Both the position numbers and the translations under genes were made by a program. Positions 1 through 60,000 of a stretch of DNA of 60,000 nucleotides are shown here, piece by piece; positions within the stretch are counted from its first letter, which is position 1; each line of letters opens with the position of its first letter. Under the pieces are notes generated by a model, which was not told where the DNA came from, did not search any database, and saw only the letters and a list, made by a program, of their open reading frames with translations. The stretch covers positions 29,638,001 through 29,698,000 of the forward strand of contig CM119372.1 of the NCBI GenBank assembly GCA_051294905.1. Direction: 5' to 3'. This stretch comes from Botryllus schlosseri. Taxonomy: Eukaryota.

Positions 1-615
1 ATCTGAAAGAAATCTATTTTGAGTCGCACACACAAATTATCATTTCTTCGCGGGCGCATCATTTTTCTCTGTGGGTGGCCTAGTTGGCATTTACATTGTG
101 GGATCTGATTAGGAGCAAGACAAGATTATTCGTCACGCCCATCCAGCGCGGTTATGGACAGTGGATACATACACAAAGTTTCGGCCAAGGTCTTTTTTTG
201 ATAGCACACTTCACGAAGTTACATGTTGACCGAAGCTGCATATGTCTTGGATGTGTCGTGGCACGGTAATGACCGGCACCGTAATGCTTATATCAATAAA
301 TAGGTAATTAAATCTTTCGAGAACACTCTATTAATTATATGCGTTGATTTACGAAATAACTTGGTGTCCTCTTCGGACTCTCTCCCCAACCTATCGGTAG
401 TTTTGGTTACGACCCTGGCTAGAATGCAAATCGTTGGATGCGTGAAATCGTCAGCTATATATAGTTGATCAATGGGTATATTAGGACGTCAACAGCAAAT
501 GACGTCATGATATCTCATCTATAAAGAAAGTTGTTCCCTCATGAGACCCTTCATCGCAATCGTGATATTGTCTTCCAATATGTGTTCAAAGATCAATTCT
601 AAGAAAGAAAATCAA

Positions 616-769
616 TGTAATCGCGAGTAATCGTGATTACTTTTCCAATGTAATCGTAATCGTAATCGACTACTTCCAGATTTTGCTGTAATCGTAATCG
701 TAATCGCCAGATTCAGAAGTCATCGTAATCGCAATCGATTACATTCATGAAGTAATCACCCCATGTCTG
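616..769. repeat. (GTAATC)n-rich subterminal array ending in gtaatcacccatgtctg; probable end of a non-autonomous DNA transposon. A related copy lies at 1167-1290 plus 2269-2292
   Basis: Tandem gtaatc/gtaatcg units with the same terminal motif cccatgtctg in both copies; also present in duplication copy 2. Confidence 0.55.
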
Positions 770-987
770 GTCCATTGTTATTTATAACTTTGTTAAACCA
801 TGTTATTTCGCCATTCCCAGAAAAAGACTGCGCTATTGAAATGATATCAATATCGCTGACGAGTACGAGACCATACTAAAAGAAAAATCTCTTTCGTGAG
901 GCCCACGTCATTGCAAATTACCATTTCTTCACAGTGCGCAATTGTATCTCGGTTTCAGACTTCAGCGAGAACACTATCTGCCCTTGG

Positions 988-1166
988 CAATGTTCCCTCT
1001 AATTTTTCACGAGTCTGCGCGCTTGCGCGGTACCGTGCAGAACAGTGCGCAACGACTAAAAAAAGTCATCACTTCAGATTTTTTGTGCGCAGCTTAGATT
1101 TTCTGTGCGCAGAGACCGTTTCAACACTGCGCATTTGCGCACGTGCGCAGCTTAGAGGGAACATTG
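988..1166. mobile_element. Short MITE with 15-bp TIRs CAATGTTCCCTCTAA (hAT-like); duplicate at ~19539-19709
   Basis: caatgttccctctaa...ttagagggaacattg with internal tgcgca repeats; no clean TSD seen. Confidence 0.65.
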
Positions 1167-1290
1167 ATCGTGAGTAATAATTGTGATTGCTTTTCCAAAG
1201 TAATCGTAATCGTAATCGACTACTTGCTGATTTTGCTGTAATCGTAATCGCGTGATTTAGAAGTAATCGCACTCGTTTACATTCATGAAG

Positions 1291-2268
1291 CAGTGTTGGG
1301 ACGACTCGAGTCATGACTTGACTCGAGTCAGACTCGAGTCACCTTTTTCGTATGACTTGACTTGACTCGAGTCACTTTGCTAAAATGACTTGACTTGACT
1401 TGACTCGGCGTATCAAAATTGTGGATTGACTCGTGACTCGGAGCAAAATTCACGAGTCAATTTCAAGTCATCAAGTAATCGGTGTCGATAAAAATCCCTG
1501 TATCTTGCATATGGTCGGACTGTTCGCTAAATGCTGGTGTAACCCGTGAGAGCGACCAATCTTTCATTGATCGTGCGCTGTACTGAACCTCCATTGTTCT
1601 CTCACAAATAAATTTACCGCAAACGAAGTGATCGAATTTTACAGATTATACGTTGTCGTAAACTAGTACAGTAAAGTAATTTAATAGCAAAATGTATATT
1701 TCTGTTCTCTGTTCTTTCCCTAACCAAACCTCATGTTTTATTGAAATTGAAGTCAAATATAGTTAATACAGTCCTCATCCATTGGCGTAGGCTTGAATTG
1801 TATCATATCAATTTGTAAATGGTAATGTATTGCATCTTATCAATTCGTTTCTCTATTCTCTATTTTGACTGGTAACTATAAACTGAGGCTGTGTAATTAC
1901 TTACGTAGTTTAGCAGTTCTACGTATATGTCAGCGATACAGCGCCTTATTGCGTGTATATTTAACTCTATATTCGCTCATTGGTTCAGAATCAATGACCA
2001 CCCAATCTGTATTTCAAACAGCTAGCAAAATGCAATGACGTATAATCATGCCACATACTTCGAAAAGACAACTTGACTTGAATTGTGACTTGACTCGTGA
2101 CTTGACTTGACTTGACTCGACTTGACTCGAGTCACCTCCAAAAATTGAGTGACTTGACTTGACTCGAGTCACTTCCGAAAATCGATTGACTTGACTTGAC
2201 TCGAGTCAAAATCTGCAATGACTCGAGATGACTCGTGACTCGAAGGTAGTGACTTGATCCCAACACTG
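1291..2268. mobile_element. Non-autonomous hAT-type element (978 bp) with GACTT/GACTCGAGTC subterminal arrays
   Basis: TIR cagtgttggga / tcccaacactg; 8-bp TSD TCATGAAG at 1283-1290 and 2269-2276; empty site in copy 2 near 19826. Confidence 0.92.
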
Positions 2269-3307
2269 TCATGAAGTAATCACCCATGTCTGAATGCACA
2301 CGCGTTTTGCCATTTTGCTAGAGAGGTTCAACCAGATTCCCAATTGATGCCTTGTATCACTTATCAGTATGCGTATTGTTTTCGTGTTGTTTCTTTCCTT
2401 ATGGTTTACGTAACAGTTGTAACATTTTGGGCAAGGTGGCACTGTACAGGTTTCGAACTTTGCAATTCTACTCTGGAATCAAGCTCACGTGAGCTTTTCA
2501 CCCGCAACAATGGTGCATGGCTTGAGTTTGAGACGTTTCTCTGGATACTGGCCTCGCCTTTGTGATATGCGGCTCGAACGTGAAGCAAGCCTGGCCACTC
2601 CTGTTGTATATCATGCAAAGCGTGAATGAGGAAGCATGAAACTGAAAAACAAAGTACCATCCGGCATCATTTGACTGTCAAAATCAGAAACCCGTTCCTG
2701 TGAATCCAGGCAATGACCTAAATTGAGTTTGAATTGAGTTTGACATGACTGTTTTTGCCTACATGAAGATTTGGTTTCTGTCGAGTAGTTCCTGATTGTC
2801 TTCATATCTGTTTTATGATGCATGATGTCAGCAGTTAGGTAAGTGGGAAGACGTCATTTCCTGCAGAACCGCTATTGGAAACGAGGTAAGAGTCCCGGAA
2901 GAAGAACTATTGCAGTTACCATTGTCGATATAAATGATCCGATGATCGAAAATCGAAACCAGTTTCAACGGCATTGACTCGTGTGGCGAGACACGACAAT
3001 ACCGCCCTGCCTGGCGATCCAGCAGTTGTGTAGTAGGTCTGTATGTAGATGCGGCTCGTGCGTATAATAAATTGGTGTGCTACACCATGTTTGCTTGGAA
3101 AAGTTATTCTCATGAATTTTTCCACACGGGCTTACTTCTAATACGGTAGCGCTTATAGTTATATTAAACGTTCAAGTGCCAACTACCAGATTGCCATTTG
3201 GTGGTATGTAGCCTTACGTATCGTACGATACGTCCCAGCATGCCGCCAGATCAGTGCACATGATTGTCCAAACCGCATCCCTGGAAGAGCTAACGACGAG
3301 TATTGGC

Positions 3308-3697
3308 TAGGGCTGGGCACAATGATTCGGGTACTCGAATCTGAATCGATATTAATTTTAATGATTCGAGTCGAGTAGCAAAAAACGATTTTTTCGAGTA
3401 CTGAAGTTATTCGCTCTTCGCCACTCGAAGTTAATTTACTAACGAGAATTAAATTTATGATACTATTTTCCACTGTGGTAGCCTTGCAACCATGATTGGC
3501 CGTATCGCAACAGACAATGTGTATCTTCAATGTGATGGATAACGGGCATTATATTCTTTGTGGTGGCATAAAAGGTACATATTTGACATGTGTCATATTA
3601 TATACTGTTATGACGTCATAATGAGTGGTACTCGACTCGAAGCATGATGCGTGATTCAGGATCGAATCACTTAGGTACTCGATTTTGCCCAACCATA
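3308..3697. mobile_element. Degenerate hAT-type MITE (TAGGGCTGGGCA end)
   Basis: tagggctgggca ... tgcccaaccata imperfect TIRs, with gtactcga/gattc subterminal motifs; TSD imperfect. Confidence 0.55.
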
Positions 3698-4117
3698 GTA
3701 TACGGCCGTAAACCAATTAGTTTCGCAAAACCAATTGGTCCTGAATTAACTGGATTGGATTGCATTTCCGTTTACGTTTTCGATATGGGATAGTTCCATC
3801 AGCAGCGCCATTACAGACAAAACAGCTTCTGCATACGCTTGCATGGGCACTGCGCTCGACGTTTTTTGACCCCCAACAATGCCAATACGGCCGTAAACCA
3901 AACTTTACGCTGATTGGTCGAGAGACAATGGCCATGGATACGGCGCAGTAACGGAGGACTCTGCATTTACCTAAGCCTAGTTGGCACTACGATGTATTCC
4001 TATGGCCGTGTAGACTGTATAAAAACCACAAGATTACAGATAAATGTTCATTTCTTCATCAATAACAGAATTATTAGGAAAGTAAATAAAATATTTAGTA
4101 ACATATACTAAAATATA

Positions 4118-4250
4118 TTGCCGAAATACTGCTGTGTTTATAAATGCAGTGCCACCAATGGCAACGAACTGGGTAAGAACAGATCTTTCCACTCATTTCC
4201 TTCCAACGCAAAGGACAGGAAGGCTTGGGAATGCAGAGTAAGAAGGCAGG
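4118..4250 (+). pseudogene. Truncated THAP zinc-finger N-terminus
   Basis: PKYCCVYKCSATNGNELGKNRSFHSFPSNAKDRKAWECRVRR fits the THAP pattern C-x4-C...F-x2-FP...R-x2-W; breaks off before the second C/H pair. Confidence 0.8.
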
Positions 4251-4603
4251 CCTATTTGTGGCATACATTTGGCCTGAATTTGATGCCAATAAGAGTGATT
4301 TACTTGTAATTATCTAGCAGCAGTCAAATAAAAACTCCCCTTCTGTGAATTTTTCCCCAGTTCAAATTTCATGAGCTCGTCGACTATGTTGTTACGATAT
4401 TTCCAGGGGCACCTTACCTTAAGCACACAAACTGCAGATGAGGTCTGCTCAGCTAGAATCACTCTATCAGGTGAACCACCCAGATATCCACATGAAAAAA
4501 AAACAAGACTAATCTTTGCTACATTCGCATGAGTGATGTTCAAGTAGTCTTGAATAGCCCTTTCTTCGTGCGATAACCCCCACAATATTGAATCCCTGTT
4601 CAT
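4250..4603 (-). pseudogene. YqaJ-like (lambda exonuclease, PD-(D/E)xK) domain remnant
   Basis: WGLSHEERAIQDY...GYLGGSPD...LKVRCP, then frameshifted HSYWHQIQ/GQMYAT. The catalytic ExK is degenerated. Confidence 0.8.
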
Positions 4604-5127
4604 GCTCTATTGTCCTTGAAAAGAGATGGTGGATATGGAGTACCTGCTGCATGACTTGTTCCCCTCAAAGCAGTCCCAAACCCTACCAAAATTGCTACTT
4701 GTGAGTCGAAGAGCCCTATGTATTTACCCCATTCTGCTCATTATCTCTGTTCTGATGTCCTGTGGGCAAGGTAGCTAATCTGCATATGACTAACTTTGTT
4801 GGCTTCTAACCCTAAGATTCATGTGTTGGCGTTGAAGATTCCATTTCAAGGCTACACGATGGGGATTCTAGATCAGGATCACCAGATGACAATGTAGGAT
4901 TTGCATGTGCAGCATCCACAACATTGGAGGGAGAAAGTTGACACGGAATGGAGGTAAGGGTCCGCCTTTTTGCAATGCGCGTATCTTCTGCTTCACCACG
5001 GAGATTGTGACTGGGAATCACACCTCTCTTTAAACGTGATTTTCTGAACTGTTTTGGTGTATCTATAATGCACTTGCACCAAAATCTTCCTTGCAAAAGC
5101 GGTAGGAGCAAATTATTATTATTATTA

Positions 5128-8100
5128 TATTCTTTATTCACAGTAAAACTGGTAGATACACACATAATCCGGGGAGCAACCTGCCCCCAAAGGAAAATGG
5201 CGAGATTGGAGTAAATTTTTAAAATTTCAGTAATACATTCAAATTGTTATTCCTATGCAATACACGGAGAAGTCAGATTACAGAATTGCAGCAGATGAAG
5301 AATTGGCAAGGGTTACAGAGCAGAGGTAGAGATGATTGAAGATGAAGAATCGAAATTACAGAAATTATGCTGTGATTCACAAGCGTAATTTTAGTCCAGT
5401 GGTGCATTCAAGGCCTTCCGAAGAATGTGCACAGTGCCCAATAATGTGATCTTTTGGATCATGTCGAATCGAACGTTACCCGGAATTTGTTGGATATGTC
5501 TCATGAGTTTTTTGCTCACGACCCCTGTAGCACCAATGACTATCGGTACAATGTTTATTTTGCATCGCCACATTTTCTCACATTCCATTTTGAGATCTGC
5601 GTATTTGGAGTATTTTTCTGATTCTTTTTGCAGTAGGTTGTGATCAGCTGGGACAGCCAGTTCAATGAATAAGCATTCTCTTCTCTTTTTTAGTTTGACG
5701 ATTATATCCGGGCGGTTGCTCCTGATTTCGCGGTCAGTTATAACTGGTACATCCCACAGAATTTTTACTTGTTCGTTTTCTGTCACTGGTGCTGGGCTGT
5801 AATCGTACCAATTTTTTGTCGAAGTGGTGATGTTAAAATGTTTGCATAATTCAAGATGAATGTAGTGACCAATCCTATTGTGTCTCCATGTGTATTCGGT
5901 AGCTGCAAGTGCACCACAGCCGGACATGAGATGTGCTACAGTTTCATTTTGGTTGTGGCACATTCTGCATTTGCCGTCCGTGTTTTGCTTCAGAATTCTT
6001 TTGCGATAGTATTTTGTAGGAAGCGATTGGTCTTGTGCTGCGAAAATGAATCCTTCGCTTGCCGGTTTCAGGCCAGAGCTGGATAGCCAGGTCCATGAAA
6101 GCTCGTCTACATGGGGCTGTGAAGTTAACTTCTTGTGCTGTCCATGAAGAGGCATCGACTCCCATATCGTTTCTCTCATTTTCAGCGTTGCATTTTTGTA
6201 TCGGACTCGTGCTGCTTTTGCTATTGTTGTGGGTTTAGCAACAGTGTTTTCTGCAGTGTACAGGTTAGCTGTTTCCAAGTTGACTTCTCTGGCGTACTTG
6301 TCGTGACGATAGCTCAGAGATTTTGTTTTGCGCTGTTTGTCTTCCTGTGCAATGAGTTTGCAGTAAATGTTATCGCTGTTGTTGATGTACTGTGACAAGC
6401 CGATGATTTCTGTTTTGAAGGTTTGTTCAATTTCTTGTAGTCCTCGACCACCTTTTTTTCTGGGGATGTACAGTCTTTGTGTATCAGATTTTGGGTGATG
6501 CATGTGGTGCATTGTCATCAGTTTTCTCGTCTTTGTGTCCAATTTTTTAATTTCATCTTTACGCCAGTTCACCACACCAAAGCTATATCTCAAGACAGGC
6601 ACTGCAAGACTGTTTATGGCATTGATTTTGTTTTTGGAATTGAGTTCAGTTTTGAGAATTGACTTGAGCCTGCTGATGTATTCTTTTTTTAGACTTGATT
6701 TCATTGCAGCATGTTTAATGTTGTCGCTTTCACAGATCCCTAGATATTTATAGTGATCTTCGGCATTCAATTCTGTTATGGTTTCGTCCATTTTGAAGTT
6801 CATGTCGCCAGTGCTGGTGGCTCTTCCGCGTCGTATGGTAAGTTTTGAGCATTTATCCAAGCCAAATTTCATTTTTATATCTTCCGAAAACTCATGAACA
6901 ATTTTCATTTGGTTATTCAGGTCCGTGTCGGATTTCGCATACAGTTTCAGATCATCCATGAACAAAAGGTGATGAATCTTTTGACCTTCAGAATTTGCTG
7001 CTTTTTTCATCACGTATCCTGTTTCATTTTTTCTCAGCAACTCACTGAGTGGAGCTAAGCTGAGGCAGAATAGAAGTGGTGAGAATGAGTCGCCTTGGAA
7101 GATACCATTGCATATCTGAATTGTACAGGTTTCTGTTTCACCTTGGTCATGTTTGATCAACAGTTTTGTATGCCAATTTTTCATTGAATTTTCAATAAAT
7201 CTGATGATGATCGGATTCATTTTGTACATACGCATTGTTTTCAGTATCCACGTGTGAGGGACTGAATCGAAAGCTTTTTTGTAATCTATCCATGCCATGC
7301 TGAGGTTAGTGTGTCTCCTCTTGCAGTTTTCAAGAATGGTTTTGTCAAGGAGCAGGTGGTCCTTACAGCCAAGGGCGCCTTCCTTGCATCCTTTCTGCTC
7401 AGGCGGTAGAAGATTTTCTAGGTGTTTGTAGCTTCGTTTTGCCAGGATTTTGGTCAGTGTTTTGTACATGGTTGTCAGGCATGTTATTGGCCTGTAGTTC
7501 TTGGGGTCCCTGGTGTTTTCATTTTTTGGAATAAGATAGGTGATCCCTTGTGTGAACCAGGCTGGGATCTCGTGCGAGCTGGTTGAGGATAAAAGCTCAT
7601 TGTAGGTCACCGCTAGGTAATTATGTGTTGCAGTTAGTTTTTTTAGCCAAAAGTTTTTGATCTGGTCAGGACCAGCTGCTTTCCAGTTCAGTGAACTCTT
7701 CAGGGCCTCCTTGATTTCTTGTTTTGTGATCTCTGACCATTGTTGTTCTGGTGTTTGTAGATGGTCAGTGTGGAGGTCTTGTATCCAATTTGCATTTGAG
7801 TTGTGCAATTTTTTGGTTTCCCATATTTTCTTCCAAAATGATTCCACATCTGCAGTGGCTGGTATTTTGCTGCTGGTAATATTTTGATTTGACTTTTGTT
7901 TCATCATTCGAAAAAATTGTCCAGGTTTGCGAGCAAATAACAAATTTTGGCGATATTGTGTTTCTCGTTTTTTATATCGTTTCAATCGTTGTGCTTTGGC
8001 GCACATTCTCATTTTTAATTCTTCTTGCAACATTGTCACTTTTTCTGTTGACTGCAGTTTGGTTTGGTGCTCCAGTTCTATTCTTTTTACTTTATTTTTT

Positions 8101-9178
8101 ACTTTGCGGGAAACATTTCCTTTTTTTAGTTCTGAGAGTATCGCAACGTCACACCTTAGTTTTGCGATTTTGTTTTCAATTCTGCGTTGCCAAGCTGGCG
8201 TATGCCTTCCCCTTTTTTTGTTGACAGTTCTTGGTATTTTGCAGTGCCTTTCTGAGATAACTGCCGCAGTGCTGTAAATGAGGTTGTTGATTGTTGTCAA
8301 GGGACATTGTGGTCTTTCTCCTTGTTTGTCATTTAGAGTTGAAGGTAGTATGGTTTCTGTCAAAATTTTGTTCGCTACTGCAATATCAGTTTTCAGTTTC
8401 TTTGTAATTTGTAAGTCAGGTAACTGCACCCTGTCATTTACATTCAATGTGGATTTCATGCGGTCGATGATTTGATTTTTGATCTCCAATTCTAATTCCG
8501 TGTCTATGTCGCCATCGTTAGGTGTTGTTGATTCATTCGGGTGCCCGGTGGTATTTTGTAATTCTACTTCTGCGATGTTCGGGTCATCAAGTGATTGTTG
8601 TGGGTTCAGGTCATCTTGGCCGAATTGCAGTTCCATTGCCTCAGAGTTTTCTATGTTTTTGTTACACATTTCTCCCTCGATTTCTGCGAGTTCTTGTTCA
8701 GATATTTTTTTATTTTTTATTACACAACGTCTCATTGTTGCCAGGGTATTGGCAGTCATGGTTGGAGAGTTGTTCGTTCTCTCTTTCCATTTTTGAAAAG
8801 TTCCTTCGGTTACTCCTGCCGAGTTTTCAAATTTGGCTAAGAAGTAACATCTCATTATTTCTTTATACTCTTCTTTACTCCATCTGTGTCTCTTCTTTTT
8901 TTCTTTTGCAGCAGAGCTGTTTTGTGAGCCACAGTTCGGTGTTGCACAGGCGCCATGTTGAGAAATATCTTCTCTTTGGTGTTCCTGTGTGGTCGGAGTT
9001 GACGAGTCCTCTGGGGTCATCCGCTTGGTCCCACGGCGGGTACGTCCAGGTGCGATATATCCAGATCGTTTCGCAGGCATTCACAGCAGTGATGCGTCAG
9101 TTCAGAAGTTAGGTTAAGTTAAAGTAATTAATTAATTATTAATTAATTCTTAATACAACCAAATACTCCAATACTCCA
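5128..9178 (-). mobile_element. Apparently full-length R4-clade (Dong-like) non-LTR retrotransposon inserted in a (TAA)n microsatellite
   Basis: Flanked by (att)n at 5112-5127 and 9179-9194; empty site ttattattattattaatattattatc near 23981-24006; single RT+RLE ORF. Confidence 0.92.
5391..9080 (-). CDS. 1229-aa reverse transcriptase / restriction-like endonuclease polyprotein
   Basis: Uninterrupted ORF. RT motifs KAAGPD, NYRPITCL, WIDYKKAFDSVPH, GIFQGDSFSPLLF, FMDD; CCHC knuckle CRMC..ETVAHLMSGC; RHN; RLE motif NRPDII...IELAVP...K. Confidence 0.97.
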   Translation of the reverse strand: MPAKRSGYIAPGRTRRGTKRMTPEDSSTPTTQEHQREDISQHGACATPNCGSQNSSAAKEKKKRHRWSKEEYKEIMRCYFLAKFENSAGVTEGTFQKWKERTNNSPTMTANTLATMRRCVIKNKKISEQELAEIEGEMCNKNIENSEAMELQFGQDDLNPQQSLDDPNIAEVELQNTTGHPNESTTPNDGDIDTELELEIKNQIIDRMKSTLNVNDRVQLPDLQITKKLKTDIAVANKILTETILPSTLNDKQGERPQCPLTTINNLIYSTAAVISERHCKIPRTVNKKRGRHTPAWQRRIENKIAKLRCDVAILSELKKGNVSRKVKNKVKRIELEHQTKLQSTEKVTMLQEELKMRMCAKAQRLKRYKKRETQYRQNLLFARKPGQFFRMMKQKSNQNITSSKIPATADVESFWKKIWETKKLHNSNANWIQDLHTDHLQTPEQQWSEITKQEIKEALKSSLNWKAAGPDQIKNFWLKKLTATHNYLAVTYNELLSSTSSHEIPAWFTQGITYLIPKNENTRDPKNYRPITCLTTMYKTLTKILAKRSYKHLENLLPPEQKGCKEGALGCKDHLLLDKTILENCKRRHTNLSMAWIDYKKAFDSVPHTWILKTMRMYKMNPIIIRFIENSMKNWHTKLLIKHDQGETETCTIQICNGIFQGDSFSPLLFCLSLAPLSELLRKNETGYVMKKAANSEGQKIHHLLFMDDLKLYAKSDTDLNNQMKIVHEFSEDIKMKFGLDKCSKLTIRRGRATSTGDMNFKMDETITELNAEDHYKYLGICESDNIKHAAMKSSLKKEYISRLKSILKTELNSKNKINAINSLAVPVLRYSFGVVNWRKDEIKKLDTKTRKLMTMHHMHHPKSDTQRLYIPRKKGGRGLQEIEQTFKTEIIGLSQYINNSDNIYCKLIAQEDKQRKTKSLSYRHDKYAREVNLETANLYTAENTVAKPTTIAKAARVRYKNATLKMRETIWESMPLHGQHKKLTSQPHVDELSWTWLSSSGLKPASEGFIFAAQDQSLPTKYYRKRILKQNTDGKCRMCHNQNETVAHLMSGCGALAATEYTWRHNRIGHYIHLELCKHFNITTSTKNWYDYSPAPVTENEQVKILWDVPVITDREIRSNRPDIIVKLKKRRECLFIELAVPADHNLLQKESEKYSKYADLKMECEKMWRCKINIVPIVIGATGVVSKKLMRHIQQIPGNVRFDMIQKITLLGTVHILRKALNAPLD

Positions 9179-9734
9179 ATTATTATTATTATTATCATTG
9201 TACACAACGGTGGTGCTTTTAGCCTGTAAGGCTTTGTACCGTTCGTCATAACAGTATTTGAACTGATCAATGCATTTCTTCTTGTCTTTGACATTCTTTC
9301 CACTCTCTTATGCACTCGCTCGCGATTCATCGGGTCTTTTGCTGCCGACTTATAGCTCGGCTCACTGTGATTTCTGGGCTTTTTAAGTCACTGCAACTGC
9401 AGTGAGGTCGGCGATGAGAGAGAGAGAGAGAGTCTTTATTTTCATCCAATCAAAATACATAACACACAGCAGTGATGGTGGTACAGAAAATATGCTTGCA
9501 CAGTATTCGGTATTAGATAGGAATGATCGATAAGACCGTGAAGGTCATCTAGTCTGATCACACCAGCATCAAACAGGTACACTTGACTCTAAACAGTCTG
9601 GCTGTAAAAAAAGGTTACAGTAGTTAAAAAAATAGGAGAAAAATTAAACGATGGTAGCAAATGATCAATGAAGCAATGTCTGGGCGAGGTAGGGCAACAG
9701 TGTTAGTGTAACGACAAGAGGTGATCAAGTAGGG

Positions 9735-9908
9735 CTTTTTTGAGCAAATGAAGCTTAAGGAAGTGGGCTGGAAGTCCTTCCTTCTTTCTCTGCATTATCA
9801 AGTCTTCCTGTCCTTTGCGTTGGGAGGAAATGAATGGAAATATATGTTCTTCCCCAGTTCATTGCCATTGGAGGCACTGCATTTATAACCAGAGCAGTAT
9901 TTCGGCAA
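9735..9908 (-). pseudogene. Degenerate THAP domain in the right arm of the THAP/YqaJ element
   Basis: Minus strand reads PKYCSGYKCSASNGNELGKNIYFHSFPPNAKDRKT**CRERRKDFQPTSLSFICS, with two in-frame stops. Confidence 0.7.
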
Positions 9909-10656
9909 AATATTTTAGTATATGTTTCTAAATATTTTATTTCCTTTCCTAATAATTCTGTTATTGATGAAGAAATAAACATTTATCTGTAATCTTGTCG
10001 TTTTTATACAGTCCACACGGCTATAGGAATACATGGTAGTGTCAGCTAGGCTTAGGTAAATGCAGCGTCCTCCGTTGCTGCGCCGTATCCATGGCCATTG
10101 TCTCTCGACCAATCAGCGTAAAGTTTGGTTTACGGCCGCATTGGCATTGTTGGGGGTCAAAAAAACGTCGATGGAAGGCCACATCATATCGAAAGCGCAG
10201 TGCCCATGCAAGCATATGCAGAAGCTGTTTTGTCTGTAATGGCGCTGCTGATGGAACTATCCCATATCGAAAACGTAAACGGAAATGCAATCCAATCCAG
10301 TTAATTCAGGACTAATTGGTTTTGCGAAACCGGAACATTCATTGACTTGAAAATTGGATCGAAAATTCGTCTCTTAATTACGATTCATTTGATATTTTCA
10401 AGTCCGAGTCCACTCAAGACATTTTAGGGTAGTGACTCGAGTCAAATCCTGACTCGAGTGATCAAACACGAATCCCACCAAATGTAGGCCTATGGTATAA
10501 TTGTGATATAATTGTTAATGTTGGGTTTAATATATATGTGTTAGGGGGCTTACAAAGTGCTGTCTTGAATCTGGAAAAGTACTCCGCGCCAAACATATCC
10601 TACTTCTTGCATTTGCAGAAATCGAGTTTTTGTATTCTTGACACTTTGACATCAAA

Positions 10657-13600
10657 ATGAAGGTCATTTTTCTTGCAGCATGCGTGCTATGGATATGCGT
10701 GGGGTCGGGTGAGTTTGTTAACGCTGCTTCACAAGTGGCTTAAGAATAAGTCCCTGCTTTCGCATTACTTGTAAATTGCAATATTTAGAGAGCATGCAGT
10801 ATTAGTGGCGACTGACTCTGAAGGCCTAACGGCCCCTCGTCGTCTCCCAGTCTATACTGCAATATTTGTTTTGTATACTTCTTTATTTATTGATGTGACG
10901 AATAAAAGACTATCTATCTATCTATCTAGTGGTCTTTATCGTATAAATCGGCTGTTTGGGATTCAATACAGAATTCTGAATCGGTTCAAACAGCATATAG
11001 TTGAGAGCTACCGTCACCGACTGGAATATTACGAATGTGCTACCTCACTCACACAGGTCGGAAGATATGCTTGGAAATTTGACTGTTTCAGATTTTGGTT
11101 ATGAAATTGACGCTGTTTGATAAAATAGAGGTATAGACTTGCATTCATCAAACTGAGGTCCACGGTCCTTTAGGGGTACGCGACACAATTTTCTAGGACC
11201 GCGAAGCACGTTCCAAAAATTCAAACGATCCAGAAAAATGAACAAATTTTAGAAAAAAAAAATTCGCGCAACCTAATTTTAAACCAAAATCGATGATGAC
11301 CCAAAATTATATCGGTAATCAACATAAAATAGAGTATTATGGTGCAGAAATATTTAATTTCATCATCGGCATCTAAGAGTTGACCATTTCCCTGCCAGGA
11401 CACACCTAGATATATGAAGGTATTGCCAAGATGCGACATCACGTGAAGCTCGCTGCCAAAAAGATCGCTAAATGCCATGGCCCAGAATTATCACCGTATG
11501 TTGTACACAACCATACGCAGCCGAACTGGTCAGTCGGTCGGCTACGGCTACACCTGTCCCATTGACACTATAAAATCAAATGTGTTGTTCTGTGGTGATT
11601 TTGTAAGGGACCGTGAGTCACTTAAAATATTGCCTAGGGATCGATTTGTGATTTTTTTTTGAAGTTTGAGAACCACTGCTGTAGACAGATTATAAATCTA
11701 ATTCTCATTCACATCACCACTAATTAAGAATGTAAAGGCTTATTCTCTATTGATATTCAGGGCTAATACATTTCGTCATTTAATTAGTTCCCGTTTTATC
11801 TTATTCGATCATATATTTCTATACCGTTGTAGAGAATACCTACTTGGCATTGCGTGTTAACTACTATTTGCCAATCTATATGTTTGGCACTTTCGACTCA
11901 GGAATCGTTATACTTACAGCGTTTGGAATCAAATGTTACGTTGGAGGGTCGTCAAACTACCAGTTAACAGACTGCTCAAGTTCTGTAACCCAATGTGCCA
12001 AGATAACAACGAGCGGTAAGAAGTCGATACTGCTAGTGAATTCACTGTTTTACATTTTTTGCATCCAAACTGTTTAGCTAGATCGGGTGAAAGCATAGAA
12101 TTCAAGTGTTATGTTATTGAAAATCCTTAACTTTCAGGCGTCGCCGTAAGGTCGTGCAACGTGCCTATGGTCACAGGAGCTGCCACTACTAGCAACGGGT
12201 GTTCGGAAGTGAATTTGGGACTTAAGATCGAAACGTGCCTCTGCTCTACAGGTATTTGATAATTCACCACCGATTTTATTTTAGTTGAAATCATAGTGTC
12301 AGTGACGCAACGAGGCGACACTATGTGTGTACTGTATAGTATATACTTCGTTATTTTACGATTTGCAATACGAATTCCTGTAGAAGTGCCGTGTCGAGTG
12401 CGGACATTAGTAGCTGAGTGACGGTATAAAACTAAACAGACATAATTATATTAGTGACGGTTGCGGTAAATGGCGTAGACCAAAAGTGACGAAGTTTGTT
12501 TACCTCTGAACCACCGCTATGGAGATGCCGAGTAACTTTGAGGTTATCGAGTAAACGCAACCAATTCAAACTCCATGCACTCCCGAGCTGCCGATAACTC
12601 ATTTGGGAAGTCGTGGATACCAGTTTGATAAACATGTTTTTGGTCCTACCCAACGTATTTGGAACCTATGCAGATCGACACGCCAGACGTTCTACAAATG
12701 CGTTATCTCTTCGGTTAGACACGAATGCCCTGCAGGAGTTCTACTTGGGCATTCTGACTCCATTCGATTTCACTACGTCACAAAAGACATACGTACTCAG
12801 TAGGGCTCTTCAAAAATGACTTTTTTCTCAAATCGTAGTGGCTACTTGATAAAATTGTTAGGTTACCTAATTTAAGCCTGCACACCAAATTTGGTTCAAT
12901 TCCAGCCAGTAGCCGCATTGCTACAGGAAAAGAAAGTTTCTATTTATTACATAAAAACTCCACTGTTTGGAATTGAACCAAATTTGGTGAACATTGTTTC
13001 TATAGACGACTTAACACTTTCATGGGGTAAACAGAAAATTTTCAAATTTTTTGCTATTTATTTTTATATGATAAATAGAAACTTTCTTCTCCTGTAGCAA
13101 TGCGGCTACTGGTTGGAATTGAATCAAATTTGGTGTGTAGGCTTAAATTAGGTATCCTAACAATTTTATCAAGTAGCCAGTACGATTTGAGAAAAGAAAA
13201 TCATTTTTGAAGAGCCCTAGTACTCAGTTATTTGTAACAATTGCTCCATCCACAATTTACATTCTGGCTACGCTGATCGTTGTGATCGCTGATATATTAT
13301 AACATTGCCTCATTTATTTCTAGTAGGTATATGTGGGAAGAATGTTCTATCAACTGAAGAAAGAATTTCCCTAAAAGCAGCGAGCTCTGTATCTGTATTA
13401 TCCATACCGTAATAGCGAACGCTTTAACGATATGCACGAATGATAGCGAAATGTTAGAGATCAAAATGCAAATCAGAAAAAAAGATGCGTATGTTTGCAA
13501 AATAGATTCGACATCAAGTTCTTTTTGTGCTTTCACTGCTGCTCCAACTTCAGCCTTGATTTAGAATTGCCTTTGCTAATAAACACACACGGTGATGACT

Positions 13601-13913
13601 TGAATCACTCCCGTAACAAAGTTAGTGATTGTGGTTGGTATGATTTCCGTTTTGCCACAGCTAAAACGATAGCTAAGTAATTTGTAAAAGTATGTATCAC
13701 GCGTCGCTATTTTAATACTTCAGCTTCCAATACCAATAGAATGCAACAAATCAATGTCGGGAATACATAACATTACTATGCCTGCATACTAAAGAGTCCA
13801 GTTGCCTTCACTACACAATTGTTTCAGATGCGTGCAACGGAGCAGCAACTTCCTACGTCAGCAGAATGCTTGCTGTCATTTTAACTGCCATCACTGCCCG
13901 CGCCGTGATGTAA
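10657..13913 (+). CDS. Ly6/uPAR (three-finger) family protein, 115 aa, signal peptide plus probable GPI anchor, copy 1. Exons 10657-10708, 11920-12015, 12138-12251, 13828-13913
   Basis: All introns are GT-AG and phase 1. Spliced product: MKVIFLAACVLWICVGSAFGIKCYVGGSSNYQLTDCSSSVTQCAKITTSGVAVRSCNVPMVTGAATTSNGCSEVNLGLKIETCLCSTDACNGAATSYVSRMLAVILTAITARAVM. It has the IKCY start, 8 mature cysteines, the CxCxxDxCN end motif and a hydrophobic tail; AATAAA at 14045. Confidence 0.9.
10809..10926 (+). mobile_element. 5'-truncated non-LTR retroelement 3' end (AATAAA then a (CTAT)n tail) in Ly6 intron 1
   Basis: TSD TAGTGG at 10803-10808 and 10927-10932; absent in copy 2 near 25614; microsatellite tail of the kind seen in CR1/L2-group elements. 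Confidence 0.75.
12801..13219. mobile_element. Foldback MITE with ~140-bp TIRs (TAGGG end, hAT-like) in Ly6 intron 3
   Basis: tagggctcttcaaaaatga...tcatttttgaagagcccta; 8-bp TSD GTACTCAG at 12793-12800 and 13220-13227. Confidence 0.9.
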
Positions 13914-16262
13914 AGCGTGGTCCAGTTGCAATCAAGCTCGAATATAATAAAGGAGGAATTTTATTTTCGTCATAATTAAGCGCAAATACAATAACGGAAG
14001 AATTTTGTTTTCGTCGTTTCGTTTGTTTTCGTATTCTATATCTGAATAAAAGTGTACCTGTCGAACTATATTGATCTTACTTCTTCACTCATATATTCAC
14101 TTATTCAGCAGGATCGCAACACTCACACAGGTAGGCCTACCGCATTGTGACAGAGTTTGTTCTGAAAACAGACTATATTATGTTGCTTATAGTCACCAGA
14201 GTATTTCCTAATAGTTACCAGTTGGGGGAAGACCAAAATTTGTGTCCTACTTATCACATGTGTCGATACTGCAGTGTAAGATTTGATTTTGTTTTTACTG
14301 CGCGGAGCGTATTGAACTCAGACATTGGTATATCGTATTGGCGTCAAGCCAGAGATCTACGTGGGTACTTGATAGTCGATAGTCATGCAGTTCGTGTGAG
14401 TCGTGCTCTCGATCGGCGGGCCTATAACTTTATCGTAATCCATTCTATTAGCGTTCTATTCAATGCGCTACTGTTGTGTACGCAATCGTTACAGGTGACT
14501 GCAAATAGGGTTGCATTTAAAACAAACGGTGTTTTAAAACACTTTGTTTAAAACATGTTTTGAACAGTGTTTTAAATAAAGGCCTTCAAAAAAATTGTTT
14601 GTTTTTTTCAAGTTGTAAAATTATGCCATAATTGTGTAAATACTTACGAAAAAACATGTTGTATGAGCCTGAACAATAACCTCCCGATATTGACGACGTA
14701 TATCGATATTGGATGGTTGGAACCCTCAAAATAGTCGGTTCAACATTATTAGTACAGATATTTCGTCAAAGGAGCTATATTTACCCTGTATTTTCAATTG
14801 TCAATGTCAATCCACTATGACGTCACACTTGAAAATTCGTGACGCCGTGGCTTTTAAAAATTGATTTTTGTTTTAAATGCAACTGCAAGTATCTACTATA
14901 CACCGATGTCGTTTTCACCTCATCATAACTACAATGGTTAAGTAGCAGTAAATCTAATGCAAGAGGTAAATGCAATGTAAAGGTTTTATCACGCCTTTTA
15001 AAACGTTGCGAGCCGCGCAATTTGTTTCTGTTTAATCGGAAGTATGGAGTAGAGTTGGTAGCAATCGCTCTCAAAACTCCATGAGCGCGCGGTGCCTATA
15101 CAAAATCTGTGATAGGCCTTGGTTTTGTAATATATGGCCCGAGCATGAAACAGGTATGGTCATCCCTGCTACATATCATGCAAAGCTTTGATAATGAAGT
15201 ATCCCAGTGATAAACAAATAAGTTATTGTTATTAATTTGAAGGCATAATTTGACTGGTCCGACCCGCAAGCGACCAAAAGCTCTGAATCCGGCCCGCGAT
15301 TTAAATTGAATATATATTGAGTTTAATATGACTGGTCTAGCGTATATCGATATATAAGTTTCCTGTGGAGTAGTGACTGATCTGCGATTTTATGTTCGAT
15401 GTTCAGTACGTGCGTTTCATTTCATGCATAACCCTTACTGAAAACGTCTGCAGAGTCCAAGAAAGAATTATCGGCGAAGTCGTCGATTATATTGGGAGTA
15501 TAAATGATCCAGTTCTATGAAATCAAAACCAGTTTCACGGTAGGCGATCTTGTGGCCTGACATAAAAATTGCTTCATGTCTGGCCACCCAGCAGTTGTGT
15601 AAGCCCACTACTCCTTTTAGAATTTTTTTTAAGCAAGCACAGATAGTGGATTAAATGAAGGAGATTGCAATACCATGTTAATTTAAGTCATTTTGCTTCA
15701 GTTTCTCTACTCTCAATGGGCTAATTTCTACGTTTGCGATTATACATCCCTGGCAATTTGAGCTCCACATTACAAATGCCAACCGTGATGAAAAATTATG
15801 CGGCCCGTGAAGAAATGCTACTGCGAGTCGGGTGCGTAGCACGAAAGAAGTTCTTTCGGTCTGATACGGTTGAGCGATTTCGAAATCTTTTGACTGTATA
15901 GCAAACGAAATGTTACGGTAAAACAACACACAACGAATGAATTGATAACAACGAGCCCGCCAGCAGATGTTTAAGTATTAATTACGGGCACCAAATTTTT
16001 AAAGACACCAATTCATAATTTGACAATAATATATGCAATACCAATTTTATTGACTGAATTCAGCCATGAATTTGATTTTATTCGCGCTTCGCGTGACTAG
16101 ACAACGCCTGCTCCCTTACCACCGATTTCAAGGACAGTATCGTTGTGATAACGTACACGCAATGGGGTGTCTGGAGGGCTTCGTTTGGTTTATCACCCTA
16201 TGGGGCGCCAATAATCAGCGTGTTGGGCGGGCTGACCAAGTGCAGTTACGGTCCTGCTAGAG

Positions 16263-17084
16263 CAGTGGTTTCCAACCTTGTTATCCTAAGTCCCCACTTC
16301 CGATTTATTCCGAGCCTTCATTCCTCACCTAAAATCTCCATATCCATATCCACCCTTTAAAGTGCTACCTCCAATAAAATTTTGCAAGACTTTGCTTAGT
16401 ATTGGTGATTGTTAAGATCCCCGGAAATGATCAGCACACAATAAAATTAACGCAGCGGTGAACTGGTAACCGTAAACGCACCTCCGTAAATATATGTATC
16501 CACCCCGGCGCGCAGCCAACAGAAAAATAGGAGGGGTTGAAAATTTTCCAAATGTTGCGGAATAGCATCAATTTACATACGTAAATGCCGAATAATATGG
16601 GTCAGATAAACTTCCTGATGTTGACGACCTCATGCGTGCGATATATACATAAACCGCCGTAAACTACACTTTCGCACAATACTACAAGAACTTGAAATAA
16701 CATAAATATGTAGACTCATTTGTAATGAGTCCGGATGTGCTATCAATTAGCGAGTCCAACATGTTCAGCAATATGAGCTCTTATTACAACGAATAAGAAT
16801 TTTTCTACCACTACGTTTCGTGACCGATGATGGTGCACAAATGAATAAAAACATTTTTGGAGTTCGTGTGTTGCTATCCAGGCGATTCTCGCTAATTGGA
16901 GGCACTGATAATATGAATCGCTGAATTGCAAATGAGCTATGAAATATTCGGTCAGCATTTCAAAACGACATTTGATAAAGGAGAATAATACTGTAAAGGT
17001 TTTTTTCAAAAGTGAGTCTATTCCCCACCAGAAATCCAGAAATTCCCTACCAGTGGGGAATTCCCCACCGTTTGGAAACCACTG
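16263..17084. mobile_element. Non-autonomous hAT/Charlie-like element (822 bp); its copy-2 counterpart (30440-45106) hosts the Polinton-like palindrome
   Basis: TIR cagtggtttccaa / ttggaaaccactg; 8-bp TSD TGCTAGAG. Confidence 0.88.
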
Positions 17085-19847
17085 TGCTAGAGATACACAG
17101 TTTTCATAAAATTGCGATTACAACTGTTACATTAAATTAAAGTTATTTTAATTTTGTAGTTTTTGCGAGGACGGGGATGCTCATAATAAAATCAATCTAT
17201 GTGACAGTAGTGACACCAACTCGCGCGCAGTGCGAAGCAAAATTTCAAGTAGCATAAATTTTACCCAAAATGAGATATTGTTTATGTTAATTTACGAAAA
17301 AAAATTTCAACTCCCTTCAAGCCTTCAGAATTCCGGACATTTAAGCATATTTCAATATTTCCTCCCGGACGCATTTTAAGCAGAGAAATTCCGCACATGT
17401 CCGGGAAATTTTGACGTATTGCAACCATAAGTCACATATCCAACCTTTTAGCGCCAACTACTAGGATGTCGAATGGTGATATGTAGCCTACGTATCGTGC
17501 GGTACGTCCCGTCTCGTCCCGTCCCAACTGTCGCCTAACAACTGCAAAAAAATTCCAAATTACGTTCCTGGTGTAGCAAACAACAAGTATTGGGATAACT
17601 ATAGGGCGTCGCGACAGCACCGGAGCGATTGTATAGCGATATTTGCTGGATTTCTTGCTACAAGTCTTTCTTTCCCGCCATGCCTTATATCAGGTTACCA
17701 ATACACGCAGAAGCTACTGCCTCGCAGCAGGATATTAATCACAACTTTGCCCGAGTTTCAAATAGTAACGTATGTATTGATATTTGGTTATGCTTAGTTA
17801 AATGCAGTTTGACCGTTGCAGCTTGACGAACATTAGGCCTATTTACGTACAGCAGACACAGATATGATATATTGTACGCGTCAAAATTGAACTTGACGAT
17901 TTCCACATCGAAGCACTAAAAATCAACGGCTGCTGATATATATCATAGCCGCATCGTTATTTGCCGCAATATCTGCATTGTAGGCCGAATTTAATGTTCA
18001 CTTTCTTATTCTCATATGGTGCTACTTTAAACGGGCACCAATTATTATTTCGCAATTCTTTACACAACATCTGGATCTGACACCGTAGTCATCCGCTTCT
18101 ACACCATGCTAGCTTGGATTGCAGCTAGAATCAGGACCGAGACAGCACTTCGTACCCGAAAAGTTGGTCTCGGGCCCCTACAGTGTGAAGTTCTCCAAAC
18201 CCCCTTTCCGACCTGGCTTTTTGCCGCAACTGGAAGACACGTTTTGAGGCATTGTGGATTCGCCGTGTATTTGTTTTTAAATCGCACCAAGTGCGAAAAA
18301 TCTTTCAAGTTCATCACTGAATTTTTTTTATAATATTGATAACTGCATATGTTACTATCCTTTTTTGATACTCTCTCAGTCCCGTGGTCAGATATACCGG
18401 TCTAGCTGGGGAAGGTGGTGTCTTCGAAAATTTAGGGCACGCTACTCATATTTATAGCATCTTCGGACGGGCCCAATTCGTGACCTCCTGTCTGCTACAT
18501 AGTCAGAAGATATTGGGATCACCCAAACGTAGCAACATATAAGAAATCTGAAATAAATCTATTTTGAGTCGCACACACAAATTATCATTTCTTCGCGGGC
18601 GCATCATTTTTCTCTGTGGGTGGCCTAGTTGGCATTTACATTGTGGGATCTGATTAGGAGCAAGACAAGATTATTCGTCACGCCCATCCAGCGCGGTTAT
18701 GGACAATGGATACATACACAAAGTTTCGGCCAAGGTCTTTTTTTGATAGCACACTTCATGAAGTTACATGTTGACCGAAGCTGCATATGTCTTGGATGTG
18801 CCGTGGCACGGTAATGGCCGGCACCGTAATGCTTATATCAATAAATAGGTAATTAAATCTTTCGAGAACACTCTAATAATTATATGTGTTGATTTACGAA
18901 ATAACTTGGTGTTGTCTTCGGGCTCTCTCCCCAACCTATCGGTAGTTTTGGTTACGACCCTGGCTAGAATGCAAGTTGTTGGATGCGTGAAATCGTCAGC
19001 TATATATAGTTGATCAATGGGTATATTAGGACGTCAACAGCAAATGACGTCATGATATCTCATCTATAAAGAAAGTTGTTCCCTCATGAGACCCTTCATC
19101 GCAATCGTGATATTGTCTTCCAATATGTGTTCAAAGATCAATTCTAAGAAAGAAAATCAATGTAATCGCGAGTAATCGTGATTACTTTTCCAATGTAATC
19201 GTAATCGTAATCGACTACTTCCAGATTTTGCTGTAATCGTAATCGTAATCGTAATCGCGAGATTCAGAAGTCATCGTAATCGCAATCGATTACATTCATG
19301 AAGTAATCACCCCATGTCTGGTCCATTGTTATTTATAACTTTGTTAAACCATGTTATTTCGCCATTCCCAGAAAAAGACTGCGCTATTGAAATGATATCA
19401 ATATCGCTGACGCGTACGAGACCATACTAAAAGAAAAATCTCTTTCGTGAGGCCCACGTCATTGCAAATTACCATTTCTTCACAGTGCGCAATTGTATCT
19501 CGGTTTCAGACTTCAGCGAGAACACTATCTGCCCTTGGCAATGTTCCCTCTAATTTTTCACGAGTCTGCGCGCTTGCGCGGTACCGTGCAGAACAGTGCG
19601 CAACGACTAAAAAAAGTCATCACTTCAGATTTTTTGTGCGCAGCTTAGATTTTCTGTGCGCAGAGACCGTTTCAACACTGCGCATTTGCGCACGTTAGAG
19701 GGAACATTGATCGTGAGTAATAATTGTGATTGCTTTTCCAAAGTAATCGTAATCGTAATCGACTACTTGCTGATTTTGCTGCAATCGTAATCGCGTGATT
19801 TAGAAGTAATCGCAATCGTTTACATTCATGAAGTAATCACCCATGTC

Positions 19848-21149
19848 CAGGCCTGTTTATTTTTGGATTTCTCCAAAAATAACAAAAATGGCTTAGTTTT
19901 GGATGTTTTCAAATTTTATTTTTGGAGAATCTCCAAAAATAAGAGATGAAGGTGTTTTTAGCCCTAATACTACATAGAAAACTTCACCGAAAGTATGTTA
20001 TTATCGTGTATTCATGTTCTGCAACACATCGACATCATCAGTGATCTTGATCTAACTTTCTAATACTTTCGTCACAAAGTCTTTGGCCTGGAGAATGCCC
20101 TCCTAATAAAAATCAGTGGGTGACGCCCGGTAGAGACCTTTCTCCCAGTTGATTTTCGAGAAATCGGCTTCGACCGTAGCAGTTGGGGGAAACATCGAGC
20201 CATGTGGGTCCAAAGAACTGTTGCTCGTCAATAATGCCCTTGAAAGTGACGTCCATTTTGTATCGGACAGACATGGATTGGAATTGGTCTTCGATATTCT
20301 GTATCTACTCAGGTGTCCACTTGTTCGACTCACTCCGGTGTTTGTCGATCAATTCACTGAGCTGCAAATAAAGTAGCTTACATATATGTATCCATCTTGT
20401 TTATATTACTAGAATCTAAAAGAGTAAGAAGTATTTGTTCTGTCCTGCCTACGAGGTTGCACCACTTGGTGTGGTAGACAGGGCAGAACCCTTTCATTGT
20501 CGGCAACTTCAATTTTCTTTATACCGTCGATGAGCCCTGCTATAAGGCTCCTGGCTGTGCCTCGAACGTGGACTGCTTCTCTTCTTCGTCGATATTCTCG
20601 AGAAGGTCGAGGACTGCACACTCTGATCCTCCACGAAATTGCGTGACTCAGTGAACTTGATAGCCCAGCACCCTCTGACCAGAGGACCTTCCTTGCCGCG
20701 GGTGTCATTGTCCCAGTCCTCAGCTGGGCACCGAGCTCGAAGGCAATCGACCAGGCGATGGAGCTCATCCTGATGCTCCACGATCGGAGGGCCAAGACCT
20801 TGAATCTTTTACACGGTGGTGCTCAGCTCTGTGGCCATGCGCTCGAGGACGATTAGTTGGATCCACTACTGCCGCGGAGGTGCACAGGCCGGACTTTAAT
20901 CGTTTATAACCCCGAGGAGTTTGATATGGTGTCTAGTCAACCAAGGAGACCCCCTCCCGCACACGCATGCTGCTTTTGTGTGTGTTTGTGAGTTTCCTGG
21001 TTGTTTCAACAGTATTTACACTGCACTGCATTTCACTAAAAAACTTGAAAAAACATCATCCAAAAAAATCTTATTTTTGGATGTTTTCAAATCTTATTTT
21101 TGGAGAATCTCCAAAAATAAAACCCAATATCCAAAAATAAACAGGCCTG
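19848..21149 (-). mobile_element. Internally deleted hAT-type transposon (1302 bp) with transposase C-terminal remnants
   Basis: TIR caggcctgtttatttttggat / atccaaaaataaacaggcctg; 8-bp TSD CCCATGTC; absent in copy 1. Minus strand reads FPPTATVEADFSKINWEK...TDFY*EGILQAKDF, resembling a hAT dimerisation-like motif. Confidence 0.85.
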
Positions 21150-22567
21150 CCCATGTCTGAATGCACACGCGTTTTGCCATTTTGCTAGAGAGGTTCAACC
21201 AGATTCCCAATTGATGCATTGTATCACTTATCAGTATGCGTATTGTTTTCGTGTTGTTTCTTTCCTTATGGTTTACGTAACAGTTGTAACATTTTGGGCA
21301 AGGTGGCACTGTACAGGTTTCGAACTTTGCAATTCTACTCTGGAATCGAGCTCACGTGAGCTTTTCACCCGCAACAATGGTGCATGGCTTGAGTTTGAGA
21401 CGTTTCTCTGGATACTGGCCTCGCCTTTGTGATATGCGGCTCGAGCGTGAAGCAAGCCTGGCCACTCCTGTTGTATATCATGCAAAGCGTGAATGAGGAA
21501 GCATGAAACTGAAAAACAAAGTACCATCCGGCATCATTTGACTGTCAAACTCAGAAGCCCGTTCCTGTGAATCCAGGCAATGACCTAAATTGAGTTTGAA
21601 TTGAGTTTGACATGACTGTTCTTGCCTACATGAAGATTTGGTTTCTGTCGAGTAGTGCCTGATTGTCTTCATATCTGTTTTATGATGCATGATGTCAGCA
21701 GTTAGGTAAGTGGGAAGACGTCATTTCCTGCAGAACCGCTATTGGAAACGTGGTAAGGGTCCCGGAAGAAGATCTATTGCAGTTACCATTGTCGATATAA
21801 ATGATCCGATGATCGAAAATCGAAACCAGTTTCAACGGCATTGACTCGTGTGGCGAGACACGACAATACCGCCCTGCCTGGCGATCCAGCAGTTGTGTAG
21901 TAGGTCTGTATGTAGATGCGGCTCGTGCGTATATTAAATTGGTGTGCTACACCATGTTTGCTTGGAAAAGTTATTCTCATGAATTTTTCCACAAGGGCTT
22001 ACTTCTAATACGGTAGCGCTTATAGTTATATTAAACGTTCAAGTGCCAACTACCAGATTGCCATTTGGTGGTATGTAGCCTTACGTATCGTACGATACGT
22101 CCCAGCATGCCGCCAGATCAGTGCACATGATTGTCCAAACCGCATCCCTGGAAGAGCTAACGACGAGTATTGGCTAGGGCTGGGCACAATGATTCGGGTA
22201 CTCGAATCTGAATCGATATTAATTTTAATGATTCGAGTCGAGTAGCAAAAAACGATTTTTTCGAGTACTGAAGTTATTCGCTCTTCGCCACTCGAAGTTC
22301 ATTTACCAACGAGAATTAAATTTATGATACTATTTTCCACTGTGGTAGCCTTGCAACCATGATTGGCCGTATCGCAACAGACAATGTGTATCTTCAATGT
22401 GATGGATAACGGGCATTATATTCTTTGTGGTGGCATAAAAGGTACATATTTGACATGTGTCATATTATATACTGTTATGACGTCATAATGAGTGGTACTC
22501 GACTCGAAGCATGATGCGTGATTCAGGATCGAATCACTTAGGTACTCGATTTTGCCCAACCATAATA

Positions 22568-25141
22568 TACGGCCGTAAACCAATTAGTTTCGCAAAACCA
22601 ATTAGTCCTGAATTAACTGGATTGGATTGCATTTCCGTTTACGTTTTCGATATGGGATAGTTCCATCAGCAGCGCCATTACAGACAAAACAGCTTCTGCA
22701 TACGCTTGCATGGGCACTGCGCTCGACGTTTTTTGATCCCCAACAATGCCAATACGGCCGTAAACCAAACTTTACGCTGATTGGTCGGGAGACAATGGCC
22801 ATGGATACAGCGCAGTAACGGAGGACTCTGCATTTACCTAAGCCTAGTTGGCACTAAGATGTATTCCTATGGCCGTGTAGACTGTATAAAAACCACAAGA
22901 TTACAGTTAATGTTTATTTCTTCATCAATAACAGAATTATTAGGAAAGTAAATAAAATATTTAGTAACATATACTAAAATATATTGCCGAAATACTGCTG
23001 TGTTTATAAATGCAGTGCCACCAATGGCAACGAACTGGGTAAGAACAGATCTTTCCACTCATTTCCTTCCAACGCAAAGGACAGGAAGGCTTGGGAATGC
23101 AGAGTAAGAAGGCAGGCCTATTTGTGGCATACATTTGGCCTGAATTTGATGCCAATAAGAGTGATTTACTTGTAATTATCTAGCAGCAGTCAAATAAAAA
23201 CTCCCTTTCTGTGAATTTTTCCCCAGTTCAAATTTCATGAGCTCGTCGACTATGTTGTTACGATATTTCCAGGGGCACCTTACCTTAAGCACACGAACTG
23301 CAGATGAGGTCTGCCCAGCTAGAATCACTCTATCAGGTGAACCACTCAGATATCAACATGAAAAAAAAAAACAAGACTAATCTTTGCTACATTCGCATGA
23401 GTGATGTTCAAGTAGTCTTGAATAGCCCTTTCTTCGTGCGATAACCCCCACAATATTGAATCCCTGTTCATGCTCTATTGTCCTTGAAAAGAGATGGTGG
23501 ATATGGAGTACCTGCTGCATGACTTGTTCCCCTCAAAGCAGTCCCAAACCCTACCAAAATTGCTACTTGTGAGTCGAAGAGCCCTATGTATTTACCCCAT
23601 TCTGCTCATTATCTCTGTTCTGATGTTCTGTGGGCAAGGTAGCTAATCTGCATATGACTAACTTTGTTGGCTTCTAACCATAAGATTCATGTGTTGGCGT
23701 TGAAGATTCCATTTCAAGGCTACACGATGGGGATTCTAGATCAGGATCACCAGATGACAATGTAGGATTTGCATGTGCAGCATCCACAACATTGGAGGGA
23801 GAAAGTTGACACGGAATGGAGTTCAGGGTCCGCCTTTTTGCAATGCGCGTATCTTCTGCTTCACCACGGAGATTGCGACTGGGAATCAGACCTCTCTTTA
23901 AACTTGATTTTCTGAACTGTTTTGGTGTATCTATAATGCACTTGCAGCAAAATCTTCCTTGCAAAAGCGGTAGGAGCAAATTATTATTATTATTAATATT
24001 ATTATCATTGTACACAACGGTGGTGCTTTCAGCCTGTAAGGCTTTGTACCCCACGTCATAACAGTATTTGAACTGATCAATGCATTTCTTCTTGTCTTTG
24101 ACATTCTTTCCACTCTCTTATGCACTCGCTCGCGATTCATCGGGTCTTTTGCTGCCGACTTATAGCTCGGCTCACTGTGATTTCTGGGCTTTTTAAGTCA
24201 CTGCAACTGCAGTGAGGTCGGCGATGAGAGAGAGAGAGAGAGTCTTTATTTTCATCCAATCAAAATACATAACACACAGCAGTGATGGTGGTACAGAAAA
24301 TATGCTTGCACAGTATTCGGTATTAGATAGGAATGATCGATAAGACCGTGAAGGTCATCTAGTCTGATCACACCAGCATCAAACAGGTACACTTGACTCT
24401 AAACAGTCTGGCTGTAAAAAAAGGTTACAGTAGTTAAAAAAAATAGGAGAAAAATTAAACGATGGTAGCAAATGATCAATGAAGCAAAGTCTGGGCGAGG
24501 TAGGGCAACAGTGTTAGTGTAACGACTAGAGGTGATCAAGTAGGGCTTTTTTGAGCAAATGAAGCTTAAGGAAGTGGGCTGGAAGTCCTTCCATCTTTCT
24601 CTGCATTATCAAGTCTTCCTGTCCTTTGCGTTGGGAGAAAATGAATGGAAATATATGTTCTTCCCCAGTTCATTGCCATTGGAGGCACTGCATTTATAAC
24701 CAGAGCAGTATTTCGGCAAAATATTTTAGTATATGTTTCTAAATATTTTATTTCCTTTCCTAATAATTCTGTTATTGATGAAGAAATAAACATTTATCTA
24801 TAATCTTGTCGTTTTTATACAGTCCACGCGGCTATAGGAATACATGGTAGTGTCAGCTAGGCTTAGGTAAATGCAGCGTCCTCCGCTGCTGCGCCGTATC
24901 CATGGCCATTGTCTCTCGACCAATCAGCGTAAAGTTTGGTTTACGGCCGCATTGGCATTGTTGGGGGTCAAAAAAACGTCGATGGAAGGCCACATCATAT
25001 CGAAAGCGCAGTGCCCATGCAAGCGTATGCAGAAGCTGTTTTGTCTGTAATGGCGCTGCTGATGGAACTATCCCATATCGAAAACGTAAACGGAAATGCA
25101 ATCCAATCCAGTTAATTCAGGACTAATTGGTTTTGCGAAAC
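22568..25141. mobile_element. Second copy of the THAP/YqaJ DNA transposon, lacking the Dong insertion
   Basis: Matches 3701-5127 joined to 9179-10330; same inverted arms; additional lesions in the YqaJ remnant. Confidence 0.75.
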
Positions 25142-25467
25142 CGGAACATTCATTGACTTGAAAATTGAATCGAAAATTCGTCTCTTAATTGCGATTCATT
25201 TGATATTTTCAAGTCCGAGTCCACTCAAGACATTTTAGGGTAGTGACTCGAGTCAAATCCTGACTCGAGTGACCAAACACGAATCCCACCAAATGTAGGC
25301 CTATGGTATAATTGTGATATAATTGTTAATGTTGGGTTTAATATATATGTGTTAGGGGGCTTACAAAGTGCTGTCTTGAATCTGGAAAAGTACTCCGCGC
25401 CAAACATATTCTACTTCTTGCATTTGCAGAAATCGAGTTTTTGTATTCTTGACACTTTGACATCAAA

Positions 25468-28099
25468 ATGAAGGTCATTTTGCTTGCAGCATGCGTGCTA
25501 TGGATATGCGTGGGGTCGGGTGAGTTTGTTAACGCTGCTTCACAAGCGGCTTAAGAATAAGTCCCTGCTTTCGCATTACTTGTAAATTGCAATATTTAGA
25601 GAGCATGCAGTGTTAGTGGTCTTTATCGTATAAATCGGCTGTTTGGGATTCAATACAGAATTCTGAATCGGTTCAAACAGCATATAGTTGAGAGCTACCG
25701 TCACCGACTGGAATATTACGAATGTGCTGCCTCACTCACACAGGTCGGAAGATATGCTTGGAAATTTGACTGTTTCAGATTATGGTTATGAAATTGACGC
25801 TGTTTGATAAAATAGAGGTATAGACTTGCATTCATCAAACTGAGGTCCACGGTCCTTTAGGGGTACGCGACACAATTTTCTAGGACCGCGAAGCACGTTC
25901 CAAAAATTCAAACGATCCAGAAAAATTAACAAATTGTAGAAAAAAAAATTCACGCAACTTAATTTTAAACCAAAATCGATGATGACCCAAAATTGTATCG
26001 GTAATCAACATAAAATAGAGCATTTCGGTGCAGAAATATTTAATGTCATCATCGGCATCTAGGAGTTGACCATTTCCCTGACAGGACACACCTAGATATA
26101 TGAAGGTATTGCCAAGATGCGACATCACGTGAAGCTCGCTGCCAAAAAGATCGCTAAATGCCAGGGCCCAGAATTATCACCGTATGTTGTACACAACCAT
26201 ACGCAGCCGAGCTGGTCGTTGTAGAGAATACCCACTTGGCATTGCGTGTTAACTACTATTTGTCAATCTATATGTTTGGCACTTTCGACTCAGGAATCAT
26301 TATACTTACAGCGTTTGGAATCAAATGTTACGTTGGAGGGTCGTTAAACTACCAGTTAACAGACTGTTCAAGTTCTGTAACCCAATGTGCCAAGATAACA
26401 ACGAGCGGTAAGAAGTCGATACTGCTAATGAATTCACTGTTTTACATTTTTTTGCATCCAAACTGTTTAGCTAGATCGGGTGAAAGCATAGAATTCAAGG
26501 GTTATGTTATTGAAAATCCTTAACTTTCAGGCGTCGCCGTAAGGTCGTGCAACGTGCCTACGGTCACAGGAGCTGCCGCTACTAGCAACGCGTGTACGGA
26601 AGTGAATTTGGGACTTAAGATCGAAACGTGCGTCTGCTCTACAGGTATTAGAATATTAGATAATTCACCACCGATTTTATTTTAGTTGAAATCATAGTGT
26701 AAGTGACGCAACTAGGCGACATTATGCATGTAGTGTATACTTCGTTATTTTACAATATGCAATACGAATTCCTGTAGAAGTGCCATGTCGAGTTCGCACA
26801 TTAGTAGCTGCGTGACGGTATAAACTTAACGAACGTCATTTTATTAGTGACGGTTGCGGTAAAAGGCGTAGACCAAAAGTGACGAAGTTTGTTTACCTCT
26901 GAACCACCGCTATGGAGATGCCAAGTAACTTTAAGGTTATCGAGTAAACGCAACCATTTCAAACTCCATGCACTCCTGAGCTGCCGATAACTCAGCGGGG
27001 AAGCCGTTGATACCAGTTTGATAAACATATTTTTGGTCCTACCAAACGTATTTGGAGCCGGTGCAGATCGACACGCCAGACGCTCTACCAATGCGTTATC
27101 TCTTCGGTTAGACGCGAATGCCTCTGCAGGAGTTCTACTTGGGCATTCTGACTCCATTCGATTTCACTACGTCACAACGGACATACGTACTCAGTTATCT
27201 AAAACAATTGCTCCAGCCACAATTTACATCCTGGCTACGCTCATCGTTGTGATATAATAAATAGAAACTTTCTTCTCCTGTAGCAATGCGGCTACTGGTT
27301 GGAATTGAATCAAAGTTGGTTTGTAGGCTTAAATTAGGTATCCTGACAATTTTATCAAGTAGCCAGTACGATTTGAGAAAAAAAGTCCTTTTTGAAGAGC
27401 CCTAGTACTCAGTCATTTGAAACAATTGCTTCATCCACAATTTACATCATGGCTACGCTGATCGTTGTGATCGCTGATACATTATAACATTGCCTCATTT
27501 ATTTCTAGTAGGTATATGTGGGAAGAATGTTCTATCAACTGAAGAAAGAATTTCCCTAAAAGCAGCGAGCTCTGTATCTGTATTATCCATACCGTAATAG
27601 CGAACGCTTGAACGATATACACGAATGATAGCGAAATGTTAGAGATCAAAATGCAAATCAGAAAAAAAGATGCGTATGTTTGCAAAATAGATTCGACATC
27701 AAGTTCTTTTTGTGCTTTCACTGCTGCTCCAACTTCAGCCTTGATTTAGAATTGCCTTTGCTAATAAACACACACGGTGATGACTTGAATCACTCCCGTA
27801 ACAAAGTTAGTGATTGTGGTTGGTATGATTTCCGTTTTGCCACAGCTAAAACGATAGCTAAAGTAATTTCTAAAAGTATGTATCACGCGTCGCTATTCTA
27901 ATACTTGAGCTTCCAATACCAATAGAATGCAATTAATCAATGTCGGGAATGCATAACATTACTATGCCCGCATACTCCAAAGTCCAGTTGCCTTCACTAC
28001 ACAATTGTTTCAGATGCGTGCAACGGAGCAGCAACTTCCTACGTCAGCAGAATGCTTGCTGTCATTTTAACTGCCCTCACTGCCCGCGCCGTGATGTAA
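25468..28099 (+). CDS. Ly6/uPAR family protein, 115 aa, copy 2. Exons 25468-25519, 26312-26407, 26531-26644, 28014-28099
   Basis: Same GT-AG structure, intact frame and all cysteines conserved: MKVILLAACVLWICVGSAFGIKCYVGGSLNYQLTDCSSSVTQCAKITTSGVAVRSCNVPTVTGAAATSNACTEVNLGLKIETCVCSTDACNGAATSYVSRMLAVILTALTARAVM. Confidence 0.9.
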
Positions 28100-30789
28100 A
28101 GCGTGGTCCAGTTGCAATCAAGCTCGAATATATTAAAGGAGGAATTTTATTTTCGTCATAATTAAGCTCAAATACAATAACGGAAGAATTTTGTTTTCGT
28201 CGTTTCGTTTGTTTTCGTATTCTATATCTCAATAAAAGTGTACCTGTCGAACTATATTGATCTTACTTTTTCACTCATATATTCACTTATTCAGCAGGAT
28301 CGCAACACTCACGCAAGTAGGCCTACCGCATTGTGACAGAGTTTGTTCTGAAAACAGACTATATCAGGTTGCTTATAGTCACCAGAGTATTTCCTAATAG
28401 TTACCAGTTGGGGGAAGCCCAAAATTTGTGTCCTACTTATCACATGTGTCGATACTGCAGTGTAAGATTTGATTTTGTTTTTACTGCGCTGAGCGTATTG
28501 AACTCAGACATTGGTATATCGTATTGGCGTCAAGCCAGAGATCTACGTGGATACTTGATAGTCGATAGTCATGCAGTTCGTGTGAGTCGTGCTCTCGATC
28601 GGTGGGCCTATAACTTTATCGTAATCCATTCTATTAGCGTTCTATTCAATGCGCTACTGTTGTGTACGCAATCGTTACAGTAAACTGCAAATAGGGCTAC
28701 ATTTAAAACAAACGGTGTTTTAAAACACTTTGTTTAAAACATGTTTTAAACAGTGTTTTAAATAAAGGCTTTTAAAAAAATTGTTTGTTTTTTTCTAGTT
28801 GTAAAATTATGCCATAATTGTGTAAATACTTCCGAAAAAACATATTGTATGAGCCTTAACAATAACCTTCCGATATTGACGACGTATATCGATATTGGAT
28901 GGTTGGAACCCTCAAAATAGTCGGTTCAACATTATTAGTGCAGATATTTCGTCAAAGGAGCTATATTTACCCTATATTTTCAATTGTCAATGTCCATCCA
29001 CTATGACGTCACACTTGAAAATTCGTGACGCCATGGCTTTTAAAAATTGGTTTTTGTTTTAAATGCAACTGCAAGTATCTACTATACACCGATGTCGTCT
29101 TCACCTCATCATAACTACAATGGTAAGTAGCAGTAAATCTAATGCAAGAGGTAAATGCAATGTAAAGGTTTTATCACGCCTTTTAAAACGTTGCGAGCCG
29201 CGCAATTTGTTTCTGTTTAATCGGAAGTATGGAGTAGAGTTGGTAGCAATCGCTCTCAAAACTCCATGAGCGCGCGCTGCCTATACAAAATCTGTGATAG
29301 GCCTTGGTTTTGTAATATATGGCCCGAGCATGGAGCAGGTATGGTCATCCCTGCTACATATCATGCAAAGCTTTGATAGTGCAGTGATAAACAAATAAGT
29401 TATTGTTATTAATTTGAAGGCATAATTTGACTGGTCCGACCCGCAAGCGTCCAAAAGCTCTGAATCCGGCCAGCGATTTAAATTGAATATATATTGAGTT
29501 TAATATAACTGGTCTAGCGTATATCGATATATAAGTTTCCTGTGGAGTAGTGACTGATCTGCGATTTGATGTTCGATGTTCAGTACGTGCGTTTCATTTC
29601 ATGCATAACCCTTACTGAAAACGTCTGGAGAGTCCAAGAAAGAATTATCGGCGAAGTCATCGATTATATTGGGAGTATAAATGATCCAGTTCTATGAAAT
29701 CAAAACCAGTTTCACGGAAGGCGATCTTGTGGCCTGACATAAAAATTGCATCATGTCTGGCAACCCAGCAGTTGTGTAAGCCCACTACTCCTTTTAGAAT
29801 TTTTTTTAAGCAAGCACAAATAGTGGATTAAATGAAGGAGATTGCAATACCATGTTGATTTAAGTTATTTTGCTTCAGTTTCTCTACTCTCAATGGGCTA
29901 ATTTCTACGTTTGCAATTATACATTCCTGGCAATTTGAGCTCCACATTACAAATGCCACTCGTGAAGAAAAATTATGCGGCCCGTGAAGAAATGCTACTG
30001 CGAGTCGGGTGCGTAGCACGAAAGAAGTTCTTTAGGTCTGATACGGTTGAGCCATTTCGAAATCTTTTGACTGTATAGCAGACGAAATGTTACGGTAAAA
30101 CAACACACAACGAATGAATTGATAACAACGAGCCCGCCAGCAGATGTTTAAGTATTAATTACGGGCACCAAATTTTTAAAGACACCAATTGATAATTTGA
30201 CAATAATATATGCAATACCAATTTTATTGACTGAATTCAGCCATGAATTTGATTTTATTCGCGCTTCGCGTGACTAGACAACGCCTGCTCCCTTACCACC
30301 GATTTCAAGGACAGTATCGTTGTGATAACGTACACGCAATGAGGTGTCTGGAGGGCTTCGTTTGGTTTATCACCCTATGGGGCGCCAATAATCAGCGTGT
30401 TGGGCGGGCTGACCAAGTGCAGTTACGGGCCTGCTAGAGCAGTGGTTTCTAACCTTGTTATCCTAAGTCCCCACTTCCGATTTATTCCGAGCCTTCATTC
30501 CTCACCTAAAATCTCCATATCCATATCCACCCTTTAAAGTGCTACCTCCAATAAAATTTTGCAAGACTTTGCTTAGTATTGGTGATTGTTACGATCCCCG
30601 GAATTGATCAGCACACAATAAAATTAACGCAGCGGTGAACTGGTAACCGTAAACGCACCTCCGTAAATATATGTATCCACCCCGGCGCGCAGCCAACAGA
30701 AAAATAGGAGGGGTTGAAAATTTTCCGAATGTTGCGGGATAGCATCAGTAGTTAGTATGATCGGTCGTGACGGCTATGGGTTTCTTATG

Positions 30790-31630
30790 GGCGCGCTGGT
30801 GATGTGCCTGGAAACTCGTGTTGGTGATGGTACCCTTTTGACCCCCCTTCCGCTCGTGATGTGCCATGTGTTCTTATGGGATCTCTGGTGATGGTACCCT
30901 TTCGGGTATAGGCTGCATCGGTGATGTGCCATGAAAACTCGTGTTGGTGATGGTACCCTTTCAGACCACCTATCGCTCATGATGTGCCATGTATTTTCAC
31001 GGGATCTCTGGTGATGTGCCATTGTTTCTTAAGGGATCTCTGGTGATGTGCCATTGGTTCTTATGGGATCTCTGGTTATGTGTCATTGTTTCTTACGCGG
31101 TCTCTGGTGATGTGCGATTGGTTCTTATGGGATCTCTGGTGATGTGCCATTGTTTCTTATGGTATCTCTGGTGATGTGTCATGTATTCTTACGGGATCTG
31201 TGGTGATGTGCCATGTGTTCTTATGGGTGCGGCCGTGAATTACCCTTTCGGGTATTGGCATCTCTCGCACGTCGTACTTTCACATGTCGTGCTTTCGCGT
31301 ATAGGTTGTGTTGGTGATTCACCATGTGTTCTTATGGGTGTGGCGGTGATTCGTACTTTCGGGTATATGCATCTCTCGACCGGTGTTGAATATGTATCAA
31401 GTAAATAGTCATGTGAATTAATCTTTGTTAATGTGTATATCGTTATTCTTATGGATGCGGTGATGATTCGTACTTTCGGGTATAGGCGGCGGCGGCATGC
31501 TAACGTGAAAACCGGGGGTGGCATGCTAATGTTTTTAGGTATACGTGCGGCGACATGCTAACAACGATAATGTGTCTGTCATGTATTCTTACGGGATCTC
31601 TGGTGATGTGCCATTGTTTCTTATGGGCGT
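30790..31630 (+). repeat. Degenerate ~32-bp tandem array (ggtgatgtgccatgtgttcttatgggatctct) in the terminal region; mirrored at ~43700-44545
   Basis: Many contiguous units in 30980-31225, with derived units on either side. Confidence 0.9.
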
Positions 31631-34600
31631 GGCGGTGATTCGTAGCCTACTTTCGAGTATAGGCATCTCTCGCGCGGTGTTGAATATGTACGAGTCACCA
31701 ACAATAACCGCACAAACGGAAACGTGGCTTGCAAGAGGATTAAGCAGTGCGTGTGACCTATAATTCGAATGACCTGCGCGCTGAATTGTTTCCGTGCAGT
31801 CGTGTGCTACTATCGATTATTACACTAGACCAGTCAGTGTGAAATAGTTTGCTAAATCTAGTAATCAGTCGCATGGTGTTACTTTAGTAATTAGTTTACC
31901 ACAGAGCCGGCGTTGCCGGTGATTCGAATACCGACAAATTTTCACTTATTTCTGACCCAACCCTAATCCTCTGTGAAGTTGACGCTTATTCAAAAAGGTG
32001 TGAAATAATTGTAAAATCCTAATCCGAAACCGATTATTTCGACTTTGGCGTAGTGTGCATTGAAATAGGATTGACAAACATGACTACTTGATTATATCAC
32101 TGCAACTCATGAATTTGAATTAATTCATCCTGGTTGTATTCGTATGCTCGGTCTTTTTTTATTCGATTGTAAAGGTTGTTACTATTCTGAAGACAAAGTA
32201 TTTACTAATCGGTGCATATACGTTTTGACTTGGACATATTATATTTTGAGTATACGAGATTTGAATGTCTGAACAATAACTGAGAAATAATTTATCACAA
32301 TTAAATCCGTATATTACAGCGTAAAAGATATTTGAATGTCAGCAACTCGGTAAGATCATAGTTACTACCACATTACCTAATTTACCCGACCAACTCGTCA
32401 TGAGCATTCCCGAAATCAATACAAACATGACTACTGACTTGAGTTAACCACAAAACAGCATCAAGTTTTAAATCCACTTGTAGCTTACGGATTATTTGAA
32501 TGCGGGTTATGTTTTGTTGTAATTGAGTGTACGGAAATAGTATTACGTCTTGACATCTTACCATCTTACGATATTCAAAGAGTCAACCACGAAAACACTG
32601 TCAAGTAAATCCGTTACCCGACCAACTCAAACAGTATCTGTACGAAAAACAGCCAAACATACACGAGTCCATACAATCACTAAAACCTAAAATCCATAAC
32701 AAGTTCGGTTGTATTCATATCCCTACACATCTTTTTTTTATTCAACTTGAAAAGTCGTTACTATTCTGTAAGATGGAGGAATTACTACGCGGTATATTCT
32801 GCAAGACAAAGAAATTACTATGCGGTATATTTTGTAAGACAAAAGTAATTACTTCTCGGTGTCGGTGACTTGGGATTAACATATGTTTTGAGTATATGAT
32901 ATTTGAATGTCTGACCAATGTAGTTAAGAATTCATTTCTTACGATCAAACGCCGGTGTTACATTGAAAGTTATCATGCTGTGAACATAAGGATTGACACA
33001 TTGATTTGACATACGTAATAGTTGATCATGACTTGATTATTAAATTATTTGCGTTAATTAGACCCGGCGTTGTGGTAAATGTTATGACAGCAACAAACTT
33101 TTCAGTACCAATGTTATTAACATATTAAGCTGTAAAACTATGTGTGTCTGAAATGTTCTTGATAGGAAAATTACTCCACCTTGGTAAAAATCACTCTGCG
33201 TATCGCGGATATCAGAAAATATTTCCAGTAACCAAGACTAAAGATGAAACGACAATATCGGAATTCTTACATTCAACAATCAGTACAATTATTAAAATCT
33301 ATCGTTTGCGATAAACAGCGCTAAAGATGTAATTATTCCAGTATTCAACATCCGATACAAAATACTTTATCATCCCGATTCACAACGGATAATTGAAACG
33401 ACTAAGTGTAGAGTCAGTATATTACAATGACACGTCGTTACTATTGAATCCAGCAATTGATACGATTTATTGTCGGGATTTGTGACAGCGCATTGAAACA
33501 TACACAACTTACAGAGTGTGAAAATATAACTTTGGGTATCGAGTACCGTTTGAAGCGGGCGATCAATACATAATTCCGTTCACACTCTCTAAGGCGTTGT
33601 GAAGTCTACAGATTTACACTTCAAGACTTTGATCAACACAAAAACAATTTGGAGTATCTTTACTGGATACATCCTATTCTACTAGACTTGAGTAATACAC
33701 AAAACTGATAGCATTAACAAAGTCGCAATAGGCGCTACACTGAAATCTACAAAATGTGTTACTATTGTTGTTAGTGATCATAAATTATCATTTGAATAAG
33801 TAATTGTAATCATAAAACCAAACTTGCGAAAGTCATTACCATAACAAAAGAATATTGTAGGTTGCTTGCTAAATGTACGCCAGAAATATTTGTAGAACGC
33901 TCACGACCAAAGAAATCGGAAATTTCCCCACATGGTCATTCGTCAACGTTTATGTTGTCACAATACTCACCCCGTAAAAGATATTACTTGTATCTGATTG
34001 AATCACCGATAATTAACTTGCTAAATCAAACCATAAGGAAATTTCACTCACTCATCGGATATTAAACAGCGTCACTTAATCGGCGTAGATCGTTTTTTCT
34101 AAATGCAAATCATACCTGGCCAACAGAAAACAATTTTCACTCACCTTGTAATGAACCCAAGTGGTGGGCCGTCGTTCAATATTTTGTCTGTGTCAAATAC
34201 TTTGCAATAAACACAATGGAGTGGTTGAGCTTTGCATCATCATGCTGTCATCTGAAAATCAAGCTTACATCCGATTTGTAACTGTATCGTTTACCTAACC
34301 GAGTTGTATGCACAGTTCGATATTTTTTGTCATTTAGTGATTGCTGAACATACCAAACGATACACATTCACCTCCGAAATACTGCGTTGATCTCAACCCC
34401 TTTTGACGTGATAATCGAAGTACATTTGTTTCGAATTCGTAATAGCCGACTATGACACGACGATTTTTGGAAAAGTTATGCTTGGAAGATTGGTTGTATA
34501 TCACGAAAAATAATTACCGCTCATATTGATACTGTTATCCCTTGTTCGGTATTTTTAAACGAGTAAAATTTATTACTTGAGTTACTCCGCTTAATGCAAA

Positions 34601-35941
34601 TGTAAACACAACCGTCTTTCAACATCACTAAGACTTCGATACAAAGTATACAATCAAACGCAACAAGTTTACTTTTGTAGGTTGTGTATGATTATCCTGC
34701 ATAACTCATTTCTTACCAAAGCCATATGAAATATATTCATGTTACACGAAAATATTCCCATGCTACTAACCTATACAATGATTGGTGTTGCTTTCAAAAT
34801 GTTTCGATACCTTAAGAACTTTATTGTCTCAATGGATGTTCATGTATCTTAATAATCAAATAGTTCAACACAGAACTAATACGAACAGAAACATCAGAGT
34901 TGTTTACACAAAAGTTTGTATGTGTACAGTATGTGAATACCGTGTGTAAGCCCAGCACAATTGTGGTATCCACCCGAGTTTAGTAAACACAATTTACGAC
35001 ACCGAGGTCGCGTCATCTTTCGTAAGACAACAAACCAAGGCTTCAGGATATGTCCATGTCATAGCAATAAATCAGCTACTCCAACAACAGAGTGCGTATG
35101 TTTCTTGTTACGGTGCTTACATCTTACACACAAATCAATCTACTTTGCTAACGAAAAGTGGTGAGTCATCATATGGTTGTCCTCACTAGTAAAACATACT
35201 ATCATACAAAATGATCGTTATAGTTTGCACACCAACGGTACATCGTACAAGTAACAAGTCTCGAGAATCCAGTTATTCAAAAAACGCGAAAGTATTTCTA
35301 CACCAAGTCGTTATGTCGACGAAAGCGTATATTGTAATATCATGATCGATTTGCATTCATTGGTCACAAACTGTCACTACTCTAAATAATTCTTTTTCAC
35401 TCAAACACAAACGCATACTTGTCACCATTCGTTTTCATCAAGCACGAGTTCAAGAAACTTACTTACTACGACATGAATTTTTATTTTTATGGTATGTAAA
35501 TAGGTAATAATTAATTCAAGTAACACTATATCAACATCATCGAGTTGTGCTAATAGATTTACATGTGGTCTTGTGGTTTTCGTCGGGGCATACAGCACGA
35601 GCTAACTGTAGACTCCTCTCTGTTGTACAGCTACTCGGTAATCGAAATGCATTAACATGTAAACAACGATCTTGTTTCATCACACCAAAAATATGTTCAC
35701 TGTCGCGATACTCTGCACAAGACGTACATAGCCTTTTCACACTCGTAATAGTATACCAACGTCAAGCAATAACATTTAACAAGACCAACGACACTGAACC
35801 CACGACGTTTACCTATGTAAAATTACCACTTTCACTTGCCAGTCCATCGTTTACCTGACTAAACATATTATTTTCCTTTGGAGATCTGACGTTTACCCAG
35901 ATTAAGAAACCATTTTCACTTGTAAATATTTTTTTCCTCGG

Positions 35942-36160
35942 CTAACAAACCTTTTTTTTACTTGGAAATATATTTTTCTCTGGGTAACAAACCTTTTTCA
36001 CTTGGAAATATATTTTTTCTCTTGGTAACAAACCTTTTTCACTTGGAAATATATTTTTTCTCTGGGTAACAAACCTTTTTCACTTGGAAATATATTTTTT
36101 CTCTGGATAACAAACCTTTTTCACTTGGAAATATATTTTTTCTCTGGTTAACAAACCTTT
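35942..36160 (+). repeat. 41-bp minisatellite (taacaaacctttttcacttggaaatatattttttctctggg); mirrored at ~39210-39390
   Basis: 5 full units in the left arm, 4 in the right arm, with degenerate flanking units. Confidence 0.92.
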
Positions 36161-37644
36161 TTCCCTGAGCAACACACCATTTTGACTTGGTGGTCGTCGT
36201 TTACCCGAGTAAAAATATCATTTTCTTTTGGAGATCCGGCGTTTACCCAGTGTAACAATACATTTTCACTTGGAAAAATACTTTTACCTATAGAGTAACT
36301 AATCATTTCTCCTGGGTAACAAACCCTTTTCGTCTGGAAAACTATCATTTGCCTGAGTACCAATACCGTTTTCACTTGGAAATAATTTTTTCCCTGGGAA
36401 ACAATACCATTTTCGTTATGAAAACTGTCAACCACACCGGACAATTTGATATTTTTGTATATTGTTACAACGGGCAGTGACAAAATATACATCAACAACG
36501 ACTCCGATACATTTGTCTAATCAAATATTCACTTGCTCTGATGCATCCCATCAAAATCATTGGTTACTCACATACAATAACAATGAGCTGTTGTACACCG
36601 AAATGCACGCTTTGGAAAATTGGACAATAGGCTGCGATAGTTCTGCGATGTCCGGGTTCGTGCTTTGGATTTTCCAGAGTCAAAATGTCTGAATAAAACA
36701 CCTCCTCGACGACGGTTGGTATGTGGATAACGGTGTTCGGAAAACGGTTGGATTTATGTCACCCATCGCGATAACAATTCCTGGTCGAGTTTTCCTCCGT
36801 CATGTTTGCTATATTGTGTCTTTATTGGTCAATGTATGTCTCGACATTCAGTTTGAAATCGGAAATGATAAAGTATGTAACCGGATCCGGATATCAGCTC
36901 TGAATCGATAAACCAATGAACAATATTCAAAGTAAACATGTTACACCTGTATTTCCACGAAAAAAATACCATCCAGACATACGTCGCGCTTGTTTGCCCA
37001 CACCAGTATACGCGCAAATGGAGGTGTGTGACATTGCATGCAATGTGTTGGTATACAAACATCGATCCACAGACATTATCATAGCCGGTAGTTTTGATGT
37101 AGATCGAATGTCACCCGATAACAATGTCATACCAATAAGCCACATTGCAATGACTCTGAGTCCGCGCAATAACATCGATATTTCGACACCGTTCACTGAT
37201 TTAGTCGATGGTTTTATTGCGTTGTAACATTACAAGATAGTCATGACCCTATCTCCAGACAGACCACCCAGACCAATTGGATACATCGGTCAATATCCAG
37301 CGTGTTATCGACACCGAAGTTTTCTGCTGAGACTGCAGCGTTCGACCAATGTGAACTATCGAAGTACGGTGCTCGAAATGATTGCGATCAGTCTTTCAGT
37401 CACGATGCATGGATGTCGCTACTCCCACATAACGACTCCAGATAAATATCGTGAACAGTGATTCTGCAAATCTGGGACTGATACTGTGATCAAATAAGGT
37501 GTGTTTCTGCGGAATGAAGACTGCAATCGTACACCGCAATAGAACACTGCCTCGTGATTTCACACCCAATCATAAAACACACTTTCGTAAGGGTCCAGTT
37601 CGTCCGGGGACATTTCAAAACGACCATCACTACAAGAAATCGGG

Positions 37645-37845
37645 GTTTCAGTTTGTCATATCGGTAACATTTTGAAACGGTATCGCGCAAAGTTATTGAC
37701 GTCGATTCAGTTGGTCATATCGGTGATATTTTGAAACGGCGTCACCACAAGGCTATTGACGTCGCTCTCAGTTAGCTGTATCGGTAGCATTTTGAAATTT
37801 TCATCACCACAAGGCTATTGACATCGATTCAGTTGGTCATGTCAA
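37645..37845. repeat. ~60-bp degenerate tandem repeat (3+ units) in the palindrome spacer
   Basis: Recurrent tcagttggtcatatcgg...attttgaaa...caaggctattgacgtcg. Confidence 0.8.
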
Positions 37846-38213
37846 TCCGTTTCACAATCTGTCGTTTTTCAAGTCCCAGCACCATAGTGTTACGACACAG
37901 ACAAGAAGCGTCGGTGGAAATAATAAAACACGGAAGGCACACTTTGGTGTTATTTGACATGGGGTTTACACCAGACGAACCTCACATTCGAGCGATGTAT
38001 TTGAACGGTGATTGTATTATTGATGTCCAGGCAAAAGAAATGTATCGATTTATTGGTTTCGTACATATCCAACAAAAATCTGGGTATATGATTGTGCATG
38101 GTTCGCATATTCGACTGTGAGCGCTCTATTGCTGTATAGTTCACTTTCACCGTCGTGCGAATAACCCATGTTACGGTTCCATGTTTGTGTGTCTGTATGT
38201 CATGCTTCAGATT

Positions 38214-41200
38214 GACTCAGAGTCATTGCAATGTGGCTTATTGGTATGACATTGTTATCGGGTGACATTCGATCTACATCAAAACTACCGGCTATGATAA
38301 TGTCTGTGGATCGATGTTTGTATACCAACACATTGCATGCAATGTCACACACCTCCATTTGCGCGTATACTGGTGTGGGCAAACAAGCGCGACGTATGTC
38401 TGGATGGTATTTTTTTCGTGGAAATACAGGTGTAACATGTTTACTTTGAATATTGTTCATTGGTTTATCGATTCAGAGTTGATATCCGGATCCGGTTACA
38501 TACTTTATCATTTCCGATTTCAAACTGAATGTCGAGACATACATTGACCAATAAAGACACAATATAGCAAACATGACGGAGGAAAACTCGACCAGGAATT
38601 GTTATCGCGATGGGTGACATAAATCCAACCGTTTTCCGAACACCGTTATCCACATACCAACCGTCGTCGAGGAGGTGTTTTATTCAGACATTTTGACTCT
38701 GGAAAATCCAAAGCACGAACCCGGACATCGCAGAACTATCGCAGCCTATTGTCCAATTTTCCAAAGCGTGCATTTCGGTGTACAACAGCTCATTGTTATT
38801 GTATGTGAGTAACCAATGATTTTGATGGGATGCATCAGAGCAAGTGAATATTTGATTAGACAAATGTATCGGAGTCGTTGTTGATGTATATTTTGTCACT
38901 GCCCGTTGTAACAATATACAAAAATATCAAATTGTCCGGTGTGGTTGACAGTTTTCATAACGAAAATGGTATTGTTACCCAGGGAAAAAATTATTTCCAA
39001 GTGAAAACGGTATTGGTACTCAGGCAAATGATAGTTTTCCAGACGAAAAGGGTTTGTTACCCAGGAGAAATGATTAGTTACTCTAGGTAAAAGTATTTTT
39101 CCAAGTGAAAATGTATTGTTACACTGGGTAAACGCCGGATCTCCAAAAGAAAATGATATTTTACTCGGGTAAACGACGACCACCAAGTCAAAATGGTGTG
39201 TTGCTCAGGGAAAAAGGTTTGTTAACCAGAGAAAAAATATATTTCCAAGTGAAAAAGGTTTGTTAACCAGAGAAAAAATATATTTCCAAGTGAAAAAGGT
39301 TTGTTACCCAGAGAAAAAATATATTTCCAAGTGAAAAAGGTTTGTTACCCAGAGAAAAATATATTTCCAAGTAAAAAAAGGTTTGTTAGCCGAGGAAAAA
39401 AATATTTACAAGTGAAAATGGTTTCTTAATCTGGGTAAACGTCAGATCTCCAAAGGAAAATAATATGTTTAGTCAGGTAAACGATGGACTGGCAAGTGAA
39501 AGTGGTAATTTTACATAGGTAAACGTCGTGGGTTCAGTGTCGTTGGTCTTGTTAAATGTTATTGTTTGACGTTGGTATACTATTACGAGTGTGAAAAGGC
39601 TATGTACGTCTTGTGCAGAGTATCGCGACAGTGAACATATTTTTGGTGTGATGAAACAAGATCGTTGTTTACATGTTAATGCATTTCGATTACCGAGTAG
39701 CTGTACAACAGAGAGGAGTCTACAGTTAGCTCGTGCTGTATGCCCCGACGAAAACCACAAGACCACATGTAAATCTATTAGCACAACTCGATGATGTTGA
39801 TATAGTGTTACTTGAATTAATTATTACCTATTTACATACCATAAAAATAAAAATTCATGTCGTAGTAAGTAAGTTTCTTGAACTCGTGCTTGATGAAAAC
39901 GAATGGTGACAAGTATGCGTTTGTGTTTGAGTGAAAAAGAATTATTTAGAGTAGTGACAGTTTGTGACCAATGAATGCAAATCGATCATGATATTACAAT
40001 ATACGCTTTCGTCGACATAACGACTTGGTGTAGAAATACTTTCGCGTTTTTTGAATAACTGGATTCTCGAGACTTGTTACTTGTACGATGTACCGTTGGT
40101 GTGCAAACTATAACGATCATTTTGTATGATAGTATGTTTTACTAGTGAGGACAACCATATGATGACTCACCACTTTTCGTTAGCAAAGTAGATTGATTTG
40201 TGTGTAAGATGTAAGCACCGTAACAAGAAACATACGCACTCTGTTGTTGGAGTAGCTGATTTATTGCTATGACATGGACATATCCTGAAGCCTTGGTTTG
40301 TTGTCTTACGAAAGATGACGCGACCTCGGTGTCGTAAATTGTGTTTACTAAACTCGGGTGGATACCACAATTGTGCTGGGCTTACACACGGTATTCACAT
40401 ACTGTACACATACAAACTTTTGTGTAAACAACTCTGATGTTTCTGTTCGTATTAGTTCTGAGTTGAACTATTTGATTATTAAGATACATGAACATCCATT
40501 GAGACAATAAAGTTCTTAAGGTATCGAAACATTTTGAAAGCAACACCAATCATTGTATAGGTTAGTAGCATGGGAATATTTTCGTGTAACATGAATATAT
40601 TTCATATGGCTTTGGTAAGAAATGAGTTATGCAGGATAATCATACACAACCTACAAAAGTAAACTTGTTGCGTTTGATTGTATACTTTGTATCGAAGTCT
40701 TTGTGATGTTGAAAGACGGTTGTGTTTACATTTGCATTAAGCGGAGTAACTCAAGTAATAAATTTTACTCGTTTGAAAATACCGAACAAGGGATAACAGT
40801 ATCAATATGAGCGGTAATTATTTTTCGTGATATACAACCAATCTTCCAAGCATAACTTTTCCAAAAATCGTCGTGTCATAGTCGGCTGTTACGAATTCGA
40901 AACAAATGTACTTCGATTATCACGTCAAAAGGGGTTGAGATCAACGCAGTATTTCGGAGGTGAATGTGTATCGTTTGGTATGTTCAGCAATCACTAAATG
41001 ACAAAAAATATCGAACTGTGCATACAACTCGGTTAGGTAAACGATACAGTTACAAATCGGATGTAAGCTTGATTTTCAGATGACAGCATGATGATGCAAA
41101 GCTCAACCACTCCATTGTGTTTATTGCAAAGTATTTGACACAGACAAAATATTGAATGACGGCCCACCACTTGGGTTCATTACAAGGTGAGTGAAAATTG

Positions 41201-44200
41201 TTTTCTGTTGGCCAGGTATGATTTGCATTTAGAAAAAACGATCTACGCCGATTAAGTGACGCTGTTTAATATCCGATGAGTGAGTGAAATTTCCTTATGG
41301 TTTGATTTAGCAAGTTAATTATCGGTGATTCAATCAGATACAAGTAATATCTTTTACGGGGTGAGTATTGTGACAACATAAACTTTGACGAATGACCATG
41401 TGGGGAAATTTCCGATTTCTTTGGTCGTGAGCGTTCTACAAATATTTCTGGCGTACATTTAGCAAGCAACCTACAATATTCTTTTGTTATGGTAATGACT
41501 TTCGCAAGTTTGGTTTTATGATTACAATTACTTATTCAAATGATAATTTATGATCACTAACAACAATAGTAACACATTTTGTAGATTTCAGTGTAGCGCC
41601 TATTGCGACTTTGTTAATGCTATGAGTTTTGTGTATTACTCAAGTCTAGTAGAATAGGATGTATCCAGTAAAGATACTCCAAATTGTTTTTGTGTTGATC
41701 AAAGTCTTGAAGTGTAAATCTGTAGACTTCACAACGCCTTAGAGAGTGTGAACGGAATTATGTATTGATCGCCCGCTTCAAACGGTACTCGATACCCAAA
41801 GTTATATTTTCACACTCTGTAAGTTGTGTATGTTTCAATGCGCTGTCACAAATCCCGACAATAAATCGTATCAATTGCTGGATTCAATAGTAACGACGTG
41901 TCATTGTAATATACTGACTCTACACTTAGTCGTTTCAATTATCCGTTGTGAATCGGGATGATAAAGTATTTTGTATCGGATGTTGAATACTGGAATAATT
42001 ACATCTTTAGCGCTGTTTATCGCAAACGATAGATTTTAATAATTGTACTGATTGTTGAATGTAAGAATTCCGATATTGTCGTTTCATCTTTAGTCTTGGT
42101 TACTGGAAATATTTTCTGATATCCGCGATACGCAGAGTGATTTTTACCAAGGTGGAGTAATTTTCCTATCAAGAACATTTCAGACACACATAGTTTTACA
42201 GCTTAATATGTTAATAACATTGGTACTGAAAAGTTTGTTGCTGTCATAACATTTACCACAACGCCGGGTCTAATTAACGCAAATAATTTAATAATCAAGT
42301 CATGATCAACTATTACGTATGTCAAATCAATGTGTCAATCCTTATGTTCACAGCATGATAACTTTCAATGTAACACCGGCGTTTGATCGTAAGAAATGAA
42401 TTCTTAACTACATTGGTCAGACATTCAAATATCATATACTCAAAACATATGTTAATCCCAAGTCACCGACACCGAGAAGTAATTACTTTTGTCTTACAAA
42501 ATATACCGCATAGTAATTTCTTTGTCTTGCAGAATATACCGCGTAGTAATTCCTCCATCTTACAGAATAGTAACGACTTTTCAAGTTGAATAAAAAAAAG
42601 ATGTGTAGGGATATGAATACAACCGAACTTGTTATGGATTTTAGGTTTTAGTGATTGTATGGACTCGTGTATGTTTGGCTGTTTTTCGTACAGATACTGT
42701 TTGAGTTGGTCGGGTAACGGATTTACTTGACAGTGTTTTCGTGGTTGACTCTTTGAATATCGTAAGATGGTAAGATGTCAAGACGTAATACTATTTCCGT
42801 ACACTCAATTACAACAAAACATAACCCGCATTCAAATAATCCGTAAGCTACAAGTGGATTTAAAACTTGATGCTGTTTTGTGGTTAACTCAAGTCAGTAG
42901 TCATGTTTGTATTGATTTCGGGAATGCTCATGACGAGTTGGTCGGGTAAATTAGGTAATGTGGTAGTAACTATGATCTTACCGAGTTGCTGACATTCAAA
43001 TATCTTTTACGCTGTAATATACGGATTTAATTGTGATAAATTATTTCTCAGTTATTGTTCAGACATTCAAATCTCGTATACTCAAAATATAATATGTCCA
43101 AGTCAAAACGTATATGCACCGATTAGTAAATACTTTGTCTTCAGAATAGTAACAACCTTTACAATCGAATAAAAAAAGACCGAGCATACGAATACAACCA
43201 GGATGAATTAATTCAAATTCATGAGTTGCAGTGATATAATCAAGTAGTCATGTTTGTCAATCCTATTTCAATGCACACTACGCCAAAGTCGAAATAATCG
43301 GTTTCGGATTAGGATTTTACAATTATTTCACACCTTTTTGAATAAGCGTCAACTTCACAGAGGATTAGGGTTGGGTCAGAAATAAGTGAAAATTTGTCGG
43401 TATTCGAATCACCGGCAACGCCGGCTCTGTGGTAAACTAATTACTAAAGTAACACCATGCGACTGATTACTAGATTTAGCAAACTATTTCACACTGACTG
43501 GTCTAGTGTAATAATCGATAGTAGCACACGACTGCACGGAAACAATTCAGCGCGCAGGTCATTCGAAATATAGGTCACACGCACTGCTTAATCCTCTTGC
43601 AAGCCACGTTTCCGTTTGTGCGGTTATTGTTGGTGACTCGTACATATTCAACACCGCGCGAGAGATGCCTATACTCGAAAGTAGGCTACGAATCACCGCC
43701 ACGCCCATAAGAAACAATGGCACATCACCAGAGATCCCGTAAGAATACATGACAGACACATTATCGTTGTTAGCATGTCGCCGCACGTATACCTAAAAAC
43801 ATTAGCATGCCACCCCCGGTTTTCACGTTAGCATGCCGCCGCCGCCTATACCCGAAAGTACGAATCATCACCGCATCCATAAGAATAACGATATACACAT
43901 TAACAAAGATTAATTCACATGACTATTTACTTGATACATATTCAACACCGGTCGAGAGATGCATATACCCGAAAGTACGAATCACCGCCACACCCATAAG
44001 AACACATGGTGAATCACCAACACAACCTATACGCGAAAGCACGACATGTGAAAGTACGACGTGCGAGAGATGCCAATACCCGAAAGGGTAATTCACGGCC
44101 GCACCCATAAGAACACATGGCACATCACCACAGATCCCGTAAGAATACATGACACATCACCAGAGATACCATAAGAAACAATGGCACATCACCAGAGATC

Positions 44201-44586
44201 CCATAAGAACCAATCGCACATCACCAGAGACCGCGTAAGAAACAATGACACATAACCAGAGATCCCATAAGAACCAATGGCACATCACCAGAGATCCCTT
44301 AAGAAACAATGGCACATCACCAGAGATCCCGTGAAAATACATGGCACATCATGAGCGATAGGTGGTCTGAAAGGGTACCATCACCAACACGAGTTTTCAT
44401 GGCACATCACCGATGCAGCCTATACCCGAAAGGGTACCATCACCAGAGATCCCATAAGAACACATGGCACATCACGAGCGGAAGGGGGGGTCAAAAGGGT
44501 ACCATCACCAACACGAGTTTCCAGGCACATCACCAGCGCGCCCATAAGAAACCCATAGCCCGTCACGACCGATCATACTAACTACT
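38214..44586 (-). repeat. Right arm of the giant inverted repeat
   Basis: Reverse complement of 30747-37162. Confidence 0.97.
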
Positions 44587-46779
44587 AGCATCAATTTACA
44601 TACTTAAATGCCGAACAATATAGGTCAGATAAACTTCCTGATGTTGACGACCTCATGCGTGCGATATATACATAAGCCGCCGTAAACTACACTTTCGCAC
44701 AATACTACAAGAACTTGAAATAACATAAATATGTAATCTCATTTGTAATGAGTCAGGATGTGCTATCAATTAGCGAGTCCAACATGTTCAGCAATATGAG
44801 CTCTTATTACAACGAATCAGAATTTTTCTACCACTACGTTTCGTGACCGATGATGGTGCACAAATGAATAAAAACATTTCTGGAGATCGTGTGTCGCTAT
44901 CCAGGCGATTCTCGCTAATTGGAGGCACTGATAATATGAATCGCTGAGTTGCAAATGAGCTGTGAAATATTCGGTCAGCATTTCAAAACGACATTTGATA
45001 AAGGAGAATAATACTGTAAAGGTTTTTTCAAAAGTGAGTCTATTCCCCACCAGAAATCCAGAAATTCCCTACCAGTGGGGAATTCCCCACCGTTTGGGAA
45101 CCACTGTGCTGGAGATATACAGTTTTCCTAAAATTGCGATTACAACTGTTACATTAAATTAAAGTTATTTTAATTTTGTACTTTTTGCGAGTACGGGGGT
45201 GCTCATAATAAAATCAATATATGTGACAGTAGTGACACCAACTCGCGCGCAGTGCGAAGCAAAATTTCAAGTAGCATAAATTTTACCCAAAATGAGATAT
45301 TGTTTATGTTAATTTACGAAAAAAAATTCAACTCCCTTCAAGCCTTCAAAATTCCGGACATTTAAGCATATTTCAGTATTTCCTCCCGGACGCATTTTAA
45401 GCAGGGAAATTCCGCACATGTCCGGGTAATTTTGACGTATTGCAACCATAAGTCACATATGCAACATTTTAGTGCCAACTACTAGGATGTCGAATGGTGC
45501 TATGTAGCCTACGTATCGTGCGGTACGTCCCGTCCCGTCCTAACTATTGCCAAACCAGTGCAAAAAATTTCGAAACTACATTCCTTGTGTAGCAAACAAC
45601 AAGTATTGAGATAACTAGGGCGTCGCGACAGCACCGGAGCGATTGTTTAGCGATATTTGCTGGATTGCTTGCTACAAGTCTTTCTTTCGCGCTGCGCGCG
45701 ATCTCCTGTGTATGTTCAATGTTTATGTTTATACATCTCCAGTGCCACAGACAATAAGCGACACACCCCGAAAAGTGGTTACGCATGAACATGACTCCCT
45801 GCATTTTCGAAGACACCACCTACATCAGCTCCGTCGGTATATCTGATCACGTGGGCTGAGAGAGGACTAAAAATAATAGTAATTTAAACAAGAACATATG
45901 TTATTGACGAAATTAATTCATAAACTAGAAGAATTTCGCGCTTCGCGCGTCTAACATCTACTGCTCACTGATATTTCATTGCAATAATACTTGAGATTTT
46001 GGTGCATTAGTCAAAGAAACGTCTTGCGATTCTGGTGCATAAGTCAAAGAAACGTCTTGCGGTCGTAGTTCGGCCAACCTATTCCGGCTCGTTCGTAAAT
46101 CCCGTGATACCGTACCTCGTTCGCTACGGAATAAGGTGTGATGCACTCTACAGACGCACGCTACGTAAGAAGCTACTACATATCCACAATTGAAGGTAAC
46201 TATTGTAGGAAAATACATAACAGCTCCATCAGTAACGAATGCATTTCAACTGCACTACATGCTTGCCGTGTCAACTCCAAGATTCCTACGACATCGCCGG
46301 TTTGCAAAGTTGATAGGACATTGTATCATTGCGTTTCGATTGTCGGATTATAATTTTAGCCATCAACGAGTGAGGCAAATTCATTGCGCTTCATCAGGTT
46401 TTTGTTTCTCTGCGCTGTCATAGTACGTAACACAGTCGGATCTCACATTCCTTGGGGATTTTGAGGGACTTCTGGTGCTCTGAGATTATTAATATTCGGA
46501 TTGTCGGAATTAGTGGGACAATAGCATTCAATTAATATCAGTAATTATAAATTCTGAGCTGTTAATGATGAACAGCGTTATCGCTCGACTATGTGATTGC
46601 GTGATTTTATGTGTAAAATTATTCAAAATTAGTCATTTATGAACAACTATAGAAAATACCAATATTCAGCAAAGGTTTTTCATTATTCTTTTATTTCAGC
46701 AATTTTCTTTAATTCGTCCTAACGTCGCGTAAGGCTCTGCCGCACTTGCATCCACTAAACGCACATCACATCTTACGTG

Positions 46780-47215
46780 TGTTTTGATGAGTCACGTTTT
46801 TAGTTGATCAGTTTGTATGTTTCAGTGAATCAGTTTAATTCAACTGTCCTTTATTTGCGTTCCGTTATTTTCCTCGACACCTCTTAATTGTTCTGTTTGA
46901 TTGATGATTGGTTAATTTAATTGTTGCGCCGTCCGTTCTCGTTTACCTTTATATTGCTCTGTTGCTGTTATTTCTTTTCTCCATTCAACTGTTATCGGAC
47001 GAGCAAGCAATCTTGCGAATCTCGCCATTCACGTATCTATAATTCGGAACAAGCTATTCCGCATTCCACGTTTTGGACTGCTTGTATTTGCGAACAGAAG
47101 AGATTTGAGATACGCAACGCTTGCTTAGTACCCATTGCCAGATTTAGCGTGTAGCAGACAGGATCCCGACACCTGATAAAGTGCCACTCATTGAATTCAG
47201 TGCCGCGTCGGAACA
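46780..47215 (+). repeat. 5' LTR (436 bp)
   Basis: tgttttgatgagtcacg...cgtcggaaca, direct repeat of 49379-49815. Confidence 0.95.
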
Positions 47216-47351
47216 ATTCGCAAGAAGCCAATTAAAGCCGATATCTTTGAGACTTGGTATTAGTCTAGATTCAAGACTCTGCTGCCCTACGAAGATCTAT
47301 CTGCTTTGCACTAAATCTGCGAATATTTATATAGTTTTCATACGTTGACTA

Positions 47352-49351
47352 ATGTCTTTTGTGAAGTCTCCGGTGAATTCCCGCAAGTCTCCAACCTTGG
47401 CACCGACTTGGAAGCCATTAGCCAAGATGACGGTCGATGATTTACGATCCGAATTACAAGAACTTGGCGCGGCTACAAGTGGGAGCAAAGTTGTATTGAC
47501 GGAGCGATTAAGGAAAATCCGCGATTCCGGCAAACCTTCACAAAAGAAAGAACTGAAGTCCTCTCCATTGAGCACCACCGAGAGTCCATCTGAACTAGTT
47601 ATAATTTTTCAGATGATGAAGCATCAGCAAGATCTCGATCGTCAGCAGCAGCAATTAGATCGTGAAGCTGATCGCCAGCAGCAGAAATTAGACCGTTAAG
47701 CTGCCAACCTCAAATTTCAGTTGCAGCTCGAAGAGCTCGAGCTGAAGCATATGTCCAAGACCGTGAAGAATCCGAAAGACGGTTTCAACAGCAACTGGAA
47801 GAAATTCGCCAGAAGTCATTAGAAGACCGACTCAGCTTGTGCGAAATCTTGAAAGACGCTGTCAAGAAGTCCGTCAACCACCCATCGGCAAGCAACGGAG
47901 ATCCATGTCTACCTGATGTTGTTATAAGGAAATTCAGACGCATGAATGCCGAAGTGGTCGAGTCTTTGCAAGCGCTTGAAAATAAATATAAGTATTCCAC
48001 CTCTGTCGAAGAAATCAACGTCTTCATACGGTCAGTAGAAATATCACTGACCGATCTCAAGACATTCGTGGATGCAGAAATCGTTCAGCTTGACGATGGT
48101 GATGTCAAGTCCGAAATCATTGATGGCATGAGAAGCTCGAAAGAAATTTATTTTGTACACATTCCTCTTGCCAAATCCAAGTCTTCATCGCTGAAAGCTG
48201 CCGAAGAAGCGGAAAAAGCCGCTGGATCCCTCCCGAGTGGAATAGTGCCGCCTACATTCAACGGCGATATTTTGACTTTTCCTGCATTTTGGGAGTCGCT
48301 CGAGCCATTGGTTCACAAAAATCCAAAGGTCAGTCCGTTTTACAAAATCTCATATTTAAAGGCAGCTCCTAAAGGTTCGTCATCCGGCCTTCTCAATGGT
48401 TTCCCCTCGGCGGCAGTGAATTATGAGCCTGCAGTAGAAGCCGTTCTTAAAAGGTACGGAAAGAAGCAAGCGATCGTGAGAAATCACATCGAAGACTTAC
48501 TGCAAGGTCAGAAAGTAGAATTTAAGATCGACAAAGTCAGACAACTTCTCGATGCCGCTACTGCTAAAAGGGCCATTTTATCGCAGTATGACGTCTCTTG
48601 GGACCAACTCTTTACACAGGTACTAGAGTCCCAGTTGCCCGGTAAGTTGCATGAGCGTTGGATCAGAAGAACTAGCCCCTTGATCGAAGCCGATAACATT
48701 CCTGATTCTGATCTCCTGTTTGAGTTTCTAACAACCGAGTTGGCGACGATGGAATCGTTGCGTAAGTCGCAGAATGGGCGTCGCCCTGTTGACGTACGTG
48801 AAAAGCCCCCTCATAAAGATGAACTGGCTAGTGTTGGTACCCATAAACCTGACAATTCATTTTCTGCCCAGTCTCTCGTGATTCAATCCGTCCAGCTATC
48901 ATGCACCTACTGCTCAAAACCTCATTTATTGAAAGATTGTTTTAAATTTCTGAAATTAAAACGCGCCCAGCGATTGGCTGACTTGGTTATGAAGCCTGGT
49001 AAAGTGTGTTTTAGATGCTTATCCCCGAAAGGACACAAATAGCACCCGAAGCATTTTCATCAATGTAAGGAGCGTTGTTCCGTCACTTGCTGTGGGAAAC
49101 CCCACCACAAATTGTTACACGTTTCTGCGGAACCATTGATTGACGCTAAGTGTATGGTATCAACTGTTGATGTTTCCACCCCTGCGCTTCGGGATTTCGA
49201 CATAGACACAATATTGCCTACTGCTTTGGGACGAATCCACTACAGAGGTGAAGTTAAAACAGCTGCGTCAAAGGACGTTTCGTTGAAACCTAATCCATGG
49301 ATTTCGTTGAACGACAAGTTGGAAAGATTAGCTGATAGAAGAATCTGTTGA
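47352..49351 (+). pseudogene. Disrupted BEL/Pao gag: SAP domain, Q/E-rich coiled coil, DUF1759-like region, three zinc knuckles, protease start
   Basis: SAP-like MTVDDLRSELQELGAATSGSKVVLTERL; PTFNGDILTFPAFWESL...KISYLK; knuckles CTYC..H....C, CFRCL, C...CGKPHHKLLH; ILPTA. Stops at 47697 and 49040, frameshift near 47755. Confidence 0.88.
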
Positions 49352-49378
49352 CCGACCATAGTCGGTCAAGTGGGGGAG

Positions 49379-49815
49379 TGTTTTGACGAGTCACGTTTTT
49401 AGTTGATCAGTTTCTATGTTTCAGTGAATCAGTTTAATTCAACTGTCCTTTATTTGCGTTCCGTTATTTTCCTCGACACCTCTTAATTGTTCTGTTTGAT
49501 TGATGATTGGTAAATTTAATTGTTGCGCCGTCCGTTCTCGTTTACCTTTATATTGCTCTGTTGCTGTTATTTCTTTTCTCCATTCAACTGTTATCGGACG
49601 AGCAAGCAATCTTGCGAATCTCGCCATTCACGTATCTATAATTCGGAACAAGCTATTCCGCATTCTACGTTTTGGACTGCTTGTATTTGCGAACAGAAGA
49701 GATTTTGAGATACGCAACGCTTGCTTAGTACCCATTGCCAGATTTAGCGTGCAGCAGACAGGATCTCGACACCTGATAAAGTGCCACTCATTGAATTCAG
49801 TGCCGCGTCGGAACA
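49379..49815 (+). repeat. 3' LTR (437 bp)
   Basis: Direct repeat of 46780-47215, followed by TSD ACGTG. Confidence 0.95.
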
Positions 49816-50864
49816 ACGTGAGAAAGTAGTATCGATAACGCCATATGACTGGTCCTGTCTCGGCACCACGAGAGAGAAAGTAGTATCGGAAGACAAGACA
49901 TTCAATCAGGTTTAGTAATATTTTCATCGTGACATGACCATGTTCAGACCCGATATGGCTGCATGAGTTCATAGAACATAAACCCGTGATTTATATATAT
50001 TGTTTATTATTTGCCTTTCCAGACTACATACTAGACATGAGTATTCGATTGGACTTATTTTAACATTTCCAAAAAATCGCCCTAGTTATGACTTTTGTGA
50101 GACTTCTTAAATATGGAAGTCGCGATGAAAAAATTGCGGTGGTGGGTTCGCGGATCGCATCCAACATGTGAATCCATTTGCGGGCCGCACTTTATAAAAT
50201 TGGGATACGAAGTCAAAATTATTGTTATTTGATTATATAGTGACCGACGACATGGAAATAATAAGTATGTATTTGTATATTTCAAACAAACCAAACATTG
50301 ATCTGATGACAACGTACACGCGTCAGAAACAGTGACAAGAATTTATTAGTTGGTTGCCCTCATTGTCAAAATTAGGGATGAAAGTCGTTTTTTAAAAAAG
50401 GCGCTTATTTGAAACACTGTTTAAAACAAAGTGTTTTAAAACACCGTTTGTTTTCAATGCAACCCTAAACGTACCCGGCCATAAGCTAAATCGAAAACCT
50501 ATGGCGCGGCCCACACGCCATTAATACTTGGCACTTTTTCACGGGACCTAACAATTACAACCTACGCGACGCCAATGTTCGGCCGGAGAATAATTCAATT
50601 GAGCACTTTTTGGTTGCCATAAAATGCTCAATACTTGGTGTCGACTAAGTCGGTAGAAGTAGAAGTAGAAGTAGCCTACATGTCCTCGGCACGCTGATAT
50701 AGCCTTGTGAGCAGCCAGTAATTCAACGACTGAGCAGCCTGGTCTTACTGAGCCACCATCGATATGTCACAAAACAATTGACCGTAAACGAGGTGATTAG
50801 AGCTTATGTTGCCGTAGACTATAGCAGTAATCTATCTATAATAGTGTATTTCTATTGTATAGAG

Positions 50865-52535
50865 CAGTGGTTCTCAACCGCCGGTGCCGGTCCGCGACGA
50901 GTTTCCTGCCGGTCCGCCAGGCCTATTTCGATTTTATACTTTAATTTCAAAATGTAGTATGTTGAAGGCTTGTTCATCGATAAAATAATTTATTCATCAA
51001 ATTTTAAACTTATTCAGAACTTCGTGATGTAACATGTTCGATTTGACTTGAAGTTCAAGCCGTGTCATTTGACGACATGCAAGCGACAAGTACAAGCCTA
51101 GCCTAGTCGCCAAACCACGCAGTTTGCGCATTCATTCGTTTTCGAATCATTCACATTGTGCAGGACCGTAACTGCCGCACCCTGAACCCCCAATTGGAGC
51201 GGGGCTGAGATTGAAGCGGCCCAAAATTATTTCGTGAATGGACATTAATTATAAAGTATTTTTTATACAAACTTTATCCAATTTTTACAATTTTTTTCGC
51301 GCTTTGCGCGATTCAGTGGCACTAAATGTATTGATTATTGGGTGCCCTTCCAACAAAAACTACACATGATTTATAGAAATAGGCATTGCGGCCTCAGCCA
51401 TTACTACGCCAAGACGCACTAATACATAATGAAGCTTATAGGCTAACATGGTACTCCAAAAATTGTGCCGAAAAATTCGGCAGCGAGAAAACCTTGGCCG
51501 AAAAGGAATTCGCTTAGTTAACCGAAAACTTCGATATACATATATCCAATTGTCTATTGGCGCCTGAATGGCTTGCGACGAATCCCGCTGTCCTGGAAAT
51601 CTGTACACCTCAGGACAAATGCCATATCACAGAGAAAATTATTTGCCAGTGAAGACATACCAATCTTTTGGTTTAGTACGCTTGGGTGATTTCAATATCT
51701 ATTCGCTATATAACAGACAGTAGGTCACGAAATAACGACATGCAACGAAGTAATTATTCCAACAGGCCGGCCCGAATATGTTCAATTAATTATTACGTGA
51801 TCCAAACTTTTCAAGACGACACCTCACTCAGCTCTACCGTAAAATCTTGAAACTTTATAACTTTTATATTATTGACCGATTCAGTCATTAATTATAGAAA
51901 ATTTTATTGCTTCGCGCGATTAGGCTCCATAACCTCTTTGCCTACACTGAATAGAATGAATGCACTCACAAGGACTGGTGAAACCATCCATCCACTGTGT
52001 GGTTTGGGGCTAGGGGGGGTCTGACGAAGTGATTTTTCGGTCCTGATTTTGTGGATGGTCAGGTGTAGCTGTTTTCAGGTGTTTTCGTACCCCACATTTT
52101 ATTCATAGTAGCCTACGTCTGCTGGTAGTGGGCAATGAACAAAGTAGCACGACAAGGTGATTGGTCAGACTCCGTAACGCTTCTTCTCTCGATATTGTCG
52201 AAGAGAATAATATTATTCGAGTTCGTGAGGTCGGTTAAATCCATGGCCTTCGGAACGAAAAACTGTGAACGACTCTTGGAGGTAGCACTTTTCTCTGGGC
52301 ATGGCAATTTTACATCGACTCAGCAAACTCACTGCCGTACAATGGATGCCATCTTGAACATAAATAATTACGATCAAAACCCTCAAAATGTCACTCTGTG
52401 GCACCATATACTTGCAAGAAAACGGTGACATACTTTACATTTTGGGTTAATTGCAATTTTTGAAAGTCCACCGGTCCGCCAAACATTTTTTGAAATTTTA
52501 CCGGTCCGCGAGGTGAAAAACGTTGAGAACCACTG
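50865..52535. mobile_element. Non-autonomous hAT/Charlie-like element containing a nested element
   Basis: TIR cagtggttctcaac / gttgagaaccactg; TSD GTATAGAG; ccggtccgc subterminal repeats. Confidence 0.9.
51161..52045. mobile_element. Nested hAT-type MITE (CAGGACCG family)
   Basis: caggaccgtaac ... ttttcggtcctg; degenerate TSD acattgtg/attttgtg; homologous to 57756-58979. Confidence 0.7.
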
Positions 52536-52599
52536 GTATAGAGTACTCAATGCTCACATTAGCGACAATCTCTTGTAATATCGGACTGATATAGTGCAT

Positions 52600-53075
52600 A
52601 CATTTATATTACTCGTCAACAATTGGTGTTGGCTTGAATTGTATCGTGCGAACGTGTAGGGTATAGGTAGGATGGATTGTTTATTGCATCATATCAAATT
52701 GTTTCAACTTTCTGTGGTTTCATATTCTAGCATCTATATGGCTGACAGTTGCAGGCGTTGTTTATCAGTTCTGCGTATATGTGAGTCATAACGCCCCGTT
52801 GAAGGTATAATTATAGATATTTGTTACTCGATTCAGAATTAATCGTGACTCAATATGTATAGTTCAATCATTTTGGAAAATACAATGGCTTCCATCAGGC
52901 CGCTTACTTCGAAAATTCGACATGGCTTTGTGACTTGTCTCGTTACTTGACCTGACCTGACTTTACTTAACTCGAGTCACATCCAAAAATTGAGTGCCTT
53001 GACTTGACTCGAGTAAAAATATAGAATGACTCGACATGACTTATGACTCGAAGGTAGTGACTTGATCCCGACATA
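52600..53075 (+). mobile_element. Old diverged fragment (right half) of the 1291-2268 MITE family
   Basis: ggcttgaattgtatc...gacttgactcgagt...atgactcgaaggtagtgacttgatccc aligns by eye to ~1780-2262. Confidence 0.75.
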
Positions 53076-53416
53076 GCATATGACGTGTTCTTATAAGGAA
53101 ATCTCCTCATAATATTGTACCATAGCACTATCCCCAGATGCTTGACAGACATATACCACAAACGCATCTGCGAACAGCTACACGCGTTCATATGTTACTC
53201 TTAATTCAGAGACATCTTCCGATCGGTGTAAAGTCAGGTAGCAGTCAAAATCTAACATCGGTGTAAGGATGGTACGACACAATTATGATCAGATCACGTG
53301 TATGCAAGTACCGATAATACTGACCAAATTCATTCATTACCTATGAATATTTTTCGCTAGAAAATAAACGCTGTTGTTGTTGTTGTTATTTTATTATTAA
53401 TATCAATAATTTAACC

Positions 53417-53590
53417 GCAATTCTGTAATCTGATCTCTCTATGTATTAGCCTACATATGAATACCAATTTGACTGTATTACTGAAATTGCAAAAATTGAC
53501 TTCAATCTCGTCTTTTTCCTTAGGGGGCAAGTTGCTGCCCGGATTATGTGAGACTTTACAAGTTTTACTGTGAATATAGAATATAATATA
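53417..53590 (+). mobile_element. Diverged 5'-truncated 3' end of the Dong-like retrotransposon family
   Basis: Aligns to the reverse complement of 5122-5290 (gcaattctgtaatctga...ggggcaagttgct..ccggattatgtg...gttttactgtgaat.agaatataata); lies in a TTA/TAA-rich context. Confidence 0.85.
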
Positions 53591-54171
53591 GAAATAACAA
53601 TATCCATGTCATTCTTATTAGTAGGGAAGTTTTTGCGACTTTTGCAAATTTTTTACAGCTTCCGAAAACTTCCTAAATACCCGGCATTTGTGTTGTTTGC
53701 TGTTTTAAGCTGTTGTAATTAATTTTATGTTGCAACTTTTTCTATCTTTGCATGCAACTTTTTATCGCAACTTTTATCAAGTATTGCTAACAAAAGGTAA
53801 AGGCGTGATTTAAAAAAACATGCTAAAAAACCAATCCTATTATGGATCCATCTTTGATTTGCTCAACAAAGAGTTATGTGATGCTTTGCAAAGCTGTATC
53901 CCAATTTTATCTATGACTTGCAAGCTTGAAGTTCAAAAGTCGAGCCAAGCACGACAGTGCTTCCACTATATATAGATAGAATGCTTGATTGATTAACTGC
54001 CGTTTAAATTTGTGGTCATTTTTCCTTTGCCGGACCTCCAAGCGATACCGCTGATGATTGCATTTTCACTGGGTCACCATTTCGGTTGCGAAGACTGAGT
54101 TTCGCTGCAATGCCTCGGGTCAAGTTTACAGACCGAGGGGAGTGGTAATTGACTCGTTTTATGGATCATAA

Positions 54172-54845
54172 TGGTCTACAAATTTCGGAAAAATTATTGC
54201 GCCAAAAATTTTAATGATTGATTTAGGCTAATTTAAGAGTGCTGAAGCCGATTCTGTGCTCAGCATTTCTCCATCACGTCAGATATTTTCCGTATGAATT
54301 TTTCTCATTTTCATAAATTAATCAAATTTCGGCTTCCGTTAGTGACATCACGGTAAGCATACAGCAGCAACAGATCAAATATTGTTACTGAAATCAACTA
54401 TCATGAAACCTGGGTTGTAGTACAGAATGAGTGAGTTTTCGGTGAGCTTAAATCCATTAATTCTCTATCTTCGTTCAATCAGAAGCACTTTTTGACCCTT
54501 AAAAATACACTGGTCTACAAATTTCAAAATCATTTTGCCACAAAAATTTCAATGATTGAATCAGACTAATTTTAGGTTGCTGAATCCGATTCTGTCATCA
54601 GAATTTCTCTATCACGTCAGCTTTTTTCGGTATGTATTTTTCTCATTTTCATAAATTAATCAAATTTTGGCTTTCGTTAGTGACATTGCGGTCAGCGTGC
54701 AACAGCAACAGATCAAATATTGTTATTGATATCATCTATAATGACGAGACCTGGGTTGTTGTAGAACAGAATAACTGAGTTTTCGGGGAACTTGGATCCA
54801 GTAGTTCTCTATCTTCTTTCGATCAGGACCTCTTATTGACCCATA
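54172..54845 (+). repeat. Diverged tandem duplication, two ~340-bp units
   Basis: ggtctacaaatttc at 54173 and 54512; shared ttttctcattttcataaattaatcaaattt and cagcaacagatcaaatattgtta. Confidence 0.85.
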
Positions 54846-55276
54846 AATTTATATTTGGATGCAACTATTTTAAATCGGTAGCAGTTATCATCTTTATATA
54901 TAACTCTTCGTTTTAAGATTGTGATTAGTAGCTCCGTACCTAATGCAGTTCTATACGTTATCTATCTTTATACACCCGTCCTGCAGACTTAATCGGTCAA
55001 TGCATTTTGTTACAGCATACTGCTCTTCCGCAAAACGTAAAAGTTTACAAACAATAAACATTGTATTGTTGGTATATTATGTAGAAGAGAATTGTTCACT
55101 GTGGTACATGACCCGAATATGTGGCCCTTTAAGCTTGTTTTGAAACATTAAAAGAAACAGGGTGTCTGCTTTTCCAAAGAAAAAAAGCTTATCATGACAA
55201 CTTAAAAGAAATTATCATCAATAATCTCCACCTGTACTTATCATGCTAATTCTTCTTCTGCAGTTTCCATATATTG

Positions 55277-56052
55277 TAGGGTTGCCATACGTCCGGAATT
55301 TCCCGGACAAGTCCGGAATTTCACTGTTAAAACTGCGCCCGGAGGAATTTCTAAAATATGCCCTAATGTCTGCAATTTTGAAGGTTTGAAGCAACCCCAT
55401 AATTTTTTTTTAGTCAACCTAAAAAAGATTATTTTGGGCATATCTATGATACTTAAAATTTTTCTTCGCGTCGCGCGTGATTTGGTATCATATATATTGG
55501 TTTTAATATGGGGACTACCGCCCTCGCAGAAACTGCGATCCAAAATGAATAAAACGTAACATTAATTTACATAAAGAAATCTAATTATAATCGTAATTAC
55601 AAGATAACGGTATATTCATAGAGTCGGTTAGAGTGGATGCTTTATTCAAAGATGGTGGTTCGCGAAGATGTTGAACGTAATTAGCTTCCAAAATAGGCCG
55701 TAAGTCTAGTCAAATGTGCCGACCTTTAATTAGTAATCAGCTCATCAAATTTTGAGCTGGGCCACGGCACATTTTCAAATTGGAAATGGAGTCGCAACCA
55801 TAAAAGGTTGAAAACCACGGGATGTGCGGTGTTTATATAGCTCAGTGGTGCAGTGCACACCAGCATTAGACTGATAAATAATCGTATCGGCGTGGCATGA
55901 ACATAATTTAACGATGTACAATTACGCTCCTTGCATTGCTGGTGTGAAGTGAAGTGATATTGATCGACAATGTGCTCACACCTCATTTTGAAATCCGCTA
56001 GTGGGCGCTGAAGAGCGTTCGGAATTTGAGGAAACAAAAATATGGTAACCCT
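55277..56052. mobile_element. hAT-type MITE with TAGGGTTGCCA end; related fragments at ~17330-17430 and ~45350-45450
   Basis: tagggttgccatacgtccgg ... tatggtaaccct with ccgga subterminal motifs; the right end abuts another element start (cagtggcggctcg), so no TSD is visible. Confidence 0.6.
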
Positions 56053-56469
56053 CAGTGGCGGCTCGTCCTATACGGCAGCTGGGGCATTGCCCCACCTAAA
56101 ATTCTGTTCAATAACAATTCTTTACCATTTATAGACGCACAGCAATCTAAATATACCGAAATCACAGCGAAAATCGTATTCTTCTTGTCCTTTCGCTTGT
56201 AAATGCCCATATTTAGCGAAGTCTCTGCGAAAATCGAATTCTCTTCCGTGTTTTTGCTTTGCGAATGCCTAGCCGGGGCATGCCCCGGTAGCGCTCATGA
56301 CAAGCTTTCACTGTCTATTCTCTCAAAGCCGCGCACAATAAAGAAACAGTGATTTACTTTCTCCTATTCATAAAATTACCGAGCAGGCGGGGCAACATAG
56401 CCTGGTTGCCCTTAAGGTGTGACGTAACAATCGTATCTATATATGAACTCGGTTACCGTCATATGCGTT

Positions 56470-57510
56470 TAGTCGACCTTTGCCGGTATAGCTCGATTTT
56501 GATAGTGTTTCTCACCATGATAATTCTTGAAACTTGGTATGTCATATCGTGATGGTGGTATTTAACACTGTCCTAAGTTTCAGGGTTTCTACTCAAAGTT
56601 TAGGGTATTAATTCCGTCTCCGAAGTTGAGTGTGTGCTGATCCGTCATGTATCGCAAACAGATTTTACTCAAAAGCCGGTATTGGTATCCATTGATTTTG
56701 ACGATGTTCCATACCGAGATCGGTCATGATATTTGGTACGGTAAGTCTTAATGTTAATATCGAACGCTGTACCAAGTTTCAAGTTTGTCACTGAACTATG
56801 TTAGTGGTAATTTCGTTTCCTAAGTCGAGTGAGAGCTGACTCATCATTTATCGCAAACATATTTTACGCAAAGCCGGTATTGGTCTCCATTGATTTTAAC
56901 GATGCTCCTTAGCTAGATCCGTCATGAGCTTTTGCATCGTATGTCTTGATTTTAGTATCGAACGCTGTGCCAAGTCTCAAGGTTGGCACTCAATGATTAG
57001 GGCAGCAATTTCGTTATCAAGGTCGAGTATGGTAGAGATGTGCGCTGATCTGACACTTAGCCTACCTAACGCATTGCGGATTTCACGCAAAAGCCGGTGT
57101 ATCTGTGTTAACGCTAACTGTGTTCCATACTGAGATAGGTGATGAGATGATGATATCACGAAACAGTTTACTAACATCCTCGGTTTGCATTCAAATATTT
57201 AGTTTTATTTTATATTCTCCAATGTCAATTTCACCGTGAAATTGTGGCCTTCAGGCCATTTGCTTACAAATACAACCCCTGTCAAGCGCGATAGCTGTTT
57301 CGTTTTCGAAGGCGGCTAACAGCTGATCGCTTGATCAGCCTATTCCTCAGTAAATTTTACGCAAAATTCGATGTTGGTCTGTTCGTATTAATTTTGACAG
57401 TGTACCATACCGAAAACGGTCACGAGGCTACTTCTCGATCATTTCATGTAACAGTGTACCAAATTTTCGGCTTTCATCCACGTATTTATTCGGTAATATA
57501 TTTTCCAAAG
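56470..57510 (+). repeat. Degenerate ~200-bp tandem repeat (4-5 units)
   Basis: Recurrent ttttacgcaaaagccggtattggt.tccattgatttt.acgatg and aacgctgt.ccaagtttca motifs near 56675, 56873, 57093 and 57360. Confidence 0.7.
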
Positions 57511-57544
57511 GCGATTTTGCAGCAGACATATAGACACTATAGAC

Positions 57545-59412
57545 CAGTGATTCCCAACCGCGGCCCCGAGGGCCGCATGCGGCCCCCAGCTAGCCTTTCT
57601 GCGGCCCCCACAAAAATATTGAGAAATCGATTTACGAAAAAAAAATTATATTTATAAAATACTCTTGCTTGGCTTGGAGTCTGGAGTTTTCAATTAGGAT
57701 TGCAGGAAAGTTGTGAGTAGACTGCTAAGATTACGTCACTGCTGGTAGGTATTGACAGGACCGTAACTGCCGCACACCAAGTCCCCCAATTGAGGGGAAC
57801 GAGCTCGAAGGGGGCCCAAAATTATTTAGTGAATTAGCATGAATTATAGAGTATTTTATGAAATTTTATGCAACTTTTTTAAAAAAATTTCGCGCTGGCG
57901 CGATTTCAAGTTTTCAAGTACCTTCATTATTGGATACTTTTCCACCAAGATAAAATACGAAAGATTTATAGAAGTGGGCATATCGGCGTTGGCCATTACC
58001 GCGTCACGACGCACGAAGGCATATAAAGTTTTAGGCCATATAACATGCGACTCCAAGAAGGGTGCCAGAACGATCGACAGCGGGAAAACCTTGGCCGAAA
58101 AGGACTGCCCTTACGCTGACCGGAAACTACGTTATGTATATACAAAATACATATAGGTATAATTGACCACAGGCGCCTAAATGACTGGCGCCGAATATTC
58201 CTGTCTTGGCAATCTGAACCTCACGAGACAAATCGGCTACTATCCTGCAGGGAAGAATTATATGCCAGTGAAGAACTACCAATTTGAAATCGTGTGCATC
58301 TTTTAGTTTAGTGCGTTTGGGCGATTCTGTATTTTTTGATATAGCAGACTGGAGGTCACAAAATAACATCATGTAACGAAGTCGTACCAACGGGTCCGCC
58401 CGTCCAAATATGTTAAAATATTATTTACGGGCCCTACAGTTTCCAAGACACCTCACTCAGCTCTACCGGTAAAACTAATTACGTGAGCAGAGAGGACAAG
58501 TAATTGATAGCAATATATATGCAATTCCTGATCTTATTGACCTATTTTATTTTGAATAATCGAAAATTTTCGCGCTCCACGCTGGCTCGCTAAACGGTTT
58601 AGCACCTTATGGGAGCTCAAGACCTAAGTGTTTTGAGCGGCCTGACGAAGTGCTGTTTCGTTCCTGTCATCGCGTATACGCCCGAAGATGTTTAATTATT
58701 ATTGAGTGGTCCTACCTTCTCAAACACAACTCACTCGGCTCAACCGGTCAATCTGATTACGTGAGGTGAGAGAGGATAAAAATTGATACCAATATATTTT
58801 CAATTCCCGATTATATCATGAATTATATAAATTTTTCGCGCTTCGCGCGATTAGTCGGGAGAAGCTGCCTAAAACGGACACCCGATTTAGATGATAAATA
58901 GCGGTAAACAGCCATCTAGCATGAGGGGGCCCAAGAGCAACGTTTAGGGGGGGACTGACGAAGTGCTGTTACGGCCCTGGGTATTGATAACTAATTTACG
59001 GATAGATGTGCAACAAGTGACTCACGATTGAATACGCCGAGATGCGTACAGATTAGCCGGCAAAAAACAGCATAATTGATAGTCCTATAGCTCGCGACCC
59101 AAGCGTCCGAATAATTTGATATGACGGTGTTTATCGGAAGGAGGTGTCGCACTGATTCCAAAAATACGAATTGAAATCTCGCCAGGGCAGTAAAACCACT
59201 CCGAAATAGCCAGTAAAGGTTGATTGTTCTGAGCAACGGGAGCGCGGCAACACAATGGCCAATAGCGACGAGCGAATGATCGGAACAATGCGAATTTCCA
59301 TATTTTGGTGACTATTTTGGGCTCCTTTCATTGCCCTGGTATTCGTGCGGCCCCGACCGTACTCTGAAATTCTAAATTTGGCCCTGCCGCCGAAAAAGGT
59401 TGGGAACCACTG
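57545..59412. mobile_element. Non-autonomous hAT/Charlie-like element containing a nested element
   Basis: TIR cagtgattcccaacc / ggttgggaaccactg; TSD CTATAGAC; gcggcccc subterminal repeats. Confidence 0.9.
57756..58979. mobile_element. Nested hAT-type MITE (CAGGACCG family)
   Basis: caggaccgtaac / gttacggccctg; exact 8-bp TSD GGTATTGA. Confidence 0.88.
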
Positions 59413-60000
59413 CTATAGACCGTAAGCCGTATGTGTCGTGCGACAGTCTCCAGCCTTAAGGCCAAAATATCCTATGCCGTACCGGGACCGAATTTCCGAG
59501 GCTGCTATCCGTAGTTCTTCAGAATGATGTTTTGGATTCAATATGACATGTCCAATCTATGAGATAACAATTGCGTATGTGTCCGAACTCGTTGACCTTT
59601 AAGTTAGGCTTACGCAATCTCTCGAGTTATAGTCATTTCCATTTCTGCAGATAATTAGTCAGGTATAGTGCGAACATGAACCTTGTCGAATCTTTGTTCC
59701 GTACGCCGTTTACGCAGTTACCACACTTCAAGTCACAGCTCACCGGCAGACCTCTCGCGGCACATACGTTTACACTAAAACTACGGAAACTTCGAACTAC
59801 CTAGAACTACCTTGTGGCTTTTTGACGCATGTTGAATTTTCTTCGATTAAATGCATTCAACAGAGCTAAAATTCAACACAAATCTCAACAAACGGTATCG
59901 GAAACCATTGTTTATTGCGCTCGCAGCTACTTGCAATATTTTAGACACACCTTAGTGCAGCACTTATATAACAAATCGTCGTTTTTTAGTGTAATATAAA

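Follow-up and report, generated by a model that had tools for sequence, protein, structure and literature searches.

Known inverted-repeat elements related to the locus

Polintons, or Mavericks, are thought to be integrated viruses; to our knowledge, their replication and the formation of particles in animals have hardly been observed. A replication model with a self-folding single strand was reportedly put forward for Polintons by Kapitonov and Jurka in 2006, and the adenovirus panhandle comprises a single strand able to fold on itself. Other systems built on inverted repeats include (i) copy-back or snap-back defective genomes, which are palindromic, carry two identical functional ends, depend on a helper and arise anew in each infection, and (ii) the foldback elements FB and Galileo, with target-site duplications (TSDs) of 7-9 bp.

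Vertebrate Mavericks display 6-bp TSDs and the end motif 5'-(AGT)2...(ACT)2-3' or (AG)3...(CT)3, intact copies comprising 12.7-24.6 kb with inverted repeats of 46-1,447 bp (PMC8097293). A 'racket-like' single-stranded Polinton intermediate, credited to Kapitonov and Jurka 2006, is cited in a further account (PMC4196379). In addition, a preprint reports butterfly Polintons with 2-kb gene-bearing terminal inverted repeats (TIRs), with hexon and adenain inside (bioRxiv 10.1101/2025.02.07.637071), and Tlr1 elements are described as sometimes viewed as non-autonomous polintons (PMC5499653).

The window analysed here is the whole stretch of 60,000 nucleotides from Botryllus schlosseri, and the element under study is a 13,840 bp insertion at 30747..44586 with the ends AGTAGT...ACTACT. 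It shares with Polintons/Mavericks the 6-bp TSD, the (AGT)2...(ACT)2 ends, the presence of TIRs and its overall size, which falls inside the 12.7-24.6 kb reported for intact vertebrate Mavericks, but its inverted repeats span 6.4 kb, compared with 46-1,447 bp in the latter (PMC8097293). It further differs in being devoid of pPolB, integrase and other frames of the autonomous helpers, and in carrying a small gene absent from them. The butterfly Polintons resemble the locus in their unusually long TIRs duplicating internal sequence, a feature also seen in the subfamily C9a, with a helper gene on both arms; nevertheless, those elements are autonomous, whereas 92% of the element studied here is repeat, non-coding in this copy. 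Foldback elements (Drosophila FB, Galileo) likewise display long, internally repetitive inverted repeats, are mostly non-autonomous and have arms in concert, but the element differs from them in its 6-bp TSD, its ends and its Polinton partner, with arms several times longer. Copy-back genomes resemble it in the palindrome, the two identical ends, the apparent helper dependence and the foldable single strand; on the other hand, the element belongs to a heritable, diversified, chromosome-integrated lineage with its own gene. Finally, Tlr1 elements are also Polinton relatives without the defining polymerase (PMC5499653), but carry many genes, are now classed as polinton-like viruses and are not palindromes. 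No description of palindromic non-autonomous Polintons was found in the literature searched.

Architecture of the element and its insertion site

The features of the element and its surroundings comprise:

30747..44586, no strand assigned: whole element, 13,840 bp
30741..30746, no strand assigned: left TSD AGCATC
44587..44592, no strand assigned: right TSD AGCATC
16564..16569, no strand assigned: empty target site AGCATC, unduplicated and with the same flanks, in the other tandem-duplication copy
30747..37162, plus strand: left arm, 6,416 nt
38214..44586, minus strand: right arm, 6,373 nt
37163..38213, plus strand: unique spacer, 1,051 bp, whose homologues in other copies share its boundaries
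30747..31046, plus strand: terminal 300 bp, beginning with (AGT)2 and matching the TIR of C10b, an autonomous Polinton, at 94% identity
44287..44586, minus strand: mirror terminal 300 bp, counterpart of the left end
30798..31612, plus strand: seven GGTGATGTGCC motifs in a single orientation, 0.14 expected in the window
43719..44534, minus strand: mirror set of seven GGTGATGTGCC motifs
30980-31265: 32-bp tandem array, containing part of the left-arm GGTGATGTGCC motif set
35903..36163, plus strand: 41-bp tandem array of 6.4 units, where the arms differ by one 41-nt unit
37647..37840, plus strand: 59-bp tandem repeat of 3.2 units, within the variable part of the spacer
37839..38120, plus strand: conserved small frame, 93 codons and a stop, of no known family

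The terminal letters of the element read AGTAGTTAGTATG... from 30747 and ...CATACTAACTACT up to 44586, and the two TSD copies match perfectly over 6 bp (AGCATC). The host DNA is itself tandemly duplicated (window 1-18545 versus 18546 onward, with long blocks 96.7-98.7% identical). The initial annotation had reported the 6-bp TSD, the AGTAGT...ACTACT ends and the empty site at 16564-16569, all confirmed on the sequence, together with two near-identical inverted arms of ~6.4 kb around a 1,051-bp spacer, an arrangement borne out by arms of 6,416 and 6,373 nt. Global alignment of the two arms discloses 12 mismatches and six indels (1, 1, 1, 41, 1 and 2 nt), corresponding to ~99.8% identity. The inverted repeats account for 92% of the element and are non-coding in this copy, the longest stop-to-stop frame in the element comprising 122 aa, in agreement with the earlier statement that no ORF exceeds ~120 aa, with 22 frames of at least 80 aa. 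An Rfam search of the window found nothing. With respect to age, the arms are ~0.2% apart and the host duplication, older than the insertion, is 1.3-3.3% apart. Most likely, the element represents a recent insertion by a member of a high-copy, non-autonomous family that descends from the virus-like Polinton/Maverick transposons.

A genome-wide family of palindromes

The exact terminal 21-mer of the element has 195 + 204 occurrences in the genome, compared with zero for the control. The family comprises at least 150 members, with ~200 copies for one end subtype, and, given 1,188 first-look candidates, its total size may be higher. All 10 further elements fetched in full display the ends AGTAGT...ACTACT, some copies with (AGT)3, and each lies at a different site, flanked by 6-bp TSDs that are perfect in nine cases and show a single mismatch in one. 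Pairs of ends are 12.8-15.8 kb apart in 27 out of 41 cases (median 13.5 kb). The initial annotation had proposed looking for other palindromic copies with different 6-bp TSDs, and many were found.

Of the 10 fetched elements, eight form near-complete palindromes whose two arms are 98.5-99.9% alike, a range that is not based on the first-pass arm identities of C15, C5, C7b and C10c, inflated by off-diagonal tandem-repeat matches. Copies are 72-95% identical to one another, the terminal 300 bp being the best-conserved part of the arm among them (90-96%). The two arms of every copy are thus far closer to each other than different copies are (5-28% apart), so the arms evolve in concert. Homology across the family extends to arms, spacer and spacer boundaries, the last being identical in 12 of the 13 element centres fetched; a one-off snap-back event, to which the first reading had attributed the palindrome of this copy, is therefore unsupported. 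That reading holds insofar as it described a non-autonomous element with Polinton ends, but not as an individual snap-back nor as a gene-less element.

The occurrence of many palindromic copies at different sites, with different TSDs, also argues that the inversion did not take place after integration here. Assembly of long palindromes is difficult, and the support for this one is its recurrence at many loci; nevertheless, it is extremely improbable that the palindrome was created by the assembly or formed at this site once an ordinary element had inserted, given that 12 of the 12 other centres that aligned show this architecture around a homologous spacer and that end pairs ~13.5 kb apart are common, each with its own TSD. 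In short contigs from a DNA run every spacer bin is covered, with no single piece spanning the spacer.

Comparison of arm frames between copies found none that is kept, and no transposase was found inside any copy examined. The family combines the ends and TSD length of an autonomous element with the absence of enzymes and with multiple copies at different sites, as defines a non-autonomous derivative of a DNA transposon.

Relationship to autonomous Polintons of the same genome

An autonomous Polinton with the same ends, which the initial annotation had suggested seeking with the terminal 300 bp, is C10b (94% identity over those 300 bp), an element of 17.4 kb with a 756-bp TIR. Pfam analysis of C10b identifies pPolB (PF03175, E 6.3e-07) and an rve integrase (E 6.7e-16) with a chromo domain; for its pPolB, 43 long matches exist in the genome, of which many contain open frames of ~1,300 aa. 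The assignment of the ends to Polintons/Mavericks is thereby upheld, the end motif and the 6-bp TSDs being common to a pPolB- and rve-bearing element of the same genome. The 94% identity between the C10b TIR and the element is limited to the first ~300 bp, and this TIR contains three copies of the GGTGATGTGCC motif. A second Polinton, C5p, has only its first 16 nt in common with the element end. The comparison with helpers comprises these two autonomous Polintons, ~96% alike inside.

These results also bear on whether the element could instead belong with foldback transposons from a different superfamily (FB, Galileo/P or MULE type), with ends that merely look like those of a Polinton. Such an assignment, which would account for an element made mostly of inverted repeat with internal 32- and 41-bp tandem arrays, is very unlikely: the 6-bp TSDs and the (AGT)2 motif constitute a Maverick signature, the terminal 300 bp match, at 94% identity, the TIR of a pPolB- and rve-bearing element, no transposase was found in the copies examined, and the single autonomous partner identified is itself a Polinton.

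Beyond ~0.3-0.9 kb, the arm displays no DNA or protein similarity to either helper compared. A tblastn search with 47 helper frames (at least 80 aa) produced no match inside the element, and Pfam searches of 31 arm and spacer frames returned nothing below E 0.06 and none near the curated cut-off; across these Pfam and helper-frame searches, pPolB, rve integrase, capsid, packaging ATPase and protease gave no match in the element, in keeping with the initial view that the Polinton genes had been lost. In the subfamily C9a, both arms contain a 788-bp stretch with 95% identity to the TIR-adjacent region of a helper. Within it, the helper gene encoding 217 aa is represented by an open 206-aa copy (92% amino acid identity) that reads toward the element end on each arm; neither Pfam nor the PDB yields a match for the 217-aa helper protein. 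Similarity to the helper end extends over ~1.6 kb in C9a and ~300 bp in the element at 30747..44586. By its sequence, the presence of the helper gene on both arms of C9a would fit either ancestry from a Polinton end or exchange.

An ancestral copy-back, in which a Polinton end was copied onto itself at the origin of the family and has since decayed to give the present arms, is conceivable, though less likely than not. The element ends equal the helper TIR, element and helper are close in size, and the 788 bp of TIR-adjacent helper sequence with the 206-aa gene copy on both arms of C9a are as expected from such an event. On the other hand, past ~0.9 kb this copy is unlike either helper in DNA or protein, and its unique, gene-bearing spacer does not come from helper sequence. 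Moreover, the gene piece of C9a is 90-95% like present-day helpers while the arm interiors of C9a are 73-81% like this copy, so that the piece looks like a recent exchange and not an old remnant. The initial proposal that one Polinton end was copied back is not supported, for this copy, by an arm that departs from both helpers past ~0.3-0.9 kb; since those two Polintons are ~96% alike, the arm interior could come from another Polinton clade.

The spacer gene

The description of the element as gene-less was too strong, because the spacer carries a conserved 93-aa frame (37839-38120, plus strand). Among 16 non-autonomous copies, 12 keep this frame of 91-93 aa intact; both helpers compared lack it. 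Its pooled pN/pS is 0.56, versus 0.90-0.93 for four other frames, with the mirror antisense frame as low (0.53). Compared with a subfamily at 70% nucleotide identity, the frame shows zero stops or indels, a dN/dS of 0.36 and 31/15/35 differences at the three codon positions. All 150 genomic matches scored are full length, a set biased to intact copies, as it comprises the best 150 of 1,188 candidates. From these substitution patterns, the frame is predicted to encode a protein of 91-93 aa under purifying selection, which we read as a putative factor of the element's own.

Relatives of the spacer protein outside this genome comprise one protein at 83% identity and, in public data, one of 91 aa at 64%; a 947-aa repetitive protein (E 4.7e-05 over 20 residues) was dismissed as spurious, and no relatives were found in viral contigs. 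The protein has no Pfam match, a profile search of solved structures was empty up to E 1, and the protein atlas gave no usable match. The AlphaFold2 model, built from 13 sequences, displays all-beta strands with a mean pLDDT of 41.7, too weak for a fold search.

Regarding transcription, none of the listed sequence records holding the spacer is recorded as RNA. In a bulk RNA run, of which ~6% was read, 20 reads fell on the spacer at 92% likeness, 19 of them as partial fits only, and two runs guessed to be RNA contain short spacer contigs that could equally be DNA.

Proposed mobilisation in trans and concerted evolution of the arms

Judging from the ends shared with the helper, the family is most likely mobilised in trans. 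The rve-chromo integrase of autonomous Polintons of the same genome would insert the element in trans, generating the 6-bp TSD, and the protein-primed polymerase of the helper probably copies it. The parts required in cis and kept from the helper would comprise (i) the (AGT)2 termini, (ii) the terminal 300 bp and (iii) the repeated GGTGATGTGCC subterminal motifs.

To account for the concerted evolution of the arms, we tentatively favour, at somewhat less than even odds, a displaced single strand that folds back on itself. Replication models for Polintons and adenoviruses include such a structure as a 'racket' or panhandle; in the present element its stem would measure 6.4 kb, and at every round one arm of the folded strand may serve to correct the other or as its template. 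Alternatively, the arms may be kept alike by gene conversion in place. Combining the preferred fold-back with the helper machinery, the palindromes could be true polintovirus satellites, replicated as self-annealed hairpins by the helper polymerase, held at ~13.5 kb by the helper capsid, and encoding a spacer protein that redirects helper replication or packaging. We consider this joint reading unlikely; if true, animals would harbour parasites of parasites comparable to virophages or transpovirons. The mode of element size (median 13.5 kb) lies near the helper size, as would fit the packaging constraint suggested in the initial annotation, and the exact terminal 21-mer was found in none of the viral contigs.

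Because the family keeps only the ends of the helper, a helper-like length, identical halves and a conserved gene of its own, these hitch-hikers may naturally report which features are recognised by the helper machinery, marking the cis-acting ends as 300 bp with the repeated GGTGATGTGCC motif. Assembly errors and chromosome fragility are likely at such long perfect palindromes, and at 13.5 kb per copy the family occupies megabases of the genome.

Structure of the insertion

The window contains a tandem duplication (1-18545 versus 18546 onward; 96.7-98.7% identity in long blocks), the second copy of which carries a palindromic insertion comprising two inverted arms around a central spacer.

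Features of the insertion and of its empty counterpart
16564-16569: empty site, a single AGCATC between identical flanks
30741-30746 and 44587-44592: target-site duplication AGCATC
30747-44586: element, starting AGTAGTTAGTATG and ending CATACTAACTACT
30747-37162: left arm, 6,416 nt
37163-38213: spacer
37839-38120, + strand: spacer frame, 93 codons
38214-44586: right arm, 6,373 nt

On global alignment the arms are ~99.8% identical, differing by 12 mismatches and 6 indels, of which one corresponds to a 41-nt repeat unit. The longest stop-to-stop frame in the element measures 122 aa. The structural items of the initial annotation, including the ends, the 6-bp duplication, the empty site, the arms, the spacer and the lack of a long ORF, were all confirmed in the sequence. 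Because the arm divergence (0.2%) is far below that of the duplication (1.3-3.3%), the insertion is much younger than the duplication. The insertion in the window is genuine and young, and belongs to a non-autonomous family of palindromes dependent on Polintons/Mavericks; no printed description of this family was found in the literature searched.

A dispersed palindromic family

The terminal 300 bp detects 40 full-length or near full-length genomic places at 90-100% identity (40 of 1,671 first-look candidates scored), among which are 15 inward-facing pairs; ten of these were retrieved in full for structural comparison. All ten display AGTAGT...ACTACT ends, flanked by 6-bp duplications that differ in sequence at every site and are perfect in nine elements, with a single mismatch in one. 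The further palindromic copies with different duplications that had been proposed as a check do exist: eight of the ten elements are palindromic over nearly their whole length, with arms 98.5-99.9% identical, the arm blocks reaching (i) up to 5.8-6.4 kb in six elements, (ii) three shorter blocks in one, and (iii) shorter still in a 7.6-kb element. Another fetched element, of 23.9 kb (G000 C7:27823761-27847679; pieces L037-L039), is complex and palindromic in part only; it shows additional frames of 229, 286 and 301 aa, none matching the autonomous helper, which probably come from nested insertions. Genome-wide, the exact terminal 21-mer of the window copy's subtype was counted at 195 forward and 204 reverse positions (control, 0 and 0). 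Pairing the ends within the first 100 positions listed gives 41 pairs, with a median length of 13.5 kb and 27 of them at 12.8-15.8 kb.

Autonomous partners and shared ends

The same terminal 300 bp led to an autonomous partner with matching ends, as had been anticipated. This helper, C10b, spans 17.4 kb with an inverted repeat of just 756 bp and long frames, including (i) a 1,082-aa frame matching PF03175, the protein-primed polymerase family, and (ii) a 359-aa frame comprising an rve integrase core and a chromodomain. Since the passage of PMC5499653 that defines Polintons does so by their genes, the presence of both polymerase and integrase identifies C10b as a Polinton. At least 43 long matches to its polymerase are present in the genome (43 of 356 candidates scored), and in many of them the frame is open over ~1,300 aa.

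The window arm is 94% identical to C10b across the first 300 bp; further inward, only a repeated subterminal motif is common to both. This motif, GGTGATGTGCC, occurs seven times per arm, in the outer 870 bp only and in a single orientation (0.14 expected in the window), and three times in the C10b inverted repeat. The terminal AGT units vary by copy, with (AGT)3 in the family copies C9a, C3, C10a and C7a and (AGT)2 elsewhere; such terminal short repeats are the basis of the slide-back step in protein-primed initiation. The 6-8 nt that follow the AGT units fall into a few discrete variants, common to palindromes and Polintons. According to PMC8097293, intact vertebrate Mavericks measure 12.7-24.6 kb, are bounded by (AGT)2...(ACT)2 ends with 6-bp duplications, and have inverted repeats 46-1,447 bp long; by this description the element's end motif and duplication length are canonical, whereas its 6.4-kb inverted repeats are not.

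Arm content

No helper similarity was found inside the element by tblastx, or by tblastn with 47 helper frames, and Pfam searches of 31 arm and spacer frames returned no credible match, bearing out the reported absence of helper genes; no arm frame of ≥50 aa is open in most copies. A second autonomous Polinton, C5p (16.0 kb; 439-bp inverted repeat; duplication ACCGTA), has an interior ~96% alike to that of C10b, and just the first 16 nt of its end are in common; sequence comparison found the arm interior of the palindrome absent from C5p. The first 300 bp correspond to C10b, as the copying back of a Polinton end onto itself would predict; the arm interior matches neither of the two Polintons compared, C10b and C5p, and could come from another Polinton clade.

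In the diverged subfamily copy C9a, each arm contains a 788-bp segment that matches, at 95% identity, the C5p sequence immediately internal to the inverted repeat. The segment includes an open frame of 206 aa, a 92%-identical copy of the repeat-adjacent 217-aa gene of the helper, the protein of which has no match in Pfam or PDB.

Coordinates of the gene in fetched genomic pieces
L031:1199-1816, - strand: C9a 206-aa frame, with a mirror copy in L032
L041:7209-7859: helper 217-aa gene beside the inverted repeat

The presence of this gene piece in the C9a arms indicates that the sequence common to, or exchanged between, palindromes and Polintons extends beyond the ends themselves. Both flanks of C5p (L064:138 to L065:6595; G000 C5:728137-744095) match palindrome-family arm sequence in the same orientation, placing this Polinton nested inside its own hitch-hiker.

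Inherited architecture and likeness of the arms

Other copies align to the window copy through arm and spacer at 72-95%, and the spacer boundaries are identical in 12 of 13 fetched centres, the thirteenth being C9a, with a diverged spacer. Such common boundaries and alignable arms imply that the palindrome was not made anew at the window site or in the window copy, contradicting a one-off origin there. Arms 98.5-99.9% alike within each copy further imply that hundreds of between-lineage differences are common to both arms. The explanation we tentatively prefer is that either arm may be repaired or templated by its partner as the element propagates; conversion acting within the chromosome would fit the sequences as well. 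In the Polinton model, as cited in PMC4196379, a single strand folds into a 'racket' via paired inverted repeats; for propagation-time templating, the racket of the window element would be a 6.4-kb hairpin.

Spacer gene

The element had been described as gene-less, a claim contradicted by the conserved frame in its spacer. The frame is intact in 12 of the 16 non-autonomous copies examined; the other four comprise one with a premature stop, one truncated by the arm and two without the frame (the 7.6-kb and complex 23.9-kb elements). Across 11 copies it shows zero indels in 273 nt, a median pairwise dN/dS of 0.48 and 18/20/29 variable sites by codon position; pooled pN/pS is 0.56 for this frame, 0.90-0.93 for four other frames and 0.53 for the mirror antisense frame. 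The comparison with C9a, the diverged subfamily, shows 70% nucleotide identity, neither stops nor indels, a dN/dS of 0.36 and codon-position differences of 31/15/35. All 150 genomic matches scored, drawn from 1,188 candidates with a bias to intact copies, cover the full protein at 84-100% identity, six with an extra stop.

The frame is absent from both helpers, C10b and C5p. Public protein sets include two same-length relatives (83% and 64% identical); neither the spacer protein nor the element end was found in viral contig collections. The protein has no Pfam family and no structure match, and its fold prediction is too weak to use. Nucleotide diversity is 0.081 in the frame, 0.058 in the spacer's initial 300 nt and 0.014-0.034 at the inner arm ends; this stronger conservation outside the frame suggests, at the sequence level, that a cis-acting centre exists besides it.

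Other insertions in the window

A stretch of ~4.05 kb at 5132-9178, found in the first duplicate copy only, contains a frame of 1,229 aa on the minus strand (5391-9080) that matches a reverse-transcriptase domain (RVT_1, E 3.3e-30), and thus represents a non-LTR retrotransposon inserted post-duplication; with the palindrome in the other duplicate, a different transposon entered each copy. In addition, a frame of 456 aa on the + strand (47672-49042) that matches DUF1759 (E 4.5e-19) is bracketed by 300-bp direct repeats (46779-47078 and 49378-49677; 99% alike, 2,599 bp apart), 46779-49677 being probably a short LTR-type element.
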